DNA of 64,000 bases, from positions 1,225,439 through 1,289,438 of the forward strand of contig OZ250160.1 of the NCBI GenBank assembly GCA_965237835.1. Direction: 5' to 3'. The notes under the pieces were generated by a model, which was given only the letters and a program-made list of their open reading frames with translations, did not search any database and had not been told where the DNA came from. The translations under genes and the position numbers were made by a program. How positions within the stretch are numbered: the first letter of the stretch is position 1; every line of letters begins with the position of its first letter. Origin of the DNA: Candidatus Poribacteria bacterium (GTDB lineage: Bacteria > Poribacteria > WGA-4E > WGA-3G). Of this stretch, positions 1 to 64,000 are shown one piece after another.

Positions 1-456
1 TTGAAAGAACATGTGACACGGTGCCAACGCCATCTGATCCAATTCCGCTGGATTCCACGCGGTAACAATATGTCTGCGACTGTGGGGATCTGTCTTAAGT
101 TGTTCAATTACCTCAGCCAATTGGTCAATTCTGCCGTTTTCTTTTCGCCACCTACGCCATTGGACACCGTAAATACAACCGAGAGCACCCTCGCGTCCCC
201 AGGCAGCAGCGTTGGCATTCCAAATCTGTGTGCCGAGTTTTTGAAATTGCTTAACGTGATCATAGCCGCGCAGGAAGCCAAGAAGTTCCGCTTTGACAGA
301 ACGGAAAGCGAGTTGCTTTGTCGTCACTGCAGGAAACCCATCTTCCAGATTGTATCGCATCTGCATGCCGAAAAGGGCACGCGTCTTACCGTTTCTGCCT
401 TCACGGTCAACACCGGTATCTAATATCTGTTGAAGTCCTTCAAGATACTGTTTCAT
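1..456 (-). CDS. thyA: thymidylate synthase, 3' end truncated by window start
   Basis: Reverse-strand translation from ATG (complement of 454-456) gives MKQYLEGLQQIL...GMQMRYNLEDGFPAVTTKQ...HIVTAWNPAELDQMALAPCHMFFQ, closely matching E. coli ThyA N-terminus; not in ORF track because no stop inside window. Confidence 0.9.
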   Translation of the reverse strand, partial: MKQYLEGLQQILDTGVDREGRNGKTRALFGMQMRYNLEDGFPAVTTKQLAFRSVKAELLGFLRGYDHVKQFQKLGTQIWNANAAAWGREGALGCIYGVQWRRWRKENGRIDQLAEVIEQLKTDPHSRRHIVTAWNPAELDQMALAPCHMFFQ

Positions 457-522
457 ATATATTCTAAGTTCCCTTCAATAATAATGCGCTTTTCTATAAA
501 AACGTATTTGGGGTGCATAAAG

Positions 523-960
523 TTACCGATCTGTACTACCGAACCCGCCACGAGATGGGGCAGCCATCTGTTCTACCTCATTCCATTCTGCTGTATCCAC
601 TCTGACAAAAATCGCTTGTGCAATCCGACTACCCCGTTCAATCGTCACAGGGGCATCGGTGAAATTGTATACTTGGATTTTTAGTTCATCATCTTCGCCA
701 CAATAGTCGTTGTCAACGATACCGACACCTTGCGGCATCATTAAACCGAATTTACGGGGTGTGCTGCTGCGAAGACATACCATCAGCATATAACCGGGCG
801 GTGTTTCCACAATTACGTTTGCGGGGATTAAAACAATACTATGAGGGGCAATCTCAACTGATTCTCTGCAAAGTAGATCAAATCCGACAGACCCTTCAGT
901 TTCATATTTCGGCAATGGAATCGATTTATCAACGCGCTTTATATTTATCTTCATTATCAC
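523..960 (-). CDS. dut: dUTP diphosphatase
   Basis: 145 aa; GSVGFDL, RSS..K, GIVDNDYCGE, SRGGFGSTD motifs typical of dUTPase. Confidence 0.9.
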   Translation of the reverse strand: MIMKINIKRVDKSIPLPKYETEGSVGFDLLCRESVEIAPHSIVLIPANVIVETPPGYMLMVCLRSSTPRKFGLMMPQGVGIVDNDYCGEDDELKIQVYNFTDAPVTIERGSRIAQAIFVRVDTAEWNEVEQMAAPSRGGFGSTDR

Positions 961-1856
961 ACTGCTATCCCTTCTACTTTACATTCAATGCGATAAATGG
1001 ATGTGCTTGCTGTGATAAAAAGGCTTTTCCAAAAATCGCCACCCCAAGCCAGATTAGCACTACGTTCAGGGACGAGTATGATTCCAAGATGTGTTCCATC
1101 AGGCGCGAATATCCAAATTCCATTCGGTCCAGTTACATAAACATTTCCCTTCACATCTACCTTCATCCCATCAGGTTTTCCGTTGTCCCCTTTTTCTTCC
1201 GCAAAGACGCGACCGTTTGCTATTGTGCCATCAGGTTGGACATCAAATGCACGCACATGCATACGTTGGGTGTCATTAATATAAAGGACAGACTCATCGG
1301 GTGAAAAGCAGATACCGTTCGGTTTATCAAAATCATCAACAAGCAGTGTCAACGTTTCGCCATCTGGTGACAAACGGTAAACACCTTGAAAATCAAGTTC
1401 TTTTTCCGATGCAGAGGATATCCCATATGGTGGATCAGTAAAATAGATGCTTTCATCAGATTTCACAACCACATCGTTCGGGCTGTTCAGACGTTTGCCT
1501 TGATAATGCGAAGCAATCGTGAGCACATCTCCATCCGCAGTTGTGCGAGATACCCTTCGGTTGGCGTGCTCACAAGCAATCAGGTGTCCGCCTTTATCGT
1601 AAGTTAAACCGTTTGATTTGCCAGAAGGATCTCTGAAAACTGTCATTCCGTTTTCCGCATCCCATCGCCGCATTTTATTTGCAGGAATATCACTGAAAAG
1701 CAGATACCTTCCGATTGAATGCCAGAGTGGTCCCTCAGTAAATCGGCATCCGGTAGCCAACTGTTCCACAACCGCTGCTGAATCAACTAAATCCAATAAT
1801 CGTGAATCACGGACATCAAGTGCCATATTTTTTCCTTTCAATATATTCAAGGTCAT
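957..1856 (-). CDS. SMP-30/gluconolactonase/LRE family protein
   Basis: 299 aa six-bladed propeller-like sequence (regucalcin/gluconolactonase family); 4-nt overlap with dut suggests operon; TGA stop; alternative start MALDVRD at 1826. Confidence 0.75.
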   Translation of the reverse strand: MTLNILKGKNMALDVRDSRLLDLVDSAAVVEQLATGCRFTEGPLWHSIGRYLLFSDIPANKMRRWDAENGMTVFRDPSGKSNGLTYDKGGHLIACEHANRRVSRTTADGDVLTIASHYQGKRLNSPNDVVVKSDESIYFTDPPYGISSASEKELDFQGVYRLSPDGETLTLLVDDFDKPNGICFSPDESVLYINDTQRMHVRAFDVQPDGTIANGRVFAEEKGDNGKPDGMKVDVKGNVYVTGPNGIWIFAPDGTHLGIILVPERSANLAWGGDFWKSLFITASTSIYRIECKVEGIAV

Positions 1857-1860
1857 TTAG

Positions 1861-1988
1861 TTTTATTATCAGGGAACTCCTCTGTAGGAGCGACTCGACA
1901 AATACCATACGCGCATTTGGCGTTGATTCGCAGGTCGCGACTTTTCGACTAAATTGGACAAAAATCCTAAAACTAAATAGTCCTACAA
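1861..1988. repeat. degenerate family-C MITE-like element (reverse orientation)
   Basis: Shares ctgtaggagcga and tcgcgacttttcg.ctaaa.tggacaaaaa.cctaaaactaaata with elements at 18297, 24241, 37405. Confidence 0.45.
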
Positions 1989-2084
1989 TATCCTTGACAC
2001 TCATTTTTATTCATGATAACATATAATATTAATTGAGTGAAAGATCTAATATTTCAGGGGTTTCCTAACCGAGCAGGAACAAAA

Positions 2085-2158
2085 CGTGCCTGGGGCGACT
2101 CGAACGCCCGACCTTCAGCTTCGGAGGCTGACGCTCTATCCAACTGAGCTACAGGCAC
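2085..2158 (-). tRNA. tRNA-Arg (anticodon CCG)
   Basis: Reverse complement GTGCCTGTAGCTCAGTTGGATAGAGCGTCAGCCTCCGAAGCTGAAGGTCGGGCGTTCGAGTCGCCCCAGGCACG folds as cloverleaf: 7-bp acceptor, D-arm GCTC/GAGC, anticodon loop CTCCGAA, T-arm GGGCG TTCGAGT CGCCC. Confidence 0.85.
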
Positions 2159-2201
2159 AAGTAATAAAAAGTCTTACATAGTTTAACAAATTTAGATATT
2201 T

Positions 2202-3317
2202 TTGTCAAGTTTTTTGTGTAAAGAACTGGAGGAATTCAATATGATGCGTAAATTTCAGCAACATTCATTTGGTAGCACATGCAAACGTCTATTGTCACTT
2301 TTTGCGATTGTCCTCTTTTTATTAACTTTCGTACCCGAAGTAGTAGAAAGCCGCCGCGGGGGTTTTGGGGGTGGTCGTAGTTTTAGCAGGAGTTCAAGTC
2401 GTAGTTCAAGCTCAAGGAGTTACAGCACACCGAAGCGATCTACAAGCAGTAGTTCTTCACGGAGTTCCTATACGAAACCGCGGAGTACAGGTAGCAGCTA
2501 CAGCGGAAACCGTACTACAGGAACAACTTCTACACGCAACAGCACCACAGCACGTCAGAAACAGACTGCAACAAATCGTGCCAAGACGACTAACACAACG
2601 TCAACTCGAAACAGCACTGCTACGCGTAGCCAACAGGGGCGAAAACAGGTCCGTCAACTCAAAGCGGAAAACCGCAGTTTGAAACGCAAAGTCACGACAG
2701 CAAACCGACAAACGTCGCAAGCTCGCAGGCAACAACGTTCAACCATCACAGTTAACAATTTTGGTGGTTACTACCCTATGACTGGTTATTCAATGTATAG
2801 CCTTCAGAGATCTATGATGTTTAACAATCTCCTGTTCGGCATCTATTTCCATGACTACTATAACCATTCGATCCGTCATAGTTACTTATGGCACTATCAC
2901 CATCGAGATTATGACCGATCGCATTGGGATGCCAAAAAGCAGGCTGAGTACGAACATTATAAGGAGTACTACGAAAACCAAGGCGTTGAAGCGAACGCGA
3001 ATTACGTAGATCCGGACACAAATCGTGATGAAGATTTTGCCGCCACTTATGTTGAAGAGAATCCAGATAAGTTTTATGGTGATAATGTTGAGGTGGTAAC
3101 GGTTGATGAACTTCCTGATGAAGCGGCTTTGAAACAGGAACTCATTGCCTCTGCCGAAACACCAACAGTAACGACTAATACGCAGCGAGCATCGCCGTCC
3201 CAAAGGATTATTGTAGAAAAGAGTACCTCAGGCGGAACATGGTTCGTTCTCATATTTGGAGGTCTTCTCATCGTTGGTGGAATCATGCTGGTAATGTACA
3301 ACAAAGGATATTTTTAG
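2202..3317 (+). CDS. hypothetical membrane-anchored protein with S/T/R-rich low-complexity region
   Basis: 371-aa ORF, N-terminal hydrophobic segment, long SSRSS/TTNT low-complexity tract, C-terminal TM helix; likely real start MMRKF near 2241. Confidence 0.45.
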   Translation: MSSFLCKELEEFNMMRKFQQHSFGSTCKRLLSLFAIVLFLLTFVPEVVESRRGGFGGGRSFSRSSSRSSSSRSYSTPKRSTSSSSSRSSYTKPRSTGSSYSGNRTTGTTSTRNSTTARQKQTATNRAKTTNTTSTRNSTATRSQQGRKQVRQLKAENRSLKRKVTTANRQTSQARRQQRSTITVNNFGGYYPMTGYSMYSLQRSMMFNNLLFGIYFHDYYNHSIRHSYLWHYHHRDYDRSHWDAKKQAEYEHYKEYYENQGVEANANYVDPDTNRDEDFAATYVEENPDKFYGDNVEVVTVDELPDEAALKQELIASAETPTVTTNTQRASPSQRIIVEKSTSGGTWFVLIFGGLLIVGGIMLVMYNKGYF

Positions 3318-3325
3318 GTGGTGGC

Positions 3326-3949
3326 ATGGCACTATTTGGTAGAAAAGATGGAAAATCTCTTTTTGGAAACCAGAAAGAGGCAGATGGCAAGAAACCGGAA
3401 CGGCATGAGTTGGTTGACATCCCGATTAATAGCATAATTGAACTCTCTGACATCACTACATATCAGGATACAGGTGATACCTCACATGCCTTTACGCTTT
3501 CCACGCGAAAGAAGTACGATGGCGACGGTCTCCTTCGATATATGTATCACGTCCAAGACGTTGAGGGTGAGCTTGTGGTCGGGGTTGATCACATTGCTGG
3601 AACAAAGGATGAGTACGAAATCTCGCGATGGATTGTTGATGGTGAACAGGAACTTGGGGATCCGTTGCCAGACGAAATGACGTTCTATTATCCGGACCCT
3701 GATAGTGAGGATGAAGAAATCGCCATTGTATACAACCGGCAAGAGATTGTCTCAGCAAAACTCACCGTTACCGATGCGCAAAGACAAGAGGAATTTGCGG
3801 CTGAACTCCATGAATACATCAGTGATAACGAAAAATTGATGTCTATTGAACTCTGCGGTGACTGGCTTACCTTTTACGTTGGTTCACTCATATCCCGTTC
3901 CGACATTGAAATTTATCCTGCAGTTGTAACTGGACAGGTACGTAGTTAA
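3326..3949 (+). CDS. hypothetical protein
   Basis: ORF 3239..3949; probable start MALFGRK at 3326; acidic, no repeats; overlaps stop of upstream gene suggesting coupling. Confidence 0.5.
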   Translation: MALFGRKDGKSLFGNQKEADGKKPERHELVDIPINSIIELSDITTYQDTGDTSHAFTLSTRKKYDGDGLLRYMYHVQDVEGELVVGVDHIAGTKDEYEISRWIVDGEQELGDPLPDEMTFYYPDPDSEDEEIAIVYNRQEIVSAKLTVTDAQRQEEFAAELHEYISDNEKLMSIELCGDWLTFYVGSLISRSDIEIYPAVVTGQVRS

Positions 3950-4160
3950 CCTGAGTTCGATAAAGGATTCAAAGGTAAACGTAGGTTGGGTTGAACGAAT
4001 GTGAAACCATAGGTCAATTTAAGAAAGCACTATACATGCCCGTGCGTGGTAGGTCCGGTTTCCTAACCGAACCCACCGTGCCTGGAGGACCACTAATTGA
4101 CGCATAAGGGTTGAACGGATGTGAAACGTGAAACCCATAGGCGTCAATTTAACGTGTGGA
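3950..4160. repeat. composite repeat: family-H terminus (taacctgagttcgata) plus family-A hairpin element (GGTCCGGTTTCCTAACCGAACC) flanked by gcgtcaatttaa motifs
   Basis: Motifs recur at 11341, 30411, 47481, 48791. Confidence 0.6.
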
Positions 4161-4196
4161 ACACGGATATTTAGATATTTAGTGTTAATTGGGATT

Positions 4197-4290
4197 TATA
4201 CCCAATTAACCCGATTTGTAGCGCGAGGTCTCTGGGTCCTCCTCGCAATGCCGACTTTATCCGAAAACGTCGAATCAAGTTAATTTGCTA
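4197..4290. repeat. family-B MITE-like element
   Basis: TIR cccaattaac...gttaatttgctat, internal hairpin gcgcgaggtctctgggtcctcctcgc; 7 full copies in window. Confidence 0.7.
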
Positions 4291-5070
4291 TTACATCTAC
4301 AGTTGTATGTTTTCAATCTTCAAAGATGCCAAAATCACTCATTAATTATATGTTCCTCTGACCGCTCCCCGCCCTGAAGGGCGAGGGTTCTTTTGAAGGA
4401 ACCCCCGCACGGGTTTCTCAAGGGTTACCGCTACTTGCATATCAAGTCCAGCAGGTATGGGGCCATCTTGCATCTCCTTTTAGGAGGCTTCCCGACTCAA
4501 GTTCGGGCAACACGTGGACAAACACGCGGAGCGGGCCATCTGGCTCACTACGGAAACACCTTAAACCTTATCAGGTGTGACCGATACTTTGACCGCTAAG
4601 TGCGGTTTCAAAACTAACGTTATTAGGAGAGTATCCTATCTTTCAAGGTTTTGGCTCCGTTGAAACGTCTTTTTTCTGTAGTGGATGCGTTTTCTACGTC
4701 TACGCTGCTCTTTACAAAAGAGTGGTTAGGATCAATGGCAAGGTTGCCAAAGTTGTCCATCCTAACCCGTAGATGTTAGAATTATATCACATTTTTTGGC
4801 GAAAGTCAAGTTTTTTTCAACAATGGAGGTCTTGGTTTCCGCTACTACATCCCCGCCTTAAAAGGCGAGGTTTTGTAGCGGAAGATTTGATAAAAAACTT
4901 GTTAAAAAGTTAAAAAAGGCTTGACATACATACTAACATTATAGTACACTATTAATAAACTAGAAATAACTCTGTATTTGACGTTTCTCTAAACAACGTT
5001 ATAGACACGTTTTAACTCATAGTTCGCAACCTTGTTTTGAGCGGACTGTGGTTGACAGGAGGTTTACTTC

Positions 5071-6558
5071 ATGCAGGAAAGATTGATTCTTGAAAAAATT
5101 CGACAGGTACATCGCCGTTTGAGCGTCCAAGGATATTTTCATACACTCGCGGCATTTCTATTATATGGACTTTTGGTGTGTGTACCGGTTGTTATCGTTG
5201 ATAGCGTGGTTACATCTTTTAACATCCCGCCACTGACATTCCTATGGGTGGCATGTGGCATTGTAGTGATTGCTCTGGTCGTCAGACTCATTCGACCAGT
5301 CAATCTGTACGAAGCAGCTCGTGCAATTGATATAGACGCCTCCCTTAAGGATCGTGTTGTAAGTGGTTTGGAACAGATCCAACGTAAATCCAATGAAACG
5401 TTGACTGCTCTGCAAATTCAAGATACATCCAAAAGATTACAAGCAGTTCCAATCAAAAAGGTTGCGCGTTATACTGTCCCACGTGAAACCAAATTTGCAG
5501 CGATTGTGGCAGTATTTCTCATCACTTTCTCGTTTGTAGAGTTTTTCGCACCTCCTGCGACTTCAACGGAAATTGATTATTCGCCGCAAATCGCAGCGGA
5601 AGCTGACACACTGTTGAATACGATTGAAGAGGTGAAAAAAGAGGCAGAACAGGGTGAGGATCAGGAACTCAAAGAAATCTTGGAAGAGATTGAAAAAAGA
5701 ACGCTTGAATTGAAAGAACCGCAGATTGTTCCTAAGGAAGCTCTTAAAAGAATGACCGAATTGAGTGCGCTGCTGAAAACGAAAATTGATCCGCTCAAAA
5801 TGGCGCAGCAGGAAGAACTTATGAAAGGTCTCGGACAGCAGTTCATCGGTAATCCGATCCTTGGCGATTTCGGGCAAAAGTTGAAACGCGGTGATTACGA
5901 AAAAGCAGCTGACGATCTTGACAAAGTGGCAAAAGATGTTCCGAAATATGACCAAGAAAAACGCCAGAACCTATCTGATGAACTCAAACGCGCTGGAAAA
6001 AGCCTAAAAGACACCGACCTTAACGGTCTCGGTGGAAAGTTAGCAGGCGCGGGCGAAGCAATGGAAGGCAACGATTCCGAAGGCACGCAAAAAAATCTTA
6101 GTGCCTCAAGCAAAGAGATTCGCAATTTCGAACTCCTCAAGAACCGTAACCAAAAGTTGACTGATCTGCTCTGTCAATGTGAGGAATGCAAAGCATGCAT
6201 CGCTGCATGTTGCCAAGGTACAGGTATCAATCCAACTACCGGTCTTACAAATATGCTGTCCAATAACCCCAGTGAAAAGGCAGGCAATAAAACTTCCGAA
6301 TCACAATTGGGTCAGCTCACTAATCTTGATTCTACTTTAAATCTTGAACATATTACTGGCGTTCAAGGTGAAGGAAATTCTTCTGTTGAAACCACTAAAG
6401 CATCTGCTGAAGGGCAGGGATCTAATCTCAGTTATAAAGATGCTTATATGAAGTATCAGAAACTTTCTGAAGATGCACTCACCCAAGAACAGATTCCGCT
6501 CGGATATAAGTTCTATGTGAAACGCTACTTTGAATCAATCAAACCGACTGAAGAGTAA
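5071..6558 (+). CDS. hypothetical membrane-anchored coiled-coil protein (paralog of 54406..55872)
   Basis: 495 aa; two N-terminal TM helices, conserved DRVVSGLEQIQ segment shared with 54406 ORF, long charged coiled coil; sits upstream of MoxR-DUF58-BatA cluster. Confidence 0.65.
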   Translation: MQERLILEKIRQVHRRLSVQGYFHTLAAFLLYGLLVCVPVVIVDSVVTSFNIPPLTFLWVACGIVVIALVVRLIRPVNLYEAARAIDIDASLKDRVVSGLEQIQRKSNETLTALQIQDTSKRLQAVPIKKVARYTVPRETKFAAIVAVFLITFSFVEFFAPPATSTEIDYSPQIAAEADTLLNTIEEVKKEAEQGEDQELKEILEEIEKRTLELKEPQIVPKEALKRMTELSALLKTKIDPLKMAQQEELMKGLGQQFIGNPILGDFGQKLKRGDYEKAADDLDKVAKDVPKYDQEKRQNLSDELKRAGKSLKDTDLNGLGGKLAGAGEAMEGNDSEGTQKNLSASSKEIRNFELLKNRNQKLTDLLCQCEECKACIAACCQGTGINPTTGLTNMLSNNPSEKAGNKTSESQLGQLTNLDSTLNLEHITGVQGEGNSSVETTKASAEGQGSNLSYKDAYMKYQKLSEDALTQEQIPLGYKFYVKRYFESIKPTEE

Positions 6559-6573
6559 AGTCGAGTTTTATAC

Positions 6574-6610
6574 AAATCACCGCAGAGATTAATTATCTTT
6601 GCGGTGATTT
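6574..6610 (+). terminator. putative hairpin terminator after 5071..6558
   Basis: aaatcaccgcagagat-taat-atctttgcggtgattt, 14-bp stem 16 nt after stop; weak T-run. Confidence 0.4.
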
Positions 6611-6627
6611 AATGCCTAAACAATACG

Positions 6628-6695
6628 AATACCCTTTAACCTGATTGTAGTGTGAGGTCTCTGGGTTCTCTTCGCAATGCTAACTTTATCACTCT
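6628..6695. repeat. truncated family-B element
   Basis: tgtagtgtgaggtctctgggttctcttcgcaatgctaactttatc matches family-B core; cut off by element at 6705. Confidence 0.5.
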
Positions 6696-6704
6696 TCCCG
6701 CCAA

Positions 6705-7125
6705 GACCCCCTGCTTTAGCTTGTGGGATTCAGGCGGGCAAATAATAGACAGATAAACAAAATGTGCCAGGGTATCACAAACTGCCCAGCGAAAGACAAA
6801 GGTGTAATACCACATCGCAATAACCCTTCAAAGTCGGTGGATAGCGTCCATATCAAGCCAGCGCAGCAATGCGGACTGGAATGCGTGAGCGGAGGCAATC
6901 CCTCCCGAAGTCTACGGACTTGTCGCGTGGCGTGCCTGGTAGAAAGGGCAGCTGTAAAATGGGTGGAACCAGAGCCAACCCACGACACTGCGGAAAACAA
7001 ATCAAACGGGCTGGCTTAGCAGCCCTAAGTGGAGCGGACGGAAGACGTAGCTCAGATCGGCAGTCTGTGAGGAAACACAAGCCCCAACCTTTAGGTTGTG
7101 GGTGCTATGACCACAAGCCATCTAA
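6705..7125 (+). mobile_element. IS200/IS605-family derivative lacking tnpB (left and right subterminal hairpins retained)
   Basis: Left hairpin ccccctgctttagcttgtggg resembles LE motif at 24380/36170/45800; 3' 80 bp (tctgtgaggaaacacaagccccaacctttaggttgtgggtgctatgaccacaag) is near-identical to sequence just downstream of tnpB stop at 12101-12165; short overlapping ORFs here are not credible genes. Confidence 0.6.
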
Positions 7126-7159
7126 TCAAGTTAATTTGGTATAACAGTCAGGGAGAATT

Positions 7160-8143
7160 ATGTCCGAACAAGTTGAACAAAAACATGAAGAATTTCGCCA
7201 GACCTTCCTAAAGATACAAGAGGAAATATCTAAGCGAATCGTCGGTCAAAAGGAAATTATTGAAGGTGTTTTAATCTGCTTAATGACGGGAGGACATGCT
7301 CTATTAGAAGGAGTACCTGGCTTAGGCAAAACACTACTCATCTCAACACTACAGGAAGTTCTTGACCTCAAATTTCAAAGGATACAGTTCACGCCAGATC
7401 TGATGCCAGCTGACATCGTAGGCACTACCATTGTCGCTGAGGATGAGGACAGACGAAAATTTTTTGAATTCCAACCTGGACCCGTCTTTGCAAATCTTGT
7501 CCTTGCAGACGAAATCAATCGTGCAACCCCTAAAACACAATCTGCGATGCTTGAGGCGATGCAGGAAAAATCAGTTACCGTTGCTGGACAACAGCGAAAA
7601 CTTGATTTACCTTTCTTTGTGATGGCAACCCAAAACCCGTTGGAGATGGAAGGCACCTATCCGTTACCAGAAGCACAACTTGACCGCTTCTTTTTCAAAC
7701 TCAAGGTAGAATACCCAACCATTGATGAACTTGATATTATAATGGAACGCACGACGAAGCGCGAAATGCCTTCTGTAGACAAAGTCTGTGATGGAAAGTT
7801 GATTAACGAATTGGAACTGATAGTCCGAGACATTCTCGTTGCAGAAGACGTTCGCAGATACGCCTTGCGGATTGTTTTTGGAACACATCCTGAAGCTGAT
7901 GACGCGCCCGAACTCACGAAAAAATATGTCCGATACGGTTCAAGTCCTCGTGGCGCACAAGCACTGATCCTCGCAAGTAAGGTGCGCGCAATCCTTGATG
8001 GAAGATACAACGTTGCGCGTGAAGATATTCAAGCTGTCGCACTGCCCAGTCTCCGCCATCGTCTAATTCTTAGCTTTGAAGGTGAAGCTGAAGGAATTGA
8101 CCCAGATGGAATCGTCCAGCATCTTTTAGAAGAAATCAATTAA
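7160..8143 (+). CDS. MoxR-family AAA+ ATPase
   Basis: 327 aa; Walker A GVPGLGKT, TPDLMPADIVGT, ATQNP motifs. Confidence 0.9.
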   Translation: MSEQVEQKHEEFRQTFLKIQEEISKRIVGQKEIIEGVLICLMTGGHALLEGVPGLGKTLLISTLQEVLDLKFQRIQFTPDLMPADIVGTTIVAEDEDRRKFFEFQPGPVFANLVLADEINRATPKTQSAMLEAMQEKSVTVAGQQRKLDLPFFVMATQNPLEMEGTYPLPEAQLDRFFFKLKVEYPTIDELDIIMERTTKREMPSVDKVCDGKLINELELIVRDILVAEDVRRYALRIVFGTHPEADDAPELTKKYVRYGSSPRGAQALILASKVRAILDGRYNVAREDIQAVALPSLRHRLILSFEGEAEGIDPDGIVQHLLEEIN

Positions 8144-8158
8144 CCACTCTTGTTAGAG

Positions 8159-8250
8159 GGGTTTGTAACCCCGATTTCATCTTGTAGGAGAGGTTTGTAA
8201 CCCCGATTTTCTTGTAGGAGGGGTTTGTAACCCCGATCCATTCAACAGGT
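8159..8250. repeat. three tandem ~31-bp units each with hairpin GGGGTTTGTAACCCC (family G)
   Basis: cttgt.aga.ggtttgtaaccccgat x3 in the 113-bp moxR/DUF58 spacer. Confidence 0.8.
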
Positions 8251-8256
8251 ATTTAT

Positions 8257-9144
8257 ATGAACGATACACAATCCGCATTCGACAGTGAATTCCTTAAAAA
8301 ACTTGAATACCTCTATATCGTCTCAAAAAAAATCTTTGCAGGACGAATCAAGGCTGAACGTCGCAGCACACGACGGGGCGTTAGTGTAGAATTCGCGGAT
8401 TACCGTAACTACACCCCTGGCGATGACTTCCGTTATATTGATTGGAATGCCTTTGCAAGGTTAGACGAACTCCTCCTAAAACTCTACGAAGAGCGGGAAG
8501 ACCTACACATCTACATCCTCGTTGATGCAAGCCAATCCATGACTTATGGAGAGTTACCAAAACTGATATATGCCAAGCGGGTTGCCGCAGCACTTGCCTA
8601 CATCGGTCTTTCAAACCTGGATCGCATAGGCATTACTGCTTTTAACACCACAGACATGCATCGGTTGCCGACAGAACGTGGAAAAGGAAAAATCTTCACG
8701 GTCCTCAATTTCCTTGATCAGATCAATGGCACTGGAGAAACCGATATGGAACACGCATTCCGCAATTTCGTACACATGACGAAACGCCGCGGATTAGTCG
8801 TCGTGATTTCTGATTTATTTGATCCCAAAGGGTTTACTGCCGGCTTGAATATGCTGAAGTTTCAAAAACATGACCTCTTTGTCATTCACATTATTGACGA
8901 AAAGGAAGCTGAACCAAACCTTCTTGGCGATTACCATCTCGTTGATATTGAAACCGATCAACTCCGACCTGTCACTATCAATGAAAATCACATTAAACGT
9001 TACAAGGCTCTTTTCAATAAATATTGTGATGACCTTGACCGATATTGCACACAACGTGAAATTAGCCTCGTACGGACAATGACAAAAGCACCTTTTGAAG
9101 AACTCATCCTACGAATTTTCCGAATGGGTGGTTTTGTTTCATAA
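8257..9144 (+). CDS. DUF58 domain protein (MoxR partner, vWA-like)
   Basis: 295 aa; GVSVEFADYRNYTPGDDFRYIDWNAFARLDEL and ILVDASQSM motifs. Confidence 0.85.
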   Translation: MNDTQSAFDSEFLKKLEYLYIVSKKIFAGRIKAERRSTRRGVSVEFADYRNYTPGDDFRYIDWNAFARLDELLLKLYEEREDLHIYILVDASQSMTYGELPKLIYAKRVAAALAYIGLSNLDRIGITAFNTTDMHRLPTERGKGKIFTVLNFLDQINGTGETDMEHAFRNFVHMTKRRGLVVVISDLFDPKGFTAGLNMLKFQKHDLFVIHIIDEKEAEPNLLGDYHLVDIETDQLRPVTINENHIKRYKALFNKYCDDLDRYCTQREISLVRTMTKAPFEELILRIFRMGGFVS

Positions 9145-9186
9145 CGGATCAATTTTGACCAATGATTGTCCGGATAAAATCGATTA

Positions 9187-11268
9187 ATGAATTTTTTATC
9201 TCCTACCTCCTTATTTCTATTTGGTCTTGCGATCCCGATAATCGCGCTGTACATTCTTAAGCTGCGGCGGAGACGTGAACCTGTCTCTACCTTGATGTTT
9301 TGGGAACAACTATTCAAAGAGAGACAAACCACATCTCTGTTTCAAAGACTCAAGCATCTCTTATCCCTATTGCTGCAATTGCTGTTTCTGATACTTTTAG
9401 TGCTGGCAGTGGCACGACCACAGTTTGCATTCATTACGAAATCCGCAAGACAACTCATCCTAATTGTTGACCACTCCGCAAGTATGAATGCTGTTCTCAA
9501 ACTTGATCCTGAAAACCCTGATTCCGAATCTCGCTTGGATTCTGCAAAGCAGCAGGCATTACAGATGGTGCAAGGACTCCGTTTTATGGACGAGATGACC
9601 GTCATCAGTTGTCATGAACGTCCTGTAATTCACACGCCATTTACCAATCATCAGAAAACACTCCGACAAGCAATTGAATCGATACAGCCTACCGATATTA
9701 AGACAGATCTCAAGCCAGCGGTAGATTTAGCATATACTGTCGCACAAACAAAACCCAACCCTGAAATCATTATTATGAGCGATTTTCACGCAGTTTCAGA
9801 AGAGACAATCGCACAATTTCAAGATGCACAATCGCAAAGTCAACCATCTGAAGAAGATCAGTCTAAACAACCAACAACTAAACTCCATCTGATTAGGATA
9901 GGTGAAGATAGTGATAATGTTGGCATCACCCAATTTCGTGTCCGCAAAAGTATCGTTAATGCCTTTGATTACGAAACACTATTGACTGTCGTTAACACTT
10001 CTGAGGAAGAAAAGAAGTGTAGTGTTGAGCTATATTTTAACGAGGGCCTCTTTGATGTCCGTCCTTACACACTTGCTCCCGGAGAGAAGAAATCCGAAAT
10101 TTTCAGCAATTTTACTTTTGAAGGTGGGGAACTAAAAGCTGTATTAGATATTACAGATGTTTTACCTACAGATAATGTAGCTTACGCAACACTGCCTAAA
10201 CGTGAACGTCTTTCCGTTTTGCTAGTTACAAATGAAAATCTGTTTCTTGAAAAAGCACTCTCCGTTGATGATAAACTAAACCTTAGTGTTATGACCCCGG
10301 AGGAATATGAGAATGCACCTAAAACCGCGGAGGTTGTTATCTTCGACCGCTTCAGTCCAACGACGCTTGGCGATGGAAATTATATGTTTATCTATCCTCC
10401 CAAAACCGATAATCCGACTGATGATGGTGCAACCAACCCAGTTCTAACTTGGAACATCGGAGAATCACTGGAAACCCCGATTATTACCGATTGGGAACGG
10501 ACACATCCGATTTTGCAACATGTCCATTTGGAGAATGTCCTAATCGGTAAGGCATACGAGGTTACACCACCATCTACTGCCCAGATTTTAGCACGTTCAT
10601 TTGAATCACCTGTGCTGTTCATTGATGTTACACCGAACAGAAAGATTGTCTTTTCTGCTATTAACATCTTGGAGTCTGATCTGCCATTGCGCATCGCATT
10701 TCCTGTCATTATTGCCAACATGCTCCAGTGGTTCCAACAAGATCAAGGGATGCAGGAATATCACATGCACACAGGCGAAGTGCTACGTTATAAGATTGAG
10801 TCGGAGCCTATTCCTGACACAGAAACTAATGTGGAAAACGATGACACTTCTGAATCCACACAAAAGACTGTCCTGATTACCGGTCCTGAAGAGAAAACAT
10901 GGGATGTTGCTGTCGAGAATGATGAGATGCTCTTCGATCAGACACAGCAGGCAGGGTTTTATAAGTTGAGTCTCTCAAATGAACCAGCACCCGATAACCA
11001 AGAAAAACCCACTGCTGACAATCAAGATGAACTTGCAGCCGACAACGAAGAAACAGATGAACCGGTGCAGTCATGGGCAGTCAATCTTGCAAGCGAGACA
11101 GAATCTCACATCGGTATTACTGATGGAATTGAAAACCTATTAGCAGATTCAGAGGTTATAGGGGGCGGTTCATTCTTCCGTTACCCGCCTTGGATATACT
11201 TAGTATTTCTCGCTGTAATCTTAACCGTCGTTGAGTGGTTCCTATATCAGCGAAGAAGGATAGAATAA
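9187..11268 (+). CDS. BatA-like protein: N-terminal double-TM aerotolerance domain + vWA-like region
   Basis: 693 aa; MNFLSPTSLFLFGLAIPIIALYILKLRRRREP...FQRLKHLLSLLLQLLFLILLVLAVARP, C-terminal TM. Confidence 0.7.
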   Translation: MNFLSPTSLFLFGLAIPIIALYILKLRRRREPVSTLMFWEQLFKERQTTSLFQRLKHLLSLLLQLLFLILLVLAVARPQFAFITKSARQLILIVDHSASMNAVLKLDPENPDSESRLDSAKQQALQMVQGLRFMDEMTVISCHERPVIHTPFTNHQKTLRQAIESIQPTDIKTDLKPAVDLAYTVAQTKPNPEIIIMSDFHAVSEETIAQFQDAQSQSQPSEEDQSKQPTTKLHLIRIGEDSDNVGITQFRVRKSIVNAFDYETLLTVVNTSEEEKKCSVELYFNEGLFDVRPYTLAPGEKKSEIFSNFTFEGGELKAVLDITDVLPTDNVAYATLPKRERLSVLLVTNENLFLEKALSVDDKLNLSVMTPEEYENAPKTAEVVIFDRFSPTTLGDGNYMFIYPPKTDNPTDDGATNPVLTWNIGESLETPIITDWERTHPILQHVHLENVLIGKAYEVTPPSTAQILARSFESPVLFIDVTPNRKIVFSAINILESDLPLRIAFPVIIANMLQWFQQDQGMQEYHMHTGEVLRYKIESEPIPDTETNVENDDTSESTQKTVLITGPEEKTWDVAVENDEMLFDQTQQAGFYKLSLSNEPAPDNQEKPTADNQDELAADNEETDEPVQSWAVNLASETESHIGITDGIENLLADSEVIGGGSFFRYPPWIYLVFLAVILTVVEWFLYQRRRIE

Positions 11269-11299
11269 AATCACCTAATCTTCGGGCTGGAGCCCCTAC

Positions 11300-11722
11300 C
11301 TTATGAAGTTTAAGTATTTAAATCGGTAAACCCGATTTCCCCGGGGCTGGTAGGTGCGGTTTCCTAACCGCACCATTAGCGTCAATTTAAGAAAATGTCT
11401 GCGTTTTATAAACACCTCTCAATAACCATGAGGACTGAGATTGTCTTATATTTAGTCCCGTAGGGACGATATGTTTATAGTACCTCGTCCCGCAAACCCA
11501 TCTCTTCAGCTCCGTAGGAGCGATATGTGTATAACGTCTTATATAAACATTCCGCTCCTACGGAGCTCTAAGAGATTAAGGACATCGTTTTCTATAAACA
11601 TTGCGTCCCTACGGGACTAAAGAGAATTCTCATATTTGAAAACCACTAAATTGACGCTTATGGTGCGGTTTCCTAACCGCACCGATAGGTTGGAATCAAG
11701 TTAATATGGTATAACAAGGCTT
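11300..11722. repeat. composite family-A MITE-like element (~420 bp), inverted copy at 30379..30774
   Basis: Ends carry GGTGCGGTTTCCTAACCGCACC hairpins and gcgtcaatttaa/ttaaattgacgc inverted repeats; interior has four ~24-bp palindromic modules; right terminus ttggaatcaagttaatatggtata. Confidence 0.85.
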
Positions 11723-11887
11723 GCATAAATCCGGTTCGGATCAAGGCAAAACGATGGTAACCTATTCCAGAAGATGAACGCATCATTTTCTTTAAAAACG
11801 CTACTATATGCAAACAGACTTGACATATAGTGCTACTATATGCAAACAGACTTGACATATAGTAGCACTATGCGATACTATAAGTGT

Positions 11888-12100
11888 ATGGTAAAAAGAC
11901 AATTCTGGCTCAATCGAATCGAAATTGCTTGGGAACGCCGTTCGGTCGTATGGCTGTCAGGAGTGCGCCGAGTCGGAAAAACTTGCTTATGTCAAACACT
12001 TCCAGATATTGAATATTTTGATTGCGAACTACCTCGCGTAAGGCGATTGATGGAAGATCCGCAAGGATTTCTTGGTAGTATTGGGAACGGAAGGATCGTA
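11888..12100 (+). pseudogene. N-terminal fragment of COG1373 AAA ATPase (DUF4143 family), interrupted by IS
   Basis: MVKRQFWLNRIEIAWERRSVVWLSGVRRVGKT... then frame runs into IS right end. Confidence 0.7.
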
Positions 12101-13440
12101 CTTGGTCATAGCACCCACCACCTAAAGGCGGGGGCTTGTGCTTCACAGACAACAACAATCCCGAAGGATTGACTTATATCGTCTCCACGTGGGGTTCTAA
12201 GCAGCCCCTAAGTATGTTTATAGCAGCATTGATGTCTCTGTCGTGGTGGGAGCCACATTTTGGACATGTCCACTGTCTATCTCTAAGAGAAAGATTATCG
12301 TTATGATACCCGCAATCGGAACAAGGTTTCGTTGTCGCAGTCCACTGTCCAACTTGATGGAACTCACGATTATGTTTGAAACATTTGAACTTCAATATCT
12401 CAACAAACTGATAGAAGGCAAGGTCAGAGACTTTACGTCCCCAAAGCCTTTTCATACCGTCAAGGTTCAGCGTTTCGGTTGCGATGAAGTCAAACCTTCG
12501 GCAAAGGTCGGTGGCAAGTTTCCAATGCCAGTCTCTACGTTGGTTGCTGACTTTGCTATAGAGTATAGCGAGTGCTCTGACAGCACGCCCCCAGTTGCCA
12601 GAACCTCTAACTTTACGACTAACATTTTTGTTAAGGGTTCTCAACTTGTTCAAAGATTGTTTCGAGAATTGTGGGCTCTGTATCTTTTCACCAGTGCTAA
12701 GCGTCAAAAAGGTTTTCAATCCAAAGTCTATCCCTACGCTCTTACCCGTAGCAGACAAGACTTCTTTGCTTGTGTCATCAGTGATAATATAGACCCAGTA
12801 TTCTCCTGCAGCGTCTCGGAGGATTTGGACATAGCGGACATTACCTTGACAGTCGCGGTGCTGATGGAAAGAATACCAGATACGGTCAAACTTCAAAGAT
12901 TGTGTTTTATCATTCCACGTTTTGAAAGAGATACGGAGACGCCCATTCTCAAGTCTGTATCCTGTTGGAAATTTAGCAGAGCGCATCTTGTGTGGTTTTT
13001 TCAATTTAGGCAAACCAACCTTTTTGCCACCATTCTTTTTATAGACAAAAAAACGTTGGTAAGCAGTGTCAAGACGGATGATAACAGCGTCAAGTGTGTC
13101 TCTTGGTATCCAAGCCCAGTGTTTTTTAGTCCGGTTGAGCAACTTCGTCAAATGCGGTTGCAGACGATACCTGCCAGCATATTTACCATAAATGCGGAAG
13201 TACCGTTGCTCAAGACGCAGGAAGTGATTATGCACGGCTGCCAAATCGTCAAGCATATTACCCAAACGTTTGTTTTTACCATGATTGCGTATCTTGTGTT
13301 TGTAGGTGCGCATCGCTTATATCCTTCACATTGCTTTCCGATACTATTCGGTTGGTAGGGACTATCTCAAGCGAGATAGATAGTATTCCCTACCAGCAAT
13401 GCTAAATATAGCATAACATAGATTGGCATTATTTGTCAAC
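12101..13440 (-). mobile_element. IS605-family (IS1341-like, tnpB-only) insertion sequence
   Basis: Intact tnpB, downstream right-end hairpin ccccgcctttaggtggtggg, upstream left-end hairpin cccctacctgaaggcagggg; splits the COG1373 ATPase gene. Confidence 0.75.
12174..13313 (-). CDS. tnpB: IS605 OrfB-family transposase-associated RNA-guided nuclease
   Basis: 379 aa; RuvC-like motifs and C-terminal zinc finger CSDCGYHNDNLSLRDRQWTCPKCGSHHDRDINAAINI; 371-aa antisense ORF is a shadow. Confidence 0.9.
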   Translation of the reverse strand: MRTYKHKIRNHGKNKRLGNMLDDLAAVHNHFLRLEQRYFRIYGKYAGRYRLQPHLTKLLNRTKKHWAWIPRDTLDAVIIRLDTAYQRFFVYKKNGGKKVGLPKLKKPHKMRSAKFPTGYRLENGRLRISFKTWNDKTQSLKFDRIWYSFHQHRDCQGNVRYVQILRDAAGEYWVYIITDDTSKEVLSATGKSVGIDFGLKTFLTLSTGEKIQSPQFSKQSLNKLRTLNKNVSRKVRGSGNWGRAVRALAILYSKVSNQRRDWHWKLATDLCRRFDFIATETLNLDGMKRLWGRKVSDLAFYQFVEILKFKCFKHNREFHQVGQWTATTKPCSDCGYHNDNLSLRDRQWTCPKCGSHHDRDINAAINILRGCLEPHVETI

Positions 13441-13485
13441 AGAAAAAGGAGCGGGCTTTCCTCCCCTACCTGAAGGCAGGGGTCT

Positions 13486-14184
13486 CCAGCCCGAAGATTA
13501 GATGAATTTCAAGAATGGATAGATGCATATTGGGCAAAAGATATCCAAGAACTGTTTCGACTTGAGCGGCGTTATTCGTTTCAGAAATTTGCAGAACTCC
13601 TTATAGCACAGAGCGGTGGTATTTTTGAAGCAACCCGCTTCGCAGCCCCATGTGAGGTAAGTCGTGGCACTATCGCAAACTACCTCTCAATATTAGATGC
13701 TACCTTTGTGGTAAATATAATCCGTCCTTTCAGTTCCCGTCGCTCAACCGAAATTGTTGCGGCACCAAAGGTATATGGATTTGACACAGGTTTTGTCTGT
13801 TATTACCAAGGGTGGTCACAACTGAGACAAGAAGATCGCGGACTACTTTGGGAACACATTGTTCTCAACGAGATTATGGCACATACACAATTACGCAATA
13901 TTCAATACTGGCGTGACAAAAGAGGGCATGAAGTCGATTTTGTACTCACACGCGCACGTGAAATACCAGTTGCTGTTGAGTGTAAGTGGACTGCATCAGG
14001 ATTTTCACCACGACAACTTCTTGCATTTCGTAGACAATATCCGGAGGGGAAGAATTTTGTTGTCGCCCACGATGTAGATCATCCTTTTGCAAAAGAATAT
14101 AATGGAATTTTGGTTAAATTTGTCAATTTGGATTCGTTGATTGATGAAATTTGCACCAGCATGGAAAACTATAAACATGAATAG
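13486..14184 (+). pseudogene. C-terminal fragment of COG1373 ATPase (DUF4143 domain)
   Basis: Open frame from 13486: ...DEFQEWIDAYWAKDIQELFRLERRYSFQKFAELLIAQSGGIFEATRFAAPCEVSRGTIANYLSILDATFV...; central ~100 aa of family missing. Confidence 0.7.
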
Positions 14185-14428
14185 AAAAACATTAAGTTGA
14201 TTGAAACACTCACAAGTGTTAGCAAATTGGTGAAAGCACTGACCAAAGAAATTCAACGACTCAATGATAAAAAACCAGACTTCGAACTTCTTCTTGTATA
14301 TCTTAGAAACGAAACTCATGGTATCTATTTGGCACACACCGCTCTTTCCGATGCACGAAATACACATTATGAATTCCAAAATGCTAAAATTAAGAGTAAA
14401 CCATAGAATTGTAATTTAACCATACAGA

Positions 14429-15367
14429 ATGATACCTCCAATAAATGGAGCACACATGTTAGAAAGGACTGATACCTCAACCGATAATACAAGTGAAACA
14501 CCAATGCTCCAACCAATGGGGGTTGGCGATATTCTGGATACCACATTTAGTCTTTATCGAAAACATTTTCTCATGTTTTTGGGGCTTACAAGTATTTACT
14601 TTTTTGGACTTCTATTAGAATATTCACTAAAAGGGTTTATAACGGAAAAAACCCAAAAAGCCTTAATATCAGCCCTTGCTGCGATGCCTTTTGCAATCGT
14701 AAGTGTAGGTGGCGTAGTCTTCGCAAGTGCAACAGTCTACTTAGGCAACGACACGACCAGTGGTGCTTCACTTCGGCAGGTATTCAGACGGTTTTTTCCG
14801 ATGTTATGGAGTCATCTAATATGGAGATTGACCCTTGTTATTTCATTAGTCAGTTTTACTGCCTTATTGCTTTTGATCGTCCGCAGAAATATAATCGGCA
14901 TGCTTGTCCTATTCGTTTTTCCGTTATGTATTTATTATATGGTATGTTGGGTGTTCCACATGCCAATTGTCCTGCTTGAAGAGCCACGTGTGATGTACGC
15001 TCTGAGGCGAAGTTCTGAACTTGTTCGTAGTAAGTGGTGGCAAATACTTGGAATTCTAATCTTAATTCTTTTAGCGAGTTATGCGATTGCAATCATTTTT
15101 AAGTTATCACTTGGCTTCATCCTCATTTTCACAAAATTGGCTGGCAATACAGACTTAAGAAATATTGTTGAGTGGTCAATACTAGAGACTGTCCTTGATA
15201 GCGACAACTTCCTCTTTTATACAATTATGACATGCACCGATCTAATTATGACTGCCCTTGTTTTTCCAATATGGGTAATTGGGGTCACACTTCTATATTT
15301 TGACAGGCGGGTACGCAAAGAAGGTTATGATATTGAGTTAACTGCAAACAATCCTATAGCCATTTAG
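14429..15367 (+). CDS. hypothetical polytopic membrane protein
   Basis: 312 aa, 6-7 predicted TM helices. Confidence 0.55.
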   Translation: MIPPINGAHMLERTDTSTDNTSETPMLQPMGVGDILDTTFSLYRKHFLMFLGLTSIYFFGLLLEYSLKGFITEKTQKALISALAAMPFAIVSVGGVVFASATVYLGNDTTSGASLRQVFRRFFPMLWSHLIWRLTLVISLVSFTALLLLIVRRNIIGMLVLFVFPLCIYYMVCWVFHMPIVLLEEPRVMYALRRSSELVRSKWWQILGILILILLASYAIAIIFKLSLGFILIFTKLAGNTDLRNIVEWSILETVLDSDNFLFYTIMTCTDLIMTALVFPIWVIGVTLLYFDRRVRKEGYDIELTANNPIAI

Positions 15368-15550
15368 GAACTATCTTGATTTACCTGATTTGTAAATCAA
15401 AGTCACACTGAACCCTAAGAACATTCAGTGTCGATTTAGTGTTTCATTAAATCCACTAAAGGATTCTACATTTATAATTGTCATTGTCATTGTCAAATTG
15501 TCTGTGGTATACTTTTTAAGTTGAAAATGCTTTATCAAAACACTACTGAT

Positions 15551-15639
15551 ACCCAATTAACGTGATTAGAAGTTTTCTCATAGCGGTTAGCATTGCGAGG
15601 CACGGGGACCTCGCGCTACAGATCGGGTTAATTTGGTAT
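15551..15639. repeat. family-B MITE-like element ending ttaatttggtat 36 bp before the 15675 start codon
   Basis: acccaattaacg...attgcgaggcacggggacctcgcgctaca...gggttaatttggtatga. Confidence 0.8.
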
Positions 15640-15674
15640 GAGACTATTAAAACACATACAAATAACACAAAAAT

Positions 15675-18254
15675 ATGGAAATTACACGACCATTTTTACT
15701 ATTACTGTTGCTATTAATACCAGTCCTTTACTACGGTTTTCGACGCAGCCTGGTAGATTTGTCTCGAACCCAGCGACTAATTAGCCTATGTATCAGAATC
15801 ATTATTGTTCTGCTACTTATCCTAAGTGTAGCAGATCTCCAATATCTGAAAACAGGTGATAAACTTACAGTGATGTTTCTGGCAGATATTTCTGATAGCA
15901 TTTCAGAGGATGGCTTAAAAAAATCAACGGAATATATCAGCGAAGCAATCAAATCACGTAATGGGAATCAAGAAACCGGTATTATAGCCTTTACTGAAAA
16001 AGCCGAAATTCTTGAAGACCCTGATATTCAAGATCAGGAAAAGTCGGAAGGGGAATTTAAACTCGTTGAAATCAAGAAAACTTGGTTGGATGAGAATGAG
16101 GATGTTGGCGACACTACGAATATCGCACAAGCAATTGAAACGGCATGGAGTGTTTTCCCCGCGAATGCAAACAAAAGGATTGTCCTGATAACGGATGGTA
16201 TTGAAACACAGGGGGATGCTATTCACACTGGACTGCGTGGGAAAGACTTCGGTATACAGATTGACACGGTGCCTATTTATCCAAGCGATGAACCGGAGGT
16301 AATGGTACAGCGAATTGAGGCACCGGCACAGGTCAAACAAGGGGCACCCTTTAATCTTGAAGTGCTTATCCACAGCAATCATGAAGATATTGCAGAAATC
16401 CGTCTATCTAAAAACAAGTTTGAGGCAGCCAAAAAAGAGGTCCGTCTCGTTGAAGGCGAAAATCGCGTTGTTTTTACTGAAACATCTATGGAAAGCGGAA
16501 CATTAACCTATGACGCAATTTGTCGCACGACACAAGACACCCGCTATGACAACAATCGTGCATTCGGTATCGTTTCAGTTTCTGGTAAACCTAGAGTCTT
16601 GCTCATTGATGAGAACGAATCCCAAACTCGATACTTAATGCGTGTTCTTGAAGATGCTAAGATCCGTGTTGATGTGCGCAACGGATTAGGCGTTCCGAAT
16701 GAACTTGCTGATCTCCAAAACTATGAACTTATTGTCTTTAGCGATGTTCCCGCTAACCGTCTAAACGAGAAACAGATGGAACTTATCCGCACTTATGTCC
16801 AAGACCTTGGAGGCGGATTTATGATGCTCGGTAGTGAGAACAGTTATGGATTGGGTGGCTACTACAAGACCCCAATTGAAGAAATTTTACCTGTTCGAAC
16901 CGACACCGAAAAGAAGAAGGAAACCCCCTCCTTAGCAATGGTGCTCGTGATTGACAAGTCAGGAAGTATGGGTGGTACCAAGATAGAATTAGCAAAAGAG
17001 GCAGCACGTGCAACCGTGGAACTGCTCGGTCCGCGCGATAAAATCGGAATTATCGCTTTTGATGGTTCACCCTTCTGGATTACAGAGATGCATGATGCCT
17101 CTGACAAACAATTCATATCAAATCAGGTTGGTTCAATCGTAGCAAGTGGCGGCACAAATCTCTATCCGGCACTGCAACAGGCATATTATGCACTAACAGA
17201 GACAACTGCCAAACTCAAGCACGTCATCGTTCTTAGCGATGGACACTCACAAGGTGGGGATTGGTATGGTATTGCCAATTCTATGCATTCAGAACAGATC
17301 ACTATTTCTTCAGTCGGTATCGGTAGTGGTGCAGACATGAATCTGTTAGGTAACCTTGCCAAGTGGGGTGGTGGACGCGACTATTTCACGCAAGACCCTT
17401 ATAATATCCCGCAAATCTTTGCTAAGGAAACCGTAACCGCTTCCAAATCAGCTATCATTGACGAACCGTTCATCCCCCAACGTATCAAACCGACCCAAGT
17501 TTTGAGTGGGATTGACCTTGGACTCGCGCCTTTCCTACTCGGGTACGTATCAACCCAACCACGCCCCACCGCTGAAATTTTCCTTGTTTCCGATCGTGGT
17601 GATCCAATTCTGGCAAGTTGGCAATACGGTTTAGGGAAATCTGTCGCATTCACCTCTGATGCAAAAGCTCGATGGGCAACGGATTGGTTAGAATGGCCCG
17701 GCTACGGTAAGTTCTGGACTCAACTTGTCCGTGATACAATGCGAAAAACAACACTCAGCAATTTTCAAGCAGAAATCACCAAAGAAAAGGGAGTAGCACA
17801 TCTTGCGATTGATGCGCTCAGTGAAGAAGGTCAGTTCCTGAACGAATTGGACAGCGAAATTTCACTTATCGGTCCCGATCTCAAAAAGAAGCAACTAACA
17901 ATCTCACAAACCTCACCCGGACGATATGAACTTGATTTTCCAACGCAAGATGTCGGTCCCTATTTCCTGAACATCATGCAAAAACAAGGAAGCGAAATTG
18001 TTAATACCCAAGTAACTGGCACTGTCGTTTCCTATCCTGAAGAATATATTGTTCACAACGCGAATGAATCGCTTCTAACACAACTCTCATCTGTGTCTGG
18101 TGGAAAATTCAACATTTCTGCTGAGGACGCATTCCGTTCCCCCGAAAATCCTGTAACGCTTCGGATTCATCTGTGGCGTCCCTTCCTTATCGTCGCGTTA
18201 ATCCTTTTACTCATTGATATTGCACTGCGCCGTATTGATATGAGACGTTCCTAA
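15675..18254 (+). CDS. large BatA_N + von Willebrand factor A domain protein with GATase1-like region
   Basis: 859 aa; N-terminal double-TM aerotolerance domain; vWA MIDAS region MVLVIDKSGSMGG...GGTNLYPAL; C-terminal TM. Confidence 0.8.
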   Translation: MEITRPFLLLLLLLIPVLYYGFRRSLVDLSRTQRLISLCIRIIIVLLLILSVADLQYLKTGDKLTVMFLADISDSISEDGLKKSTEYISEAIKSRNGNQETGIIAFTEKAEILEDPDIQDQEKSEGEFKLVEIKKTWLDENEDVGDTTNIAQAIETAWSVFPANANKRIVLITDGIETQGDAIHTGLRGKDFGIQIDTVPIYPSDEPEVMVQRIEAPAQVKQGAPFNLEVLIHSNHEDIAEIRLSKNKFEAAKKEVRLVEGENRVVFTETSMESGTLTYDAICRTTQDTRYDNNRAFGIVSVSGKPRVLLIDENESQTRYLMRVLEDAKIRVDVRNGLGVPNELADLQNYELIVFSDVPANRLNEKQMELIRTYVQDLGGGFMMLGSENSYGLGGYYKTPIEEILPVRTDTEKKKETPSLAMVLVIDKSGSMGGTKIELAKEAARATVELLGPRDKIGIIAFDGSPFWITEMHDASDKQFISNQVGSIVASGGTNLYPALQQAYYALTETTAKLKHVIVLSDGHSQGGDWYGIANSMHSEQITISSVGIGSGADMNLLGNLAKWGGGRDYFTQDPYNIPQIFAKETVTASKSAIIDEPFIPQRIKPTQVLSGIDLGLAPFLLGYVSTQPRPTAEIFLVSDRGDPILASWQYGLGKSVAFTSDAKARWATDWLEWPGYGKFWTQLVRDTMRKTTLSNFQAEITKEKGVAHLAIDALSEEGQFLNELDSEISLIGPDLKKKQLTISQTSPGRYELDFPTQDVGPYFLNIMQKQGSEIVNTQVTGTVVSYPEEYIVHNANESLLTQLSSVSGGKFNISAEDAFRSPENPVTLRIHLWRPFLIVALILLLIDIALRRIDMRRS

Positions 18255-18279
18255 ACCTATTGTACATTAACGTGAGTTC

Positions 18280-18610
18280 GATAAACAGATTCAACAGGGT
18301 TATTTAGTTTTAGGCTTTTTGTCCATTTTAGACGAAAAGTCGCGATTCGGAGATCGCTCCTACAGCGGAAAGTCTTAGATTGAAAACCTAAATATTCGGA
18401 GAACTAAATAGCCCTGCAGATTCAATGACTACTGCTTTGTCCACCTAATTTTTGTGGTTTGTAGGTCGGGTAGAGCGTCCGCGAAACCCTCTGCTCTACC
18501 CGACCTACAATATTTTGGTGGACATAGCACTACTGTCCGTTGGGTAGAACGGAATCCACAATAAAATCCGACACAAAAAAGTGATTCATCCTCCATTTAA
18601 GATGTTTTAG
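18280..18610. repeat. nested repeats: family-H element (ttaacgtgagttcgata terminus) containing a family-C element (18297..18414)
   Basis: 18541-18610 is reverse complement of 52470-52540; family-C core gtcgcgattcggagatcgctcctacagcggaaag. Confidence 0.75.
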
Positions 18611-18612
18611 GA

Positions 18613-19974
18613 TTAAATTGAATAGATCATTCGACTCGCTTCTTCAAATTCAGGTTCAAGCGGGTCAGTGGATAGGTATAACTTTTGATATGGTTCATAA
18701 AGTTGGATATAACTCCAATTTACGCCACAAAGAACTTTTCCATTATTAACAAGTTTGATAAATCTACCGCGAAATTTAGCACGTGTGTTTTGAGGGGGGG
18801 CATGCATAGCGCGGCGAATCTGAGAATCATCTAAAATCCGTTCAGTCAACCCTCGTTTTTCGGCTTTGTAGAAAATGCTGTCATCTTGTCGAATGTTGTG
18901 GTATTCCAAATCTAAACGTTTCACTTCAGCGGAATCCCAGCCTATAGAACGGTGGTTGACGTAGGTTTCAATCCATTTTCGCTTGATGACCCAATCAAGT
19001 TCACGATCCAACTGCATTGGATCATCTTCAAGACAAGTCATAACATATTCCCAACGCGCCATAACTTCATCGGTCGTTGGATCAGATTCTGCCTGCTCAA
19101 GATACTTTTTTGCACACTCAAAGTATTGCCATTGAAGCTCAATTGCAGATAGCCGTTTCCCGTTCTCGAGTTCAATTAGTCGTTTGCAGGATATATCTTC
19201 AGATATTTCGTGAATGGCTTGCACAGAATTACGGAGTGCAAACCTTTCATTGATAAAATGATCCTCAATCATACGGAGGATAATCCCAGTTGTTCCGACT
19301 TTCAAAAATGTTGAAAATTCGGACATATTAGAATCACCTACGATGACATGCAATCGTCTATATTTCTCTCTGTCAGCGTGGGGTTCGTCTCGTGTGTTGA
19401 TAATGCCACGAGCGGTAGTTGTAGCGATGGAAATTTCTTCTCGGATATGTTGTGCGCGTTGCGAAATCTCATAGTAGCCTTGATCACTATGTTTGACTTT
19501 TCCCGCGCCCGAGAAAATTTGCCGAGTGACAAAAAAAGGGATGAGTTGTGATGCCAACTGCCGAAAACTAACTTTTTCGCGCTCCATCAGATAGTTTTCA
19601 TGACATCCGTAGGTATTGCCTACTGTATCTAAGTTATTTTTAAATATTGAGATTTTACCTCGAAACCCATCAGTACGCATCCTGCGTTCAGCAGTGGTGG
19701 CAAGCCGTGTGACGATTCGTTCCCCTGCTTTATCGTGTGCGACCAGTTCAATTACGTCATCACATTCAGGAGTGGCATATTCAGGATGGCATCCAATGTC
19801 TTGATAAAACCGTGCGCCGTTTTCCAAAAACACATCCGGATACATTCTCCCAGAAATTATTTCACGAAACAGATACATCACGACATTCTGAACAGTAAGT
19901 TTTTTGCTTTTGTTTTTCTCTGGGGTACAGATTATCCCGTATTCGGTTTCCAATCCGTATATTCTACGATGCAT
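18613..19974 (-). CDS. pafA: Pup-protein ligase
   Basis: 453 aa; MHRRIYGLETEYG, NGARFYQDIGCHPEYATPECD, NTRDEPHADREKYRRLHVIVGDSNMSE; lacks the Dop-specific insertion. Confidence 0.9.
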   Translation of the reverse strand: MHRRIYGLETEYGIICTPEKNKSKKLTVQNVVMYLFREIISGRMYPDVFLENGARFYQDIGCHPEYATPECDDVIELVAHDKAGERIVTRLATTAERRMRTDGFRGKISIFKNNLDTVGNTYGCHENYLMEREKVSFRQLASQLIPFFVTRQIFSGAGKVKHSDQGYYEISQRAQHIREEISIATTTARGIINTRDEPHADREKYRRLHVIVGDSNMSEFSTFLKVGTTGIILRMIEDHFINERFALRNSVQAIHEISEDISCKRLIELENGKRLSAIELQWQYFECAKKYLEQAESDPTTDEVMARWEYVMTCLEDDPMQLDRELDWVIKRKWIETYVNHRSIGWDSAEVKRLDLEYHNIRQDDSIFYKAEKRGLTERILDDSQIRRAMHAPPQNTRAKFRGRFIKLVNNGKVLCGVNWSYIQLYEPYQKLYLSTDPLEPEFEEASRMIYSI

Positions 19975-20674
19975 GGTTAAAAATCTCAGTTATCTCTTCA
20001 ACAGAAAACCGGCGAAATTTACGACGACCTGCAGCTGAATCAAGACACGCAACTTCAATGGTCTCTGGTGTTATCTGATACGGTTCCGACTCTTCACCCT
20101 CAATGGATTCAAAAGTTTTTGAGGCAAGTTGTAACGCATCGGCTAATTCCAAACCCTCAGCATAAGTCTCATTAAGTATCTCAGTAATAGAACCTGCTCT
20201 GCCTCCTATTACAGCAAACTTTTCCTTTTCCTCATAGGTACCATCAAAGGTCATCCTATAAATCTGACTTCTATTAATAGGATTTCTATCCACCTCGCAT
20301 ACGAGCAGTTCAACCTCAAGCGGTTTCACGTCCCATGCGTGGGCAATTGCCCCCATGTGTTGTGAATAGAGGTTCGTCAACCATTTCCCAGTGACATCTT
20401 CTCGATAATAGGTATACCCTTTCACTTCTGCTTCACGTATACCTGCCACTCTTAGTGCTTCATATTCGGAAACACGACCGGTTGAAGCGAGTGCAATTTT
20501 GTCATAAATTTCAGAAATCTTAAATATGGTTCTACGGGGGTTTTCGGCAACCATCAGAAGGCCGTTGTTATACTCTAAAACAATCACTTCCTTCGCTTGT
20601 TCAATTCCATGATCGACAAAAACCCTTTTATCTTCCCAAATTTGATCAGGTGACACGTAATAAGGCGTTGACAT
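19964..20674 (-). CDS. prcA: 20S proteasome alpha subunit
   Basis: 236 aa, bacterial PrcA-like; immediately downstream of prcB. Confidence 0.85.
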   Translation of the reverse strand: MSTPYYVSPDQIWEDKRVFVDHGIEQAKEVIVLEYNNGLLMVAENPRRTIFKISEIYDKIALASTGRVSEYEALRVAGIREAEVKGYTYYREDVTGKWLTNLYSQHMGAIAHAWDVKPLEVELLVCEVDRNPINRSQIYRMTFDGTYEEKEKFAVIGGRAGSITEILNETYAEGLELADALQLASKTFESIEGEESEPYQITPETIEVACLDSAAGRRKFRRFSVEEITEIFNHAS

Positions 20675-20715
20675 TTATCTCCTTGAATTTAAGAAAACTT
20701 GATGATGTAGACCTA

Positions 20716-21504
20716 CTATTGCTCTAAGCGAGAAATTAACTCTTGGAACAATCCTGCAACAGTATCGTCCGAAACATCGGAAATACCTTCTTCAGTAATT
20801 ACTGTCAGCGTTGGAAAGATTTTCCTAATTAAATCGGGTCCTCCAGTCGCAATATCCTCGTCTGCAGCGTCCCAAAGTGCCTCAACGACTGCTTTTAAGG
20901 CGGCTTGTTCAGACATATCCGATTGATACACCTTTTTTAAAGTTGAACGCGCATCTTTCCCACCGGAACCGATAGCATAATAGGCGTCTTCCTCATAACG
21001 TCCGCCAAGTGCATCATATTTAAAAATTCGCCCCTTTTGTTGTTTTAGGTCATAGCCAGCAAAAATCGGCAGGACAACCAGCCCTTGCATAGCTAAACTT
21101 AAATTCGTTCTAACGAGGCTTGACAGATAGTTGGCTTGCCCATCCAGACTTAAAGAAATTCCCTCTATCTTTTCGTAAAATTCAACTTGAACTTGGAAAA
21201 GTTTTGCTGTTTCAAAACAGGGCCCCGCTACACCAGCGACAGCAATTGCAGAGTGTTTATCAATTTTAAACACTTTCTGAATCCGACGTTCCCCGACTTG
21301 GTAACCTTCGGTAGCTTGACGGTCCCCAGCGATTATGACACCATTATCGTATACAAGTGCCAGAACAGTAGTCCCTTCCAAAAAATTATGGGGGTAGGAC
21401 TCCCGCATCCCATTGAGTCGGTCCCAATCAGCTACCTTATCAGGGTATCGGTTTTTCAGAATTTGTAAAAAATCGGTATTTCCATAGTCATGGTGTTTGA
21501 GCAA
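20716..21504 (-). CDS. prcB: 20S proteasome beta subunit with propeptide
   Basis: 262 aa; propeptide then active-site threonine context EG/TTVLALVY; GGPDLIRKIFPT conserved. Confidence 0.9.
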   Translation of the reverse strand: MLKHHDYGNTDFLQILKNRYPDKVADWDRLNGMRESYPHNFLEGTTVLALVYDNGVIIAGDRQATEGYQVGERRIQKVFKIDKHSAIAVAGVAGPCFETAKLFQVQVEFYEKIEGISLSLDGQANYLSSLVRTNLSLAMQGLVVLPIFAGYDLKQQKGRIFKYDALGGRYEEDAYYAIGSGGKDARSTLKKVYQSDMSEQAALKAVVEALWDAADEDIATGGPDLIRKIFPTLTVITEEGISDVSDDTVAGLFQELISRLEQ

Positions 21505-21506
21505 TC

Positions 21507-21704
21507 CTACTGCCCTCCCCGCTGGATATAGTTTTCGACGAATTCCTCTGAATTTTCTTCTAAAATCTCATCGATTTCATCAAGAAGTGCATCTAAATCC
21601 TCAGTCAAATCGTCGACGTTTTCATTGAGTTCGGGATTGGGTTGGATCTCCTCATTTTCATTGGTGGGATGATCTCGGTATTCTTGCTGTTTTTCGCGTG
21701 GCAT
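21507..21704 (-). CDS. pup: prokaryotic ubiquitin-like protein Pup
   Basis: 65 aa, acidic, ...DLTEDLDALLDEIDEILEENSEEFVENYIQRGGQ; C-terminal GGQ as in Pup. Confidence 0.85.
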   Translation of the reverse strand: MPREKQQEYRDHPTNENEEIQPNPELNENVDDLTEDLDALLDEIDEILEENSEEFVENYIQRGGQ

Positions 21705-21796
21705 GTTGTACTCCTTTTCAATTCTGGCAACGGATACCCGTATGCCTCTATGTTTTCGAACATAATTCCATCAGGGAAAACTTTTTATCAACAAGA

Positions 21797-23284
21797 TTAT
21801 TTGCAGTTTGCTCGGATTTGGTTGACGAGTTCAACGACGGTACAAGAGTTCAGCAGTTCACCGATAATGGCTTGCGTGCCAAAGTGTGGACGGTCCATCA
21901 TAATCTTATCATAGCCGGTTGGACCGTTGAAAACGATTGAATTCCAGCTTACACTGTGAATGTCATTCGGAAATTTTCGTAAACATGTTCCTCGAAAATA
22001 TGCGCGCGTATCTAAAGGTGGATGTTGAATTGCATGGACTATTTCCTCCTGAGTTAAGATACGTTCAATATGTCCATTCTTGAGTAATCGTGCATAAAGT
22101 CCTTTATCTGGACGTAGGTCATGATACTGAAGGTCAAGCATACGAACGCGTGGGTCAGTCCATTTGAAATCGTGTCGCGCAATATAAGCATCAATAAGCT
22201 TTTTCTTAATAATCCAATCTAAATGCTGTCCTAAACTCATCGGGTCAGTTTTTAACCCATTTAGGACAAAATCCCATTTCTCCAAAACATCTTCAACTAT
22301 AGGTGTGCGTTCCTCATCCGTGAGATGTTTATGTGCCAGTTCAAGATATGCTTGCTGAATTTCTATAGCTGACCATTTACGATCATCTTTAAGTTCAATC
22401 TTGTTCTTGCATGACAAATCACGCGAAACAGATTTTACCATCGCAACAGGATCTTGTAAAGCGAATTGCTTACCGACAACACCTTTCTCAATTAATTGCA
22501 GGACGATAGACGTAATACCAACTTTCAGATAGATAGAGAATTCGGACAAGTTTGAATCGCCTACGATAACATGCAACCGACGATAAAACTTTGAATCTGC
22601 GTGCGGTTCGTCTCGAGTGTTGATCAAAGGACGTTCAACCATTGTGCTCAGACCGACCTCTTTTTCAAAGAAATCTGCGCGTTGTGAAATCTGATATTCG
22701 GTTTCGTCCGCTCCGTTTTCTACCCCCACCTTCCCACTTCCGGTAATTATCTGACGTGTAACGAGGAAAGGCGTGAACCCATCAACTATATCCGAAAACG
22801 GAATTTTACGTGACATCAAGTAATTTTCATGTGAACCGTAACTATGTCCTTTGTAGTCAGTATTGTTTTTATAGATAATTATCTCTTGATTATCCAATAG
22901 CAGTTGTTCGGCAGCAAGACGACTCAAATCTAAAATGAGTTCTCCAGCTTTTTCGTATTTGACCAAGTCGCGAGCATTTGAACATTCAGGTGTGCAATAT
23001 TCAGGGTGTGCGTGATCAACATAATATCTACCACCGTTCACCAAAATATCGTTTATTACACTGTTGTTCCCATCTTCTACTGGCGGGTTTTCGCCTTCCG
23101 CTATAAATCCACGTGCGTCTATCAATGGACTTTCTTGCGCGTAATCCCACGAAATTGTTGGAATGTTACGGCTTTTGTACGCGTTTACAACTAAGGTTGA
23201 AGCCGCTATAGGGTCTTGCTCTCGCGCATTTTTGACAGAGATGCCGAACTCAGTTTCGGTGCCTATAATTGTTGGTACTGCCAT
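21797..23284 (-). CDS. dop: Pup deamidase/depupylase
   Basis: 495 aa; GTETEFG, Dop-specific insertion (SWDYAQESPLIDARGF), YVDHAHPEYCTPEC, NTRDEPHAD. Confidence 0.9.
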   Translation of the reverse strand: MAVPTIIGTETEFGISVKNAREQDPIAASTLVVNAYKSRNIPTISWDYAQESPLIDARGFIAEGENPPVEDGNNSVINDILVNGGRYYVDHAHPEYCTPECSNARDLVKYEKAGELILDLSRLAAEQLLLDNQEIIIYKNNTDYKGHSYGSHENYLMSRKIPFSDIVDGFTPFLVTRQIITGSGKVGVENGADETEYQISQRADFFEKEVGLSTMVERPLINTRDEPHADSKFYRRLHVIVGDSNLSEFSIYLKVGITSIVLQLIEKGVVGKQFALQDPVAMVKSVSRDLSCKNKIELKDDRKWSAIEIQQAYLELAHKHLTDEERTPIVEDVLEKWDFVLNGLKTDPMSLGQHLDWIIKKKLIDAYIARHDFKWTDPRVRMLDLQYHDLRPDKGLYARLLKNGHIERILTQEEIVHAIQHPPLDTRAYFRGTCLRKFPNDIHSVSWNSIVFNGPTGYDKIMMDRPHFGTQAIIGELLNSCTVVELVNQIRANCK

Positions 23285-24410
23285 TAGTGATACTCACGAC
23301 GGAAACCAAAGCCGTGTGCTTCTTTTAGCACACAACCATCCTCTGTGATTCCTGCTTCCGTCTCTCGTGCCTCAAACAGAGGTCTTACTTGGACTCCACA
23401 GGCGTTTATACTCTCTGTCTATCCGACAGCAAGGTGTTTTAGGTTTATTGCAGCGTTGACATCTCTATCTATTTGATAGTCGCATTGACTGCAATGATAA
23501 GTTCTCTCTGATAGCGTCAAGTCATCTTTTTTGTGTCTACAACTACTACAAGTTTTGCTTGATGCATAGAATTGCGGTGCTTCTAATACAGGTATTCCGA
23601 AAGCATCTGCTTTCGTTTTTAGCTTATTTAGAAACCCGCCTAACGCTGAATCTGATAACGCCTTTGCTAACTTTCTATTCTTTAGCATGTTTGTCACCTT
23701 GAGTGTTTCTATGCTGATAGCACCTGCACGACGGATAATATCGGTAGTTGCTTTGTGGTGCACATCGTTTCTGATACAAGCGATACGATAGTGGATACGT
23801 TCTACCTTGTGTTTTTGTTTAGACCAGTTATTTGATCTAAACACTTTACGGCTCAACTTTCGTTGATCTCGTTTGAGTTTTCTCTCATAGCGTTTTAGGG
23901 GTCTTGGATTATCATACTTAGTCCCATCACTCAAGGTTGCCATTGTTGTTAAGAGTTCACCACGATTGGAAGTTGTCTTGATCTAAACCTGCCTTGAAAT
24001 CTGACAACGCTTGATTATATGCAAATCTCGCATAGCCACATTGTTGTGAAAACCAGCGTCTTTGCTTAAAAGTGGGATCTAAAGTTATTTTGTGTGTTTT
24101 GTATGGCATATCTGACTCCCATAGGTTTCTGACTCCCTCGTCAAAGGTGTGGTAGGTGTTGACGCACCCACCACTGAGTCAGTCTTATAATTATACCACA
24201 AAATACATGTAAATGTCAAGCGTTTTTTGACCCACAACCAGGGTTATTTAGTTTTAGACTTTTTGTCCATTTTAGACGAAAAGTCGCGATTCGGAGATCG
24301 CTCCTACAGGGGAAAGTCTTAGATTGAAAATCTAAATATTCGGAGAACTAAATAGCCCTGGACCCACAACTAAAGCAGTGGGATTGTCAGCTAATTCCCT
24401 TCACTTTCGG
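23285..24410 (-). mobile_element. degenerate IS605-family element filling the arc-dop spacer, with a nested family-C MITE (24241..24358)
   Basis: Right-end module (taaacgcctgtggagtcc...gtgtgctaaaagaagcacac hairpin) abuts dop start codon; left-end hairpin (cactgctttagttgtgggtc) abuts arc stop codon. Confidence 0.65.
23419..24115 (-). pseudogene. tnpB: tnpB with internal deletion (N-terminal 57 codons then stop; C-terminal 174-codon ORF)
   Basis: C-terminal ORF has RuvC-II/III and zinc finger (CSSCRHKKDDLTLSERTYHCSQCDYQIDRDVNAAIN); reverse complement of 24000-24115 encodes MPYKTHKITLDPTFKQRRWFSQQCGYARFAYNQALSDF... then stop. Confidence 0.7.
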
Positions 24411-24432
24411 AATCAAGTGGAATCATCAAACG

Positions 24433-26238
24433 TTAGAGATATGTCCCGCCTGTGCTCACTCGCACATCAGGACGTGCCTGTGGTTCATTGATTAAGGCTC
24501 GAATGTTGACAATTTTCTCACCTTTCCTGCCAGATATTTTTGCCCAATCATCTGGATTAGTTGTATTTGGAAGGTCTTCATTTTCATGGTACTCTTCCCG
24601 AATAGCAGTCTTCAGATCATGCAGAGAAATTCCTTTTTCTTTCCCTTCTGAACTGATTAGACGTTTAATCGCTATTTTCTTTGCCCGTGAAACAATGTTT
24701 TGAATCATCGCACCGCTAACGAAATCTTTGAAAAAGAGAGTCTCGCGTTCGCCGCGGGTGTATGTTACTTCAATAAACCTATTCTCATCTGTGGTCGCGT
24801 ACATTTCGTCTACAGCCGCAGATATGAGGTATTCTGAAACGTCATCAGTATTTCCATCAAACTTTTCTATTTCTTTTTTCGCAAACGGAAGATCCGGCGT
24901 TAAATAGATACCAAAAATATCCTTAGCACCGTCAATATTCGGACGGTCAATCTTGATTTTGATGTCAAGTCTTCCCGGTCTCAAAACAGCGGGATCCAGA
25001 AGGTCCTGTCGATTACTTGCGCCGATAACAATAACATCACGTAAATTTTCTACGCCATCAATTTCTGCGAGAAACTGTGGTACCAGTGTAGACTCCATGT
25101 CTGATGAGATACCTATGCCGCGTGATCGGAACAGTGAGTCCATTTCGTCGAAGAAGATAACTACTGGGAAACCCTCTTTTGATTTTTCACGTGCTTTTAG
25201 GAACACCTCTCGTATCTTTCGTTCAGTTTCACCGACATACTTATTGAGAATTTCTGGTCCCTTAATATTTATAAAATACCCTCTAATATCATCTCTATCG
25301 GTCTGTTGACGAATACGTTCTGCGAGGCAATTGGCAACCGCTCGCGCAATTAATGTTTTTCCACAGCCTGGCGGTCCATACAGGAGTACACCTTTTGGCG
25401 GCATAAGATCAAATTCGCGGTACTCATCTGGATAAAGATAAGGCATTTCAATGGCGTCTCGAATCGCCTCTATCTGTGTATCCAAACCACCGATGTCAGC
25501 ATAACTAATATCTGGAACTTCTTCGAGCAGTAGGTCATCAAGTTCGCGTTTTGGAAGTTTTTCAAGTAGCATACCGCTGGTATGATTCAATAAGACGCTG
25601 TCGCCGGTCTTCAAAGTTTCGTTTTTCAACGCTGCAGAAACGCGCACGACTTGTTCTTCATCTGTTCTGAGGTTGACAATAGCGCGGTCAGATTCAAGTA
25701 CCTCTTTTATCTTAACAACATCACCGTGTTTCTCAGGCTGTTTGATTGCGATGACATTTAAGCCACTATTCACGATGACTTCTTGTCCTACTTGTATTTG
25801 ATCGGCTTTTATGGCAGGATCAAGATTCACACGCCATTTTTTTCCGCTGATATCTACATCAATAGTGTTGTCATCGTTCGCACTAAGGAAGATGCCGTAG
25901 TTGTTTGGAGGGGCACTGAGTTGCTTAACCTTCTCTTTTAGGAGTTCAAGTTTCTCTTTTGCTTCTTGAAGGGTACTTGTGATTTTTCGGTTGCGTCTGT
26001 GCGCCTGCATAAGTTCGCGCGTCATTTCATAGAGACGTGCGTCTACATCTTCATCAGGAGCTGCTCTGAGTTGTCTTCTCAGGTCACCGACTTCGTTCTC
26101 AAGCATCTCTATCTGCCAATTTAACTCACGTATTAACTGTGGATAGTCAACCGAATCTGATTTGATCCCTTCAATATCGGGACCTTTCAATATATCAGAT
26201 GAAGTCTCTATTTTGCTTGCCATACAAGAATTTCTCAC
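24433..26238 (-). CDS. arc: proteasome-associated AAA ATPase (ARC/Mpa)
   Basis: 601 aa; N-terminal coiled coil, AAA+ GPPGCGKT; C-terminal ...GGTYL resembles GQYL docking motif. Confidence 0.9.
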   Translation of the reverse strand: MRNSCMASKIETSSDILKGPDIEGIKSDSVDYPQLIRELNWQIEMLENEVGDLRRQLRAAPDEDVDARLYEMTRELMQAHRRNRKITSTLQEAKEKLELLKEKVKQLSAPPNNYGIFLSANDDNTIDVDISGKKWRVNLDPAIKADQIQVGQEVIVNSGLNVIAIKQPEKHGDVVKIKEVLESDRAIVNLRTDEEQVVRVSAALKNETLKTGDSVLLNHTSGMLLEKLPKRELDDLLLEEVPDISYADIGGLDTQIEAIRDAIEMPYLYPDEYREFDLMPPKGVLLYGPPGCGKTLIARAVANCLAERIRQQTDRDDIRGYFINIKGPEILNKYVGETERKIREVFLKAREKSKEGFPVVIFFDEMDSLFRSRGIGISSDMESTLVPQFLAEIDGVENLRDVIVIGASNRQDLLDPAVLRPGRLDIKIKIDRPNIDGAKDIFGIYLTPDLPFAKKEIEKFDGNTDDVSEYLISAAVDEMYATTDENRFIEVTYTRGERETLFFKDFVSGAMIQNIVSRAKKIAIKRLISSEGKEKGISLHDLKTAIREEYHENEDLPNTTNPDDWAKISGRKGEKIVNIRALINEPQARPDVRVSTGGTYL

Positions 26239-26382
26239 TTTCCATTGAAAAGATTGATGGTATGGTAGAAAAAAGGTTGGATTACATTAAACCAACCTTA
26301 GTGCATAAAAGTATAGCATGTTGAAAATATTACATCAAGGAAAAACACAAGTGGCATTTGGTTTTGAACAAAGTATCGCTAT

Positions 26383-26445
26383 AAATCGGGTTACAAACCC
26401 CTTGAATAAGAAATATCGGGATTACAAATCTCTCATACAAGAGTC
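26383..26445. repeat. two family-G hairpin units (reverse orientation)
   Basis: aaatcgggttacaaaccccttgaa / atcgggattacaaatctctcatacaag are reverse complements of the units at 8159-8250. Confidence 0.6.
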
Positions 26446-26460
26446 TTCTGATTAATAATC

Positions 26461-27573
26461 TTAATTTTCGTCGTCAGGTTCTGGGGTTGTATCATCAACA
26501 TCTGGGATGGATCCTGCTCCAGATTCAGAAACTGCACCGAGGTTCTCACGGATTTTTTTGTCAAGCTCCGCCATAATTTCCGGATGCTGCTCCAAATAGG
26601 TTTTCGCATTATTCCGACCTTGACCTATCCGTTCGTTGTTATATGAGAACCATGAACCTCTTTTCTCAACCAACTCTGCATCAACAGCGATATCCAAAAT
26701 GGTTCCCTCTTTGGAAATTCCCTTGCCAAAAGTCACATCAAATTCTGCTTCTTTGAAAGGGGGGGCAACCTTGTTTTTCACCACCTTGACAAGGACTCTG
26801 TTTCCAAGCACATCAGTGCCTTCTTTTATCTGTGTGGCACGACGAATTTCTAATCGGACAGAGGTATGAAACTTCAGTGCAAGTCCGCCTGGGGTTATAT
26901 CAGGATTACCAAATATGATACCTATCTTTTGGCGAATCTGGTTGGTAAAAATGACGCACGTTTTCGATTTGCTTGTCACACTCGATAGTTTTCTTAAAGC
27001 CTTAGACATCAAACGCGGGAGCAATCCGACATGTGCATCACCCATCTCACCTTCAACTTCTGCTTGGGGTGTCAATGCGGCAACAGAATCAATAATGACA
27101 ACATCAATTGCACCACTCCGTATAAGGGTTTCCACAATCTCTAATGCTTGTTCGCCAGAATCTGGCTGTGAAATCAGGACATTTTCAAGGTTGACACCGA
27201 TATTTCGCGCGTAAGTTGTGTCTAATGCGTGTTCAACGTCAATAAAAGCCGCTATTCCACCCAGTTTCTGTGCTTCAGCGACGATGTGGAGTGCTAGCGT
27301 GGTTTTTCCTGTCCCCTCATGTCCAAAAATTTCGATAATTCTTCCTCTTGGCACTCCACCAACGCCTAACGCTATATCAAGCGAAAGGGCTCCGGTAGGG
27401 ATAACTTCCACAGGTACCACTTCGTTGTCTGTAAAACGCATAATTGCACCTTTTCCGTAAGCACGTTCTACCTGAGAAATGGCATCGTCAACTGCCTTCT
27501 TTTTCTTTTCAGCTTTCTTTTGTTCTTCCGGACTTTTTTCATTTTCCGGCTTTTTGCGATCATCATTTGCCAT
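26461..27573 (-). CDS. recA: recombinase RecA
   Basis: Walker [19 protein letters not shown], conserved C-terminal domain; start taken at MANDDRKK (27573) because the upstream extension overlaps thpR. Confidence 0.9.
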
Positions 27574-28171
27574 TTTCGACTTTCTCCCTGCCCAACTGAT
27601 AATTTTGTATTGGGGTATAGACTGCACCACTGGGTCGCAACTCACTTTTGACAAGTGTGATTTTATCCACTGTCAGGAATGCCCCCTCAATTGTTTCAAA
27701 TTTTTTAAATAATTTGATATAAGTACTCAAATTCACTTGGTTTTTTAACCGTGCGAGTGTTAAATGCGGATGAAACCGATTTTCATTCGAAAAACCCAAC
27801 TTTACCAATTCATCGTCAATTGTACTCGCCAACGTTGATAATTGGATTGTCCCGCGTTTGATACCTACCCATAATACACGAGGTTGCACTAAATTTGGAA
27901 ATGCGCCAACTCCACCAATTTCTATAGAAAATGGTTTTTGTTGTCCTGCTGTCCTATGTAAAGATGCGTCTATCTGATTGACACTGTTGTTCTCTACCTC
28001 TCCGATAAACTTCAATGTCAGATGAATATTTCTGGGTTTCGTCCAGGATGCTCTTTCAATCTTCGGGCGAAATGCCTCCTGAATCTCTGTTAATAAATCC
28101 TGAATACTTTCTGGTATCTCAACAGCAACAAAACACCGAATAGACTCAGGTTGCATTAGAATTGACCTCAA
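27563..28171 (-). CDS. thpR: RNA 2',3'-cyclic phosphodiesterase (2'-5' RNA ligase family, LigT/ThpR)
   Basis: 202 aa; two H-x-T-x motifs (HLTLKF, HLTLARL); TGA stop. Confidence 0.8.
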
Positions 28172-28184
28172 ATTGCATGTCTAT

Positions 28185-28772
28185 CTAAACTGAAAATGCC
28201 TTTCTGTTGCCATATAAAATCTCTAAACCAGAGGCAACCGTTAACAACAAAGGTAGGTACATCATAAAATAAATAGGGCCGTGGTGTTGTATAACATTAT
28301 CTGAATCACGAAATAGAATAAGTAAAATCAAACTTATTACTATGACGATAACTTGAGAAGAAGTTTTGTATTTACCCCATCGATTTGCCGATATTACCTC
28401 ACCATGTTTTGCAACAAATACGACACGGAATGCAGTGACAATTACTTCACGTCCAATAATGACTAACACCATCCATAATGGAATTAGCCGTGCACCATCG
28501 CCTAAATATTCATGTTGAAAAAGATAAAGACTTATTAAAGCAGCCCCGACTAAAATTTTATCAACAAGTGAGTCCATAAAGCTGCCAAAACTGGTAATTC
28601 CTTGCTTCCGTGCAATTTTTCCATCAAAATAATCCGTTAAGGCAGCTAACCCAAAAACGATAGCCGCAGGGAGCATCAATTTGGATCGAAAACATAGGAT
28701 GAACGGCAACGTTAACAGCAAACGAGAAAATGTAAGGAGATTTGCCAGTCGTAAATAATCAGGAAAATTCAT
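28185..28772 (-). CDS. pgsA: CDP-alcohol phosphatidyltransferase (phosphatidylglycerophosphate synthase-like)
   Basis: 195 aa; DYFDGKIARKQGITSFGSFMDSLVDKI = D-G-x2-A-R-x8-G-x3-D-x3-D motif. Confidence 0.8.
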   Translation of the reverse strand: MNFPDYLRLANLLTFSRLLLTLPFILCFRSKLMLPAAIVFGLAALTDYFDGKIARKQGITSFGSFMDSLVDKILVGAALISLYLFQHEYLGDGARLIPLWMVLVIIGREVIVTAFRVVFVAKHGEVISANRWGKYKTSSQVIVIVISLILLILFRDSDNVIQHHGPIYFMMYLPLLLTVASGLEILYGNRKAFSV

Positions 28773-28778
28773 ATATAC

Positions 28779-29579
28779 TTAATTATCGGTAAGATCAATT
28801 ACCTCAGCATCTTTTGGAAAAACCATCTTAAAAATGTTTGGTGGCAACTTTTTATCTCGTTTAATATTAGACAATTTCATAACTACGCTGCGACGATTTC
28901 CATCTTCATATACAGTTACATAACCAAATTGTACGGGTAACCACTCACCCTCTTTGATCCATAATTCAAGCATCTCCTTAATATCTTGAGTTTCTTGTTT
29001 TTGCTGAATATCCGCAGTTTCTTGTCTTTGTCCAACATTTCTATTCAACAGTTCTGGTTTAGGAGTCAACTGAAGTTGATGTACCCCTTTAGCGTTCGCT
29101 GCTTCATCTGGAACTAATTTCATATCCCAGTTTTTTGATAAATCCTCAAGAGATGCACCTGTTCCGGGTAGTATCTCACGTCGTTGGGAATTACTCAACT
29201 TCTGTTTATTGACTTCATTGAGGAGTGGTACATAAGACCATACGTAAGCACCATCTAAAACGATTTTTTTTATGACTTTATCAGGGTTTTTAAGAGCGAC
29301 ATACTCCATGTGCAGCAGGTTTGGCATACCGAATGTAAATCGTCCACGACTTACACTTTTTCTGGTTTTATATAGGGTTGTCTCCTCAAACTCTGCACTG
29401 AAGTTCTTAGACTTCTCGTAAGCAGTTCTGAAATTCTCAAAGATTTCGTCAACCGTATAGGAATATCCAGTGTTCACAAAACACAGAAATAGTAAAACAA
29501 AACTACAATATAGGCGTTTCAAGATGCCTCTCCTTTTTTGACAACGTGAAATTTCTATTTTCGCTATATAGTTTACCAT
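28779..29579 (-). CDS. LolA-like outer-membrane lipoprotein carrier/sorting family protein
   Basis: 266 aa with signal-peptide-like hydrophobic segment; LolA-fold-like pattern; assignment tentative. Confidence 0.5.
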   Translation of the reverse strand: MVNYIAKIEISRCQKRRGILKRLYCSFVLLFLCFVNTGYSYTVDEIFENFRTAYEKSKNFSAEFEETTLYKTRKSVSRGRFTFGMPNLLHMEYVALKNPDKVIKKIVLDGAYVWSYVPLLNEVNKQKLSNSQRREILPGTGASLEDLSKNWDMKLVPDEAANAKGVHQLQLTPKPELLNRNVGQRQETADIQQKQETQDIKEMLELWIKEGEWLPVQFGYVTVYEDGNRRSVVMKLSNIKRDKKLPPNIFKMVFPKDAEVIDLTDN

Positions 29580-29856
29580 ACGCTATTCTACATGTCAATG
29601 TTATTTTTACTGTGGTATATAAGTGTTTTGTCATCTGAATCGCGGGTTATGCGGATTGCACAGATAGATAGGTACAGTATTGCTTCTCTTGTAGGTTCCC
29701 GATAATTACTGAGTCCTGTTAACAAAAAGATTCACAAGTGCACAACTTGAATGAAACCCACTTTTTTGAAAGCTTTTATGAAAAAGGCAATCGGTTGCCG
29801 AGCGAGACAGCATTGGCGTACGAGTATTTTAAGCTGTACCGAGATATGTTTTCAGA

Positions 29857-30192
29857 GGAGCGTTCTTTGCGCGCACTATGTGAACGCGAAGTGAACGGTA
29901 AAAAAAGATCAATTTCACAAATGGGACGTTGGTCAAAAGAGGAGCATTCTTTGCGCGCGCTATGTCACCTGGATGTCACCGGTAAAAAAAGATCTGAACG
30001 CGTTTTTAAACGTTGGTCAAGAGAGGAGCGTTCTTTGCGCGCGCTATGTCACCTGGATGTCACCGGTAAAAAAAGATCTGAACGCGTTTTTAAACGTTGG
30101 TCAAGAGAGGAGCGTTCTTTGCGCGCGCTATGTCACCTGGATGTCACCGGTAAAAAAGATCTAAACGCGTTTTTAAACGTTGGTCAAGTGAA
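29857..30192. repeat. 84-bp tandem repeat x4
   Basis: ggagcgttctttgcgcgcgctatgtcacctggatgtcaccggtaaaaaaagatctgaacgcgtttttaaacgttggtcaagaga; copy 1 diverged, last copy has 1-nt deletion. Confidence 0.9.
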
Positions 30193-30378
30193 CACAATTG
30201 GCAGGAACGAGTTGCGACTTATGATGCTGAGGTAGAACTTTCGTTTGTGATAAATCTGTCGCAGAAGTTTAAGTAGTGGAAGTATCTAAAACCTCGCGCG
30301 TATGGCTGGTCTAAGTGTTTAGCAAGGTGAAATTAAAATGTCTATTATGTTATATATAAATTTACATAATAGACTAAT

Positions 30379-30774
30379 ACCAAATTAACTTGATTCCAAT
30401 CTATCGGTGCGGCTTCCTAACCGCACCATAAGCGTCAATTTAGTGGTTTTCAAATATGAGAATTCTCTTTAGTCCCGTAGGGACGCAATGTTTATAGAAA
30501 ACGATGTCCTTAATCTCTTAGAGTTCCGTAGGAGCGGAATGTTTATATAAGACGTTATACACATATCGCTCCTACGGAGCTGAAGAGATGGGTTTGCGGG
30601 ACGAGGTACTATAAACATATCGTCCCTACGGGACTAAATATAAGACAATCTCAGTCCTCATGCTTATTGAGAGGTGTTTATAAAACGCAGACATTTTCTT
30701 AAATTGACGCTAATGGTGCGGTTTCCTAACCGCACCTACCGTCCTGAAAATAAGACAAATCCCGTTAATAAGGT
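30379..30774. repeat. composite family-A MITE-like element, reverse-complement copy of 11300..11722
   Basis: Near-identical over ~390 bp in inverted orientation; termini ataccaaattaac and cccgttaat. Confidence 0.85.
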
Positions 30775-31039
30775 TGGCAGAACTGACAATGATCCAGTCG
30801 TTAGAGTTAGATCACAAGCATCTACAGCAATCCCAGAAAATCCGAAAATCTCGCTCATTATCCGCACAGATGTACCGCGTGAGATGGAGACAGCAATACA
30901 TGCAATTTTAGCTGCACGCGGCAAACGCAAAGAAACCGCTCCAGGAACAGAATGGTTTATTACACACCCAAGCGAAGTCGAAGAAATTCATGCATTTATT
31001 CAAGGAGGAACTTCAAATACCTGTTCCATTTCCCAATAG
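30775..31039 (+). pseudogene. 5'-truncated T5orf172 (GIY-YIG-like) domain gene; N-terminus replaced by MITE sequence
   Basis: ...KVGRTDNDPVVRVRSQ...LIIRTDVPREMETAIHAILAARGKRKETAPGTEWF matches T5orf172 core; ORF 30674 start lies inside MITE. Confidence 0.55.
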
Positions 31040-31435
31040 TTTTCGATTAATATTTAGAAAATCGGACTTGCAAAGCTCTCCTACAAGAATCCTATATCAA
31101 AAAAATTTGACTTCTGCGATAAGATAATGTATAATTTATTAGAAATTTAATTTTTATCCACAAACATATTATGTTAATGCTATTTTTCTGCAACCATCAC
31201 CATTCAATCCATTCCTGAGTAGGGCGGATTAGAATGATGAGGTGATTATTCCATACATCATAGTGGACTTGAAGCAAGCGAAACTTGCTTGAACCCTGGT
31301 AAACTAACCGCTCTCCTTCGCGCCGATTTATCGGCACGTTGAGATTACGGCGTATCTTGTTTATCAGGTTTTTTTGTTACGAGGGACCTTTACAAGGAAA
31401 GTTTTAATATTGAAATTGCTTGGGAGCAACGCATA

Positions 31436-32899
31436 ATGGAAAAGTTTACTAAACCCTCCGGAACGAACGAAAAGTTTACTAAACCCTCCGGAACGAACGA
31501 TTTTCTGCCTGAACAGATGGTTCAACGAAATTTCGTTGAGAAAATCGTTTGTGAAACGTTTGAAAGTTATGGATATGCACAGATTCAGACACCACTGTTT
31601 GAATCCTTCGCGCTTTTATCCGCGCAGTCCGGCGAAGAGATACGTCACAAAATGTTTACGTTTGTTGGTCCAGATCGGGTAGATTATGCGCTGAGACCTG
31701 AACTCACCGCACCTGTCTGTAGAATCATTGCAAATGATGATCTACAACATCTGCCATATCCCTATAAATTATATTACATCGGACAATGTGTGCGTCAAGA
31801 ACCGAAGACCGACAACCCAGAGGTTAGGCGCGAATTTCGACAGGCAGGGGTAGAACTGATTGGTCCCGGATCGGCACTTGCAGACGCAGAGATTATTACA
31901 CTACCTGTCCGCATCCTTGAGAAACTCAACATTTCAGGGACGAAGTTGAAAATCGGTAATACCGGTGTATTTCGTGAGATTTTTAAACAGGTAGCCCTTG
32001 ATCCAAAAGATCATAGTGAGGTGATATTAGATATTGATCATCTTTCTCGGCTGCGGGTGGAAAGCCAATTTTTGGATTTGGATACGCTTAGTGATGAACT
32101 CAATATGTTGCGGCGTTTGCAAGGACCTGACTACCAAGGTGACCACAAGATTGAGACATCCACTATTCAGGAATTAACAGAAAGCAGTGCTGCTACTTGG
32201 GTAGAGAAGTTGCCGATGATTGCTGAGGACACCTATAAGGCGAGATGGCACCGATATTTCAATATCTCAGAAGATATTGCACAACGTTGTATTGATGTCT
32301 CAAAGATCAGTGGCGATAAGGATACGGTCATGTCAGCGTGGGAAACGATTCTTGGTGATACAGCACAGGAAGTTCGCCAAGAGCTGCGGACACTTTGCAA
32401 ATGTTTGGAAAACTATGAAATTACCGACTTTGAAATCAATTTGGGTATTACGCGCGGGTTTGATTTTTATACGGGGACAGTTTTTCAGATTGAATTGTCG
32501 GAGAAAAACTTACCAATCTGCGGTGGCGGAAGATATGATCGGTTGATTGAAAGTTTTGGCGGACCGTCACTTCCGGGGGCAGGATTTGCGTTCCAATTTG
32601 ATTCGCTGATGGAGGCGTTTACTGAAACGCAGCGAGAAACGGTTCAAGCGAAAAAGGATTACTTTATTGCGACAACATCCACGGATCTAATGCCTATAGC
32701 GCAACGTCTTGCTGAAAAACTGAGACGTTCCGACAAAATCGTAGAGGTGGATTTAATGGATCGTGACATAAAAGCTCAGCATGACTATGCTGTCCAAGCA
32801 AATTATGATTATCTGATCCGCTTAAACTCGAATGAATCGATGTGGCGAATAGACCTGAAAACTGACAATACAGAAGAGGTGACTATCAAAGACCTTTAA
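31436..32899 (+). CDS. hisZ: ATP phosphoribosyltransferase regulatory subunit (HisRS paralog retaining anticodon-binding-like domain)
   Basis: 487 aa; class-II aaRS HisRS-like catalytic core without HisRS signature; directly upstream of hisG; in-frame 30-bp tandem duplication at 31439-31498. Confidence 0.75.
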   Translation: MEKFTKPSGTNEKFTKPSGTNDFLPEQMVQRNFVEKIVCETFESYGYAQIQTPLFESFALLSAQSGEEIRHKMFTFVGPDRVDYALRPELTAPVCRIIANDDLQHLPYPYKLYYIGQCVRQEPKTDNPEVRREFRQAGVELIGPGSALADAEIITLPVRILEKLNISGTKLKIGNTGVFREIFKQVALDPKDHSEVILDIDHLSRLRVESQFLDLDTLSDELNMLRRLQGPDYQGDHKIETSTIQELTESSAATWVEKLPMIAEDTYKARWHRYFNISEDIAQRCIDVSKISGDKDTVMSAWETILGDTAQEVRQELRTLCKCLENYEITDFEINLGITRGFDFYTGTVFQIELSEKNLPICGGGRYDRLIESFGGPSLPGAGFAFQFDSLMEAFTETQRETVQAKKDYFIATTSTDLMPIAQRLAEKLRRSDKIVEVDLMDRDIKAQHDYAVQANYDYLIRLNSNESMWRIDLKTDNTEEVTIKDL

Positions 32900-32935
32900 A
32901 TGGATATAGACGAATACGAAACCTTCCTATATCTA

Positions 32936-33018
32936 ATATCAAATTAACTTGATTCGAAGTTTTCTGATAAAGTCAGCATTGCGAGGCACGGGGACCTCGC
33001 GCTACGAATTGGGTATAA
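32936..33018. repeat. family-B MITE-like element 17 bp upstream of hisG start
   Basis: atcaaattaacttgattcgaagttttctgataaagtcagcattgcgaggcacggggacctcgcgctacgaattgggtataaa. Confidence 0.8.
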
Positions 33019-33034
33019 AGCGAGGAAACCGATT

Positions 33035-33805
33035 ATGGAAACAGAACGGATGTTGAATCTACTTTTGCCGAAAGGCACTATACAGTCTGAAACACTTGAG
33101 ACGTTTCAGCGCGCAGGCTACGAATTAAACGGATACAAGTCAACCGATCGGTCTTATCGTGCTACCTTTCAAAACGATAGCGAATTCCAGATAAAGATTT
33201 CTCGTCCGCAAGAGATACCGGTTTATGTTGGCATGGATGATTTTTATGATTTGGGAATCACTGGACAAGATTGGGTTGAAGAGACCGATGCGGATGTTGA
33301 GGAGATTCTTCCGTTGGACTATGGGTTTGTTAGTATTGTTCTTGCTGTTCGCGAAGAACGGAAGGACATCAATACTTTCACGGATTTGGTGAACCTTGCG
33401 GATAGAAACATTCGCATTTCTACGGAATATCTGAACATCGCGGAGAAATATATCCTTGAAAAGACAGAAAACCGCGTAGCACCTGCGATTCTAACCCCAT
33501 GGAAGCGATTGAACACCCTCGGGACTTACCAGTCCCCCATCACACTCATGCTGTCTTTCGGCGCAACAGAGGGGAAACCGCCTGAAGAGGCGGATGCTAT
33601 CATTGACAATTGTAGTTCAGCACGCACGCTTAAGGCAAACTACCTCAAGATAATTGAAGTGCTACGTGAATCCGAATCTACGCTGATTGCAAATCCGAAA
33701 TCGCTCAAGGATCCATGGAAACGTGAAAAGATTGAAGAACTGAAGCAGACATTAGAAAAAGGATTGCGGAGACGGCGAAGTCAAGCACTTCCCGGACACA
33801 TTTAA
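33035..33805 (+). CDS. hisG: ATP phosphoribosyltransferase
   Basis: 256 aa HisG-like N-terminal and catalytic regions. Confidence 0.8.
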   Translation: METERMLNLLLPKGTIQSETLETFQRAGYELNGYKSTDRSYRATFQNDSEFQIKISRPQEIPVYVGMDDFYDLGITGQDWVEETDADVEEILPLDYGFVSIVLAVREERKDINTFTDLVNLADRNIRISTEYLNIAEKYILEKTENRVAPAILTPWKRLNTLGTYQSPITLMLSFGATEGKPPEEADAIIDNCSSARTLKANYLKIIEVLRESESTLIANPKSLKDPWKREKIEELKQTLEKGLRRRRSQALPGHI

Positions 33806-33817
33806 GGAGCAAAAATT

Positions 33818-35146
33818 ATGGCGACCATTAAACCGCGCGTCCCCCGTGGCATGAGAGATATATTGCCTGAACAGATGATTCGTAGACAATATGTTATAGA
33901 TGTTATTCGCGATGTATTTGAGGAATTTGGGTTTGAACCGTTACAGACTCCCGCGCTCGAATTGTCTGAAGTGCTCACAGGTAAATATGGACCGGACGCA
34001 GAAAAGCTGATTTATCAAGCTGGACATACTGGTGGTAAAGAGGATATCTCATTACGCTACGATCTTTCTGTCCCGCTCTGCCGTGTTGTAGCGATGTATC
34101 CGCAATTGCCGAAACCGTTTAAACGGTATCAAATTGATCCTGTGTGGCGCGCAGAACGTCCGCAAAAGGGACGTTATCGCCAATTTTTCCAGTGCGATGC
34201 AGATACCGTTGGAAGCGATAGTATGTTAGCTGACGCGGAAAATGTTAATCTCATTTATCAAGTCCTTTTCCGTCTCGGTTTTTATGACTTTGAGATTAAT
34301 ATCAACAACCGGAAACTAATTACCGGGATAGGGGAATTCACTGGCGTGCCTACTGAACAACTTGGCGGCCTCTATCGCGCTATTGATAAATTGGATAAGA
34401 TCGGTTTGGATGGTGTCACCACAGAATTACGAGAAAATGAGATTCCGGAGGATGTTATTGCAAACTTGCTTAAGTTGATCCAAATTGAGGGACCTTCAAA
34501 GGTAGTGCTGGATGAACTTTATGAACAACTCGGACATCTGGATATAGCTCGGGAAGGCATCGCTGAATTGGGTGAGTTAATCCGTTATCTTATGATATTT
34601 GGCGTTCCAGAGGAGATATACAGGGTGAACGTTGCTATGGTGCGCGGTTTGGAATACTATACCGGACCAATTTATGAGACGGTAGTTAAAGAACCGAAAA
34701 TTGGCAGCATCACAGGTGGCGGTAGGTATGATGAACTGATCGGTAGTTTTGGTAAACAGAGTTTTCCTGCAACCGGTACAAGTTTCGGCATTGAGCGGAT
34801 TATTGACGTAATGGAAGAATTTGATATGTTTCCGTCTACTGTGAGGAAAACGGTGACGCAAGTATTAATGACCGTTTTTGATGATGATCTGATGGAAGAA
34901 TCTCTTAAATTAGCGACTCGGCTACGTCAAGGCGGTATCCGAACAGAGGTCTATTTCCGTCCTACGCGAATTAGTACGCAAATGAAATATGCCAATGCGA
35001 AAGGTATCCCTTACGTTGTTATTCTGGGTTCGGATGAGTTAGCTGCAGGCACTGCTGCTGTTCGGGATTTGGCAACCAGAGAACAAGAAGATGTTCCATT
35101 GGATAAGGTTGTTGATCGGATTAAGCAGTTGATAGAGAAAACGTAA
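33818..35146 (+). CDS. hisS: histidine--tRNA ligase
   Basis: 442 aa; class II motifs, GGRYDELIGSFG, anticodon-binding domain. Confidence 0.9.
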   Translation: MATIKPRVPRGMRDILPEQMIRRQYVIDVIRDVFEEFGFEPLQTPALELSEVLTGKYGPDAEKLIYQAGHTGGKEDISLRYDLSVPLCRVVAMYPQLPKPFKRYQIDPVWRAERPQKGRYRQFFQCDADTVGSDSMLADAENVNLIYQVLFRLGFYDFEININNRKLITGIGEFTGVPTEQLGGLYRAIDKLDKIGLDGVTTELRENEIPEDVIANLLKLIQIEGPSKVVLDELYEQLGHLDIAREGIAELGELIRYLMIFGVPEEIYRVNVAMVRGLEYYTGPIYETVVKEPKIGSITGGGRYDELIGSFGKQSFPATGTSFGIERIIDVMEEFDMFPSTVRKTVTQVLMTVFDDDLMEESLKLATRLRQGGIRTEVYFRPTRISTQMKYANAKGIPYVVILGSDELAAGTAAVRDLATREQEDVPLDKVVDRIKQLIEKT

Positions 35147-35159
35147 TGAGAGTGTAACC

Positions 35160-35312
35160 TAATTCTAACGTGAGTTTGATATATAGCAAATTCTAAACAT
35201 AAACGGACATTTTCATAGGGGTTAGGTAACCTAACCCCTACGGGCGAGAAGACCTCGCCCCTACGAGAAGCCCGACATCTTGTTTTATCAAACTCACGTT
35301 AATTCTAAACAG
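35160..35312. repeat. family-H MITE-like element
   Basis: TIRs ttaattctaacgtgagtttgata / tatcaaactcacgttaattctaa; internal hairpins ggggttaggtaacctaacccc and gggcgagaagacctcgccc. Confidence 0.8.
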
Positions 35313-35798
35313 ATGAGGGCTGCTCTTGTACCACAGGAATAACATAACTTCGAATCGTAAAACCATCTAATGTCTCAGTTTCTACACGATGTTCGGGGAC
35401 TGTGCGGTGATCAAATACGACGTAGTATCCTTCTGTAGCACCTTCAGATTTGAGATAGGCAGCAAGTTGTCTTTTACCAACTTGATAGCGGTGGTTACTT
35501 TCCCAAATCTTGGTTTCAATGATGTATTTTTGCGCGTTGTGAAGGATAAGCAGGTCTATCCTGCCGCGCCCGGTTTGGACTTCAAGGTACATTGCACCTT
35601 GTACGATTCGAACGAACTGATCCAGATATGTATAGAGGAGATATTGTCCTACGAACTCTTTTGGCGTATCTGGCACATGTAAGATTTTGAAACCAGCCCG
35701 TGCAATAAAAGCCTGAAAGTTATCAAGCAGCGTTGCCATTTCAATTTTTCCATCGGTTGTAAGGTAATCAATGAAATCTGTATCTTGACATCTCCCAC
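35305..35798 (-). pseudogene. C-terminal PD-(D/E)XK nuclease-like domain of a split AAA-ATPase-like protein
   Basis: 144-aa ORF is open upstream to the IS-derivative boundary (...DTDFIDYLTTDGKIEMATLLDNFQ...); such domains normally follow the AAA-ATPase-like domain in one polypeptide. Confidence 0.6.
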
Positions 35799-36200
35799 AC
35801 CTAAAGGAGTGGGATTCTTAGGTCTTATATCAGTCCTTAATGTTTCTGAATGCCTTGTTCCTGCTTCTGCATCCACTGCTCCGTAGTTGAGTCTAACACG
35901 GACTCCACAGGCGTTTAGACTCTCCCAGTGTCCCCAGGCGAGTTATTAGTGAATGTGGTAGGGATGTTGTCCTAACAACATATATTAGTTTTTCTCTACC
36001 ACATTCTAATGTTTTGAGTGATTTCGCACCAGCACCACACACCTTATCACGGATGGGGACAGGACTCAACACAGGTAAGTGTTGAGGTGATAACCCTGTC
36101 CAACGATGCTACATATAGTATATGCTATTTCGGTGCAAATGTCAAGCGTTTTTTGACCCACAGCTAAAGCAGTGGGATTGTTAGTTAATTCCCTTCATTT
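35795..36200 (-). mobile_element. tnpB-less IS605-family derivative inserted into the AAA-ATPase-like/PD-(D/E)XK gene
   Basis: Hairpins cccactcctttaggtgtggg and cccactgctttagctgtggg at the ends; gactccacaggcgtttagactc right-end module; ~85% identical to inverted copy 45790..46075. Confidence 0.7.
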
Positions 36201-37318
36201 TCGGGAAAATAGTGCCCTTCGATCCCGTTAATAAGAGGCAGGAAAGCTTGTATGATGCACTGCTGATAAATCGGGTTCACAATCTCACACATGCCGTCTG
36301 TCCCTTTTGTAATCACACCGTAAGTTGTGAGTTGATTAATAATATCATTTTGTCGGTTATACTGCACGCCTCTCTCATAAGAAACGATTTTCATGAGTAG
36401 GTTTTCAAAACGAGGGTCTCTTCGGATATTGGTAAGCAGATGTCTGATGTTGACATTATCTTCCTCAAGTAGGACAGAAAGTCCGGTAGAAAAGTTTGAC
36501 ATCGTTATTGTTTCAGTTTTGGGAATGGCTAACTCTTCAGTAAGGATTTGCGCGAATCGATTGACGAGGAACGGTTGCCCAGCAGTTTGTTTATGGAGTG
36601 CTTCAACAACTTCAGGCGAGAAGTCTTGTCCAGTTTCATCTGTATACTGTGTGAACAACTCTTGCACCTGTTGGCGGGTGAAGTTGGGCAAGTAAAACTC
36701 GTCCTGGATATTGAATGGAGAAACGGACCTATCATAGTTAAGTTGCGTGATGCTCTTGACCCCGACGATACCGACACTATGAGGGCAGCGCATCTCATCG
36801 GAAAGGTAAATGTCGCGTAGCGCATGAAGAAAATCACTTAAAACAGTCTGTGGAATGCCATCAAACTCGTCTATAATGACGACAACCTTCTGATTACCAA
36901 GATCATTATTCAAAATGCTTGAGAACTGTTCAAAGAACTCCATCATTGAAAGGTGATTTGTGATCTGCACGTTTTCAAGAAATTGTGTAAGTGTGTCAGA
37001 AGGAGTATCTCCCCGCTTTTGGAGTACTTGCTCAATCTCCTTACGTATCCTTTTGCAAAGAGCCTCGTAAAAATCGGAAGAGGAGAGGTTTTTATAAGTT
37101 TCAAAATTGAGTTGAATTGGAAAATAGATTGACGATTCGGTTACAAGTGTGTCAACTGCCATTCTGAAAAAGGTCGTCTTGCCAGTTTGACGTGGCGCAA
37201 AGAGAACGATGTACCGCCCTTCTTTGACGCGTATGAGAAAATCGTCAATCTCCTTGCTACGAGGTACAACATAATGTTGTCCTGGATACACACGACCTTG
37301 GGTTCCAAAACGTCTCAT
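36185..37318 (-). CDS. AAA-ATPase-like domain protein (N-terminal part of split gene; last 7 codons are IS-derived)
   Basis: 377 aa; P-loop FAPRQTGKTT; C-terminal ...FPENEGN encoded by gggaattaac repeat end. Confidence 0.7.
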   Translation of the reverse strand: MRRFGTQGRVYPGQHYVVPRSKEIDDFLIRVKEGRYIVLFAPRQTGKTTFFRMAVDTLVTESSIYFPIQLNFETYKNLSSSDFYEALCKRIRKEIEQVLQKRGDTPSDTLTQFLENVQITNHLSMMEFFEQFSSILNNDLGNQKVVVIIDEFDGIPQTVLSDFLHALRDIYLSDEMRCPHSVGIVGVKSITQLNYDRSVSPFNIQDEFYLPNFTRQQVQELFTQYTDETGQDFSPEVVEALHKQTAGQPFLVNRFAQILTEELAIPKTETITMSNFSTGLSVLLEEDNVNIRHLLTNIRRDPRFENLLMKIVSYERGVQYNRQNDIINQLTTYGVITKGTDGMCEIVNPIYQQCIIQAFLPLINGIEGHYFPENEGN

Positions 37319-37404
37319 TTTTTCACCATTTTCGATATTAATTCTTAACGGTTTATTGTATCACATCATTGCTTGAAAGTCTATAGAAAATTAAGGTAGT
37401 AGCA

Positions 37405-37523
37405 GGGTTATTTAGTTTTAGGCTTTTTGTCCATTTTAGACGAAAAGTCGCGATTCGGAGATCGCTCCTACAGCGGAAAGTCTTAGATTGAAAACCTAAA
37501 TATTCGGAGAACTAAATAGCCCT
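37405..37523. repeat. family-C MITE-like element
   Basis: Near-identical to 18297..18414 and 24241..24358. Confidence 0.85.
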
Positions 37524-37555
37524 GAAGATAGTAGTCGCACTCCGCGTGCCGTAAT

Positions 37556-37644
37556 AGCAAATTAACTTGATTTGAAGTTTTCCGATAAAGTCAGCATTGC
37601 GAGGCACGGGGACCTCGCGCTACAAATGGGGTTAATTGGGTATA
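37556..37644. repeat. family-B MITE-like element 22 bp upstream of 37666 start
   Basis: caaattaacttgatttgaagttttccgataaagtcagcattgcgaggcacggggacctcgcgctacaaatggggttaattgggtataaa. Confidence 0.8.
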
Positions 37645-37665
37645 AAATAAAAAGAGAGAAAGATT

Positions 37666-38841
37666 ATGAAATTTTACAAACGTTCACGTATCCTTTGGAG
37701 TATTTTTCTACTCGGTTTGATTGTTCAGGTGGTGCAACTGACGATTGCAGGGTGTAGTCACACTTCTCCTTACTACCATCCGGATATCTTTGTCGCTGAG
37801 AAACAGGATATTGTAAAGGAAGAGAACTTACACTACAGAATCTTACTTCTTGGCGACGGTGGGCAACCGAAAACAGATGAACCTGTGCTAAAAACATTAC
37901 AGGTATGGGCAGAAAAAATGCCTAAGAAAACCAGCGTTATTTTTTTAGGGGACAATATGTACCCTGATGGGATGACAGAGCAAAAGCAACACGAAGCTTC
38001 AACTCGGCTCGGTCCACAACTTGAGGTTGTCAAATCTTCTGGGACGCACGGATTGTTCATTCCCGGTAACCACGATTGGTCGAACGGAAAAGAGGTGGGG
38101 TATAGCGCGCTTCTTGCACAAGAGAAATATATTAATGCAACCCTATCCCGCGATCCAAAATTCCTGCCGCGAGGCGGTTCTCCGGGACCGATTGCGCTGG
38201 AACTTCCAGAGTCGGCACCTATTGTTCGGATCATTGTGCTTGATACGCAGTGGTGGCTGCATCAACACGAAAAGCCGAAAAAAGCCGCGGAGACAATTAT
38301 AGCAGAACTCAAAACTTTGTTGGATTCTGAATTGCCTATCATTGTTGTTGGACACCATCCATTGCAGAGTTATGGGGTACACGGTGGTTTCTACGACTGG
38401 AAGGCACACCTATTTCCGGGTAGAGTAGCGAAAAAATGGCTTTGGGTGCCTGTGCCTATCGTTGGTTCTCTGTATCCGTTGGCTCGGTGGCATCTGGTAA
38501 AATCGGATCAGGACCTCAACAGTGTGAGTAATAGATATATGGTGGCGCAATTCAATGCCGCTCTTTCTACTGCCAAGAAGACACCTCTTTTAATATATGC
38601 TTCTGGACATGACCATTCTCTTCAGGTTTTGAAGGGAGATGTCACGGATTACCTACTTGTAAGCGGACTTGGCTCCAGTGATAAGGCGACAGAGGTGGGT
38701 CATGGGAATAATACGTTATTTGCGCATCAGCACTCAGGCTTTATGGCAATAGATTTTCTCACAGATGGAAAGGTATTGTTACGGGTGGTAGAACCCGGCA
38801 GTAAGAATGTATTGTTCCACCATTGGCTGAAAACAGATTGA
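37666..38841 (+). CDS. secreted calcineurin-like metallophosphoesterase
   Basis: 391 aa; signal peptide/lipobox-like N-terminus, LLGDGG, FLGDNMYPDG, GNHDW, GHDH motifs; TGA stop. Confidence 0.8.
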   Translation: MKFYKRSRILWSIFLLGLIVQVVQLTIAGCSHTSPYYHPDIFVAEKQDIVKEENLHYRILLLGDGGQPKTDEPVLKTLQVWAEKMPKKTSVIFLGDNMYPDGMTEQKQHEASTRLGPQLEVVKSSGTHGLFIPGNHDWSNGKEVGYSALLAQEKYINATLSRDPKFLPRGGSPGPIALELPESAPIVRIIVLDTQWWLHQHEKPKKAAETIIAELKTLLDSELPIIVVGHHPLQSYGVHGGFYDWKAHLFPGRVAKKWLWVPVPIVGSLYPLARWHLVKSDQDLNSVSNRYMVAQFNAALSTAKKTPLLIYASGHDHSLQVLKGDVTDYLLVSGLGSSDKATEVGHGNNTLFAHQHSGFMAIDFLTDGKVLLRVVEPGSKNVLFHHWLKTD

Positions 38842-39041
38842 TATCTTACAAGTTTTATATATAGTAAAACCTACAATTAATTGGACATTGTCATTCGGCG
38901 CTTACAAAGCATCCTACATTTTTAACCTTTAGTCGCAACCAGGAGGTCGCTCGGACAGAATGTAAGAGGCGCAATGAATTGCGCGACTACTAACGCTGTA
39001 AACCCAAAGAAATGTCTATTTATTTCTAAGCTTCACTATAT

Positions 39042-39326
39042 TTATTCTGCTTTTTGACCTTCCTTGCGAGCGTACTTCAGAAATTCCATATTGTGTAGAT
39101 AAGGTGCAATATCTTCCAATTGCATACGTATTTCGTTTAAATCTGTAGCTGCCTGATTCAGATCTGTTTTTACCTGTTGATATGTTTGCCGTGCCTTCTT
39201 GGGATGGTACCCGCTTTTTTTTAGAAAATGATCTGTGACTACTTTTACTGTAACAAGTACGGTAATGGTTAAGCTTCCCATAACAATCAGTGTAATGTTC
39301 GCAAGTAAGGTGATGATTGTTTGCAT
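39042..39326 (-). CDS. small membrane-anchored coiled-coil protein (paralog of 39341..39577)
   Basis: 94 aa, N-terminal TM helix then charged helix. Confidence 0.45.
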   Translation of the reverse strand: MQTIITLLANITLIVMGSLTITVLVTVKVVTDHFLKKSGYHPKKARQTYQQVKTDLNQAATDLNEIRMQLEDIAPYLHNMEFLKYARKEGQKAE

Positions 39327-39340
39327 GCGTTTTCTCTCCT

Positions 39341-39577
39341 CTACTCAGAGATACCTTTAGTTATCTGAACGAGTTCTCGTAGTTGTGTCTTCAGTGCATC
39401 AATTTCGTCCTTAACCTGCGTTACCTGTTTATGTAACGCCTCTATATCGCGTTGTGATGCCCCTTGACGAAGCCCGCGTTTCTTTTCCGAATAAGATGTC
39501 CCCATAGATACACACCCAAGTACCGTCAACGCAAGACTACCACAAACTATTGCAACGATGAGTATTATTCCTCCCAT
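39341..39577 (-). CDS. small membrane-anchored coiled-coil protein
   Basis: 78 aa, same architecture as the adjacent ORF. Confidence 0.45.
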   Translation of the reverse strand: MGGIILIVAIVCGSLALTVLGCVSMGTSYSEKKRGLRQGASQRDIEALHKQVTQVKDEIDALKTQLRELVQITKGISE

Positions 39578-39929
39578 TTTTTATCCTCCATTGTGATTGT
39601 ATAATTGAAAATTATTCCACTCTGTAGGCACGAAATATCATCAGTGAATTCGACATTGATTACCACTTTGAAGCGCACATGCCCACGTGCGAAATTTGCA
39701 AATAATTGGTTTCTGTTGATTTAGAGTATATTAAGTCATAAAAAGATAGTATAATTTCAGATTAATAAAATTCTTGAAAATGTCAATCGTTTTTTCTATT
39801 CAGTATTGCTCGCGCTACAAATCAGGTTAATATGATAAGTCAAGAAGGATAAATTCCAATAAACTATTGAGGTTATTTTGTGTCTAAACATAACATGTTT
39901 TACACGAAAAGCCAGAATGGAGGTAAAAG

Positions 39930-40703
39930 ATGCTTACGCGTAAACAGAAATTAGAATTCTATGAAAATGGTTATATAAAAGTTCCTGGTGTCGTGCCGAA
40001 GTTAATGATAGATGCTGCTCGCAAGACAATCAATCATTCTATCGGTGCTGTTGGACTGCATGAGGGGGACTTAGAAAAGTTTCGTGCACAATCGTATTGC
40101 AGCGAGATTAGGAAGGCACCGCAAATTGTGGATATTTTCAGTAAAACACCTATCCAAAATATCGCTGAATCGATGTTAGGTGAGGGAAATGTGCAAGTGC
40201 CAGGTTCAGGACAGATAGCACTTCGGTTTCCGATGCCGTTAGACCGCGATGCAAATGAACCACGCGGACACCTTGATGGATTAGGCAATGGATCAAACGG
40301 AATGGCGAAGGGTGTTTATCGGCGCGGTTTTACAGCGTTAGCAGTGGTATATCTGGCAGATGTTCCTGAACCGTATAGCGGTAACTTCACGGTATGGCCC
40401 AAAACACACAGTTTCTTTGCGGACTATTTTAAAAAGGAAGGGCATGAGGTTTTAGCAAATGGAATGCCACGACCAGAACTTCCTGAAGGTCCCACACAAA
40501 TAGTCGGCAAGGCTGGAGATGTCGTTCTGACACATCACCAGGTCGTCCACTCAGCAGCGCCGAATGCGTCCCCAGATGTCCGTTACGCGGTTATTTTTCG
40601 TGTGCGGCATGTTGACTGTGCCGAAAACAGTTATGATAGTTATACCGATATTTGGCGTGAATGGCCGGGAATTCAGGAAGCATTAGACGCGGCAAATAAC
40701 TAA
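39930..40703 (+). CDS. phytanoyl-CoA dioxygenase (PhyH) family Fe(II)/2-oxoglutarate oxygenase
   Basis: 257 aa; YENGYIKVPGV N-terminus, H-x-D and distal His typical of PhyH fold. Confidence 0.7.
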   Translation: MLTRKQKLEFYENGYIKVPGVVPKLMIDAARKTINHSIGAVGLHEGDLEKFRAQSYCSEIRKAPQIVDIFSKTPIQNIAESMLGEGNVQVPGSGQIALRFPMPLDRDANEPRGHLDGLGNGSNGMAKGVYRRGFTALAVVYLADVPEPYSGNFTVWPKTHSFFADYFKKEGHEVLANGMPRPELPEGPTQIVGKAGDVVLTHHQVVHSAAPNASPDVRYAVIFRVRHVDCAENSYDSYTDIWREWPGIQEALDAANN

Positions 40704-40762
40704 ACTTGCAGCTTAGGGAGAAATAAGAAACGGTTGCCCTGCGGAAATGCTTGTGTATAGTT

Positions 40763-41587
40763 CTATTTTGCGTTTTTAATTTCTCCCCATGTCATGCTCA
40801 ATTTGTCCACAGGTTCGACTGCAAATGGATCCCCATTGGATAAATAGAGGCTTTCCACCTCATCTGCAGAAAGTGCTCGGTGGAACATTAGGAACTCATC
40901 CATCAATCCTTTGAATGTCCACGACGCGGGAGTCGCGACACCATTAAATGCTGTGGCTTCAGAACCAACCCCGATGAATCCGTACCGTTGTAATTTCGGT
41001 CCGATCATTTTATTAGTAGTAGCTGTGGCTTCCTCTACATCCACTTTACCATCAACATAGATCCGCTTCATATCGGCATTAAAAGTTGCCACGACATGAT
41101 GCCATTGATCATCCGTAACTTTAACATTACCGTGCCAATCCTTTATAGGACAACAGACATCAAAAGCGATAAAGTCCGTTTGATCGATTGCAGCATCTCC
41201 AGCTGCAAAACGGAAATAGTCGCTTCGATCCCAAGAGGCAATCATCCCTCTATCAGCAGTCTTAATCCATACCGCGATGCTAAGTTCCGGTATACCTTCG
41301 GTATAATTGAGATTTCGCACTGAGATATATTCGGTTGCCCCACCAGGAAATTCCATACATTCGTTAAATTTTCCCTCGTCCACAATCTTGAGATCGTTAC
41401 CGTGGAGGAAGCCGTCATTCTCATTTCCGGACACATCTAAGATATCTTCACCCTTAAGGGAGGCATCGTCAAAACTATAATAGATGACCAGGTCTTTATC
41501 ACTTATGCTCCGCGCGTGGACAGTCAACGCAAGTACTGTTAGAATTAGTGTTAGCGTCAATAGTTGGAAAATCAAAGAGGTTTTCAT
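40763..41587 (-). CDS. secreted LamG/concanavalin A-like lectin domain protein (paralog 1)
   Basis: 274 aa, signal peptide; ~60% identical to 42209..43033 ORF. Confidence 0.7.
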   Translation of the reverse strand: MKTSLIFQLLTLTLILTVLALTVHARSISDKDLVIYYSFDDASLKGEDILDVSGNENDGFLHGNDLKIVDEGKFNECMEFPGGATEYISVRNLNYTEGIPELSIAVWIKTADRGMIASWDRSDYFRFAAGDAAIDQTDFIAFDVCCPIKDWHGNVKVTDDQWHHVVATFNADMKRIYVDGKVDVEEATATTNKMIGPKLQRYGFIGVGSEATAFNGVATPASWTFKGLMDEFLMFHRALSADEVESLYLSNGDPFAVEPVDKLSMTWGEIKNAK

Positions 41588-41602
41588 TTTAGGTCTCCTT
41601 AG

Positions 41603-41644
41603 TTATAGACAATTATAGACAAATTATAGACAATTATAGACACC
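41603..41644. promoter_or_regulatory. four direct ttatagaca iterons (10/11-bp spacing) immediately upstream of LamG paralog 1
   Basis: agttatagacaattatagacaaattatagacaattatagacacc, 16-57 bp upstream of the ATG; one copy (attatagaca, 43089-43098) plus ttataatta x2 upstream of paralog 2. Confidence 0.5.
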
Positions 41645-42208
41645 TTTATTAGGTGTATTAACTAAAGTCCCGTAGGTTGATTTGAACGAAACCCATCTCA
41701 TGTGATACCCATCAATTTACGTGGTGAGTGTTGGAATGTAAGATGTAACATTGCTGGTAGTAACACATTTCAATATGAACATTTAGCCGTATAGGTGGTA
41801 ATTGTTCCGTTCCCTACAGCGGAGCAATATATCTATTGAAAAGTCCTACTTGCTTCCGAGCCAACGGTACAAATTGAATACAATTCCTAAAACAACATAG
41901 TGTTTAAAAGTTCAATGACGATAATGATTTGCCTGTTTAGGCGGTACTAAAGTTGGGCAATTTACGCGCCATTCAGGTAGACTTCTCAAGGTAATGTCTG
42001 TTTTCACCAAAAACCTGTTATATTTTCTGCGATTTTGCTGATTGGAAGAACTCCCTGAAAAATACATCTTGGCATGGCAGTCCGAGCGGGGCGACAGATG
42101 TATAGAAGATAATTAAGTTAATGTCTAAGATGTTTCCATTTTACCTCTCTACACATTGAAGTCCTTTAAAATTTGTCCAAACTTTAGTAGGTGGTAACTT
42201 GGGTTATT

Positions 42209-43033
42209 TTATTTCGTGCTCTTAATCTTTCCCCACGTAATACTCAATTTCTCCGCGGGTTCAATAGCAAATGGATTCCCAGACGCATTCGCAAGACTTC
42301 CAACCTCCTCTGCAGAAAGTGCTCGGTGGAACATTAGGAACTCATCCATCAACCCTTTGAAAGCCCAAAAAGGTCCAGTGGTTCCATCAAAAGTCACAGC
42401 TTCTGAACCAATTCCGATAAATCCGTAACGTGTCACAGCCTTTCCTATCATTTTGTTGTTTGTGTCTGTGGGTACCTCCACATCCAATTCACCGTCAACG
42501 TATATCCGTTTCATCTCAGCATCAAAGGTTGCAACAAGATGATGCCAATTGTCATCAGTGACATCAATTTTACTCCACCAATCCTTTATAGGGCAACAAA
42601 CATCAAAAGCAACAAAGGTTGTGGCTGCGTTCCCACCTATGTCATCGCCTACAGCAAAACGGAAGAATTCACTTCGATCCCAAGAGGCAATCAGACCTCT
42701 TTGCGCTGTCTTAACCCATACCGCGAGCGACAGTTCCGGAAATACGTCGGTATAATGATGGTTTCGCACCGCAATGTAATCAGATGCCGCCCCCGGAAAC
42801 TCCATACCATCGTTAACTTTGCCCTCAACAATTTTGAGATTGCTGCCGTTGAGCAAACCGTGATTCTCATTTCCGGATCCGTCCAAGATATCTCCATCTT
42901 TATGGGTGTCCTCGTTGAAACTGTAATAGATGATGAGTTCATCTGTGCTGATTCCCTGCGCGTGGGCAGTCAACGTTGTAACAGTCAGTATTAGCGTTAG
43001 CGTCAAAAGTGTAATAAAAAAATAGGTTTTCAT
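42209..43033 (-). CDS. secreted LamG/concanavalin A-like lectin domain protein (paralog 2)
   Basis: Start taken at MKTYFFITLL (43033); signal peptide. Confidence 0.7.
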   Translation of the reverse strand: MKTYFFITLLTLTLILTVTTLTAHAQGISTDELIIYYSFNEDTHKDGDILDGSGNENHGLLNGSNLKIVEGKVNDGMEFPGAASDYIAVRNHHYTDVFPELSLAVWVKTAQRGLIASWDRSEFFRFAVGDDIGGNAATTFVAFDVCCPIKDWWSKIDVTDDNWHHLVATFDAEMKRIYVDGELDVEVPTDTNNKMIGKAVTRYGFIGIGSEAVTFDGTTGPFWAFKGLMDEFLMFHRALSAEEVGSLANASGNPFAIEPAEKLSITWGKIKSTK

Positions 43034-43187
43034 TTCAGTTCTCCTTTTATAATTATTATAATTAATAGGCGCGTTTACAAGCGCGCAGATTATAGACAGT
43101 TTAAGAATATCCACCCACACCTAACAACAATAGTTGCCTCGCTACGTTCTTAATCCATGTAATGCGAGAAGTTACCTAAACATTGCA

Positions 43188-43994
43188 TTACCCTTTCAAA
43201 AAATCTCCAGGGATGCGCGATCCGGGATAATTCCCATTTTCATCTCGATTAGCAATCGGTTCAGGAATCTCGTGATCCCAATAGTCAGGGACGGTGTTTG
43301 GTCTGCTATGCCATGCAAGGATCAAGGTTCGGCGTTTATCAGTATGATTTTTGTGGGCAGCGTGCAAGAGCCTTGCATCTGCGATCACCAATGATCCCGC
43401 TTTTGCGTACACATCTACCTGGTCTGGGTGATCACTGAACATGATGGGATGGTTCTCATCAACAAACCGTGCCCCTTGTTCATGTGCGGGTACTAACTCA
43501 TCATGCAAATCAATGCGCTTGAGATGTGTGCCGGGAACCACCTTTAGGCAACCATTTTCAGGTGTAGTATCTGCCAGATAGTAATTAAGAAAGATGGTTT
43601 GGGGCCAGGGTGCACAACTGAGCGGGTCATTCCAACGCATCCAGTCTTGATGCCAATAGAGTGCGGGTCCGCCAGATTCTTTCGTTAAGATAATAATTCC
43701 GCCAGAAGCCATGAAATCTCCGAAACCTATCTGTTCCAGCGCGTCCCAGGATGGTTGCCATTTCAGTAACTTCTCAATGTAAGGGTTATCTGCTCCGCGT
43801 ACATTCACGTGTTGTCCTTGATAGACTAAATCCGCAGGTTCAACGTGGTTTGTGATGAGTCGTTCCGATTCATCGTGCAGTTCCTGCAAGAATTCATCTG
43901 TCAAAATATCGTCAACAATGCAGAAACCGTCACGCAGCATCTGTTCCCGTTTTTCTAAAGCGACTTCAGGTATCATCCAATTAATGCTCCTCAA
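43188..43994 (-). CDS. PhyH-family dioxygenase
   Basis: 268 aa; WHQD (H-x-D) and LLHAAHKN His motif; alternative start MIPEV at 43976. Confidence 0.75.
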   Translation of the reverse strand: MRSINWMIPEVALEKREQMLRDGFCIVDDILTDEFLQELHDESERLITNHVEPADLVYQGQHVNVRGADNPYIEKLLKWQPSWDALEQIGFGDFMASGGIIILTKESGGPALYWHQDWMRWNDPLSCAPWPQTIFLNYYLADTTPENGCLKVVPGTHLKRIDLHDELVPAHEQGARFVDENHPIMFSDHPDQVDVYAKAGSLVIADARLLHAAHKNHTDKRRTLILAWHSRPNTVPDYWDHEIPEPIANRDENGNYPGSRIPGDFLKG

Positions 43995-44126
43995 GTTTGA
44001 AATTATCCAATTTTACACAAAATTGATTGAAAATACAACATTTTTTTTTATTTTCGGTTTGAGAAGTCTAAATTACAGTGTAAGGCTAGTCAAGAGTTGT
44101 AATTCTTAATGAAGGAAGTATCGTTG

Positions 44127-44155
44127 TTGAAATTCATTATGTTCCATGCTATACT
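44127..44155 (+). promoter_or_regulatory. sigma70-like promoter (TTGAAA-17-TATACT) for the MNT-HEPN gene
   Basis: -35 TTGAAA 44127-44132, 17-nt spacer, -10 TATACT 44150-44155, ~38 bp upstream of ATG. Confidence 0.5.
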
Positions 44156-44193
44156 TTCAAAAAAGGAGACATTGGTCAAAGGAGACATTGGTC

Positions 44194-44928
44194 ATGGTAA
44201 CTCAAAAAGACATTCAAGCCACATGTGACGACATCGTGCGTGAATTTGCGCCTCTTCAGATTATTCTGTTTGGCTCTTATGCGTATGGTACACCTTCGGA
44301 CGACTCGGATGTTGATTTGCTGGTAGTGATGGATATTCCTGAATCGGAAACACGACGTCAAGCGGTGAAAATTCAGGAACGTCTCCCGCGTCGTTTCAGT
44401 ATGGATCTGCTTGTACGTTCATCGGATGAGATGGCATTTCGCATTTCACATAACGACTGGTTTCTCCGAGAGATCACAGAAAGAGGTAAAATACTATTTG
44501 GAAATGTTAGTTTTTTCACGAAACCCTTCAAAAAGAAAGAAGGCGATATGAATCCATTAACACTTGAGTGGGTCCAGAAAGCCGAAGACTTTTATGCTAT
44601 AGCAAAAGAGAATCAGTTCCAGCGTGATCCGATTCATGATATTATCTACTTTTATGCGCAACAGTGTGCCGAAAATTATCTTAAGGCCTGGTTGCAAGAA
44701 GCGAATATACCCTTTTCAAAGATACACAATTTGAAAGAGTTGTTAGTTTTGATTGTACCTATGATCCCTGCTTGGTCAGTTTGGGAAACAGATCTATCAA
44801 CGCTTTCTAAACATGCTGTAGAATTCCGATATCCCGGAAAGTGGGCAACTGTGAATGACGTTCAGTATGCAATGAAAATCTGTGTTCAGGTTCGGGAAGC
44901 GGTGCGGGAAACGTTGAAACTATCGTAA
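44194..44928 (+). CDS. fused nucleotidyltransferase (MNT) - HEPN domain protein
   Basis: GSYAYGTPSDDSDVDLLVV nucleotidyltransferase motif at the N-terminus; helical HEPN-like C-terminal half; 16-bp RBS-containing duplication at 44163-44194. Confidence 0.7.
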   Translation: MVTQKDIQATCDDIVREFAPLQIILFGSYAYGTPSDDSDVDLLVVMDIPESETRRQAVKIQERLPRRFSMDLLVRSSDEMAFRISHNDWFLREITERGKILFGNVSFFTKPFKKKEGDMNPLTLEWVQKAEDFYAIAKENQFQRDPIHDIIYFYAQQCAENYLKAWLQEANIPFSKIHNLKELLVLIVPMIPAWSVWETDLSTLSKHAVEFRYPGKWATVNDVQYAMKICVQVREAVRETLKLS

Positions 44929-44954
44929 ATTCAAATAGAAAGGCAGGTTAGTCT

Positions 44955-45770
44955 GTGAACGCCGGAAAAACAATCAATATACCTAAGCTTGAACTTTCTC
45001 CTCAGGAACGGGCTGAAAGCAAGCTTACACCAGAGAACCTTGATGCTGCCACGCGTCTTTTACGCGAGACAGGATTAGTTGTTATTGAGAGTGTTCTCCC
45101 ACGCGATTGGATAGAAGAGGTTAACGTTGCGATGCAAGCAGGGCTTGATATGGAAGAAGATGACCAAAACGGTGAAAACCCGATGTTGAAAATGCCGTTC
45201 ATGGATGCACGTATTATTGACAACCCTTTTGCAATGCCGATAATGAAAGCTGCGATGGGTGAGAAGATTTTCGCGTATTTGCCCTACGGATGCAACTCAA
45301 CCTCTCCAGGATCCGAGATACAATGGATTCATAGAGATTCTGGTCAGCTCTTCCCAGAATTACCGTTCGCGTTGCCTGTTTCAACAATTGTTGTGAACAT
45401 TCCACTCGTTGATTTTACAGTTGAAAACGGTGCTACAGAGGTATGGCCCGGGTCACATCTTATCGTTGATGACGTGGCAGTACGCAATACACCGTACAAC
45501 GTTTGTGAGGAAACTCGTGCGGCACAACTCCCGTCTTTTCAGTTAGTGATGCCTGCGGGTTCGGTTGTGGTGCGTGATATGCGGTGCTGGCACCGAGCAA
45601 TGCCGAATCGAACACAAATTCACCGTCCTATGCTCGCTCTCGTCTATTTCCGAAGGTTTCATCATTCACCCAATGCACCGAACATATTCAACGCACGGGT
45701 TTCAGAAGAAATATGGATGGATATGTCCGAAGATGCACAAGAAGTTTATCGATTTCAGGCGCACGATTAG
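44955..45770 (+). CDS. PhyH-family dioxygenase
   Basis: 271 aa; WIHRDSG (H-x-D), WHRAMPN distal His. Confidence 0.7.
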   Translation: MNAGKTINIPKLELSPQERAESKLTPENLDAATRLLRETGLVVIESVLPRDWIEEVNVAMQAGLDMEEDDQNGENPMLKMPFMDARIIDNPFAMPIMKAAMGEKIFAYLPYGCNSTSPGSEIQWIHRDSGQLFPELPFALPVSTIVVNIPLVDFTVENGATEVWPGSHLIVDDVAVRNTPYNVCEETRAAQLPSFQLVMPAGSVVVRDMRCWHRAMPNRTQIHRPMLALVYFRRFHHSPNAPNIFNARVSEEIWMDMSEDAQEVYRFQAHD

Positions 45771-45789
45771 GAGGAAAATATGAAGGGAA

Positions 45790-46075
45790 TTATCTGACAA
45801 TCCCACTGCTTTAGCCGTGGGTCAAAAAACTTATGACATTTGCACCAAAACATGTTAGACTATATGTCCCATCGTGGATAGGGTTTCCACCCCGGACAAC
45901 CTGTATGGGTCCTATCCCTCACCTGTGGAAAGGTGTGTGATGCTGTGCGAAATCACTTAAAACATTAGAATGTGGTAGAGAAAAACTAATGTCCGTTGTT
46001 ACTACAACGACCCTACCACATTCGCTAACAACCTACCGTGGGATACACGGAAAGTTACGCCTGTGGAGTACAAAT
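45790..46075 (+). mobile_element. tnpB-less IS605-family derivative (inverted copy of 35880..36200)
   Basis: caatcccactgctttagccgtgggtc hairpin, cgcctgtggagtac right-end module; family-B element inserted at its right end. Confidence 0.65.
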
Positions 46076-46077
46076 AA

Positions 46078-46168
46078 GACCCAATTAACCCAATTCGTAG
46101 CGTGAGGTCCCCGTGCCTCACAATGCTTGACTTTATCAGAAAACTTCAAATCAAGTTAATTTGGTATA
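46078..46168. repeat. family-B MITE-like element
   Basis: cccaattaacccaattcgtagcgtgaggtccccgtgcctcacaatgc...caagttaatttggtataat. Confidence 0.8.
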
Positions 46169-46186
46169 ATAGCAAAACTGAAATGT

Positions 46187-46378
46187 GTGAAACGGTCTTC
46201 AATCAACAAAGGAAAGCAAAACGATATTGAGAAGGATATGGAGTTAGTTATTTTTGTTTCATCTATTGTAATTTCGGCTATTCTCATCATGATACGTGGA
46301 GAACTCAAGGATATTGGTGAAAGTCTACACGAGATTGGGAAACATCTTGACCGAATTAATAGGAAAGATGGAAGTTGA
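46187..46378 (+). CDS. small hypothetical membrane protein
   Basis: 63 aa, one TM helix; weak. Confidence 0.3.
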   Translation: MKRSSINKGKQNDIEKDMELVIFVSSIVISAILIMIRGELKDIGESLHEIGKHLDRINRKDGS

Positions 46379-46512
46379 CAAACAGACAGAATCGAGCGGT
46401 GAAACTACGCAGTCGATCTCTCTGCCCGATCCTCTGTTAGGACAGTTGGCTCACAGTATTCCTTAACCTGCACATCTGAAATTTGCGGTTGGGTAGAACG
46501 CAGCTAAACCAA

Positions 46513-47364
46513 ATGGCACAAAATTACGATAATATGGCAAAAAATCTGTTAACAGATTATGCCACCGAAATCTCACAGTTTGTACTCGGTGTGAAAGATG
46601 TTAAAGTCCTTGAAAATCTTGACACTGAACAACAGACTATTATAGGACAACACACTGATAGCACAAAACGTGTCCGTGTCAATAACCACGAAGTTATTTT
46701 GCACATAGAGCTGCAACTCCGCGATAGCACGCGCAAACCGATGTGGGCACGAAACGCAGCGTATCACGGATACCTCGTCGGTGAACATCAGATGCCTGTC
46801 TACTCCAACGTCATCTATTTCCATCCAAATGCTGGAAGGAATGACACCGGAATATACGAATATAGTTGGCGCGGTTACAAATACACCTTGCACTACAAAG
46901 TGATACGACTTATTGAGATAGACGGTCAATCGGTTTTGGAAATGCAGGCACCAGGCATGCTGCCATTTACGCCTCTCATGAAACCGCCTACGGGGATGAA
47001 CGCTGAACAGTGGGTGCAACAATGTGTTGATGCGACAACTGCCGCCTCTGTCGATCAGCGAACACATGCAGATTTACTTTATGCTATTTATCTCTTCGGA
47101 TGCATAGCACACGATCCTGAACTTTTTAAACGAATTATACCGGAGGAAATTATGCGAGAATCTAAGGCTTTTCAACTTATCTTAAGAGAGACTACCATCA
47201 AACATATCTTGGCATTATTGCAGGTGAAATTCCAGGCAGAAGCAGTGAGTGCGCTAACACCAGCACTTGAAAACATTGACGATTTACAACGTCTTGAACA
47301 GTTGCTTCTTGATGCAGCGCAGGTAGAAAGCCTTGAAGCCTTCACACAAATGCTACAGGAGTAG
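46513..47364 (+). CDS. Rpn-family (YhgA-like) PD-(D/E)XK recombination-promoting nuclease/putative transposase with DUF4351-like C-terminus
   Basis: N-terminal PD-(D/E)XK region; C-terminal LQRLEQLLLDAAQVESLEAFTQMLQE resembles DUF4351. Confidence 0.65.
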   Translation: MAQNYDNMAKNLLTDYATEISQFVLGVKDVKVLENLDTEQQTIIGQHTDSTKRVRVNNHEVILHIELQLRDSTRKPMWARNAAYHGYLVGEHQMPVYSNVIYFHPNAGRNDTGIYEYSWRGYKYTLHYKVIRLIEIDGQSVLEMQAPGMLPFTPLMKPPTGMNAEQWVQQCVDATTAASVDQRTHADLLYAIYLFGCIAHDPELFKRIIPEEIMRESKAFQLILRETTIKHILALLQVKFQAEAVSALTPALENIDDLQRLEQLLLDAAQVESLEAFTQMLQE

Positions 47365-47433
47365 ATTGAACGGTAGCAACAGAATAGACATCTACTTGTA
47401 AGCGCACTGTTAATAGTGTCCAAGAATTATAGT

Positions 47434-47724
47434 TTATGAAGTTTAAGTATTTAATTCGGTAAAGCCGGTTTTCCCCAGGGCCGGTAGGTGCGGTTTCCTA
47501 ACCGCACCATAAGCGTCAATTTAGTGATCCTCCAGGTCCGGTAGGTGCGGTTAGGAAACCGCCCCGTTTCGTTTTCGCAACTGATTATCGGACGCATATT
47601 CCATAAGTTCCGGTGTGGTTACAAACCGCACCTACCGGGTTGGGGACCGCTAAATTGACGCATAAGGGGCGGTTTCCTAACCGCACCGATAGATTGGAAT
47701 CCCGTTAATTTGGTATAAGACCTC
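47434..47724. repeat. family-A MITE-like element with two GGTGCGGTTTCCTAACCGCACC-type hairpins
   Basis: Same termini as 11300 and 48762 elements; ends cccgttaatttggtata. Confidence 0.8.
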
Positions 47725-47830
47725 ATTCGGAGGCACGAGAGACGGAAGCAGGAATCACATAGGAGAGTTGTGTGCAAAAGAAGCACACGGCTTTAGCCGT
47801 CGTGAGTATCACACGTACTCTGCTTATTCA
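47722..47830 (+). repeat. solo IS605 right-end (omega-RNA-scaffold-like) module
   Basis: ggcacgagagacggaagcaggaatcaca.agga...gttgtgtgcaaaagaagcacacggcttt...cgtcgtgagtatcac ~85% identical to reverse complement of 23286-23385 (upstream of dop); supplies the first ~22 codons of ORF 47772. Confidence 0.65.
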
Positions 47831-47837
47831 TCCAGAT

Positions 47838-48704
47838 ATGTCCGATATTGATAGAGAACACGGGTTTGCCAATATCAATGGTCCTTCGCTTGTTCGTGTG
47901 CCAGAGTGGGTAGAAAACCCGTTGGGTAAATACTATCTCTACTTTGCACACCATCGCGGCACTTATATCCGTTTGGCTTATGCTGATGAAATTGAGGGAC
48001 CCTATACCGTCTATCGTTTTGGCACATTGCATCGTGATAACACTGTCTTTCGGGGATGCGACCACATTGCTTCACCAGATGTTCATATAGATGAGGAAAA
48101 CCGCCGCTTTATTATGTATTTTCACGGAAATTATCGCGGTGGACAAGCAACATGTTGGGCGACATCTCCAGATGGCATTTATTACACAGCAACGGAATCG
48201 TTAGAGAAGCAGCAAGGACCTTATTTTCGTGTCTTTTGGTGGAAAGGTCTTCCTTATGCAACAAATCACAACATGCTAAACCGCGGTAAGACTGCTGAAT
48301 GGACGACTGTGTTTGAAAGACGCGCTGCTCCGCTTTTTCCTGGAGAACCGGGTAAAGGTAGAGATGGAACCCCACGGCATACTGCTAATCATCTTGTGGG
48401 GGATACGTTGACCGTTTATTATTCGCTTTACGGGGATACTCCGGAACGGATTTTAAAAAGCACAGTGGAGCTGACAGAAGATTGGAACGATTGGCATCCA
48501 TCCGCACCGACAGAGGTTATCGCACCAAAATACGATTTTGAGGGGGTGGATATTCCGATTGTTCCTTCAACGAATGGGCTTGACAGGGAACGTGTGCATC
48601 AACTCCGTGACCCAGATATCTATTGTGAGGATGGGGAGATGTGGCTTCTCTATTCTGTGGCTGGTGAACAGGGCATCGCGATTACGAAACTTTCTTCTGA
48701 ATAG
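47838..48704 (+). CDS. putative glycoside hydrolase-like beta-propeller protein
   Basis: Start moved to MSDIDREHG (47838) because 47772-47837 is repeat-derived; five-bladed propeller-like motifs (LRDPDIYCEDGEMWLLYSVAG); family uncertain. Confidence 0.5.
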   Translation: MSDIDREHGFANINGPSLVRVPEWVENPLGKYYLYFAHHRGTYIRLAYADEIEGPYTVYRFGTLHRDNTVFRGCDHIASPDVHIDEENRRFIMYFHGNYRGGQATCWATSPDGIYYTATESLEKQQGPYFRVFWWKGLPYATNHNMLNRGKTAEWTTVFERRAAPLFPGEPGKGRDGTPRHTANHLVGDTLTVYYSLYGDTPERILKSTVELTEDWNDWHPSAPTEVIAPKYDFEGVDIPIVPSTNGLDRERVHQLRDPDIYCEDGEMWLLYSVAGEQGIAITKLSSE

Positions 48705-48761
48705 TTTTAGGAGGAGGAACTTTGTAGTGCTGTTTATTATAACTTGCAATGCTAACGTAAT

Positions 48762-49153
48762 AATACCAAATTAACGGGATTTATCTTATTTTCCGGACGG
48801 TAGGTGCGGTTTCCTAACCGAACCATAGGCGTCAATTTAGTGCGTCTGATACACCTTTCGCCTCTCCGAGGCTTTGGTAAATCACATCTTAGCACCAGCG
48901 GTGCGACAGGTATATAGAAAACGGTGTAAAAAGTCTCTTGAACCCCAGCGGGGTGACAGGTGTCTGACAACATGTGCCCATATACACCTTTCGCCCCGCT
49001 GGGGCTTGAGTTTGGTATGGATCGTGGTCTATACACATTCCGCCCCGCTGGGGCTAAGATATTCAAAATATAGGTTTATTTCCTTAAATTGACGCCTATG
49101 GTGCGGTTTCCTAACCGAACCGATAGATTGGAATCAAGTTAATTTGGTATAAA
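48762..49153. repeat. family-A MITE-like element with internal CCCCAGCGGGG palindromic modules
   Basis: Termini ataccaaattaacgggatt...GGTGCGGTTTCCTAACCGAACC and reverse; interior differs from the 11300 copy. Confidence 0.8.
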
Positions 49154-49259
49154 GAGGGTTTCTCATACTCGGAAAGTCCTTAAATTGACACATAAGGGTA
49201 GAGCGAAGCGACACCCGACGGACGATATATCTAAGTTGATGCATAAGGTGGCAAAAACT

Positions 49260-50396
49260 TTACATACCCATCAAAACCCGTAACCGATTAACCGTTTTTA
49301 TGACTTCATCGGCGACGATGTTCACCTCTTCCATCGTGTTGTAACGTCCTAAACCGAAACGGACAGTAGTTACCGCCAATTCATTGGGAATGCCCATTGC
49401 AACTAACACGTGTGATGCGGTGACAGATTCGGAATCACAGGCTGAACCTGTTGATACTGCAACACTTTTAAGCCCCATCAAGAGCGCATGACTTTGTACC
49501 CTCGCAAAACAGAGATTCAAGTTCCCCAACAAACGTTTTTCAGGATGACCGTTGAGATGGATGTCTGTTAACTGAGATGCTAATTTTTGATGGAGTGCAT
49601 CGCGCAAAGGTGCAACGATTTTTTCCTCCGTTTTCATTTCCATTGCAGTTTGACATGCTTCACACGCAGTACCTAAACCGACAATCCCTGCTATATTTAA
49701 TGTTCCGGGTCGGATACCATCTTCCTGACCGCCGCCATAAAAATGCGGTTTCAGACGATTTTCACCCTGAATGTAAAGTGCCCCGATGCCTTTCGGACCA
49801 TAAATTTTATGGGCAGTAATTGATGCCATATCAAGTCCCAACACATCCACATTCGATTCAAGTTTTCCGATGCCTTGCACCGCATCTGAATGAAAGAGTA
49901 CGCCGTGTTTAGCAGCGATAGCAGCGATTTCACGGATTGGATTGATAGTACCTACCTCGTTATTAGCGTACATGAAACTCATCAAAATAGTCTTTGATGT
50001 GATGGCAGCTTCAACATCGCCAGGGTCTACCATCCCATACCTATCTACAGGTAAATAGGTGGTTTCAAAACCTTCTGTGTCTAAGGCGTGACATGTATCA
50101 AGTACTGCGTGGTGCTCCGCCGTGCTGGTGATGATGTGGTTCCCTTTATTTTTATGTGCGTAGGCAGTTCCTCTAATCGCAAGATTGTCAGATTCTGTTG
50201 CACCACTTGTGAAAATTATCTCTTCTGGTGAGCAGCAAAGTAGATTTGCGACTTGGTGTCTCGCCTTGTCCACTGCATCCTTGGCGTCAACACCGAACGG
50301 ATGTGTACTGGCTGCATTGCCAAAATGTGTGGTTAAATACGGCAGCATTGCGTCTAACACTTCTGGCGCGATTGGTGTTGTTGCATGGTTGTCCAT
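49260..50396 (-). CDS. cysteine desulfurase (class V aminotransferase, NifS/IscS-like)
   Basis: MDNHATTP start, SGATESDN, PLP-lysine context SITAHKIYGPKG. Confidence 0.85.
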   Translation of the reverse strand: MDNHATTPIAPEVLDAMLPYLTTHFGNAASTHPFGVDAKDAVDKARHQVANLLCCSPEEIIFTSGATESDNLAIRGTAYAHKNKGNHIITSTAEHHAVLDTCHALDTEGFETTYLPVDRYGMVDPGDVEAAITSKTILMSFMYANNEVGTINPIREIAAIAAKHGVLFHSDAVQGIGKLESNVDVLGLDMASITAHKIYGPKGIGALYIQGENRLKPHFYGGGQEDGIRPGTLNIAGIVGLGTACEACQTAMEMKTEEKIVAPLRDALHQKLASQLTDIHLNGHPEKRLLGNLNLCFARVQSHALLMGLKSVAVSTGSACDSESVTASHVLVAMGIPNELAVTTVRFGLGRYNTMEEVNIVADEVIKTVNRLRVLMGM

Positions 50397-50486
50397 GTAG
50401 ATGAGGTTGCTCACGCTATCATTCCTTATGCGAAAGACACACAGTACTTCTTTGGGTGAAGACATACTGAGTGTGCCTATTACTAT

Positions 50487-51524
50487 TTAAAGACGGTCTC
50501 TGAACATGTCCATCAATCCATCAGGCGGATCAAATGGTAGTTCAATAATGGTGTTAGTCAAACCGCTATAATAGATACCGAGGAGCAGATTGAATTCCGC
50601 GAGCGATTGAGGCAGATTCGTTGGATGTTTCTTGCTGTCATCGTCAAGCCAATCAAACATAGCTTCTGTTAAATTGGTTTGAGCGACTGCGTTTTGGTCA
50701 CCGTAACTCAGATTTCCACCTTCATATCCACCGTCTGGTGTGTAACGTTCCCAACTTTCAAAACGCCAGTGGACAAACCCTTTTTCGCCAAAGACACAGA
50801 CGCGCTTATGTCGACTACTGCCTGTTTCCGGCAATACACGCGGTGCCATCTCCGGTCCGAAAGCAACTGAGACTTGCACACCGTTTTCATAGGTGACCAA
50901 TCCTGTTGCGTTTGCGGGTGAAGGTTGTGCTCCATCCAGATTGCCAGTCCCTGCGATTTGTCCCATCACTCTCACAGGTTGAGAGTTGTCAATATAGGAG
51001 GAGACTAACTGAAGTACGTGCGGTGCTTGGTCTACGGGTGCGTTACGTGCGCTTGCTTCAATAAACTTAATTGCACCTATTTTGCCTTCTGCTACATCCC
51101 GTTTTAATTCAATATTTTTGGGATGGAAGTTGAGTTGTGTGTTGATAGCGATCTTGGTTTTGGTGCGTTTGGAGAGTTCGTGAATTTGCCGCCAGTCTTC
51201 GCTCTCAACCGCGATCGGTTTTTCAATAACCACCGCGGGGACACCATGTTCTGAAGCCTGATTCAGCAGAGGATACCGTATCCGTTCATTGGAACCGCGC
51301 AAGACTGGTGCAGTCACAATGTGTAAAAGATCGGGTTTTTCCTTGGAGAGCATCTCATCAAAGTCGGTATATCGGGCATCAATACCGAAATTTTCGCCGA
51401 ACTCGTTAAGTAGGTCTTCCTTCATATCGCAGATAGCGGCGAGTTTTCCGCCTTTAACATTATCATAGGCACGGGCGTGCGCACGCGCACGTCCACGACA
51501 TCCTAAAATTGCACACTTGTACAT
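50487..51524 (-). CDS. Gfo/Idh/MocA family oxidoreductase
   Basis: 345 aa; N-terminal Rossmann AILGCRGRA... Confidence 0.7.
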   Translation of the reverse strand: MYKCAILGCRGRARAHARAYDNVKGGKLAAICDMKEDLLNEFGENFGIDARYTDFDEMLSKEKPDLLHIVTAPVLRGSNERIRYPLLNQASEHGVPAVVIEKPIAVESEDWRQIHELSKRTKTKIAINTQLNFHPKNIELKRDVAEGKIGAIKFIEASARNAPVDQAPHVLQLVSSYIDNSQPVRVMGQIAGTGNLDGAQPSPANATGLVTYENGVQVSVAFGPEMAPRVLPETGSSRHKRVCVFGEKGFVHWRFESWERYTPDGGYEGGNLSYGDQNAVAQTNLTEAMFDWLDDDSKKHPTNLPQSLAEFNLLLGIYYSGLTNTIIELPFDPPDGLMDMFRDRL

Positions 51525-51539
51525 AACAATTCTCCAATA

Positions 51540-52070
51540 GTATTAACCTATACATTTCCGAACAGTGTTAGACATTGTTCTTCTTGCATAGTTTGCAAGT
51601 TGCTTATAGAAAGCAACCAGGGTTTATCTACCAAAGCACGTAGAAAGATTCCACGTGCGCCATTGAGGTCTCTGTCCATCGTCATACCGAAGTTGTCTTT
51701 GATGATTTTCTGATGATTTTCTTTCCACCGAGTGTCCTGATTATCTCACCCATCCATGAAATTGTTTTTGATGTATAGGCTTCTGAAACATCAATCACGA
51801 TAACCCCTGCTTCTTTTGCTTTATGCTTTAGAAACGCTTTAAATCTAAAGTGTGAAAGCGTCAGCATCTGCCTAATAGTTTTTTATGTAGTTTCCGTGAA
51901 CCCCGGTGGGTCATCTGTGATGTCTCAAAAGTTGTATCTATGCTGACCTCCTTCAGTCCGTATAAAATCGATCTTACCCGCATTTGCCAAACGCCTTAGA
52001 TGATCAGGCGTCCAGTCAAGTATCTCACTTGTTTTCTTTGCTGAAATATAGGGCATAGTCAGATTGTACC
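51540..52070 (-). pseudogene. degraded IS607-like remnant: tnpA MerR-type HTH fragment plus tnpB fragments
   Basis: Reverse-strand MPYISAKKTSEILDWTPDHLRRLANAGKIDFIRTEGGQHRY then stop; downstream frame ...VIVIDVSEAYTSKT (TnpB RuvC-II motif); multiple stops. Confidence 0.5.
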
Positions 52071-52384
52071 ATATTTTGTCCGTAAATCTCCAGAAAAAAT
52101 GTTACTGTTACCGAACCCTATGAAGATTCATCCAATGCCCATGTTATACCAAATCTGATAAATAAAATACCATTACAGAGTATTTAGGACATTTTAAAGC
52201 GCATCTTATGTTACGTCCAAGAGGCGCGTGAATTGCGCGAGGACAAACGGGTTTTTTGTTAATGTGATGCCATCATTCAGAAATGGTATTAGTTTAGGGA
52301 ATTATGAGTATATGTTGCACATGTATGTTTATCAGATGCGAAAATTAGAGCAGCATTGTTGAAAACCTGCAATATGGAAATTTA

Positions 52385-52585
52385 ACATAACGTGAGTTCG
52401 ATATTTGATTCCAAGTGCCTGTCCAAAAGATAAAAAAGAGTTGGGTTTCACTCATTTTTCTGTCCTTTCAGTCTAAATGGAGGATGAATCACGCTTTTAT
52501 GTCGGATTTTATTGTGGATTCCGTTCTACCCAACCTACAGTAGGCATTGAATCTTTTTATCGAACTCACGTTAACATACATTTAC
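52385..52585. repeat. family-H MITE-like element
   Basis: TIRs ttaacataacgtgagttcgata / tatcgaactcacgttaacata; interior shared (reverse complement) with 18541-18610. Confidence 0.75.
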
Positions 52586-52587
52586 CC

Positions 52588-53316
52588 TCAAGTTCCTGAA
52601 ATGATGACGCATACAGTATCCATTGTCATAGCAACGAGCCAGTGAATCGCCGCGCCATAGATAAAAGAACGGGTTTCTAATGCGAGTACACCAAGCAGTA
52701 CGCCTGCAATAATTGAACCGAGTGCTTCGGGCAAAGGTTTGGAAAAGTGCATCACAGCGAATGGAATTGTCTGGATTAAAATACTGTAGTTTCCAAATCT
52801 TTTCTCTAATCCAAAGAGCATAAATCCGCGAAAGAAGAATTCCCACGAAAACATGTAAACACCATAGGCAAGTTGGTAGGGTAGGAATGCTGTCCAACTA
52901 CTTGCAACTGCCTTGCAAAACGGATACTTAGCTAAAAATGGTGGATACACTTTAACTGCTATGATAACCACAGGTATCATCAGAATCCATGCCGCAAATG
53001 TCACACCCCAACCGAGTTTCTGCTTTCCCAAACGAATTCCGTAATCACTCAGTTTCTGTTTTGTCCCAAATAAAGCAAGAAGGATAGGAATCAGTAACAA
53101 CGAAATTGCTGTGCTCAAAAACCAGTAGTAGTAAGGGTGGCTTTCTACCAACGGCAGGTTATCAAAATAGGTTGCTAAATTAGTGCGAAAAAAACCTGTT
53201 TTGTTATATCTTTTATGTAGTGTCAATAAAAGAGCAGAACTGAGTAAAATGATCGTTGTTTGGCTTTCCCAACCTTGTAGATATTTTTGTCTTAATGTTT
53301 GTATATATGATTTCAT
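52588..53316 (-). CDS. CPBP-family (CAAX-like) intramembrane metalloprotease
   Basis: 242 aa; EFFFRGFM (EExxxR-like), FAVMHF, AIHW His motifs; TGA stop. Confidence 0.75.
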   Translation of the reverse strand: MKSYIQTLRQKYLQGWESQTTIILLSSALLLTLHKRYNKTGFFRTNLATYFDNLPLVESHPYYYWFLSTAISLLLIPILLALFGTKQKLSDYGIRLGKQKLGWGVTFAAWILMIPVVIIAVKVYPPFLAKYPFCKAVASSWTAFLPYQLAYGVYMFSWEFFFRGFMLFGLEKRFGNYSILIQTIPFAVMHFSKPLPEALGSIIAGVLLGVLALETRSFIYGAAIHWLVAMTMDTVCVIISGT

Positions 53317-53395
53317 CTTGACTCACTGTCCGTTTTGAGTTATTATACCGTGACGAGAAGAAATTAGCAATTGGTAGGAATAGAAGAATCACAAG

Positions 53396-54433
53396 ATGTT
53401 TGCACCAAAGCAGATTAACCGTATCTTAATCATCAGACTTGCACCGCTGGGGGAAACGGTATTAACAACACCTGTCATCCGAGCCTTACGTCAACATTTT
53501 CGATATGCCCACATCGCATACATGGCAGCACCGACACGAGAGGATTTGGTATCTGCAAACCCACACTTGAATGAGGTTTTAACTTATCAGTCTTCAGTAC
53601 CAAAACTTATTTATCAGTTTGTCAGAAGAAAGTTTGATATGGTGGTAGTTTTACAACCGACCTTCCGCTTGGTGCTTCACACATTCCTTGCCAGAATTCC
53701 GTTCCGCGTAGGGTTCGAAACCAATACTGGTGGGAAAAGGCTTTTGCACATCTCAGTGCCAAATAATACTGCCCAACACGAAACGCAGCGTTATCTTGAT
53801 GTTGTGCGTGCGCTTGATATTGAGATTACTGACGATGAACCTGAGGTTTTTGTTGATGATGCGGGTAAGGTATGGTGCGATGATTTTCTTCAAAACAGAA
53901 ATCTGAATGATGGCAAGTCGGTTATTGGTCTCAATCCTGGTGCAGCGACATCTTACCGCAGGTGGTCTGCGGACAATTTTGCTATTCTCGGCGATATGCT
54001 TCATGATGCGTACGGTGCCCATATCATCATCACAGCAGGACCGCGAGAGGGTGAACTTGCGCATCAGGTCGCAAAGCAAATGGTGTATTCACCAATTATT
54101 GTCAATGACACAACCCCGATGCAACTTGCTGCACTCTTGGAACGGTGTCATCTTTATATTAGCAACGATACGGGACCGATGCATCTGAGCACAGCAGTGA
54201 AAACCCCGACGATTGCGTTATTCGGCGGGTCAAACCCGACTCAGTGGGGACCCCCCTGGGAAAAACATACTGTGATTGCGCGACAAGGGTGTGAGTTTAT
54301 GCAAACACTATCACCTAAGGAGTGGGACGAACATGCCGATGCTGCACGTCAAAATCTCAATGCTATTAAACCTGAGATGGTTTTTGATGCTACGGAGAAG
54401 ATGAAATGGAAAACCCAAGACATGTCATCATAG
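53396..54433 (+). CDS. glycosyltransferase family 9 (LPS heptosyltransferase-like)
   Basis: 345 aa GT9 fold; ILIIRLAPLGETVLTTP N-terminus. Confidence 0.75.
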   Translation: MFAPKQINRILIIRLAPLGETVLTTPVIRALRQHFRYAHIAYMAAPTREDLVSANPHLNEVLTYQSSVPKLIYQFVRRKFDMVVVLQPTFRLVLHTFLARIPFRVGFETNTGGKRLLHISVPNNTAQHETQRYLDVVRALDIEITDDEPEVFVDDAGKVWCDDFLQNRNLNDGKSVIGLNPGAATSYRRWSADNFAILGDMLHDAYGAHIIITAGPREGELAHQVAKQMVYSPIIVNDTTPMQLAALLERCHLYISNDTGPMHLSTAVKTPTIALFGGSNPTQWGPPWEKHTVIARQGCEFMQTLSPKEWDEHADAARQNLNAIKPEMVFDATEKMKWKTQDMSS

Positions 54434-55872
54434 ACTGCTTAAAAGCCCTTCAAATACGGGCGCGCATACACACGATCATTCGCACAGTGACACAAACCCT
54501 CTTTTTGGCAATGTGTCTTCTTGCCGTACTATATGTAGGTATTCGTCTTGTTCTTTTTCCATTTTCTATGACACTTGTAACGCTTTTTGTGCTTATCGGA
54601 GCAGTTTTGTTCGGTATCTGTTTCGGCTTTAGAAATCGTAGAACACTGTCTGAGATTGCATGTTTTGTTGATGAACATTTGGAACTCAAGGAACGTGTCA
54701 GCACATCATTAGAATTGATACAGGAAAACCGACAACATGAGTTGGTAGAACTCCAAATACTTGATTCTGCAGAAGGTGTTGGAAAATTAGATTCAGCAAG
54801 GATTATGCCTTACGTTGCACCTCCTTTGCTAAAGTGGGTTTTGTTTCCGATGTTAATAATTGCGCTCTCTTTTACTGTGCCGCGTCAATATGAACTGCCT
54901 CAGCCGCCAACAGTCGCAGAACATGGAGCGATTGACAAGGCAATTGAAAACCTTTCAGATGAATTGACGAATATTGACAACCCGAATATCCGAGAAAAGA
55001 TTCATAAAACGATAGAAAGATTGAATAACGCTAAAGATGTTGCCACAGTCAATGAAGAACTGCGTGCCTTAAATAGTGAGGTACGGAAACAGAAATCAGA
55101 ATTTCCTGATGAGTCGGCAATAGCACAAGCCACACAAGCAACTCAACACTTCAACGGCATGGATTCCACCGCACTCACAAACGAACTTGAACGTCTTGCA
55201 GGACAAGCGAAACTTACACCTGAACTCCGCGCTGAACTCGCAAAACTCTTTGCAAAATTGGCGGAGAGTGTTCCGGAAGGGGAACTAAATAGCGCATTAG
55301 ATCAGATTCAGGGTAAAGAAGTTTCACCAGACACATTACAGGACATTGTTGATGCCCTTCTCCAACTTGATCAACTCAACCAACTTGAAGCACAACTGAC
55401 AGAGAGCAGAAAAGACATAGCATTAGCTAGTATTGAAACAGATCAATCTACCGGCGGGGTTGCCAATAGCGATGGTGCACCGGGACAAGAATCGGGGAAT
55501 TACGAGGCACAAGGCACGCAAGTGTCAGACGATGCTTCCGAATTTTCACCCTCTGTTGATGACACTATACCTATTTCTGATGATAATGATAACGTAAAAC
55601 CGCTCACTGGCGATAAAACACCATCATTGAAGATAATAGGTAATGAACTAAAATTAAATTCAGAGACTGCATCAGGTATACAGAGTTTTACAAGAGTCTT
55701 CACTGGAAAAGCAGGTAATGCTGTAGATGAACCTGACTATATGCCGTTTAGCGATGTGGTTCTTATAACTCAACGTGAGTATGCTCAGGCTATTGAGAAC
55801 AATCGAATCCCTACGCGATACCGATCACAAATTAAAGCCTATCTGGAGGCAATTGCTAAAATTGATGAATAG
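54406..55872 (+). CDS. hypothetical membrane-anchored coiled-coil protein (paralog of 5071..6558)
   Basis: 488 aa; two N-terminal TM helices, shared ERVSTSLELIQ segment and C-terminal ...YLEAIAKIDE vs ...YFESIKPTEE. Confidence 0.6.
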   Translation: MENPRHVIIDCLKALQIRARIHTIIRTVTQTLFLAMCLLAVLYVGIRLVLFPFSMTLVTLFVLIGAVLFGICFGFRNRRTLSEIACFVDEHLELKERVSTSLELIQENRQHELVELQILDSAEGVGKLDSARIMPYVAPPLLKWVLFPMLIIALSFTVPRQYELPQPPTVAEHGAIDKAIENLSDELTNIDNPNIREKIHKTIERLNNAKDVATVNEELRALNSEVRKQKSEFPDESAIAQATQATQHFNGMDSTALTNELERLAGQAKLTPELRAELAKLFAKLAESVPEGELNSALDQIQGKEVSPDTLQDIVDALLQLDQLNQLEAQLTESRKDIALASIETDQSTGGVANSDGAPGQESGNYEAQGTQVSDDASEFSPSVDDTIPISDDNDNVKPLTGDKTPSLKIIGNELKLNSETASGIQSFTRVFTGKAGNAVDEPDYMPFSDVVLITQREYAQAIENNRIPTRYRSQIKAYLEAIAKIDE

Positions 55873-56539
55873 TAAGGTGATCCGAGTTATTATCGCTATA
55901 GGGATGATAGTATCAATTTATCTTCTTTTAAGACATTACGGAATAACCGAGAACATTGATCCTAAGAATACCCATAAAATGAAAGAATGGGTTTCGGGTT
56001 TCGGAATAATCGCACCGTTAATCTATATCTGCATTTACGTTGTTGCGACACTTTTCTTTTTACCGGGTCTTCCTGTAACAGTGATCGGAGGCATTGCCTT
56101 TGGTCCGGTGTGGGGTGTTGTTTATGTATGGACTGGTGCGACTATTGGAGTATCCCTTGCTTTCCTTGTTTCACGTTATGTAGCACGCGGACTTGTTGAA
56201 AGTTGGGTTGCAGGTAACACACAATTTGGAAAAATAGATGAAAAGGTGGAACAACAAGGGTGGCGTATATTGATGTTGACGCGTTTAGTCCCTATTTTTC
56301 CTTTTAATTTACAAAACTATGCTTATGGTTTAACCAAAATAAAGTTTCCGACCTATGTGCTTGTTTCAGCGATTTTTATGTTGCCCGGAACTATAGCATA
56401 CGTTCAGATCGGTGGTGCGCTTGTCAGTGGCGAAGGGAGTCTGTTGAAGACTTTCGTTTATTTATCTATTGCTGCTGTTCTCATACTCTTAGTTTCTCTC
56501 ATTCCGAAATTTCTACGTAAACGTCAAGCAGATTTATAG
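55865..56539 (+). CDS. TVP38/TMEM64 (DedA-like) family membrane protein
   Basis: Start MNSKVIR overlaps upstream stop (ATGAATAG); VTVIGGIAFGPVWGVVYVWTGATIG motif. Confidence 0.7.
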   Translation: MNSKVIRVIIAIGMIVSIYLLLRHYGITENIDPKNTHKMKEWVSGFGIIAPLIYICIYVVATLFFLPGLPVTVIGGIAFGPVWGVVYVWTGATIGVSLAFLVSRYVARGLVESWVAGNTQFGKIDEKVEQQGWRILMLTRLVPIFPFNLQNYAYGLTKIKFPTYVLVSAIFMLPGTIAYVQIGGALVSGEGSLLKTFVYLSIAAVLILLVSLIPKFLRKRQADL

Positions 56540-57901
56540 CGATTTACTTTCTTTGCGAATTAACGTCTCTACAGCAGTGAGTGCTTCAGTCCGCGTCTGG
56601 ATCTCTCCATAAAACTGTTGATCCTCAATTTGTTTCAACAACGTTCCAATTTCCCTTCCTTCCTTCAGTTGAAACTCCCGAATCAGATCCTCACCCGTGA
56701 TAAGTCGTCCCTGTTTGAGAATTGGTAGTAGATGTTCGTAATAGGTGTCTACGATTTGTTTAAGGACTTGTTCGGAAATCGGATGCATGGCTGCCGAGAA
56801 TAGAAGTACGCCCCACCAATCGGCTGCCGAACTTCTCAAAAAATTGATTATCTGCTTCTTTGTCAATTTTCTATCTGAAAGGTGTTGATACCCATTAACG
56901 AGACACTTCATAAACTGATCTGCTTTTCGACTCAGTTGAAGTTGATTGCCAACGCCTTTGAGATTTTTCTGCAGAAGTATACAGAGTTTGATTAATGACC
57001 GCCTATTTGCTTCTAAACCTAATTCTTCGATAAGATAGGTATTGATTACATTTTTATAGGAGCAAAGCGGTTCAGGAATTGGATTATCCTCAAAGTTTTC
57101 TAATGGATGCCACAAGGCACGTGTTTGTTCTATATCTGGAAAAACGTGTGCTAACAAACCTATCTCAAGCATTTTCTGCAGATAGGTGTTTGATTTCTCA
57201 ACATTGAGTATTTTCAAAAATTCATACCGAATCCGTTCCTTTGAAACACTCGGTAATAAATGTTGATGTTTTTGAACTAAGTTAGTGGATTTTTGAGGTA
57301 TTTGAAAATCCAACTGTGCAGCGAATCGAAAAATTCGTAATAGACGTAGCGGATCGTCAAGTATGACTTGTTCACTTGGAAACCGTAGTTGACGTGTTGC
57401 TAAGTCATTAGTGCCGTTGCATGGATCAATTATTTCAAGATGACTGGATTCCATTATCGATTCAAGTGGAATCGCCATTGCATTGATTGTTAGATCGCGC
57501 AAACGTAGGTCATCCGTGAGAGATGCGGCTCGAAATTGTGTGAAGTCTATGCTCAATTCCGTTGTTGTAAGATGCGGTGTTCTAACAATAACGCGAGCGG
57601 TAGGTGGTTGTTCTTCAAGCGGAACAAAAGGTCCCTTGATGCTGTCAGCGAACATTTTAGCAAAGGGAATGGCATTTGATTTCAAAGTGAAATCAAAATC
57701 TGTTATTGGTCGGTTGAGCAGCATATCCCGCACACTACCCCCTACAAGATAGAGTTGGACCCTATGCTTCTTAGCTAAACCGTCCAGTTCTCGTATTAAA
57801 GGCATGTTACGTAATTGTTGGGATTCAAGGGCTTCTTTATTCATTGGTTGCACGTGCTTTCCGCCGTTGTGCTTTGCGTGAGCGGAATAAAATACCATCA
57901 A
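56534..57901 (-). CDS. cca: CCA tRNA nucleotidyltransferase / poly(A) polymerase family enzyme with HD domain
   Basis: 455 aa; LYLVGGSVRDMLL...DFDF, RRDLTINAMA motifs. Confidence 0.8.
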   Translation of the reverse strand: MMVFYSAHAKHNGGKHVQPMNKEALESQQLRNMPLIRELDGLAKKHRVQLYLVGGSVRDMLLNRPITDFDFTLKSNAIPFAKMFADSIKGPFVPLEEQPPTARVIVRTPHLTTTELSIDFTQFRAASLTDDLRLRDLTINAMAIPLESIMESSHLEIIDPCNGTNDLATRQLRFPSEQVILDDPLRLLRIFRFAAQLDFQIPQKSTNLVQKHQHLLPSVSKERIRYEFLKILNVEKSNTYLQKMLEIGLLAHVFPDIEQTRALWHPLENFEDNPIPEPLCSYKNVINTYLIEELGLEANRRSLIKLCILLQKNLKGVGNQLQLSRKADQFMKCLVNGYQHLSDRKLTKKQIINFLRSSAADWWGVLLFSAAMHPISEQVLKQIVDTYYEHLLPILKQGRLITGEDLIREFQLKEGREIGTLLKQIEDQQFYGEIQTRTEALTAVETLIRKESKSL

Positions 57902-58472
57902 GATAGAGATGTGTTGCGTAACCGATGAATCCAGCTACATAGAATGCAAGACCGCTCCGCAAGGTATCGGGAAGACTCTCCCACGTTATCAACGAATCAA
58001 ATAAATCAGGCAGATCTTTCCATCCAGTTCCCCAATTCGGGTACTCCATATAGATTGGGATTACCAGAAACAAACTTGGCAGCAAAATCATGGTAATTTT
58101 TGAATGAGTCCATCCGCGATGCTTGCTAAGAATTGGGAGCATCGCAAATAACCCTAAAAGTGCCGCCTCTAAGTACCTGTGCAGGAAGAAAATGAGCGAA
58201 GCATTCAGAACAAACAGGACACTATAAAAGATTTTTTGGCTTTTGCTCTTAATATCTACATCGGGCCACAATCCGAACAGCAATGCAATAGCGAAACAGC
58301 CAAGGATTCCCAGTGGACCCGTTGAAATAGTTGGATTCCAGTCAAATGGTAACTCGTATAAGATTGAAACAGAGATTGTTGCTATAAGCGAAACCCCGAA
58401 AAAGGTGCTGTAGGCAGCCAATCCACCGCGCCAATGTTCTCGAAACATACTCATAATATTATAGTATAACAT
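57837..58472 (-). CDS. YdjM/DUF457-like membrane-bound metal-dependent hydrolase
   Basis: 211 aa polytopic; HRGWTHS motif. Confidence 0.55.
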   Translation of the reverse strand: MLYYNIMSMFREHWRGGLAAYSTFFGVSLIATISVSILYELPFDWNPTISTGPLGILGCFAIALLFGLWPDVDIKSKSQKIFYSVLFVLNASLIFFLHRYLEAALLGLFAMLPILSKHRGWTHSKITMILLPSLFLVIPIYMEYPNWGTGWKDLPDLFDSLITWESLPDTLRSGLAFYVAGFIGYATHLYLDGILFRSRKAQRRKARATNE

Positions 58473-58585
58473 GCGCTATTGAAAAGTAAAAAGTATTTTG
58501 TTGTAAAGATCTTGCTGATCACTTGATAAATTTGGTATAATACATTGAATTAAATAGGTTCAAAAACACCGAGTTTTCCGCTAAT

Positions 58586-58676
58586 ACCAAATTAACTTGA
58601 TTCAAAGTTTTTTTGATATAGCACACGGTTGCGAGGCACGGGGACCTCGCGCTACAAATCGCGTTAATTTGGTATT
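58586..58676. repeat. family-B MITE-like element with perfect 13-bp TIRs flanked by TA
   Basis: cTA ATACCAAATTAAC ... GTTAATTTGGTAT TAg. Confidence 0.85.
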
Positions 58677-58849
58677 AGCCACTACTACATCCCCGCCTTG
58701 AAAGGCGAGGTTTTGTAGCGGGAAACCTGATAAAACTTTACTCTGTATCAAATTTAATTTTTCACAAGGCTATTGGTTATGCTATACTTAAGTTTGATTA
58801 CTACAAAGGTCAAATTCTATTCGGTACTGATAGCGAAGGATGGAAGCGA

Positions 58850-59188
58850 ATGACACATACGAATACACAGGATTCCAACTACGACTGGGCATCAACACAG
58901 TACACCGATAAGGAAGCTTCGTTGTTGGTGATAATCCAAGAAAATTCACGATTGCCGGAAAGTGATCAATTGCGCTATCAGCAGTTATGGCGCAAATGTG
59001 AAAATGAAACTATAAGCGATGATGAACTCGTTGAGTATCAGATGCTGCTGAGTCAATTGGAAGATCGAAACCTGAAACGGATTGAAGCTCTCATGGCTTT
59101 AGCGCGATCCAGAGGAAATACATTAGAGGAAATTATTGCAGAATTAGGGATAAACAAACGCATTTTGATTATGGTGAAAAGGCGATGA
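58850..59188 (+). CDS. hypothetical protein, translationally coupled to downstream DUF3179 gene
   Basis: 112 aa; stop overlaps next start (ATGA); TGA stop. Confidence 0.5.
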   Translation: MTHTNTQDSNYDWASTQYTDKEASLLVIIQENSRLPESDQLRYQQLWRKCENETISDDELVEYQMLLSQLEDRNLKRIEALMALARSRGNTLEEIIAELGINKRILIMVKRR

Positions 59189-60273
59189 CAACCTTTAAAT
59201 CTCAAAACACCAACGCTACATTCAGCAAAAACACGTTTCATTATCTGAATATCTGCTTCTCCATCTCCACACTACTACTCTTTGTTACTCTCTACGCAAC
59301 CGCAGCGGATTACGACAAAGATCCAATCCGAACCCTATTACCCTTTGATGCAATCCCTGCTATTACGAAGCCGCAATTTGTACCTGCTATCAAAGCAAAA
59401 TTAGACGCAGATTCCCCTGTCATCGGTGTAACATTCAACGACGAAAGCCATGCGTATTCACTCTATCTGCTGAACGGACACGAGATCGTAAACGATGTAG
59501 TCGGCGGACAGAAAATCGCTACTACATGGTGACCACTCTGCAAAACGGCTATCGTGTATAGCCGGGAACTTGACGGTAAGACCTATACTTTCGGTGTCAG
59601 TGGAAAATTATGGCGAGATGCTTTGTTGATGTACGACCATCAAACACGTTCCCTGTGGTCGCATATAACTGGTGAAGCAATTCAGGGACCACTCAAAGGT
59701 AAGAAGTTGAAGCCACTCGCCTCCATGCCACAGATTGCATGGAAAACATGGATGGCAAATTACCCCAATACAAAAGTTCTATCTGTTTCATATAGAGGTA
59801 GAATGAGAGAAAGCATAGATCAAGATTCTTATGCAGGCTATCACTCCAGAAAAGACACAGGCGTGAGCGGAACGAAATACACTGATGATAGACTGCCCAA
59901 TAAATCTCTCGTGATTGGTGTTCAGGTTACTGATAATAATGGAATGATACACTATCGTGCCTATCCGCTCACACAATTTTCAGATACAGCAGTAACCAAT
60001 GACACGGTTAACGAAGTACCGTTATTAATCTTCCACGATAAAGATTCATTTGCAACGGCAGCTTTCAAGCGTAAAGTAGGTGATAGTACCCTAACCTTTA
60101 CACTGAAGGGTGACTATTTCGCGCAAGACAACTCCGGCACACAATGGAATCTAATTACAGGTGAAGCAACATCAGGTAAACACAAGGGCGCGCGTTTAGA
60201 AAGGTTACCTGCTGTCAATATCTACTGGTTCGCTTGGGCACGTTACTATCCTAAAACAACGATTTACCGTTAA
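59185..60273 (+). CDS. DUF3179 family protein with in-frame TGA (59530..59532) at the first Cys of the conserved C-P-L-C motif: candidate selenoprotein (or pseudogene)
   Basis: ORFs 59185..59532 and 59554..60273 share one frame and are separated only by TGA: ...GGQKIATTW-TGA-PLCKTAIVYSRELDGKTYTFGVSGKLWRDALLMYDHQTRSLW...; hairpin cggctat-cgtgt-atagccg at 59546-59564. Confidence 0.55.
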
Positions 60274-60280
60274 CTAACTT

Positions 60281-61042
60281 TCAATCGTCTAATTCAACAA
60301 CTTCGCCTGCCATATCACGATGCATTGTCGGACGGATAACCAATTCTGGTATGTTACTCCGTTGTGGTAAGGTTGCAATGAGAAGAATTGCCGATGAGGT
60401 TTCAGCGACGTCTACCATCGTAGTGCGCGCATCAGCATCTGGGGGGATCGGTCGTTTATCCAGAATAGGCGTTGCCACCTCGCCAGGGATTATGACACTT
60501 GCTCGGATACCTGTATTCCTTAAATCGTTATTAAGAAACTCGGTGAAGTTGATTACCCCCGCCTTTGCTGCCCCGTAAGCAAATCCACTAAAAGGACCAG
60601 GCGTAACCGCTGCAAGTGAGGAAATGTTGATAATCGTTCCCGATTTCGCTTTCAGCATTGCTGGCACAACTGCTTGCGTCCAGAAAAACGTCCCGATCAG
60701 ATTTGAATCAATGACCGAGCGTACCTCCTCAGGTGTTGTATTGAGAAGTCGCCGATTGTATGAACTGTGTCCAGCATTGTTCACCAACACATCAATTTGA
60801 CCAAATTTCTCAAGCACACTGCTAACTATGTGTTGAACAGCATCGCAGTCGGCGACATTAACTGCGTAACTTTCTGCTATTCCACCCGCTGCTTTTATTT
60901 CAGATGTAACAGTCTCTAACTTTGATGCTGTTCTGCCGACAATCACAACTGTCGCACCCTCTTGTGCCATTTTTCGGGCAGCATCGCCACCAATTCCGCT
61001 TCCGCCTCCTGTGATGATACACACGTGTTCCTTTAATTTCAT
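60281..61042 (-). CDS. SDR-family short-chain dehydrogenase/reductase
   Basis: TGGGSGIGG, NNAG, YGAAKAG catalytic motif. Confidence 0.85.
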   Translation of the reverse strand: MKLKEHVCIITGGGSGIGGDAARKMAQEGATVVIVGRTASKLETVTSEIKAAGGIAESYAVNVADCDAVQHIVSSVLEKFGQIDVLVNNAGHSSYNRRLLNTTPEEVRSVIDSNLIGTFFWTQAVVPAMLKAKSGTIINISSLAAVTPGPFSGFAYGAAKAGVINFTEFLNNDLRNTGIRASVIIPGEVATPILDKRPIPPDADARTTMVDVAETSSAILLIATLPQRSNIPELVIRPTMHRDMAGEVVELDD

Positions 61043-61632
61043 TCTTTACCTCCACTTGGTAAAATACGTTGGACAGCCGCCTTCACCTCTTTTGAAAACG
61101 ATTCCAGTTCATACTGTTCCTCCGAGATCTTTTCACGATGTTCATCAAACGGATATCCTCCCTTACCCGATTCATTGAAATAGGCACTGAGTTGGTACCT
61201 TTGAAAAATGTTCATGCGTGGATAATCTTCTGTCCACGGGCTTGCATCGTGAAGCAGATTCGTTGAGAAAATCGCGACATCCCCTGCTTGCATTGGAAGC
61301 GTAATTGAGGTCGGTGGATCGTGTTTTACAGGTAGATTCTCAGGTGTCTGAAATAGGGATTTATGGCTACCCGGAACAAGGCAAAATCCGGTTTCTGGCG
61401 GGACGTCTACTAATGCAACCCACGTGGCGATATGGTTACAATAGATATAACCTGCGGCAGCTTGATAATCGTTATGAGGATTACGAAACCCAGGTGGAAA
61501 TTTAAATCCGCTGTCATCACGATGAAAGTGTTGAGGAAAGTCATGCTTTGTCATCATAGTGAAATTGTAGTGAAAGAGGCGCGGCGCATTCATGGTTAAT
61601 CCAGCTACAACTCGCATAATATCGGGATTCAT
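61039..61632 (-). CDS. PhyH-family dioxygenase, apparently 5'-truncated or frameshifted
   Basis: 197 aa with HRDDSG (H-x-D) and LLHDASP; lacks ~70 N-terminal residues; upstream region shows PhyH-like N-terminal peptides in other frames. Confidence 0.5.
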   Translation of the reverse strand: MNPDIMRVVAGLTMNAPRLFHYNFTMMTKHDFPQHFHRDDSGFKFPPGFRNPHNDYQAAAGYIYCNHIATWVALVDVPPETGFCLVPGSHKSLFQTPENLPVKHDPPTSITLPMQAGDVAIFSTNLLHDASPWTEDYPRMNIFQRYQLSAYFNESGKGGYPFDEHREKISEEQYELESFSKEVKAAVQRILPSGGKE

Positions 61633-61745
61633 CGCAAGGTCTTGAAAAAGGGGATGCCCATATTGTACCTGCCATCAATAGGCGGTGCCGAAAGTGCTTT
61701 TTCAAGGGATGCTTGCTGTGGCGCATCAAGGAACGGACGCCCACC

Positions 61746-61876
61746 ATTGGCTTTTCGTTTGTCTTACAGTGCCTCTTCACCATCGGCGTTTTATAGTGCC
61801 TGCGAAGTTTCGAACGCAGTCAGCAGTGCAGCCAATGATGTCCGCAACTTCGCGCGGTGTTTTCGGATTTTCCGTG
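61746..61876 (-). pseudogene. IS630/Tc1-mariner-family transposase N-terminal HTH fragment
   Basis: Reverse-strand MRWHAIWLLADTENPKTPREVADIIGCTADCVRNFAGTIKRRW then stop resembles IS630 HTH region; no remaining transposase body. Confidence 0.4.
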
Positions 61877-62841
61877 TCAGCAAGGAGCCAAATCGCATGC
61901 CACCGCATCCGTTCCCGTAGGCATTCACATTCCAGATACCTTTGTTTAAGTGCTTCTATTGAAAATGAGGTGAAACTCCGTGTTTAGTGTTTTTCATGTG
62001 TTTAGAGTAGCAGATTAAAAAAAATAAAACAAGAATAATTCTGTTAATTTGGTATGATTTTATACAACATGTCATGTAATTCATTTTAAGACATATTATG
62101 AATATATATATAAAATAATTTGATTAAAATTAAGTTTAATGTTAAATTAAGTTTAATGTTAAATTAATGTCTATTCAATATGAGACTTCAAGTGTCGGAG
62201 TAGCGAACCAAAACCTTGTACACACATAGAATAGGTGTTGGTAAATACGTACAACATAGACAAACTGATATGTTCCGTTATGGAGTCCTTATTTATTAAT
62301 ATAAAGACAAATAAAAATTAGTTTGATATTAAATTAGTTTTAACTTATACTTAATTGTAAGTAGTAAGTCTACTTTCACGAGTTCGCGAGTATTTTTCCA
62401 CTGATTCCCCCTGTTTGAGGAGTTTATGAGGATTAAAAAATAAATTAAGTAATTCGGGCTTGACCCTCAACCTCGGTAGGTTCGGTTTCCTAACCGCACC
62501 GAACTCTACAAGGCAACTGGAAATTACCCGATTAAATTCTTAATCTTCATTTAGGAGGTCCGAAATAGGTAAAAACACCAGAGCCATTCAGTTTTCAAGT
62601 TTTCACTATATTTTAGAGAAGATCGCGATTCGGAGATCGCTCCTACAGAAGAGAGACTTGAGCATCAGATGAGAACTACCGGACAATTGAATGGCTCTGG
62701 TAAAAACACCCTCCTATCTATACCGAAACTCACCTTATTTCGGACACCGAAAATGTGTCCCTACGAAGTTAAGGTATTGAGATGGTAGCAAGAAAAAGAG
62801 GCGTGAGCGTCCTGTAAGAAAAGTATGAAGGAGAATTAATA

Positions 62842-64000
62842 ATGAAAATATCTATGCAAATAATATATTTTTTTGCAAGTTTAGTTTTAGTACTCTTTGT
62901 CCCTTGTTTTGCTTTTGTGCCAACCACGGTAGCGGATCCAGGTGGTCCGGAAGGTGGTTTTACCTATTATTTAGCAGCGTGGGATGGTAGTTCTACCTAC
63001 TCCGATGGTAAATTCTTTCTTACGAACGATTTACGCGGGTCAACATTGGTTGATTTAGAAAATGATGCTAATGGTTATCTTCCGATAATTTTTGATTTTG
63101 GTGTGCCTATATATGGCAACCCCGATGGCACTGGATTTCCTGTGATATCAGACATTACGTTGGTTGATGTTCAAAAAAGTAGTGATTCAAGTTCTATACT
63201 GGATCATGGTGTCGTCATTGAAAGAGTGAGTCCGCTTCATGAACCTGAAAAGTTCCTTGTAGACATTAGAGTGCCTAATAGTCTTTTTGACGATTTGCCA
63301 ATAACGGTTATATTAGAGGTGCCAGAGAACACAATATATAACGAAGATGGTGTGGGGAATGTTGCCTATGGACCAATAGAGTTAAATATCTTTGGGAGAT
63401 TTTCATTTAGCGTAAAAGATGTATCATATTATTTAGCAGCGTGGGATGGTAGTCCTACCTACTCCGATGGAAAATTCTTACTTGGGAACGATTTGCGAGT
63501 ATCAACATTGGTTGATTTAGAAAATGATGCTAATGGTTACCTTCCGATAATTTTTGATTTTGGTGTGCCTATATATGGCAATCCTGATGGCACTGGATTT
63601 CCTGTGATATCAGACATTACGTTGGTTGATGTTCAAAAAAGTAGTGATTCAAGTTCTATACCGGGTCATGGTGTCGTCATTGAAAGAGTGAGTCCGCTTC
63701 CTGAACCTGAAAAGCTTCTTGTAGACATTAGAGTGCCTAATAGTCTTTTTGACGATTTGCCAATAACGGTTATATTAGAGGTGCCAGAGAACACAATATA
63801 TAACGAAGATGGTGTGGGGAATGTTGCCTATGGACCAATAGAGTTAAATATCTTTGGGAGATTTTCATTTAGCGTAAAAGATGTATCATATTATTTAGCA
63901 GCGTGGGATGGTAGTCCTACCTACTCCGATGGAAAATTCTTGCTTGGGAACGATTTGCGAGTATCAACATTGGTTGATTTAGAAAATGATGCTAATGGTT
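62842..64000 (+). CDS. secreted repetitive protein, 3' end beyond window; contains 462-bp near-identical tandem repeats
   Basis: ATG at 62842, RBS aaggag; signal peptide MKISMQIIYFFASLVLVLFVPCFAFVPTTVADP; repeat unit starts at 62968, 63430, 63892 (YYLAAWDGS.TYSDGKF...); not in ORF track because no stop in window. Confidence 0.75.
   Translation, partial: MKISMQIIYFFASLVLVLFVPCFAFVPTTVADPGGPEGGFTYYLAAWDGSSTYSDGKFFLTNDLRGSTLVDLENDANGYLPIIFDFGVPIYGNPDGTGFPVISDITLVDVQKSSDSSSILDHGVVIERVSPLHEPEKFLVDIRVPNSLFDDLPITVILEVPENTIYNEDGVGNVAYGPIELNIFGRFSFSVKDVSYYLAAWDGSPTYSDGKFLLGNDLRVSTLVDLENDANGYLPIIFDFGVPIYGNPDGTGFPVISDITLVDVQKSSDSSSIPGHGVVIERVSPLPEPEKLLVDIRVPNSLFDDLPITVILEVPENTIYNEDGVGNVAYGPIELNIFGRFSFSVKDVSYYLAAWDGSPTYSDGKFLLGNDLRVSTLVDLENDANG

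What the first reader, a model, noticed from the sequence alone, without database searches (positions are those of the whole stretch)
18613..26238. Complete Pup-proteasome gene set (arc - dop - pup - prcB - prcA - pafA) in an apparently non-actinobacterial, Gram-negative-type context
All six components are present, collinear on the minus strand, with 0-90 bp spacers (except arc-dop). Pup ends in GGQ, so it requires Dop deamidation before PafA ligation. Dop carries its diagnostic insertion. PrcB has a propeptide and the G/TT active-site context. ARC ends in ...GGTYL, resembling the GQYL motif that docks Mpa into the 20S core. Surrounding genes (LolA-like, GT9 heptosyltransferase, Bat/MoxR aerotolerance cluster, hisZ) suggest a diderm non-actinobacterial host, in which pupylation systems are uncommon and mostly reported from lineages such as Nitrospirota and Verrucomicrobiota.
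Basis: partly seen in the sequence, partly recalled or inferred. Interest (0 to 1): 0.55.

Follow-up and report, generated by a model that had tools for sequence, protein, structure and literature searches.

The report
Pup-proteasome operon in a Poribacteria genome
This is a complete, canonical bacterial "ubiquitin-like tag plus proteasome" gene set in a genome of Poribacteria (mostly sponge-associated, Gram-negative-type bacteria); every related Poribacteria genome I could examine has it too, so it is an ordinary system in a lineage where the papers I could search do not discuss it.

Summary
Six collinear minus-strand genes encode ARC/Mpa (24433-26238), Dop (21797-23284), Pup (21507-21704, ends GGQ), PrcB (20716-21504), PrcA (19964-20674) and PafA (18613-19974). 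All have strong family and PDB matches and intact catalytic signatures.

The host is not actinobacterial. The window lies on a single 5.93-Mb contig. The adjacent RecA is 78-86% identical to Candidatus Poribacteria MAGs, against 66% or less for anything else found.

The locus is inherited within the lineage:
- All seven related Poribacteria species found share lolA-pgsA-ligT-recA-arc-dop-pup-prcB-prcA-pafA.
- A deep-branching Poribacteria MAG has the same six-gene order in different flanks.
- GC and GC3 of the genes match the genome.

In a rough NJ tree, Poribacteria Dop forms a clade (99% bootstrap). Its sister clade contains Entotheonellia and Limnocylindrales Dops, not the actinobacterial Dops sampled.

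NCBI already annotates these proteins as Dop in Poribacteria. No paper in the searchable library discusses them.

Two things are specific to this genome. The arc-dop gap holds a 122-bp MITE and a decayed tnpB element, and that element carries a perfect sigma-70 consensus promoter reading toward dop.

Verdict: real and correctly interpreted. It is a new member of a known kind, of modest interest.

The parts
24433..26238 (-). arc/mpa: proteasome-associated AAA ATPase, 601 aa from the GTG start (596 aa if the ATG at 26223 is used). It has an N-terminal coiled-coil region, two OB domains, an AAA module and the C-terminus ...GGTYL.
   Evidence: TIGR03689 708.5 bits, PF17758 + PF16450 + PF00004. Matches M. 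tuberculosis Mpa 7px9_A at 588.7 bits over residues 27-586. C-termini in Poribacteria are GGTYL, GGTFL, SGTFL or GPYL.
24239..24360 (-). 122-bp MITE with terminal inverted repeats CAGGGCTATTTAGTT / AACTAAATAACCCTG, flanked by the duplication GTTGTGGGTC. Inserted in the arc-dop spacer.
   Evidence: Further copies at 18295-18416 and about 37403-37524.
23285..24228 (-). Decayed IS200/IS605-type tnpB-only element. It consists of an HTH ORF (23957-24109), a C-terminal ORF (23419-23943, 174 aa, covering TnpB model positions 208-389 only) and a structured 3' tail (23285-23440) that ends at the dop start codon.
   Evidence: PF12323, PF01385, PF07282 and NF040570. Single copy in the genome. Absent from the other Poribacteria loci. 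The tail folds with z = -3.0.
24190..24219 (-). Perfect sigma-70 consensus promoter-like site (TTGACA, 18 nt, TG-TATAAT) at the 5' end of the tnpB remnant, reading toward dop.
   Evidence: 12 of 12 matches with an extended -10, the only perfect site in the 8.4-kb scan. This is a consensus match only; function is not shown.
21797..23284 (-). dop: Pup deamidase/depupylase, 495 aa, with the Dop loop.
   Evidence: TIGR03688 570.3 bits. Acidothermus Dop 4b0r 466 bits. AF2 model pLDDT 84.9, TM 0.88-0.93 to Dop crystal structures. Dop-type VDHA-HPEY motif.
21507..21704 (-). pup: prokaryotic ubiquitin-like protein, 65 aa, acidic, C-terminus ...EEFVENYIQRGGQ.
   Evidence: PF05639 72 bits, TIGR03687 54.9. 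Residues 27-65 align to M. tuberculosis Pup. GGQ in 7 of 8 close Poribacteria, GGE in L003 and L082.
20716..21504 (-). prcB: 20S proteasome beta subunit, 262 aa. TTG start 2 nt after the pup stop, 44-aa propeptide, Thr1/Asp17/Lys33.
   Evidence: TIGR03690 282.1 bits. Residue 45 aligns to residue 1 of mature Rhodococcus beta (1q5q_H). The 2-nt spacer and non-ATG start are conserved in 8 of 8 genomes.
19964..20674 (-). prcA: 20S proteasome alpha subunit, 236 aa, N-terminus MSTPYYVSPDQI, similar to M. tuberculosis MSFPYFISPEQA.
   Evidence: TIGR03691 237.3 bits. M. tuberculosis PrcA 3h6f_A 168.8 bits over residues 1-225.
18613..19974 (-). pafA: Pup ligase, 453 aa, no Dop loop. Overlaps prcA by 11 nt.
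   Evidence: PF03136 507.6 bits. TIGR03686 521.2 (cut-off 551.3) against 414.6 on the Dop model. Full-length match to C. glutamicum PafA 4b0t. PafA-type QD-I-G-C-HPEYAT motif with the one-residue insertion plus Gly, and the alpha-loop His.
18459..18510 (-). Perfect 18-bp inverted repeat about 100 nt downstream of the pafA stop. Possibly the operon's terminator or a REP-like hairpin.
   Evidence: The terminator role is inferred.
26461..27573 (-). recA: the conserved upstream neighbour of arc, used here as the taxonomic marker.

Best explanation
The locus is a complete, canonical Pup-proteasome system (PPS). It was vertically inherited in a Candidatus Poribacteria genome.

Mechanism, inferred from the actinobacterial paradigm:
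1. Pup is made with a C-terminal Gln.
2. Dop deamidates the Gln to Glu.
3. PafA uses ATP to phosphorylate the gamma-carboxylate of that Glu and joins it to a lysine of a target protein.
4. The ARC hexamer captures Pup on its N-terminal coiled coils and threads and unfolds the substrate.
5. ARC docks its C-terminal G-T-Y-L tail, with its penultimate aromatic residue, into pockets between PrcA subunits.
6. ARC feeds the chain into the PrcA7-PrcB7-PrcB7-PrcA7 core. There the Thr1 exposed by autocleavage of the 44-residue PrcB propeptide does the proteolysis.
7. Dop also removes Pup again.

What is shown here: gene identity, intact motifs, the Dop fold, synteny, host lineage and conservation.

What is inferred: every biochemical step, expression and substrates.

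In this genome a MITE and a decayed tnpB element separate arc from dop. The tnpB remnant supplies a consensus promoter reading toward dop. That promoter probably now contributes to dop-pup-prcBA-pafA transcription, but this is inferred.
For: - Family and structure matches for all six proteins.
- Residue-level checks:
  - PrcB G44|T45, D17, K33.
  - Dop-type and PafA-type discriminating residues from Table 1 of PMC7947786.
  - Pup helix region and GGQ.
  - ARC C-terminal aromatic-hydrophobic motif, compared with GQYL as described in PMC8223512.
- Host: RecA is closest to Poribacteria; single 5.93-Mb contig.
- Vertical inheritance:
  - Identical synteny in 7 of 7 related Poribacteria species. 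PPS protein identities (72-95%) track RecA (78-86%).
  - Same six-gene order in a deep Poribacteria MAG with 58% identical Dop.
  - Named hits among the top 113 Dop hits are all Poribacteria, spanning 99 to 56% identity; one Poribacteria cluster lies at 54%.
  - Poribacteria Dop clade has 99% bootstrap.
  - Native GC and GC3.
- Translational coupling is conserved: a 2-nt pup-prcB spacer with GGAGG inside the Pup Gly-Gly codons in 8 of 8 genomes, and an 11-nt prcA-pafA overlap in the three closest genomes.
Against: - No expression, pupylome or activity data exist for any Poribacteria; the lineage is uncultured.
- PafA scores slightly below NCBIfam's equivalog cut-off (521 against 551).
- The ARC tail is GTYL, not GQYL, and in most relatives the aromatic residue is Phe. 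Docking to the 20S core is therefore assumed, not shown.
- The mobile-element insertions upstream of dop include a hairpin followed by a T-rich stretch at 23337-23310, immediately before the dop ATG. These could disturb dop expression in this strain.
- No PafBC or Bpa homologue was seen, but only 64 kb could be inspected.
Confidence: 0.9

Rival explanations
1. The locus is actinobacterial DNA that is mis-assembled or mis-binned into this genome, or the genome itself is actinobacterial.
For: PPS is overwhelmingly actinobacterial in the literature (PMC8223512; PMC7947786). PDB best hits are all actinobacterial, but the solved structures of these proteins that were matched are all actinobacterial.
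Against: - Single 5.93-Mb contig.
- recA and lolA-pgsA-ligT are contiguous with the locus and syntenic in seven other Poribacteria assemblies, including complete chromosomes.
- GC of 42% with GC3 equal to recA.
- Dop is only 43-46% identical to the actinobacterial Dops sampled.
Confidence: 0.01
2. The PPS is a recent horizontal acquisition by this strain or a narrow sublineage, not a lineage-wide trait.
For: - PPS outside Actinobacteria is usually explained by horizontal transfer (PMC7947786).
- Mobile elements (MITE copies, tnpB remnant) lie inside and next to the locus.
Against: - Present with the same order in all eight close genomes and in a deep Poribacteria MAG.
- Poribacteria Dops span 99-54% identity yet form one clade with 99% bootstrap.
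- No compositional anomaly.
- The mobile elements are private to this genome.
Confidence: 0.04
3. The genes are present but the system in this strain is partly disabled or rewired. The MITE and tnpB insertion uncouples dop-pafA from arc and may attenuate or over-drive dop, so the output may be pupylation as regulation rather than efficient Pup-dependent degradation.
For: - The arc-dop spacer is 1148 nt here, against 49-152 nt in five relatives.
- A perfect consensus promoter inside the insertion reads toward dop.
- A hairpin plus T-rich tract lies 26 nt before the dop ATG.
Against: - All six ORFs are intact with conserved catalytic residues.
- Close relatives L002 and L003 also tolerate 431-nt and 1073-nt insertions at the same spot. 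This suggests arc and dop are separately transcribed anyway.
- Promoter and terminator calls are only consensus matches, and the total counts are not above the shuffled expectation.
Confidence: 0.08
4. The small protein is the UBact type of tag reported for Gram-negative phyla rather than bona fide Pup.
For: The host is a Gram-negative-type lineage. As I recall it, Lehmann et al. 2017 (cited in PMC5751360; the paper itself is not held) proposed UBact for such phyla.
Against: - The protein hits the Pup family models above their cut-offs.
- Its last 39 residues align to M. tuberculosis Pup, including LLDEID..LEEN.E.FV..Y.Q.GGQ.
- It ends GGQ (GGE in L003 and L082), not the basic ...R-T/S-G-E ending that I recall for UBact (memory only).
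Confidence: 0.01

Closest known systems
Actinobacterial Pup-proteasome system (M. tuberculosis Mpa-Dop-Pup-PrcB-PrcA ... PafA; Rhodococcus and Acidothermus homologues)
   Same: - The same six components in the same order.
- Pup C-terminal helix region and GGQ.
- Dop loop.
- PafA-type active-site insertion.
- PrcB propeptide with Thr1/Asp17/Lys33.
- PrcA N-terminal gate sequence.
- ARC coiled coil, double OB domains, AAA module and beta-grasp region aligned end to end with Mpa.

   Different: - The host is Poribacteria with diderm-type genes nearby (LolA-like, GT9).
- The locus is more compact than in M. tuberculosis.
- There is no pafBC after pafA. The next gene is a convergent VWA/Bat-like gene.
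- The ARC tail is GTYL, GTFL or GPYL instead of GQYL.
- Sequence identity to the actinobacterial Dops sampled is only 43-46%.
- recA is the conserved upstream neighbour.
[quoted passage not shown] Entotheonellia and Ca. Limnocylindrales)
   Same: - The nearest non-Poribacteria Dops found are from Ca. Entotheonellia (53.5%) and Ca. Limnocylindrales (54.5%).
- An unlabelled genome of that sister clade (L083, GCA_037441565.1) has the same compact arc-dop-pup-prcB-prcA-pafA operon and a LolA gene nearby.
   Different: - The L083 ARC ends in the canonical AGQYL.
- Poribacteria form their own clade (99% bootstrap) that joins this group at 91.5% in a distance tree.
- Poribacteria are not in the distribution list of PMC7947786.
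Archaeal PAN-20S proteasome with SAMP/ubiquitin-like tagging
   Same: - 20S alpha and beta Ntn-hydrolase subunits.
- An AAA ATPase with coiled coil and OB domain. Weaker hits to the PAN and archaeal alpha/beta models are seen.
   Different: - The tag is disordered Pup, not a beta-grasp protein.
- Ligation is by a glutamine-synthetase-fold enzyme (PafA), not E1-like chemistry.
- The bacterial-specific models score far higher than the archaeal ones.

Membership tests
Pup-proteasome system (bacterial, Pup type) | Small, disordered, acidic Pup with a conserved C-terminal helix region ending in Gly-Gly-Gln/Glu | tested here: met
   PF05639 72 bits (cut-off 27) and TIGR03687 54.9 (cut-off 41.45). 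Residues 27-65 align to M. tuberculosis Pup and end GGQ.
Pup-proteasome system (bacterial, Pup type) | Dop: glutamine-synthetase-fold amidase with the roughly 40-residue Dop loop and Dop-type residues beside the catalytic Asp | tested here: met
   TIGR03688 570.3, above the 492.3 cut-off. Loop of 44 residues against 13 in PafA. VDHA-HPEY motif. Model TM 0.88-0.93 to Dop crystal structures, with the loop disordered.
Pup-proteasome system (bacterial, Pup type) | PafA: paralogous ligase without the Dop loop, with the PafA-type one-residue insertion plus Gly after the catalytic Asp and the alpha-loop His | tested here: met
   PF03136 507.6 bits. D-I-G-C-HPEY-A-T motif and alpha-loop His. Full-length match to C. 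glutamicum PafA. Caveat: TIGR03686 scores 521.2, below the equivalog cut-off of 551.3.
Pup-proteasome system (bacterial, Pup type) | ARC/Mpa AAA ATPase with an N-terminal coiled coil, tandem OB domains and a C-terminal proteasome-docking motif (GQYL, penultimate aromatic) | tested here: inconclusive
   The family and architecture criteria are met: TIGR03689 708.5, PF17758 + PF16450 + PF00004, Mpa 588.7 bits. The tail is GTYL (GTFL or GPYL in relatives). This keeps the penultimate aromatic and terminal Leu but not the Gln. Docking is not testable here.
Pup-proteasome system (bacterial, Pup type) | 20S core: a beta subunit with a propeptide and Thr1/Asp17/Lys33, plus an alpha subunit of the bacterial type | tested here: met
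   TIGR03690 282.1 and TIGR03691 237.3, both above their cut-offs. G44|T45, D17, K33. PrcA residues 1-225 align to M. tuberculosis PrcA.
Pup-proteasome system (bacterial, Pup type) | Demonstrated pupylation, depupylation and Pup-dependent degradation | not testable with these tools
   No cultured Poribacteria. No biochemical or proteomic data were found in the library.
Actinobacterial PPS accessory set (PafBC, Bpa/PafE, Cpa) | pafBC downstream of pafA; a Bpa-like protein ending in GQYL | tested here: not met
   The gene after pafA is a convergent VWA/Bat-like gene. Among ORFs of 80 aa or more in the window, only ARC ends in an aromatic-Leu motif. Only 64 kb of the 5.93 Mb was inspected, so absence from the genome is not shown.
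UBact-type conjugation-proteasome loci | A basic tag ending ...R-T/S-G-E (as recalled from Lehmann et al. 2017; the paper is not readable here) | tested here: not met
   The tag here is acidic, matches the Pup models and ends GGQ.
Candidatus Poribacteria (host assignment) | Housekeeping marker and synteny closest to Poribacteria genomes | tested here: met
   RecA is 78-86% identical to seven Poribacteria MAGs and 66% or less to others. A ten-gene syntenic block is shared. The window's Dop is in the same 90% cluster as NCBI MDE0088548.1 [Candidatus Poribacteria bacterium]. Ribosomal-protein or 16S placement was not possible, because none is in the window.

The most novel reading that the evidence does not exclude
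Poribacteria, Entotheonellia (another sponge-associated candidate lineage) and Limnocylindrales PPS genes form a distinct, old, non-actinobacterial branch of the Pup system. Either the PPS was exchanged between distantly related marine or sponge-associated phyla early on and then kept as a core trait of Poribacteria, or the system is older and broader than the 'actinobacterial invention plus sporadic transfer' model. Poribacteria would then be a third lineage, after Actinobacteria and Nitrospirae, where the PPS is a conserved phylum-level feature. It would have its own ARC docking-motif variant (G-T/P-Y/F-L).
Probability: 0.35. Interest if true: 0.45.

Novelty: new member of a known kind. Interest (0 to 1): 0.3.

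Why it matters
The result extends the set of lineages in which the Pup-proteasome system appears to be a conserved, vertically inherited trait. The new lineage is an uncultured, mostly sponge-symbiotic, diderm-type phylum. Reviews still describe bacterial proteasomes as restricted largely to Actinobacteria (PMC8223512). The Dop/PafA survey in PMC7947786 lists other phyla but not Poribacteria.

The Poribacteria sequences offer natural variants for structure-function work:
- ARC tails GTYL, GTFL and GPYL in place of GQYL.
- Both GGQ and GGE Pups within one lineage.

The result also raises the question of what a proteasome does for a sponge symbiont. It does not change the understanding of how the system works.

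Tried and rejected
- Rfam at gathering threshold over the window, and at E <= 1 over 18300-26700: only one tRNA-Arg, and nothing in the locus.
- No rRNA or ribosomal-protein marker is in the window, so RecA was used for placement.
- Foldseek against AFDB50, intended to give organism-labelled neighbours, was unavailable. Labels came instead from three cluster look-ups, so many tree tips remain unlabelled.
- The UBact paper (Lehmann et al. 2017) is not held. My recollection is that it lists Poribacteria among the candidate phyla with such loci. I could not check that recollection, nor its definition of the UBact C-terminus.
- Literature searches pairing Poribacteria or Poribacteriota with proteasome, pupylation, ubiquitin-like or PafA found nothing relevant.
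- The arc-dop spacers of the eight Poribacteria genomes share no nucleotide similarity, so the insertions are independent.
- The tnpB remnant is not a copy of the full-length tnpB at 12174-13313 (34% aa identity, no nucleotide match).
- I looked for a Bpa-like protein ending in G-x-Y/F-L in the window and found only ARC.
- Deep nodes of the NJ tree were not interpreted. Pairwise identities between the major groups are all 43-56%, so only the well-supported shallow clades are used.

Full report
**1. What is in the sequence**

Pfam and NCBIfam identify them as follows:

| Gene | Coordinates | Key scores |
|---|---|---|
| arc/mpa | 24433-26238 | TIGR03689 708.5 bits; tandem OB domains plus AAA |
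| dop | 21797-23284 | TIGR03688 570.3 |
| pup | 21507-21704 | PF05639 72 bits; TIGR03687 54.9 |
| prcB | 20716-21504 | TIGR03690 282.1 |
| prcA | 19964-20674 | TIGR03691 237.3 |
| pafA | 18613-19974 | TIGR03686 521.2 against 414.6 on the Dop model |

The PafA score is a little below the 551.3 equivalog cut-off. All other scores are above their cut-offs.

PDB sequence searches give full-length matches:
- M. tuberculosis Mpa, 588.7 bits.
- Acidothermus and mycobacterial Dop, about 466 bits.
- C. glutamicum PafA.
- Rhodococcus and M. tuberculosis PrcB and PrcA.
- M. tuberculosis Pup over the last 39 residues.

An AlphaFold model of Dop has pLDDT 84.9 and pTM 0.89. It superposes on Dop crystal structures at TM 0.88-0.93 and on PafA at 0.72-0.79. 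The glutamine-synthetase and GCS folds follow far behind.

**2.

- Pup ends ...EEFVENYIQRGGQ.
- The Dop loop is present. Dop has 44 residues where PafA has 13. The segment shares the conserved W-D-Y..E.PL.DARGF pattern with Acidothermus Dop. Residues 50-78 are disordered in the model.
- I used the discriminating positions in Table 1 of PMC7947786. The window's Dop has the Dop-type V-D-H-A-HPEY. The window's PafA has the PafA-type D-I-G-C-HPEY-A-T, with the one-residue insertion plus Gly, and the alpha-loop His.
- PrcB has a 44-residue propeptide. Thr45 aligns to residue 1 of mature Rhodococcus beta. Asp17 and Lys33 (mature numbering) are in place.
- ARC ends GGTYL. PMC8223512 describes the Mpa/Bpa GQYL motif as keeping the penultimate aromatic residue of HbYX. 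That aromatic residue and the terminal Leu are kept here, but the Gln is not.
- Spacers are 92, 2, 41 and -11 nt for dop-pup, pup-prcB, prcB-prcA and prcA-pafA. The arc-dop spacer is 1148 nt.

**3. Whose genome is it**

The exact Dop protein is encoded on a single 5,928,137-bp contig of ENA assembly ERZ26167216, which is also in NCBI. The window has no rRNA and only one tRNA. I therefore used recA, which lies directly upstream of arc, to scan one genome per GTDB species.

- The seven best loci are all Candidatus Poribacteria MAGs, at 78-86% identity. Everything else is 66% or lower.
- tblastn of the window's proteins against those seven loci finds the whole block lolA-pgsA-ligT-recA-arc-dop-pup-prcB-prcA-pafA in every one.
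- Identities for the PPS proteins are Arc 73-90%, Dop 72-90% and PafA 78-95%. These track RecA.
- GC and GC3 of the six genes equal those of recA and the window.
- PhyH and Laminin_G_3 genes are also present. From memory, these are typical of sponge-associated Poribacteria.

**4. How deep the system goes in Poribacteria and what it is related to**

- A search of 5.8 billion proteins with Dop returned, among the best 120, only Poribacteria wherever a source gave an organism name. These run from 99% down to 56% identity.
- A further Poribacteria cluster sits at 54%.
- The window's own 90% cluster contains NCBI MDE0088548.1, 'depupylase/deamidase Dop [Candidatus Poribacteria bacterium]'. Public annotation pipelines have therefore already named these genes.
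- A deep Poribacteria MAG (GCA_026004875.1, Dop 58% identical) has the same arc-dop-pup-prcB-prcA-pafA order in different flanks. Its Pup ends GGE and its ARC ends GPYL.
- An exhaustive HMMER scan of 50% cluster representatives, with cluster look-ups, shows the nearest non-Poribacteria Dops. They are Ca. Entotheonellia (53.5%) and Ca. Limnocylindrales (54.5%). Acidimicrobiia and Acidothermus Dops are 43-46% identical.
- I built a neighbour-joining tree of 139 sequences over 476 columns with 200 bootstraps. The Poribacteria clade has 99% support and the Entotheonellia/Limnocylindrales clade 99.5%. The two join at 91.5%.
- An unlabelled genome from that sister clade carries the same compact operon, with a canonical AGQYL tail on ARC.
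- Deeper nodes should not be trusted. All inter-group identities lie between 43 and 56%, and the method is distance-based.

**5. Mechanism**

By homology the locus should work as in mycobacteria:
1. Dop deamidates Pup-Gln.
2. PafA activates the resulting Glu with ATP and ligates it to substrate lysines.
3. ARC binds Pup, unfolds the substrate and docks on PrcA.
4. PrcB Thr1 degrades the chain.
5. Dop reverses pupylation.

Shown here are the parts, motifs, fold and conservation. Every biochemical step is inferred.

Conserved operon micro-architecture supports co-expression. In all eight close genomes a non-ATG prcB start lies 2 nt after the pup stop. The Pup C-terminal codons (CGG GGA GGG CAG) contain GGAGG about 10 nt upstream of that start. 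In the three closest genomes pafA overlaps prcA by 11 nt.

**6. The arc-dop gap**

Five relatives have 49-152 nt between arc and dop. L002 has a 431-nt palindromic insert and L003 a 308-aa ORF. The window has 1148 nt.

The window's gap holds two elements:
- A 122-bp MITE at 24239-24360, with 15-nt terminal inverted repeats and a 10-bp target duplication. Two more copies lie in the window at 18295-18416, just downstream of pafA, and at about 37403-37524.
- A decayed IS200/IS605-type tnpB-only element at about 23285-24228. It has an HTH ORF plus a 174-aa C-terminal ORF that lacks model positions about 46-208. From memory, that missing stretch holds the first RuvC motif. The element is single-copy in the genome and absent from relatives.

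The 5' end of the tnpB element carries the only perfect sigma-70 consensus site in the region: TTGACA, 18 nt, TG-TATAAT, at 24219-24190. It points toward dop.

The structured 3' tail of the element (z = -3.0) ends at the dop ATG. It includes a hairpin plus T-rich tract.

Whether this raises, lowers or leaves unchanged dop-pafA expression cannot be decided from sequence.

**7. Comparison with what is known, and novelty**

The system is a member of the Pup-type PPS by every sequence criterion tested. There are two soft spots: the PafA score is just under one curated cut-off, and the ARC docking motif is a variant.

It is not the UBact type as I recall that definition. The paper could not be read.

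Reviews describe bacterial proteasomes as largely actinobacterial (PMC8223512). [quoted passage not shown] Five literature searches found no paper linking Poribacteria with pupylation or proteasomes.

On the other hand:
- NCBI already annotates these genes.
- I recall, unverified, that Lehmann et al. 2017 listed Poribacteria among candidate phyla with such loci.
- Non-actinobacterial PPS has been known since 2008.

I therefore rate this a new member of a known kind, of modest interest (0.3). The most novel reading still open is that Poribacteria, Entotheonellia and Limnocylindrales represent an old non-actinobacterial PPS branch, maintained as a core trait in Poribacteria (probability about 0.35).

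Noticed in passing
window 24239-24360, 18295-18416, about 37403-37524 (all minus strand): A 122-bp MITE with terminal inverted repeats CAGGGCTATTTAGTT / AACTAAATAACCCTG and 9-10 bp target-site duplications (GTTGTGGGTC, TTGAATCTG). There are three near-identical copies in 64 kb. Two of them bracket the tnpB-remnant plus dop-pafA block. None is found in the other Poribacteria loci fetched.
   Followed up: partly
window 23285-24228 (minus strand): A decayed tnpB-only IS200/IS605-type element sits between arc and dop. It has an HTH ORF (23957-24109) plus a 174-aa C-terminal ORF (23419-23943) and is missing about 160 central residues. It is single-copy in the genome. It carries a perfect sigma-70 consensus promoter (24219-24190) reading toward dop, and a stable 3' structure (z = -3.0) ending at the dop ATG.
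   Followed up: partly
window 12174-13313 (minus strand): A full-length 379-aa TnpB (OrfB_IS605 plus Cas12f1-like TNB domain), only 34% identical to the remnant at 23.4 kb. It lies next to a DUF4143 gene. The overlapping plus-strand ORF 12243-13358 is probably spurious.
   Followed up: partly
window 21495-21525 and the same site in L002-L008: The pup stop codon is followed after exactly 2 nt by a non-ATG (TTG or GTG) prcB start in all eight Poribacteria. The codons for Pup's C-terminal R-G-G-Q (CGG GGA GGG CAG) contain a GGAGG Shine-Dalgarno-like sequence about 10 nt upstream of that start.
   Followed up: partly
L003 13181-14107; L002 13161-13591: The arc-dop spacer is an insertion hot spot in this clade. 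L003 carries an unrelated 308-aa hypothetical ORF there. L002 carries a 431-nt insert containing a 179-nt imperfect palindrome. Five other genomes have only 49-152 nt.
   Followed up: partly
L003 (pup, 15767-15964) and L082 (pup, 9593-9790): Two Poribacteria genomes encode Pup ending in GGE rather than GGQ, yet keep Dop. ARC C-termini vary within the phylum (GGTYL, GGTFL, SGTFL, GPYL), whereas the sister-clade genome L083 has the canonical GQYL.
   Followed up: partly
window 18459-18510: A perfect 18-bp inverted repeat (TTGTAGGTCGGGTAGAGC / GCTCTACCCGACCTACAA) lies about 100 nt downstream of pafA. It could be a terminator or a REP-like element.
   Followed up: no
window 39930-45770: A cluster of three PhyH (phytanoyl-CoA dioxygenase) domain genes and two Laminin_G_3 (concanavalin-like lectin) genes, plus a HEPN/nucleotidyltransferase fusion at 44146-44928.
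   Followed up: no
window 26461-27654 and L002-L008: recA is the immediate upstream neighbour of arc in all eight close Poribacteria genomes, but not in the deep MAG L082. In mycobacteria the PPS is functionally tied to the DNA-damage response (PMC8223512). Whether the adjacency here means anything is unknown.
   Followed up: no
(proteins P0168, P0222): Two Dop/PafA-family proteins in the representative search are labelled 'Candidatus Woesearchaeota archaeon' in NCBI nr. That would put a bacterial pupylation enzyme in archaeal MAGs, or it may reflect bin contamination.
   Followed up: no

Follow-up and report, generated by a model that had tools for sequence, protein, structure and literature searches.

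A probable decaying tnpB-only IS200/IS605-family element between arc and dop in a Candidatus Poribacteria Pup-proteasome operon

The arc-dop junction and the ends of its insert

Candidatus Poribacteria are sponge symbionts. The window analysed here is a 64,000-nt stretch of one of their genomes (contig OZ250160.1; G+C 42.5%), and its minus strand carries a Pup-proteasome operon whose genes, recognised with Pfam, run in the order arc/mpa, dop, pup (21704..21507), prcB and prcA. The upstream gene, arc/mpa (24433..26238, minus strand), encodes the proteasomal AAA ATPase (Pfam AAA, Prot_ATP_ID_OB_N and Prot_ATP_ID_OB_C) and has a 99% identical orthologue in the sister genome L002. It is followed by dop (21797..23284, minus strand), encoding the Pup deamidase/depupylase, which matches Pfam Pup_ligase at 562 bits and begins ATG-GCA-GTA-CCA, an N-terminus kept in relatives. 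Between the arc stop codon (24435-24433) and the dop ATG (23284) lie 1148 nt.

Comparison of 80 Poribacteria dop loci, the closest to that of the window and all from this candidate phylum, shows that the ancestral arc-dop spacer usually measures 17–110 nt and ends '...GAAAGTGAA-TA-ATG'. Relatives lacking the insertion thus have short empty sites in the syntenic spacer, the comparison that the first-pass annotation of this DNA had called for. At three such sites (L010, L011 and L015) the leader '...gaaagTGAAtaATG' (..gaaagtgaa|taATG) precedes the conserved ATG-(G/A)CA-GTA-CCA; the occupied site in the window reads '...ccgaaagTGAA', then the element, then 'taATGgcagtacca'. By match to these three loci, 24432-24400 (minus strand) is 33 nt of leftover ancestral spacer that closes with TGAA (24403-24400), the insertion target and a putative TAM, with the insertion point 3′ of TGAA and two bases ahead of the dop ATG. 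The whole element, nested MITE included, spans 24399..23287 (minus strand, 1113 bp), as delimited by the empty sites and by the end of homology with other copies. It had been said to fill the spacer exactly; in fact old spacer survives on both flanks, 33 nt next to arc and 2 nt next to dop.

Further copies of the element were taken from the Poribacteria contigs L082/L104, L105 and L106. Five independent copies share a left end that begins GGGAATTA and is always preceded by TGAA, with different sequence further upstream. At the right end, homology stops at the terminus GAGTATCAC (23287..23295, minus strand) in four copies: that at dop, one ending at 47812 of the window, L105 3316 and L106 3492. 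These ends are not chance matches, because the left end recurs in the window at 36134-36204 and 45781-45841 and the right end at 47716-47812, and both are found in other Poribacteria contigs as well. Subterminal imperfect palindromes are present on both sides and terminal inverted repeats are absent. The left-end subterminal hairpin, CCCAC-tgctttagtt-GTGGG (CCCAC-N10-GTGGG; 24382-24363, minus strand), is kept in five copies, the others being those at 36134-36204 and 45781-45841, L082/L104 and L105. It had been noticed before and was thought to touch the arc stop, but the element itself starts only at 24399, 33 nt away. TGAA stands at all five left-end junctions and no repeat flanks the element, which indicates insertion without target duplication. 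In ISDra2 and IS608 the insertion target doubles as the TAM, and by analogy TGAA is likely the TAM of this element's TnpB.

The second copy in the window (35787..36193, minus strand) is a 407-bp non-autonomous derivative of the same family, identified by its shared left end and again preceded by TGAA (36197-36194). The stop of an AAA_35 ATPase ORF (36185..37318) falls inside its left end and a PD-(D/E)XK_9 ORF (35305..35739) comes next; this insertion probably split one gene. A third copy (45785..47812, plus strand) has the same left end, a right end 88% identical to that at dop, and an internal insert of ~1.6 kb at TAAGACC (46078/47719) that holds a 293-aa ORF unmatched in Pfam and, at about 47460-47700, clustered palindromic repeats. 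The right end of this copy overlaps the called GTG start (47772) of the next gene. Copies 2 and 3 have in common a strongly structured non-coding stretch of ~230 nt (35900-36120, minus strand; 45850-46060, plus strand), located between the left-end promoter and the omega-RNA-like part, with compensatory changes in its stems (GGACAGG/CCTGTCC versus GGATAGG/CCTATCC). Searching this stretch against Rfam returned only a chance-level hit to mir-633 (E = 0.94; 18 bits, where the gathering score is 90).

Remains of tnpB, the nested MITE and the sister genome

Two fragments of tnpB lie inside the element in different frames. The N-terminal stub (24109..23957, minus strand; Pfam HTH_OrfB_IS605, E = 6.5e-9) runs for 50 codons from the ATG at 24109, not 57 as first counted, and ends in a stop (23959-23957). 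The C-terminal fragment (23943..23419, minus strand) is an ORF of 174 codons that matches OrfB_IS605, over profile positions 29-119 of 120, and Cas12f1-like_TNB. Together the fragments match PF12323, PF01385 and PF07282, and ISDra2 TnpB is matched in the PDB, a full-length relative giving E = 2e-52 against structures 8bf8/8exa. Aligned with the solved structure, the 174-aa fragment corresponds to ISDra2 TnpB residues 199-372. It retains counterparts of E278 (IETL) and D361 (IDRDVN) along with all four cysteines of the zinc finger, so that RuvC-II, RuvC-III and the zinc finger are present; missing are D191 (RuvC-I) and all residues N-terminal of it, including WED and REC. The description of an IS605-family element with an internally deleted tnpB, and of a 174-codon ORF keeping RuvC-II/III and the zinc finger without RuvC-I, is borne out by these Pfam matches and the residue alignment.

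Two full-length relatives, L021 1776..2966 (396 aa) and L083 644..1888, set the loss at ~140 codons plus a frame shift; the deletion removes reference residues about 47-186, GIDVG included. A functional nuclease can be set aside, as there is neither a complete RuvC D-E-D triad nor WED/REC, and the 50-aa HTH stub is in another frame. Judged from its sequence, tnpB at dop is a pseudogene, left by the ~140-codon loss of WED/REC and RuvC-I and by the frame shift. The insert as a whole is very probably a decaying tnpB-only IS200/IS605-family element, an ordinary mobile-element remnant.

The sister genome L002 (OZ244616.1; Dop 98% and Arc 99% identical) carries the element at the same junctions, without the MITE and with a larger, in-frame tnpB deletion that removes codons 1-105 of the 174-aa ORF; in the next relatives, whose Dop is 90% identical or less, the site is empty. 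It follows that the insertion is older than the split of the window genome and L002, that the MITE was added afterwards, and that the 174-aa ORF has not been conserved. We therefore place the insertion, into a short arc-dop spacer, in the common ancestor of these two genomes.

One could still suppose that the 174-aa fragment works as a small protein in its own right, such as a nuclease-dead factor that binds RNA or DNA and acts together with the neighbouring RNA, given that its ORF is intact with an ATG and retains E278, D361 and the zinc finger. This is hardly credible: the fragment has neither WED nor REC, the domains by which omega RNA and heteroduplex are held in the structures of ISDra2, no ribosome-binding motif of Shine-Dalgarno type precedes the ATG, and L002 has deleted codons 1-105. 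The earlier suggestion that the truncated TnpB could still be expressed loses its footing for the same last two reasons, the absence of conservation being what its author had named as telling against it.

A search of metagenomes with the 174-aa fragment found only two close loci, one of them truncated. The best 120 homologues of the fragment (P0001-P0120) are all 140–300 aa long, with none of full length among the matches listed. We did not adopt a reading of these lengths as a genuine 'mini-TnpB' family; the listing omitted the window's own protein. One homologue, P0111, is an in-frame fusion of the HTH and C-terminal parts without RuvC-I, much like the copy in the window. Elsewhere in the window, 12174-13313 (minus strand) encodes an apparently intact 379-aa TnpB of another family, ~30% identical to that of the element at dop, with OrfB_IS605, a zinc ribbon and the motifs GIDFG, ETLNL and HDRD.

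The MITE nested in the left end covers 122 bp at 24239-24360 (previously given as 24241-24358), has 16-nt terminal inverted repeats (CAGGG...) and no ORF, and is flanked by a 10-bp target duplication, GTTGTGGGTC, at 24370-24361 and 24238-24229. Its identity as a MITE rests on the inverted repeats, the 9–10 bp duplications at three copies and the existence of multiple copies; the two others, 97% identical, are at 18295-18416 and 37403-37524, each with its own 9-bp target duplication. The ends and the duplication length recall the ISAs1 superfamily, to which we presume it belongs. As the orthologous element in L002 is free of it, the comparison places its arrival in the left end after the split of the two genomes, in the window lineage only.

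The sharing with L002 and the MITE both bear on whether the element might still be mobilisable, a Y1 TnpA encoded elsewhere excising it precisely and restoring TGAA-TA-ATG, which would make the insertion a switch that can be reversed, as opposed to a permanent scar. IS200/IS605 excision is seamless, as in IS608 and ISDra2. The left-end hairpin and TGAA junction at dop are intact, the right end matches that of L105, and copies 2 and 3, short elements with both ends in the same window, imply past mobilisation in trans. We nevertheless regard this as unlikely, for the insertion is stably common to two diverged genomes, the MITE parts the left-end hairpin from the remaining left end, and an unsystematic inspection of the window and of the loci examined showed no tnpA.

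The right end and the expression of dop

The right-end module (23287..23440, minus strand) is a conserved, structured, omega-RNA-like segment that reaches the element terminus. A module had been recognised here and put at ~100 bp; from the tnpB stop (23421-23419) to 23287 it measures 132 bp. An alignment of seven copies, drawn from two subfamilies, covers the stretch between the tnpB 3′ end and the terminus, with shared blocks that include ACGCCTGTGGAGTCC and GGCACGAGAGACGGAAGCAGGAA. RNAalifold predicts 39 pairs for this seven-sequence alignment, nine of them with compensatory changes, and the single-sequence fold has a z-score of −2.5. Rfam gave no RNA family at the element, either in an E-value scan of 22800-24900 or in a gathering-threshold scan of the whole window. 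The predicted fold has the structure expected of an omega-RNA scaffold.

The module contains a large stem-loop (23310..23337, minus strand), found by folding and by a terminator-pattern scan, with the core GTGTGC-taaaagaa-GCACAC at 23333-23314 and then TTGGTTTCC. This core was previously taken for the right-end hairpin itself, ~20 nt from the dop ATG; the hairpin exists, but the distance is 29 nt, the element runs on to its terminus, and the stem is a large one of RNA type. The covarying terminal hairpin is a smaller one, ACGG(C)...(G)CCGT, which at dop reads ACGG-ctttggttt-CCGT (23299..23315, minus strand), in copy 3 ACGGC-ttta-GCCGT and in L106, with a compensatory change, ACGAC-ttta-GTCGT. 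The sister subfamily (L021, L083 and copy 2) has a right-end hairpin that looks like its left-end one, and the small hairpin at dop is similar to that right-end hairpin.

The flank in which a guide would lie is indeed, as first proposed, the dop translation start. The would-be guide consists of TA (23286-23285) followed by ATGGCAGTACC..., the first codons of dop, and reads into the gene because the dop start is the DNA flanking the element. Its match in the window genome is preceded by TATCAC and not by TGAA; since the element separates TGAA from the guide match, there is no self-target in the current genome. In the homing model for TnpB the target appears on precise excision, and by analogy a target for this guide would arise only then.

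The same insertion displaced the purine-rich leader GAAAGTGAA 1.1 kb upstream of dop. In the 30 nt before the dop ATG the sole purine patch is GTGAG at −13 to −9, while pup, prcB and prcA have strong AGGAG-type motifs, and translation of dop would now have to start from a leader in which the final 1.1 kb comes from the element. The frame after the tnpB TAG (23284-23421, minus strand) stays open for 44 codons and ends at a TAA overlapping the dop ATG (TAATG). TnpB of the sister subfamily (L021, L083) reads through the corresponding stretch. Translational coupling of tnpB to dop, which would need read-through of the TAG or an internal GTG start, was rejected as unsupported.

Dop was almost certainly co-transcribed with arc ancestrally, to judge from the shortest spacer among relatives, just 17 nt (L024). 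Between the window and L002 there are 20 synonymous and 8 non-synonymous codon changes in dop (33 and 6 in arc), so purifying selection on dop persisted with the element in front, and dop must therefore be transcribed across it. The gene would also still be needed, on the grounds of this selection and of the Pup C-terminus, GGQ: in the Mycobacterium pathway a GGQ-ending Pup must be deamidated by Dop before ligation.

The dop transcript may come from the arc promoter, with read-through of the operon, or from the tnpB promoter that the element itself carries ~900 nt upstream. The latter is TTGACA-18-TATAAT with an upstream TG (24219-24190, minus strand; 12/12 sigma-70 match), facing tnpB and dop; it is the sole perfect match in 5.2 kb scanned and is kept in the left ends of L104 and L105. 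The first-pass annotation had held that both promoter and 5′ UTR of dop must be IS-derived, and had pointed to 23285-23420 for promoter prediction. The proximal leader is indeed element-derived, but no promoter-like site was found on the dop strand of that interval at a 9-of-12 threshold, and with spacers down to 17 nt in relatives, read-through from arc is possible; an IS-derived promoter is thus possible and not required. The terminator-like stem with its T-rich tail just before the ATG (11 pairs, then TTGGTTTCC; 23337-23301) would oppose read-through; its tail is weak, and six sites of this pattern were found where 4.2 are expected in shuffles.

The remnant has diverged little from that of L002, at 7/592 nt (1.2%), compared with 7.3% for 4-fold degenerate sites in six genes of the operon (Fisher p = 1e-8). 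On sequence grounds this runs against a freely decaying pseudogene and would count against our main reading. The 4-fold sites of the adjoining arc 3′ and dop 5′ parts are also low, at 3.4% (0/58 in the dop 5′ part; p = 0.04), and such a local low-divergence tract would explain most of the difference between remnant and operon. The valley of low divergence from L002 extends over 22840-25640, in contrast to 12.5% in recA and 9.3% in prcB, which suggests a recombination tract. Selection on the remnant as a sign of function was not accepted, the contrast nearly vanishing against the immediately adjoining coding sequence.

These observations allow the right end to be considered as a co-opted regulatory leader of dop, an attenuator or processing site that uncouples dop expression from arc, possibly because a TnpB acting in trans binds or processes it. 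The terminator-like stem, the structured and conserved right-end RNA, the divergence below that of operon 4-fold sites and the retention of the insertion in two genomes while dop remains constrained would all suit it. Yet every one of these features comes with the element family: L105, at an unrelated locus, shares this right end down to its TTTGGTTTCC variant, and therefore nothing is specific to the dop site. The T-tract is weak and the low divergence continues into neighbouring coding sequence. We consider such co-option very unlikely. Highly improbable, too, is its fuller form, in which the right end is a working leader that sets the arc:dop ratio and a same-family TnpB in trans may cut the read-through transcript to an omega RNA with the first 16–20 nt of dop as guide.

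Relation to known systems and to other insertions

Read as a decaying mobile-element remnant, the insert compares well with ISDra2/IS608-type elements. It carries a TnpB homologue, has subterminal hairpins in place of terminal inverted repeats, and went in 3′ of a short fixed target that was not duplicated; a structured non-coding segment overlaps its tnpB 3′ end and continues as far as the right end. It differs in having no tnpA (an IS1341-like, tnpB-only arrangement), in its broken tnpB, and in its target, apparently TGAA, where ISDra2 uses TTGAT and IS608 TTAC. PATEs and other non-autonomous IS200/IS605 derivatives likewise keep both ends and lose coding capacity, as the 407-bp relative in the same window does; unlike them, the copy at dop, in which two pieces of tnpB can still be recognised and a MITE is nested, is partway through its decay and not a compact PATE.

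TldR proteins, nuclease-dead TnpB-like repressors, offer a further parallel: a TnpB relative without a complete RuvC triad beside the start of a host gene. TldR, however, keeps the full RNA-binding N-terminal half and targets a promoter through a TAM-adjacent guide match, whereas at dop that half is gone, the ORF is not kept in L002 and the guide match is not beside TGAA, so that the element does not qualify as a TldR-like repressor. With promoter-supplying IS elements it shares an internal consensus promoter aimed at an adjacent co-oriented host gene. In this case, though, it is an inward tnpB promoter 0.9 kb away and not an outward end promoter, and its use for dop is presumed.

Other insertions have been found in and around the same operon. 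Full-length TnpB of the same family (396 aa) lies between recA and arc in another Poribacteria genome (L021 1776-2966), and therefore the operon's other upstream junction has also been used by this element family. The arc-dop spacers of further relatives hold inserts at about 3900-5000 of each locus: MITE-like palindromic insertions in L003 and L005; 2.2 kb with a 430-aa methyltransferase-like ORF and a 229-aa ORF in L007; a 307-aa ORF in L027 and L029; and in L032 an independent IS605-family TnpB, truncated too. In L002, ~400 extra nt stand between dop and pup (6573-6975), the last 130 nt of which are 82% identical to 51532-51661 of the window and look like the end of a different TnpB element found in L104. 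A literature search combining Poribacteria with TnpB or proteasome found nothing relevant.

What sets the element apart is solely where it lies, separating the leader of a still-functional dop from its start codon, and knowledge of how TnpB elements work is unchanged by it. It provides a clean natural case of an IS200/IS605 insertion between a ribosome-binding region and a start codon that was tolerated long enough to decay in place. For a TnpB family common in Poribacteria it yields defined ends and a candidate TAM, TGAA, and it adds to the picture of the arc-dop junction of the Poribacteria Pup-proteasome operon as a repeated landing site for mobile DNA.

What the first reader, a model, noticed from the sequence alone, without database searches (positions are those of the whole stretch)
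47722..47830. Solo IS605 right-end (omega-RNA-like) module reused as the 5' end of a gene; ~85% identical to the module upstream of dop
The sequence 47722-47822 (ggcacgagagacggaagcaggaatcaca...gttgtgtgcaaaagaagcacacggcttt...cgtcgtgagtatcac) is the reverse-complement homolog of 23286-23385. There is no tnpB nearby; upstream is a family-A MITE. ORF 47772 starts inside this module, so its first ~22 codons (VQKKHTALAVVSITR...) are repeat-derived. The native protein probably starts at MSDIDREHG (47838). The same module sits immediately 5' of two unrelated genes (dop and this GH-like gene), which suggests it carries an outward promoter/5'UTR or is an orphan omega-RNA-like transcript.
Basis: seen in the sequence. 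Interest (0 to 1): 0.55.

Follow-up and report, generated by a model that had tools for sequence, protein, structure and literature searches.

The report
Split transposon remnant inside a gene start
The 100-base "module" is the last 94 bases of a small gene-less IS605-type transposon that landed inside the second codon of a sugar-hydrolase-like gene and was later split by a second insertion. It is an ordinary kind of element, but it sits at a revealing site.

Summary
The repeat is real. Window 47716-47812 (+) is 88% identical to the reverse complement of 23287-23387. It belongs to a family with at least 96 copies, nearly all in Candidatus Poribacteria genomes, and every copy ends sharply at ...GTGAGTATCAC.

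It is the right end of a tnpB-type IS200/IS605 element, where the omega-RNA is encoded, but it is not solo. Bases 47719-47812 are the 3' piece of a 387-nt gene-less left-end-plus-right-end element (PATE-like). Its 5' piece lies at 45785-46077. A 1.64-kb MITE-bounded insertion at a TAA separates the two pieces. Sister strains carry the element unsplit at the same site, and a more distant relative has the empty site.

The element inserted after ATGAA, inside codon 2 of the hydrolase-like gene. The native N-terminus is MKRTLLIHPDMSDI..., not MSDIDREHG, and its Shine-Dalgarno and ATG are stranded at 45769-45782.

Across the family the target is TGAA, usually ATGAA. In 13 of 52 reconstructed sites the ATG or TTG of that motif is a gene's start codon. 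The right end always offers an in-frame GTG, and here a second GTG preceded by AGGAG. Whether the gene is still translated from these is inferred, not shown.

The element is a new member of a known kind. The start-codon bias is the interesting part.

The parts
45769..45774 (+). Native Shine-Dalgarno (AGGAGG) of the hydrolase-like gene. It overlaps the PhyH stop codon (TAG 45768-45770).
   Evidence: Read from the sequence. The same arrangement is seen in the empty-site ortholog L097.
45780..45784 (+). ATGAA: the native start codon plus the first 2 nt of codon 2. This is the target site (TAM) immediately 5' of the element's left end.
   Evidence: The empty site in L097 reads ATGAA|ACGG... and the occupied sites read ATGAA|GGGAATTA.... 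TGAA is invariant at 39 of 40 left-end flanks.
45785..46077 (+). 5' piece (293 nt) of the gene-less LE+RE element. It holds the left end, a subterminal hairpin (45802-45821), a promoter-like site (45833-45861), and the 5' arms of RNA helices 1-2.
   Evidence: It is collinear with the intact 387-nt element in L100:4655-5041 and with 13 copies in OZ244616.1. Hairpin, promoter-like site.
46078..47718 (+). Nested 1,641-bp insertion including one TAA copy (TAA at 46075-77 and 47716-18). It comprises a MITE at 46078-46166, ORFs 46187-46378 and 46483-47364, and a MITE at 47434-47715.
   Evidence: It is absent from L100, L101 and L102, which carry the element unsplit. MITE ends. The ORFs have no Pfam or NCBIfam hit.
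47719..47812 (+). 3' piece (94 nt) of the element: the right end, i.e. the 3' part of the omega-RNA scaffold. It contains the subterminal hairpin 47787-47800. This is the module of the finding.
47761..47774 (+). SD-like AGGAG (47761-65) followed 6 nt later by GTG (47772-74), in frame with the gene. This is the start chosen by public annotation (P0001, 310 aa).
47802..47804 (+). GTG at -11 from the right end (GTG AGT ATC AC|N). It is in frame for any ATGAA| insertion and is present in all 80 right-end variants examined.
47813..47832 (+). First 20 nt of flank. By analogy with other TnpB systems this is the guide portion of an omega-RNA. It is also codons 2-8 of the gene.
   Evidence: Position relative to the right-end boundary. 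Its role as a guide is inferred from established TnpB biology.
47813..48704 (+). Body of the hydrolase-like gene from the third base of codon 2 to the stop. RTLLIHPD is at 47814-47837 and the internal Met11 ATG at 47838.
   Evidence: Orthologs P0002-P0010 start M(K/E/Q)RTLLIHP.... dN/dS is given.
23287..24399 (-). Second family member: a decayed 1,113-nt IS between mpa/arc and dop. Its left end is at 24399, preceded by GTGAA. It holds a truncated tnpB (23419-23943) and a right end (23287-23405) that stops 2 nt before the dop ATG.
35785..36193 (-). Third family member: a gene-less LE+RE element with a diverged right end, inserted after ATGAA inside an ORF.
   Evidence: (31.9 bits).

Best explanation
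SHOWN. The module is the terminal 94 nt of the right end of a 387-nt non-autonomous IS200/IS605-family element (left end plus right end, no gene; PATE-like). Its full-length relatives (about 1.37 kb) encode only TnpB, an ISDra2-like RNA-guided nuclease.

The element inserted without target duplication immediately 3' of ATGAA. That is after the start codon and two bases of codon 2 of a hydrolase-like gene lying 9 nt downstream of a PhyH gene. The gene's SD and ATG now sit at 45769-45782 and its body starts at 47813. Later, 1.64 kb of MITE-bounded DNA inserted at a TAA inside the right end, which is a recurrent MITE landing site in this family. This left the 94-nt piece next to the gene and made it look solo.

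The right-end region is a conserved, covariation-supported RNA structure. It ends exactly at the transposon boundary, as omega-RNA scaffolds do. In the window copy that structure is broken by the nested insertion.

INFERRED.
- In the intact form, transcripts from the upstream operon or from the left-end promoter-like site read through the element. There they would yield an omega-RNA whose guide is the first ~16-20 nt of the gene. A TnpB supplied in trans could use it to re-cut the empty ATGAA site, which is the usual retention or homing role.
- The host gene, having lost its own start, would be translated from a GTG supplied by the right end. Candidates are 47772 (AGGAG 6 nt upstream) and the invariant GTG at 47802. 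Either would keep the conserved residues 3-10.
- The family's target, (A)TGAA, overlaps the common ATG-AAN gene start. This is why right ends so often abut gene starts.

The confidence of 0.8 applies to the structural account, which alone is about 0.9. Translation from a right-end GTG is about 0.45.
For: Family and boundary:
- At least 96 Poribacteria copies all end at GTGAGTATCAC followed by unrelated flanks.
- About 30 copies follow a full tnpB, about 10 a C-terminal remnant and about 26 none.
- The TnpB has OrfB_IS605, Cas12f1-like_TNB and HTH_OrfB_IS605 domains. It matches ISDra2 TnpB structures at E 5e-45.
- Thirteen gene-less copies occur in one genome, all with the same ends.

Insertion site:
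- Orthologs start MKRTLLIHPDMSDI.
- The empty site in L097 reads AGGAGACATATATGAA|ACGGACA...
- The intact element is at the same site in L100, L101 and L102.
- The window equals that element plus an insertion flanked by TAA copies.

Target: TGAA at 39 of 40 left-end flanks, with A at -5 in 28 of 40.

RNA: the proposed structure is 98% paired, against at most 52% when partners are slid. It has 21 double-change cells against 3.9 in shuffles. The 252-nt 3' region folds with z = -4.2.

Start-codon bias:
- In 13 of 52 reconstructed sites an ORF of at least 90 aa starts at the ATG or TTG of the target motif.
- The background is 1.4% of all TGAA sites and 6.2% of non-genic ones (p = 2e-13 and 1e-5).
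- Several downstream N-termini are recognisable Rossmann or P-loop starts.

Replacement starts: an in-frame GTG at -11 is present in all variants. GTG at -41 with AGGAG is present in the window variant.

Selection: between the two insertion-bearing strains the gene has dN/dS 0.11 (7 nonsynonymous, 17 synonymous changes; p = 7e-7 against neutrality). The neighbours show 0.14-0.15.

Transcription: no plus-strand terminator-like site in 45600-47900. The left-end promoter-like site is ATGACA-17-TAGACT, which corresponds to TTGACA-17-TATAAT in the full IS.
Against: - No expression data exist. Use of either GTG, read-through transcription and omega-RNA production are all inferred.
- The element differs at only 3 of 387 nt between the window and L100, while synonymous divergence of flanking genes is 0.09-0.15. 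The insertion allele may therefore be younger than the strain split, having spread by recombination or homing. In that case the dN/dS value mostly predates the insertion and says little about present function.
- GTG 47802 has no SD. The SD-preceded in-frame start exists in only about 7 of 18 start-codon cases.
- In the window the left-end promoter-like site is 1.64 kb further from the gene, and MITE hairpins intervene.
- No Y1 TnpA was looked for genome-wide, and none is present in the elements examined.
- No Rfam family matches the RNA.
Confidence: 0.8

Rival explanations
1. A solo right-end (orphan omega-RNA-like) module carries its own outward promoter or 5' UTR and has been co-opted as the 5' end of unrelated genes.
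For: Right ends lie just upstream of co-oriented gene starts far more often than control TGAA sites do (32:4 against 404:316, p = 5e-5). The module contains AGGAG plus an in-frame GTG. About 26 family copies lack tnpB.
Against: The copy is not solo, because its left end and 5' body lie at 45785-46077. No sigma-70-like promoter was found in 47719-47812. The tnpB-less copies are complete LE+RE elements, not isolated right ends. Adjacency follows from the ATGAA target.
Confidence: 0.12
2. The insertion simply killed the gene. The hydrolase-like ORF is a young pseudogene, ORF 47772 is an annotation artefact, and the module has no role for the host.
For: The SD and ATG are separated from the gene body by 2 kb. 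The element allele looks much younger than the strain split (3 of 387 differences), so an intact ORF and a low dN/dS may be historical. A further 1.64-kb insertion has accumulated. ATG 47838 has no SD.
Against: The ORF is intact in three assemblies plus the window, with dN/dS 0.11, like its neighbours. Start-codon sites are 18-fold over-represented among surviving insertions, while other intragenic sites are under-represented. That pattern is hard to reconcile with start-codon hits being lethal to genes that matter. The frame needed is open and has a GTG in every right-end variant.
Confidence: 0.3
3. IStron-like behaviour. The element removes itself from the mRNA by self-splicing, restoring ATGAA|ACGT, so insertions in codon 2 are harmless.
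For: It would neatly explain tolerated insertions in coding starts. IStrons combine IS605/IS607 ends, TnpB and a group I intron (abstracts of 10.1101/2023.11.20.567912 and PMC13521648, listed).
Against: No group I or group II intron model matches L100:4500-5200 even at E <= 10. The 5' exon ends in A (TGAA) and the element ends in C (..CAC). Group I splicing needs a U at the end of the 5' exon and a terminal G; this rests on established knowledge. Only about 160 nt precede tnpB in the full IS.
Confidence: 0.03
4. The fragment still acts as a guide RNA with a trans-acting TnpB (or an inactivated TnpB) to regulate the hydrolase-like gene, in the manner of TldR-type repressors.
For: The flank that would serve as guide is the gene's own 5' coding sequence. 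TnpB copies are abundant in related genomes.
Against: The scaffold is split, because the 5' arms of helices 1-2 are 1.64 kb away. At the occupied locus the guide-matching DNA is preceded by ..ATCAC, not the TGAA motif. No tnpB or tldR-like gene is linked. The only tnpB in the window is a 174-aa fragment.
Confidence: 0.03

Closest known systems
PATEs (palindrome-associated transposable elements): gene-less IS200/IS605 derivatives that often encode omega-RNAs (Meers et al. 2023, PMC10055086; first described in Haloquadratum, PMC3119063)
   Same: Left end plus right end of an IS200/IS605-type element with no ORF. Multicopy with unrelated flanks. The right end carries the structured RNA region found 3' of tnpB in full-length relatives, and would depend on TnpA and TnpB in trans.
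   Different: This is a Poribacteria-specific sequence family with target TGAA/ATGAA. The window copy is interrupted by a nested 1.64-kb insertion and sits in codon 2 of a host gene.
ISDra2 / IS608-type IS200/IS605 elements with TnpB and omega-RNA (reRNA)
   Same: The TnpB is homologous over its full length to ISDra2 TnpB (E 5e-45). Insertion is 3' of a short specific motif without duplication. Subterminal hairpins lie 17 nt (left end) and 12 nt (right end) from the ends. A structured RNA ends at the right boundary.
   Different: No tnpA in the element (tnpB-only, IS1341-like organisation). The motif is TGAA, against TTGAT for ISDra2 and TTAC for IS608 (those two from general knowledge). No Rfam model matches the RNA.
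IS elements that supply outward expression signals to neighbouring genes (hybrid or outward promoters of IS1, IS2, IS10, IS256 and others)
   Same: A transposon end abuts a gene and may now provide its initiation signals.
   Different: What the end offers here is a possible translation start (an in-frame GTG, in some variants with AGGAG), not a demonstrated promoter. The adjacency arises from the target motif overlapping ATG-AAN.
IStrons (IS605/IS607 plus group I intron)
   Same: TnpB-family transposons that are tolerated inside genes.
   Different: No intron core is detectable and the boundary nucleotides are incompatible with group I splicing.

Membership tests
IS200/IS605 family | Insertion immediately 3' of a specific tetra- or pentanucleotide, with no target-site duplication | tested here: met
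   Comparison of empty site and occupied site: ATGAA|ACGG in L097, against ATGAA|element|ACGT in L100 and the window. TGAA precedes 39 of 40 left ends.
IS200/IS605 family | No terminal inverted repeats; subterminal imperfect palindromes at both ends | tested here: met
   The left-end hairpin CCCAC..GTGGG (45802-45821) starts 17 nt from the end. The right-end hairpin ACGGCTTTAGCCGT (47787-47800) stops 12 nt from the end. Both share GCTTTAGCCGT. The pair G128-C138 covaries as GC, AU and CG.
IS200/IS605 family | Accessory tnpB (OrfB_IS605 / RuvC plus zinc ribbon) in full-length members | tested here: met
   About 30 copies have a 358-390-aa TnpB directly upstream of the right end. Pfam domains; ISDra2 TnpB structures matched at E 5e-45.
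IS200/IS605 family | Mobilised by a Y1 (HUH) TnpA transposase, in cis or in trans | not tested
   The full element (1,364 nt) holds only tnpB.
PATE (non-autonomous IS200/IS605 derivative) | Left end and right end of the family with no protein-coding gene; several copies at different sites | tested here: met
   A 387-nt element in L100. Thirteen copies of 345-395 nt with unrelated flanks in OZ244616.1.
omega-RNA (reRNA) of TnpB | Encoded at the 3' end of tnpB and the right end, with the scaffold ending at the transposon boundary and the guide being the adjacent flank | tested here: met
   The conserved block runs from the tnpB stop, about 130 nt, to the invariant end GTATCAC. Flanks diverge immediately after it.
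omega-RNA (reRNA) of TnpB | Conserved secondary structure supported by compensatory changes | tested here: met
   26 pairs, 98% paired. Five pairs show double changes (21 cells against 3.9 in shuffles), and slid controls reach at most 52%. Caveat: the sequences are closely related and were retrieved with an invariant 20-mer.
omega-RNA (reRNA) of TnpB | Complete scaffold contiguous with its guide (for the window copy) | tested here: not met
   The TAA insertion site lies between the 5' arms of helices 1-2 (46057-46072) and their partners in 47719-47812.
omega-RNA (reRNA) of TnpB | Transcribed, processed and bound by TnpB; directs TAM-dependent cleavage | not testable with these tools
   Needs RNA-seq, RIP and TAM-depletion assays.
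Rfam-curated RNA families | Match to any of 4,227 covariance models | tested here: not met
   The window at gathering threshold gave only a tRNA. The intact element at E <= 10 gave only a chance snoRNA hit at E 9.6.
IStron | Group I intron core; 5' exon ending in U; element ending in G | tested here: not met
   No Intron_gpI hit. The exon ends ..TGAA and the element ends ..CAC.
IS end with outward promoter | Promoter elements within the terminal segment, reading outward | tested here: inconclusive
   No sigma-70-type match in 47719-47812. The one promoter-like site is in the left end (45833-45861). Poribacterial promoter consensus is unknown and no transcript data were available.

The most novel reading that the evidence does not exclude
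This Poribacteria IS605/TnpB family has a target motif, (A)TGAA, that makes Met-Lys/Asn start codons its favoured, tolerated landing sites. Its right end doubles as a portable translation-initiation cassette: an invariant in-frame GTG AGT ATC AC|N, with an SD-preceded GTG in some variants. This cassette would keep the decapitated host gene expressed. The host's own promoter, SD and ATG would then drive transcription into the element and so produce its guide RNA. That would be a mutually tolerable arrangement not described for TnpB transposons.
Probability: 0.25. Interest if true: 0.7.

Novelty: new member of a known kind. Interest (0 to 1): 0.45.

Why it matters
For annotation:
- The public 310-aa protein (P0001) has a 14-residue transposon-derived N-terminus.
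- The true N-terminus of the family is MKRTLLIHPD.
- "Solo" right-end repeats in MITE-rich genomes can be pieces of one element split by nested insertions.

For transposon biology, three observations give testable handles on how TnpB elements coexist with host genes and how other mobile DNA inactivates their guide RNAs:
- A TnpB family whose target overlaps ATG-AAN puts a quarter of its surviving copies exactly at gene starts.
- Its right end supplies an in-frame start codon.
- MITEs repeatedly hit one TAA in its guide-RNA scaffold.

If the TGAA motif is confirmed, it would also be another short targeting motif for compact genome-editing nucleases.

Tried and rejected
- Exact-sequence look-up of the 288-aa product starting at ATG 47838 found nothing on record. 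The public call uses GTG 47772 (P0001).
- My first guess was that 47412-47428 (tagtgtccaagaa) was the other half of the split right end. I rejected it. The real partner is 46040-46077, collinear with the intact element in L100, and 47434 onward is simply the variant left end of the MITE.
- Rfam at gathering and at E <= 10 gave no omega-RNA, intron or other family.
- The sigma-70 scan found no outward promoter in the module.
- Pfam and NCBIfam on the two ORFs of the nested insertion and on the hydrolase-like protein gave no significant family. Some homologs carry PF04616, Glyco_hydro_43.
- blastn of the 1.64-kb insertion against all fetched loci found only its two MITE ends repeated, with no second full copy.
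- I asked whether an SD-preceded in-frame start is a general feature of the right end. It is present in only a minority of variants, and only the GTG at -11 is universal.
- Two of the 98 20-mer hits (L049 Verrucomicrobiota, L053 Lachnospiraceae) are chance matches without the module.
- Literature: no paper holds both 'Poribacteria' and 'TnpB', and none links TnpB with a TGAA motif.

Full report
OBSERVATION

Window 47716-47812 (+) aligns with the reverse complement of 23287-23387 at 88% identity over 101 nt, E 7e-31. ORF 47772-48704 (GTG start, 310 aa) begins inside this stretch.

The copy at 23.3 kb lies directly 3' of a 174-aa C-terminal TnpB fragment (23419-23943, minus strand; Pfam OrfB_IS605 plus Cas12f1-like_TNB). 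That fragment sits between mpa/arc and dop.

Rfam at gathering threshold reports only a tRNA in the window.

THE FAMILY

Nearly all are in Candidatus Poribacteria MAGs, so the window almost certainly comes from a poribacterium. Two hits, in other phyla, are chance matches.

In all real copies the conserved block ends at ...GTGAGTATCAC and is followed by unrelated sequence. This is a transposon boundary.

tblastn with a TnpB taken from one copy classifies the copies:
- about 30 follow a full-length tnpB;
- about 10 follow C-terminal remnants, like the dop copy;
- about 26 have no tnpB.

That TnpB has HTH_OrfB_IS605, OrfB_IS605 and Cas12f1-like_TNB domains. It matches ISDra2 TnpB structures (8BF8, 8EXA, 8H1J) at E 5e-45 over its whole length.

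A full element (L060) is 1,364 nt and carries tnpB only. It has a perfect TTGACA-17-TATAAT in its left end.

The tnpB-less copies are not isolated right ends. Thirteen copies in genome OZ244616.1 align over about 390 nt, from a common left end (GGGAATTATCTGACAATCCCACTGCTTTAGCCGTGGGTC...) to the common right end. These are gene-less LE+RE elements of the kind called PATEs. Such elements are known often to encode omega-RNAs that must be used by TnpB in trans (PMC10055086).

THE WINDOW COPY IS NOT SOLO

The same left end occurs in the window at 45785, in the same orientation as the module. Sequence 45785-46077 is collinear with the gene-less element up to ...GTGGAGTACAAATAA. The module resumes at 47719 with GACCTCATTCGG...

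Sister-strain contigs L100, L101 and L102 carry the unsplit 387-nt element at the same genomic site (L100:4655-5041). It differs from the joined window pieces at 3 positions.

The intervening 46078-47718 is therefore a later insertion at a TAA, with TAA on both sides (46075-77 and 47716-18). It consists of:
- an 89-nt MITE (46078-46166);
- unique DNA with two ORFs (46187-46378 and 46483-47364), which have no family hit;

The same TAA carries MITE insertions in four other, independent family members: L005, L018, L064 and L088.

WHERE THE ELEMENT INSERTED

Homologs of the downstream protein begin M(K/E/Q)RTLLIHP(D/E)M... The closest without the insertion is P0002 (298 aa, 89% identity), which begins MKRTLLIHPDMSDIEREHGF.

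Its locus (L097) shows the empty site: PhyH gene, then AGGAGACATAT ATGAA|ACGGACACTACTAATTCATCCAGATATGTCC.

In the window the left junction is AGGAGGAAAAT ATGAA|GGGAATTA... The right junction is ...GTATCAC|ACGTACTCTGCTTATTCATCCAGATATGTCC. The element therefore lies after the second base of codon 2, with no duplication.

The native SD and ATG remain at 45769-45782. Codon 2's third base is 47813. RTLLIHPD (47814-47837) is native sequence. ATG 47838 is Met11, not the native start. The public 310-aa protein (P0001) starts at GTG 47772 inside the right end.

FAMILY MEMBERSHIP

The element meets the tested criteria for IS200/IS605:
- It inserts 3' of a fixed motif without duplication. TGAA is present at 39 of 40 left-end flanks, and A at -5 in 28 of 40.
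- It has no terminal inverted repeats.
- It has related subterminal hairpins at both ends, 17 nt from the left end and 12 nt from the right end.
- Full-length members carry tnpB.

A Y1 TnpA was not searched for.

THE RNA

An alignment of 36 distinct right-end variants gives an RNAalifold structure of 26 pairs. It is 98% paired, against at most 52% when partners are slid. It has 21 cells with compensatory double changes, against 3.9 in shuffles. The clearest case is one pair of the terminal hairpin, which appears as G-C, A-U and C-G.

The 3' 252 nt of the intact element fold with z = -4.2. No Rfam family matches.

A covariance model built from the alignment finds three copies in the window:
- 23287-23405 (127.5 bits);
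- 47698-47812 (105.7 bits; its first ~20 positions align to MITE sequence);
- a diverged one at 35785-35914 (31.9 bits).

The third belongs to another LE+RE element (35785-36193, minus strand) that interrupts an ORF.

The nested insertion in the window copy separates the 5' arms of helices 1 and 2 from their partners. The 94-nt piece is therefore not a complete scaffold.

WHY RIGHT ENDS SIT AT GENE STARTS

I reconstructed 52 empty sites by joining left and right flanks.
- In 13 of them an ORF of at least 90 aa has its first start codon at the ATG (or TTG) of the target motif.
- Five more have that ATG in frame within a slightly longer ORF call.
- Several downstream sequences are recognisable protein N-termini of Rossmann or P-loop type.

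Among 10,102 TGAA sites in the same loci, 1.4% are such starts. Among non-genic sites the figure is 6.2%. The excess has p = 2e-13 and 1e-5 respectively.

Right ends face a co-oriented gene start within 150 nt in 32 of 52 cases, against about 4 convergent gene ends. Control sites give 404 against 316 (p = 5e-5).

The simplest cause is the motif itself, since ATGAA is Met plus the first two bases of Lys or Asn. Selection against other intragenic hits and against antisense insertions in operons would add to it. The known lagging-strand bias of this transposition mechanism may also contribute.

IS THE GENE STILL USED?

For any ATGAA| insertion the gene's frame continues backwards into the right end as GTG AGT ATC AC|N. 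This GTG (47802 here) is present in all 80 variants. In the window variant the frame is open back to GTG 47772, which has AGGAG 6 nt upstream. About 7 of 18 start-codon cases have such an SD-preceded start.

Initiation at either GTG would keep the conserved residues 3-10. Initiation at Met11 would lose them.

Between the window and L100, which both carry the insertion, the gene has dS 0.089, dN 0.010 and dN/dS 0.11. Its neighbours show 0.15 (PhyH) and 0.14 (GFO/IDH). The departure from neutrality has p = 7e-7.

There is a caveat. The element itself differs at only 3 of 387 nt, far below the synonymous divergence (p = 8e-12). There are also no differences in 63 nt on one side and 75 nt on the other. 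The insertion allele may therefore be younger than the strain split, having spread by recombination or homing. In that case the dN/dS value largely reflects the time before the insertion. I therefore treat continued function as likely but unproven.

TRANSCRIPTION

The only sigma-70-like site on the sense strand near the element is in the left end (45833-45861, ATGACA-17-TAGACT with TG). None lies in the module, and no plus-strand terminator-like site occurs in 45600-47900. Read-through from the operon or from the left end is plausible for the intact allele. For the window allele it must cross 1.64 kb more.

ALTERNATIVES

- IStron-like self-splicing is excluded. No intron model matches. The boundary nucleotides, an exon ending in A and an element ending in C, are incompatible with group I splicing.
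- A TldR-like regulatory use is unlikely. The scaffold is split, the occupied site lacks the TGAA motif, and no linked tnpB exists.
- A plain dead gene remains a serious rival, at about 0.3.

VERDICT

The module is the 3' fragment of a PATE-like IS200/IS605 element inserted in codon 2 of a hydrolase-like gene and later split by a nested insertion. It is a new member of a known kind.

The notable, untested extension is that this family preferentially and tolerably occupies ATG-AAN start codons, and that its right end can supply the replacement start.

Noticed in passing
window 46075-46077; L005, L018, L064, L088 (right-end region): One TAA inside the right end (…GTCCAA(A/G)TAA|GACCTC…) carries a MITE insertion in five independent family members, and the MITE types differ. 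Each insertion splits the covariation-supported RNA helices. It may be a target hot spot or a recurrent way of inactivating the guide RNA.
   Followed up: partly
window 46078-47718: The nested 1.64-kb insertion is bounded by two different MITEs that share terminal repeats (TACCAAATTAAC-type, 3-bp TAA duplication). It carries ORFs of 63 and 293 aa with no Pfam or NCBIfam hit. It is either a composite mobilised as one unit or two successive hits on the duplicated TAA (46167-69). No second full copy was found in the fetched loci.
   Followed up: partly
window 45785-46077 plus 47719-47812, compared with L100:4655-5041: The element differs at only 3 of 387 nt between strains whose flanking genes have dS 0.09-0.15, and the immediate flanks (63 nt and 75 nt) show no differences. 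This suggests recent spread of the insertion allele by recombination or TnpB-type homing, or else concerted evolution.
   Followed up: partly
window 20716-26238 (-): This is a Pup-proteasome cluster (proteasome subunit, dop, mpa/arc) in a poribacterium. A decayed tnpB IS (23287-24399) is wedged between mpa and dop, and its right end stops 2 nt before the dop ATG. A 127-nt repeat (24239-24365; other copies at 18295 and 37403) occupies the place of the missing 5' half of tnpB.
   Followed up: partly
window 35785-36193 (-): A third LE+RE element with a diverged right end (…GGGAGATGTCAA) is inserted after ATGAA in the middle of an ORF that reads through the reconstructed junction.
   Followed up: partly
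window 11340-11718, 30374-30745, 47434-47715, 48761-49152 and many shorter copies: The window is very rich in MITEs. Several families share the ends TA(A/T)TACCAAATTAAC…GTTAATTTGGTA with TNA duplications. The hydrolase-like gene is bracketed by two copies of one family.
   Followed up: no
window 29842-30177; 62965-64000: There are four tandem 84-nt repeats at the first location, and 462-nt tandem repeats running to the window end at the second. Neither was examined.
   Followed up: no
window 45780-45797: After the insertion the stranded native SD and ATG open a 5-codon mini-ORF (ATG AAG GGA ATT ATC TGA) that stops inside the left end. The in-frame TGA is kept in the left-end variants seen (GGGAATTA(T/A/G)CTGA).
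   Followed up: no

Follow-up and report, generated by a model that had tools for sequence, protein, structure and literature searches.

A 90-bp non-autonomous element of Candidatus Poribacteria that shares its termini with an IS630-family insertion sequence and is flanked by a 3-bp TNA target duplication

The 64,000-nucleotide stretch of Candidatus Poribacteria DNA analyzed here (below, the window) contains a hairpin-forming repeat of about 90 bp that recurs near start codons and raises the questions of what kind of element it is, what moves it, and whether it is retained for an effect on neighboring genes. [quoted passage not shown]

That the repeat exists, with full copies and one truncated copy, is confirmed by two counts. 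The 13-mer ATACCAAATTAAC, with up to 2 mismatches allowed, was counted 22 times in the window, where 3.2 matches would be expected, a number reached in none of 100 shuffles, and an nhmmer profile built from copies with paired termini recovered all six full copies with E values of 1e-24 to 1e-28. The window thus holds seven copies of an element of about 89 bp, six of them full and one split (Table 1), the halves of the split copy being parted by a unique insert of about 430 bp. The element proper of the copy that had been flagged at first pass, TACC...GGTA, occupies positions 58585 to 58674 and has the non-identical flanks TAA and TTA, which place it in a minority class. The GC-rich internal hairpin that had been claimed is also present, as a 6-bp stem (GCGAGG-N8-CCTCGC), and the copies fold with -25 to -31 kcal/mol (z of -2.5 to -5.8).

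Table 1. Positions in the window of the 90-bp element (MITE-B), of larger elements with the same termini, and of the associated IS relic and unoccupied target
Feature	Position	Strand	Remarks
MITE-B, flagged copy	58584-58675	+	profile E = 7.6e-25; fold -28.3 kcal/mol, z = -4.4
MITE-B copy	15549-15639	+	TSD TGA/TGA; outward hexamer TATGAG
MITE-B copy	32936-33017	+	right TIR internally deleted; TSD TAA/TAA
MITE-B copy	37554-37643	+	TSD TAA/TAA; divergent intergenic region
MITE-B copy	46077-46167	-	compensatory stem change GTGAGG/CCTCAC
MITE-B copy, subfamily with different hairpin GCGAGGAGGACCCAGAGACCTCGC	4198-4291	-	TSD TTA/TTA
Split MITE-B copy, first ~62 nt	6630-6691	-	profile match 6633-6691
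Split MITE-B copy, terminal 21 nt CTAATCAAGTTAATTTGGTAT	7121-7142	-	moxR ATG (7160) 17 nt away
Family-A type element, 388 bp	48763-49150	.	same termini; TSD TAA/TAA; internal GGTGCGGTTTCCTAACCGNACC hairpin modules
Family-A element, ~400 bp	30377-30775	.	left terminus intact, right degenerate
Family-A end, terminus GTTAATATGGTAT	11647-11712	-
Family-A end, terminus GTTAATTTGGTAT	47651-47716	-
Truncated IS630-family IS	61640-62055 (about)	-	left TIR 62043-62055 plus first ~110 transposase codons (HTH), frameshifted
Unoccupied TTA target	23385-23387	.	window 23347-23425 is 97.5% identical, ungapped, to the joined L062 flanks

The wider family was sampled from loci that carry an exact 25-nt core in species-representative genomes, which gave at least 62 stretches (designated here by L numbers), all of them from Candidatus Poribacteria metagenome-assembled genomes. 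Most of these loci come from one closed genome, OZ244616.1 (6.07 Mb), to which the window is about 96% identical across 4.1 kb, and the picking by exact core leaves subfamilies under-sampled. Across the window and 504 kb of fetched loci, the profile gave 136 matches, of which 114 are full length. The element measures 89 to 92 bp, is non-coding, lies in intergenic DNA, and is bounded by the terminal inverted repeats (TIRs) TACCAAATTAAC and GTTAATT(T/G)GGTA, whose terminal pairs are kept in 84 to 99 of 99 distinct copies. Its presence differs among relatives, with polymorphic copies both upstream and downstream of hisG.

The same termini enclose other DNA as well. The first-pass observation that the terminus also caps larger, so-called family-A elements was borne out at positions 11700, 30377, 47704, 48763, and 49138, and clustering of the DNA inside 235 termini distinguished at least five unrelated internal classes, among them family A, three classes built on hairpins of the form GGTGCGGTT...AACCGCACC, and a subfamily of the 90-bp element with a second type of hairpin. 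That one transposase probably mobilizes all of these families, as had been proposed, is plausible given a terminus common to several non-autonomous families; on the evidence of those ends, a single transposase for all internal classes would be the economical reading.

A remnant of a transposase gene lies in the window itself, where a degraded IS630-type HTH fragment (61746 to 61876) had been suggested as the relic of an autonomous partner. The suggestion holds, and the relic is larger than had been thought. It has kept its own matching left TIR, which makes it stronger evidence than first supposed. An ATG follows about 60 nt past this terminus and opens a frameshifted frame with HTH_23 and HTH_29 domains, which a deletion has fused to a PhyH gene whose product is 197 aa here and 278 aa in two sister strains. 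The closest relatives of the relic frame are 167-aa orfA proteins encoded in loci with a complete insertion sequence (IS). No intact IS was found within the 64-kb window; an IS630-family transposase gene with matching TIRs was found in an apparently intact 1,186-bp IS on a related metagenome contig (L002:2911-4096), which is bounded by termini identical to those of the MITE, TACCAAATTAAC...GTTAATTTGGTA, and is 92% identical to the relic at the nucleotide level. In this IS, a -1 shift at an A-run links orfA (167 aa) to a DDE_3-encoding orfB and yields a 362-aa fusion, which scores 217.9 bits against the NCBIfam model NF033545 (IS630; cut-off, 100) in one continuous alignment over the junction and which matches DDE_3 and HTH_23/29/32/33 in Pfam. 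The same IS with the same termini, inactivated by an extra base, occurs in L001, and a 731-bp fragment occurs in L024 (OZ244616).

The likeness between the MITE and the IS lies in the ends. Both ends of the MITE match those of the IS in 12 of 12 positions and share with them a subterminal GATT (TACCAAATTAAC-NN-GATT); similarity is confined to about 20 nt per end, and the interiors are unrelated. An origin of the MITE as a simple internal deletion derivative of the IS was ruled out, the interior having no similarity to the IS. More distant relatives of the IS were found in metagenomes: an exact scan of JGI metagenomes for the IS left end gave no match, and a protein-based scan of the same metagenomes gave 80 IS630-type loci with 44 to 57% amino acid identity, 31 of which have clear TA(C/T)... 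termini and element lengths of 1,116 to 1,175 bp. The partner has the transposase profile, HTH domains, length, and short TIRs of the IS630 family and lacks its TA duplication. We infer from the shared termini that the parent of the MITE is an IS630-family IS and that the MITE would be mobilized in trans.

The target duplication is where the first description of the repeat went astray. The flagged copy had been called the cleanest, and it does look TA-flanked, but in this it represents a minority: a TA-ATACC...GGTAT-TA model fits 8 of 70 copies, the flagged copy among them, and the duplication found elsewhere is TNA. Outside ATACC...GGTAT, the usual bases are TA...AA or TT...TA, with TG...GA and TC...CA in some copies, and a TA duplication was rejected on these counts. 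Since this flank pattern is sensible only with a TACC...GGTA element between 3-bp direct repeats, the duplicated target is TNA. Identical TNA flanks border 55 of 70 isolated copies (TTA, 26; TAA, 24; TGA, 4; TCA, 1), and 98% of 235 termini have TNA before them. The symmetrized target context reads T(C/A)-TWA-(G/T)A, with a weak (C/A)TNA(G/T) preference. The TA-flanked look of the ends comes from the TA with which the element begins and from the A or T that usually occupies the center of the duplication.

Empty sites were sought by joining the flanks of every copy with one TNA kept and comparing the result with all fetched DNA. Three filled/empty pairs were recovered, base-exact and each consistent with a 3-bp TNA duplication. 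In one, the filled site L062:3094-3183 (tcTTA-TACC..GGTA-TTActt) corresponds to an empty site in the window at 23342 to 23430 (tcTTActt); in another, the filled site L013:5191-5281 (TAA) is empty in both L027 and L055; and in an orthologous pair, L071:2770-2846 is filled and L070 is empty (cacataTAAggag), the element lying exactly on the hisG stop codon TAA. Near 58.5 kb, the sister strains L066, L067, and L068 are too rearranged for an empty-site comparison; the hisZ-hisG spacers of relatives with 92 to 93% protein identity lack the element but have diverged too far to define an empty site to the base; and exact-protein look-ups with two genes of the window (14429 and 44955) gave no match beyond the window's own contig.

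The related ISs show the same flanks as the MITE. All 31 full-length ISs with clear termini have TNA on both sides, the two flanks are identical in 16 of the 31 (chance expectation, 0.30; p = 0.01), and one of these ISs was found at two sites, flanked by TCA/TCA in one and TAA/TAA in the other. Non-identical TNA flanks border 15 of the 70 isolated MITE copies and 15 of the 31 related ISs, as well as both of the two closest full ISs (L001 and L002), and plausibly arose by mutation, by recombination between copies, or by chimeric metagenome assembly. The IS630-Tc1-mariner group as a whole is said to duplicate TA, with the exception of Sailor, which duplicates TATA (PMC8533490). We found no report of a TNA duplication for IS630 in the literature, and ISfinder records, which lay outside that search, may include one. 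The flanks, the filled/empty pairs, and the related ISs together show that the TA duplication first proposed for this element was wrong, and it is very likely that the IS630-family transposases of this clade make a 3-nt staggered cut at (C)TNA(G), which exceeds by one base the TA said to define the IS630-Tc1-mariner group.

The size of the 90-bp repeat, its lack of coding capacity, its TIRs, its target-site duplication (TSD) with filled and empty sites, its dispersed and polymorphic copies, and the ends that it shares with an autonomous element identify it as a non-autonomous MITE. It could be argued instead that the repeat is no passenger of IS630 at all, being a REP-like palindrome maintained by the host or the substrate of another enzyme (TnpB/IS605 or RAYT), and that its likeness to the IS ends is coincidental. 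IS605 OrfB/TnpB genes do lie near related loci and the genome contains many other hairpin repeats, but the coincidence would have to extend to 12 of 12 positions at both IS ends and the subterminal GATT, to TNA flanks that the MITEs have in common with all 31 related ISs, and to precise filled/empty sites with a 3-bp duplication, which makes this reading extremely improbable. We know of no TIR-plus-TSD signature in IS200/IS605 or REP/RAYT systems.

We therefore consider it likely that the 89-bp MITE is moved in trans by a TNA-duplicating IS630-family DDE transposase and is for the most part a tolerated passenger. The transposase probably recognizes the roughly 18 terminal bp (TACCAAATTAAC-NN-GATT) common to the MITE and the 1.19-kb IS. 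Insertion takes place at TNA in a weak (C/A)TNA(G/T) context and duplicates those 3 bp, as the flanks and empty sites show, presumably by the cut-and-paste chemistry expected of this transposase family. Several unrelated internal sequences have acquired the same ends, and the element has multiplied to high copy number in a clade of Candidatus Poribacteria, where most copies appear to be tolerated in short intergenic and intra-operon spacers. The extended -10 look-alike at the junction is the automatic outcome of joining ...TTTGGTA to T-N-A and one flanking base. A given copy may act incidentally as a promoter or an RNA hairpin, but the family would not be maintained for that.

The look-alike was the basis of the promoter proposal. 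The outward-facing terminus had been said to read TGnTATAAT, but the element itself supplies only TGGTA, and the remainder is the TSD plus one flanking base. At the left-end junction, TGGTA-TNA-n, TATAAn arises in about half of the insertions and a perfect TGGTATAAT in some; in the window, the perfect junction occurs in one copy (46162 to 46170, in the copy at 46077-46167), and the corresponding hexamers of the other five copies are TATGAG, TATTAG, TATTAC, or TATAAA. The right end is usually GGGTAT, which leaves the TG wrongly spaced for an extended -10. No copy can have TATAAn at both ends, because a TWA duplication that is TAA from one end is TTA from the other.

Closeness to start codons, the other ground for the proposal, is real in the window. 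Copies lie 35 nt upstream of the ATG of the vWA gene (15675), 22 nt upstream of that of the metallophosphoesterase gene (37666), and, in the hisZ-like/hisG spacer, 17 nt from that of hisG. It does not survive as a preference, since in the wider sample copies are about as often near stop codons. One of the genes listed as lying downstream, ORF 46187, is a 15-codon open reading frame, and the first called gene beyond that copy starts at 46238. The nearness of copies to start codons is more simply accounted for by the short spacers and by the abundance of TAA and TTA targets at stop codons and just ahead of Shine-Dalgarno sequences.

For the placement statistics, 93 insertion loci were classified against crude gene calls (the longest non-overlapping open reading frames of at least 100 aa, 77% coding). 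Co-directional, divergent, and convergent intergenic regions hold 61, 19, and 13 insertions against 59.5, 16.2, and 17.2 expected from intergenic length (p = 0.46). Within co-directional spacers, 35 copies are nearer the start and 26 nearer the stop, where equal numbers are expected (p = 0.31). A start is found within 70 bp in 33 cases and a stop in 29. The longest-ORF rule biases these distances toward starts, yet there is no excess near starts. Orientation relative to the gene, the genome-wide check by which the first-pass annotation had proposed that the promoter idea be judged, is random in this sample (25 versus 36, equal numbers expected; p = 0.20), and the strand of the TSD relative to gene direction is also unremarkable (16 versus 10, against a background of 0.53; p = 0.44). 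One trend runs the other way: the string TGnTATAA is present on 14 of 38 ends that face a start within 70 bp and on 3 of 24 that face a stop, with a p value of 0.044 that is uncorrected, was obtained after several cut-offs had been tried, and counts the two ends of one copy, which are not independent.

It is against these figures that the portable-promoter reading has to be weighed, in which terminus and TSD form an extended -10 (TGnTATAAn) that drives the downstream gene and for which the copies are retained. Besides the frequency of TATAAn junctions and the trend at ends facing starts, it can draw on the host's own use of sigma70-type hexamers, seen in TTGACA-17-TAAACT upstream of the tRNA-Arg gene, which makes activity of some copies plausible, and on the precedent of Correia elements and other bacterial MITEs with sigma70-like promoters (PMC10969869). 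Against it, the copies cannot be told from randomly placed ones by their orientation, their intergenic class, or their nearness to starts versus stops, convergent regions show no depletion (13 insertions versus 17.2 expected), and the TSD strand bias is non-significant against background TAA/TTA usage. A -35 partner was not found, a generic -35/-10 scan of 32.8 to 47 kb having placed no canonical pair at any terminus, and the TG is misplaced at most right ends. In standard sigma70 geometry, transcription starts about 7 nt after the hexamer. For copies 13 to 17 nt from an ATG (hisG, moxR, L012, and L071), the start would then fall inside or past the Shine-Dalgarno sequence.

The operon spacers also speak against a general promoter role, since copies inside them, at hisG and hisS, have element-free counterparts in relatives. 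The hisZ-hisG spacer is 135 bp long with the element in the window and 51 to 53 bp long and empty in L070 and L071, whose HisG proteins are 92 to 93% identical, while L071 has a copy of its own between the hisG stop codon and the Shine-Dalgarno sequence of the next gene. A portable promoter in the sense first proposed is therefore unsupported, and we regard this reading as unlikely; that outward TGGTATAAn insertions serve genes behind them as ready-made promoters of the extended -10 type and are kept there by selection seems to us no more probable. Individual copies may occasionally donate a promoter.

The fold of the element deserves separate consideration. On the consensus minimum-free-energy structure, and in a sample biased by exact-core picking, 80 distinct copies have CG and 10 have TA at one hairpin pair, and at another 43 have GC and 33 have AT. 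Compensatory changes thus occur in both internal hairpins, and they hint at a structural constraint of which a purely passive element would have no need. The variants may mark subfamilies and not repeated events.

Another reading is that of an element acting at the RNA level: the co-transcribed 90-nt fold could serve as an RNase III or RNase E site, as a stabilizer, or as an operon decoupler, as for Correia and ERIC elements. Both strands fold stably (-25 to -31 kcal/mol; lowest z, -5.8), pair changes in both hairpins are compensatory, co-directional gene pairs enclose many of the copies, as in the hisZ-hisG and hisG-hisS spacers, and precedents have been reviewed (PMC10969869). Yet the long stem consists of the TIRs, which transposition needs anyway, and each compensatory variant may have arisen once and then been passed on within a subfamily. 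The copies are randomly oriented with respect to genes, though a near-palindrome folds either way, and there is no U-tract and no Rfam match; at gathering thresholds, Rfam identified only the tRNA-Arg in the whole window and nothing at the MITE copies, and in E-value mode it gave one chance miRNA match and nothing else between 6560 and 7200. We consider an RNA-level element very unlikely, and the transposase-driven passenger remains our preferred reading.

Some copies stand in head-to-tail arrays with a 92-bp period (89 + 3). Ten independent arrays with 17 abutting pairs were found, in one orientation throughout, and adjacent copies are a median of 97% identical versus 85% for random pairs, with five adjacent pairs at only 79 to 88%. 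Local duplication explains the near-identical arrays and does not cover those five pairs. If a promoter or RNA role were true, the arrays (10 of 10 in one orientation) could serve as expandable stacks of promoters or hairpins.

Among known systems, the element resembles RUP of Streptococcus pneumoniae and the Stowaway MITEs in being short and non-coding, with TIRs of the IS630/Tc1-mariner type, an AT-rich target centered on T...A, a high intergenic copy number, and a long hairpin fold. RUP is linked to IS630-Spn1. The Poribacteria MITE differs from both in duplicating TNA (3 bp) and not TA, the duplication that characterizes Stowaway. In its duplication it instead resembles the Tourist/PIF-Harbinger/IS5 group, with a 3-bp TNA that is mostly TWA; the partner, by contrast, is of the IS630 type (NF033545, with DDE_3 and paired HTH domains), so that the likeness lies in the target only. 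The target of IS630 itself, described from Shigella sonnei, is CTAG. With IS630, the partner shares the transposase family, a length of about 1.1 to 1.2 kb, short TIRs, and a palindromic target with a C...G frame, but its target and duplication are one central base longer, and its transposase is made from two frames via a -1 shift.

Correia elements of Neisseria (CREE/NEMIS) are comparable as MITEs of about 100 to 150 bp with TATA-like ends able to create -10 boxes at the target junction; they often lie beside genes and form RNA hairpins. Their promoter activity has been shown experimentally (PMC10969869). The Poribacteria MITE, in contrast, is known from sequence and, in the loci sampled, has no bias in placement or orientation upstream of genes (p = 0.46, 0.31, and 0.20); the two sequences are unrelated, and an autonomous partner has been identified for the Poribacteria MITE. 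The Nezha MITE of Anabaena and Nostoc, which is linked to ISNpu3, likewise shares TIRs and direct repeats with a full IS and has filled and empty sites (PMC3184786). It belongs to another host phylum and differs in sequence and size (130 to 170 bp), and the two are likened here by description. No Poribacteria MITE was found described in the literature searched.

The repeat is thus an ordinary kind of element, and its unusual part is the target duplication. For questions of regulation, it calls for caution: the end sequence, the target preference, and the short spacers suffice to produce both the -10-like junction and the nearness to start codons, which are not evidence of a promoter. MITE-borne promoters already have precedents in Correia and other elements (PMC10969869), and the weight of the present case as a regulatory discovery is low unless transcription start site data differ. 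For annotation, the ends are a trap in that they appear TA-flanked. For the phylum Candidatus Poribacteria, of which only metagenomes are available, this is the first MITE/IS pair that we found described. Its genomes are densely seeded with several non-autonomous families on one pair of ends, a point to bear in mind in assembly, annotation, and the typing of strains. An entire clade of elements of the IS630 type, common in soil metagenomes too, duplicates TNA, and this would represent a changed geometry of target cutting in a well-studied superfamily, a finding of moderate weight for transposon biology.

Where the MITE-B element (about 89 bp) occurs in tandem, the units lie head to tail with a period of 92 bp, and neighbouring units have one TNA target duplication in common. 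Orientation of the units was identical in all 10 independent arrays, which comprise 17 abutting pairs. Some adjacent units are identical and others are only 79 to 88% alike; simple recent duplication thus cannot account for all of the arrays.

Another copy, just upstream of moxR, is split in two by a unique insert of about 430 bp, which contains only short ORFs (91 to 98 amino acids). The insert had no match in Rfam, and no second copy was found in any fetched DNA. Between moxR and the next gene are three tandem units of 30 to 32 nt, TCTTGTAGGAGRGGTTTGTAACCCCGATTT, each with a small hairpin. At one related locus (L012), a second small element, bounded by inverted ends TGAAGATTAA...TTAATCTTCA, has split a MITE-B copy, so that there is evidence for one or more additional MITE families whose termini are unrelated to those of MITE-B.

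The window contains a further dispersed family of 127-nt repeats, 94 to 99% identical and carrying a GCGATTCGGAGATCGC hairpin; the copy at 37403-37529 lies immediately upstream of the MITE-B at 37554. At least 10 copies of a 22-nt hairpin module, GGTGCGGTTTCCTAACCGCACC, are present in the window; some are solitary, and others make up part of the larger family A elements.

The PhyH-family gene encodes 197 amino acids in the window versus 278 in two sister strains. In the window copy the truncated IS630 relic takes the place of the 5' part, which points to an IS-associated deletion. Elsewhere, two long ORFs contain tandem repeats, one with four 84-bp units and the other with at least three 462-bp units that run past the window edge, and therefore probably encode repeat-domain proteins. 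Two neighbouring minus-strand genes, with a DNA identity of 75 to 77%, are a diverged tandem gene duplication.

Coordinates of repeats, insertions, and associated features
Feature	Source	Coordinates
MITE-B tandem arrays	L014	3594-4052
	L026	6411-6777
	L006	1334-1605
	L009	661-932
	six other loci	
MITE-B copy interrupted by another element	L012	1264-1572 (reverse complement)
Insert upstream of moxR	window	6692-7120
TCTTGTAGGAGRGGTTTGTAACCCCGATTT units	window	8148-8239
127-nt repeat	window	18295-18421, 24239-24365, 37403-37529; partial, 62600-62659
GGTGCGGTTTCCTAACCGCACC module	window	4039-4073, 11340-11374, 47474-47508, 62466-62500, others
PhyH-family gene	window	61039-61632
	L066 and L067 (sister strains)	5190-6026
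IS630 relic	window	61640-62055 (-)
84-bp tandem repeat	window	29842-30177
462-bp tandem repeat	window	62965-64000
Duplicated genes	window	40763-41587 (-), 42209-43120 (-)
CTTGATAAATTTGGTATAAT segment	window	58510-58545
	L066	
tRNA-Arg(CCG) with promoter-like sequence	window	2160-2215 (-)

One conserved segment, CTTGATAAATTTGGTATAAT, looks like a MITE end standing alone and contains a perfect match to TGGTATAAT; its positions differ between two sister strains, and it may be either a MITE end remnant or a genuine promoter. Upstream of tRNA-Arg(CCG) is a textbook promoter-like TTGACA-17 nt-TAAACT, which suggests that canonical sigma70-type -35/-10 elements are in use in this Poribacteria lineage.
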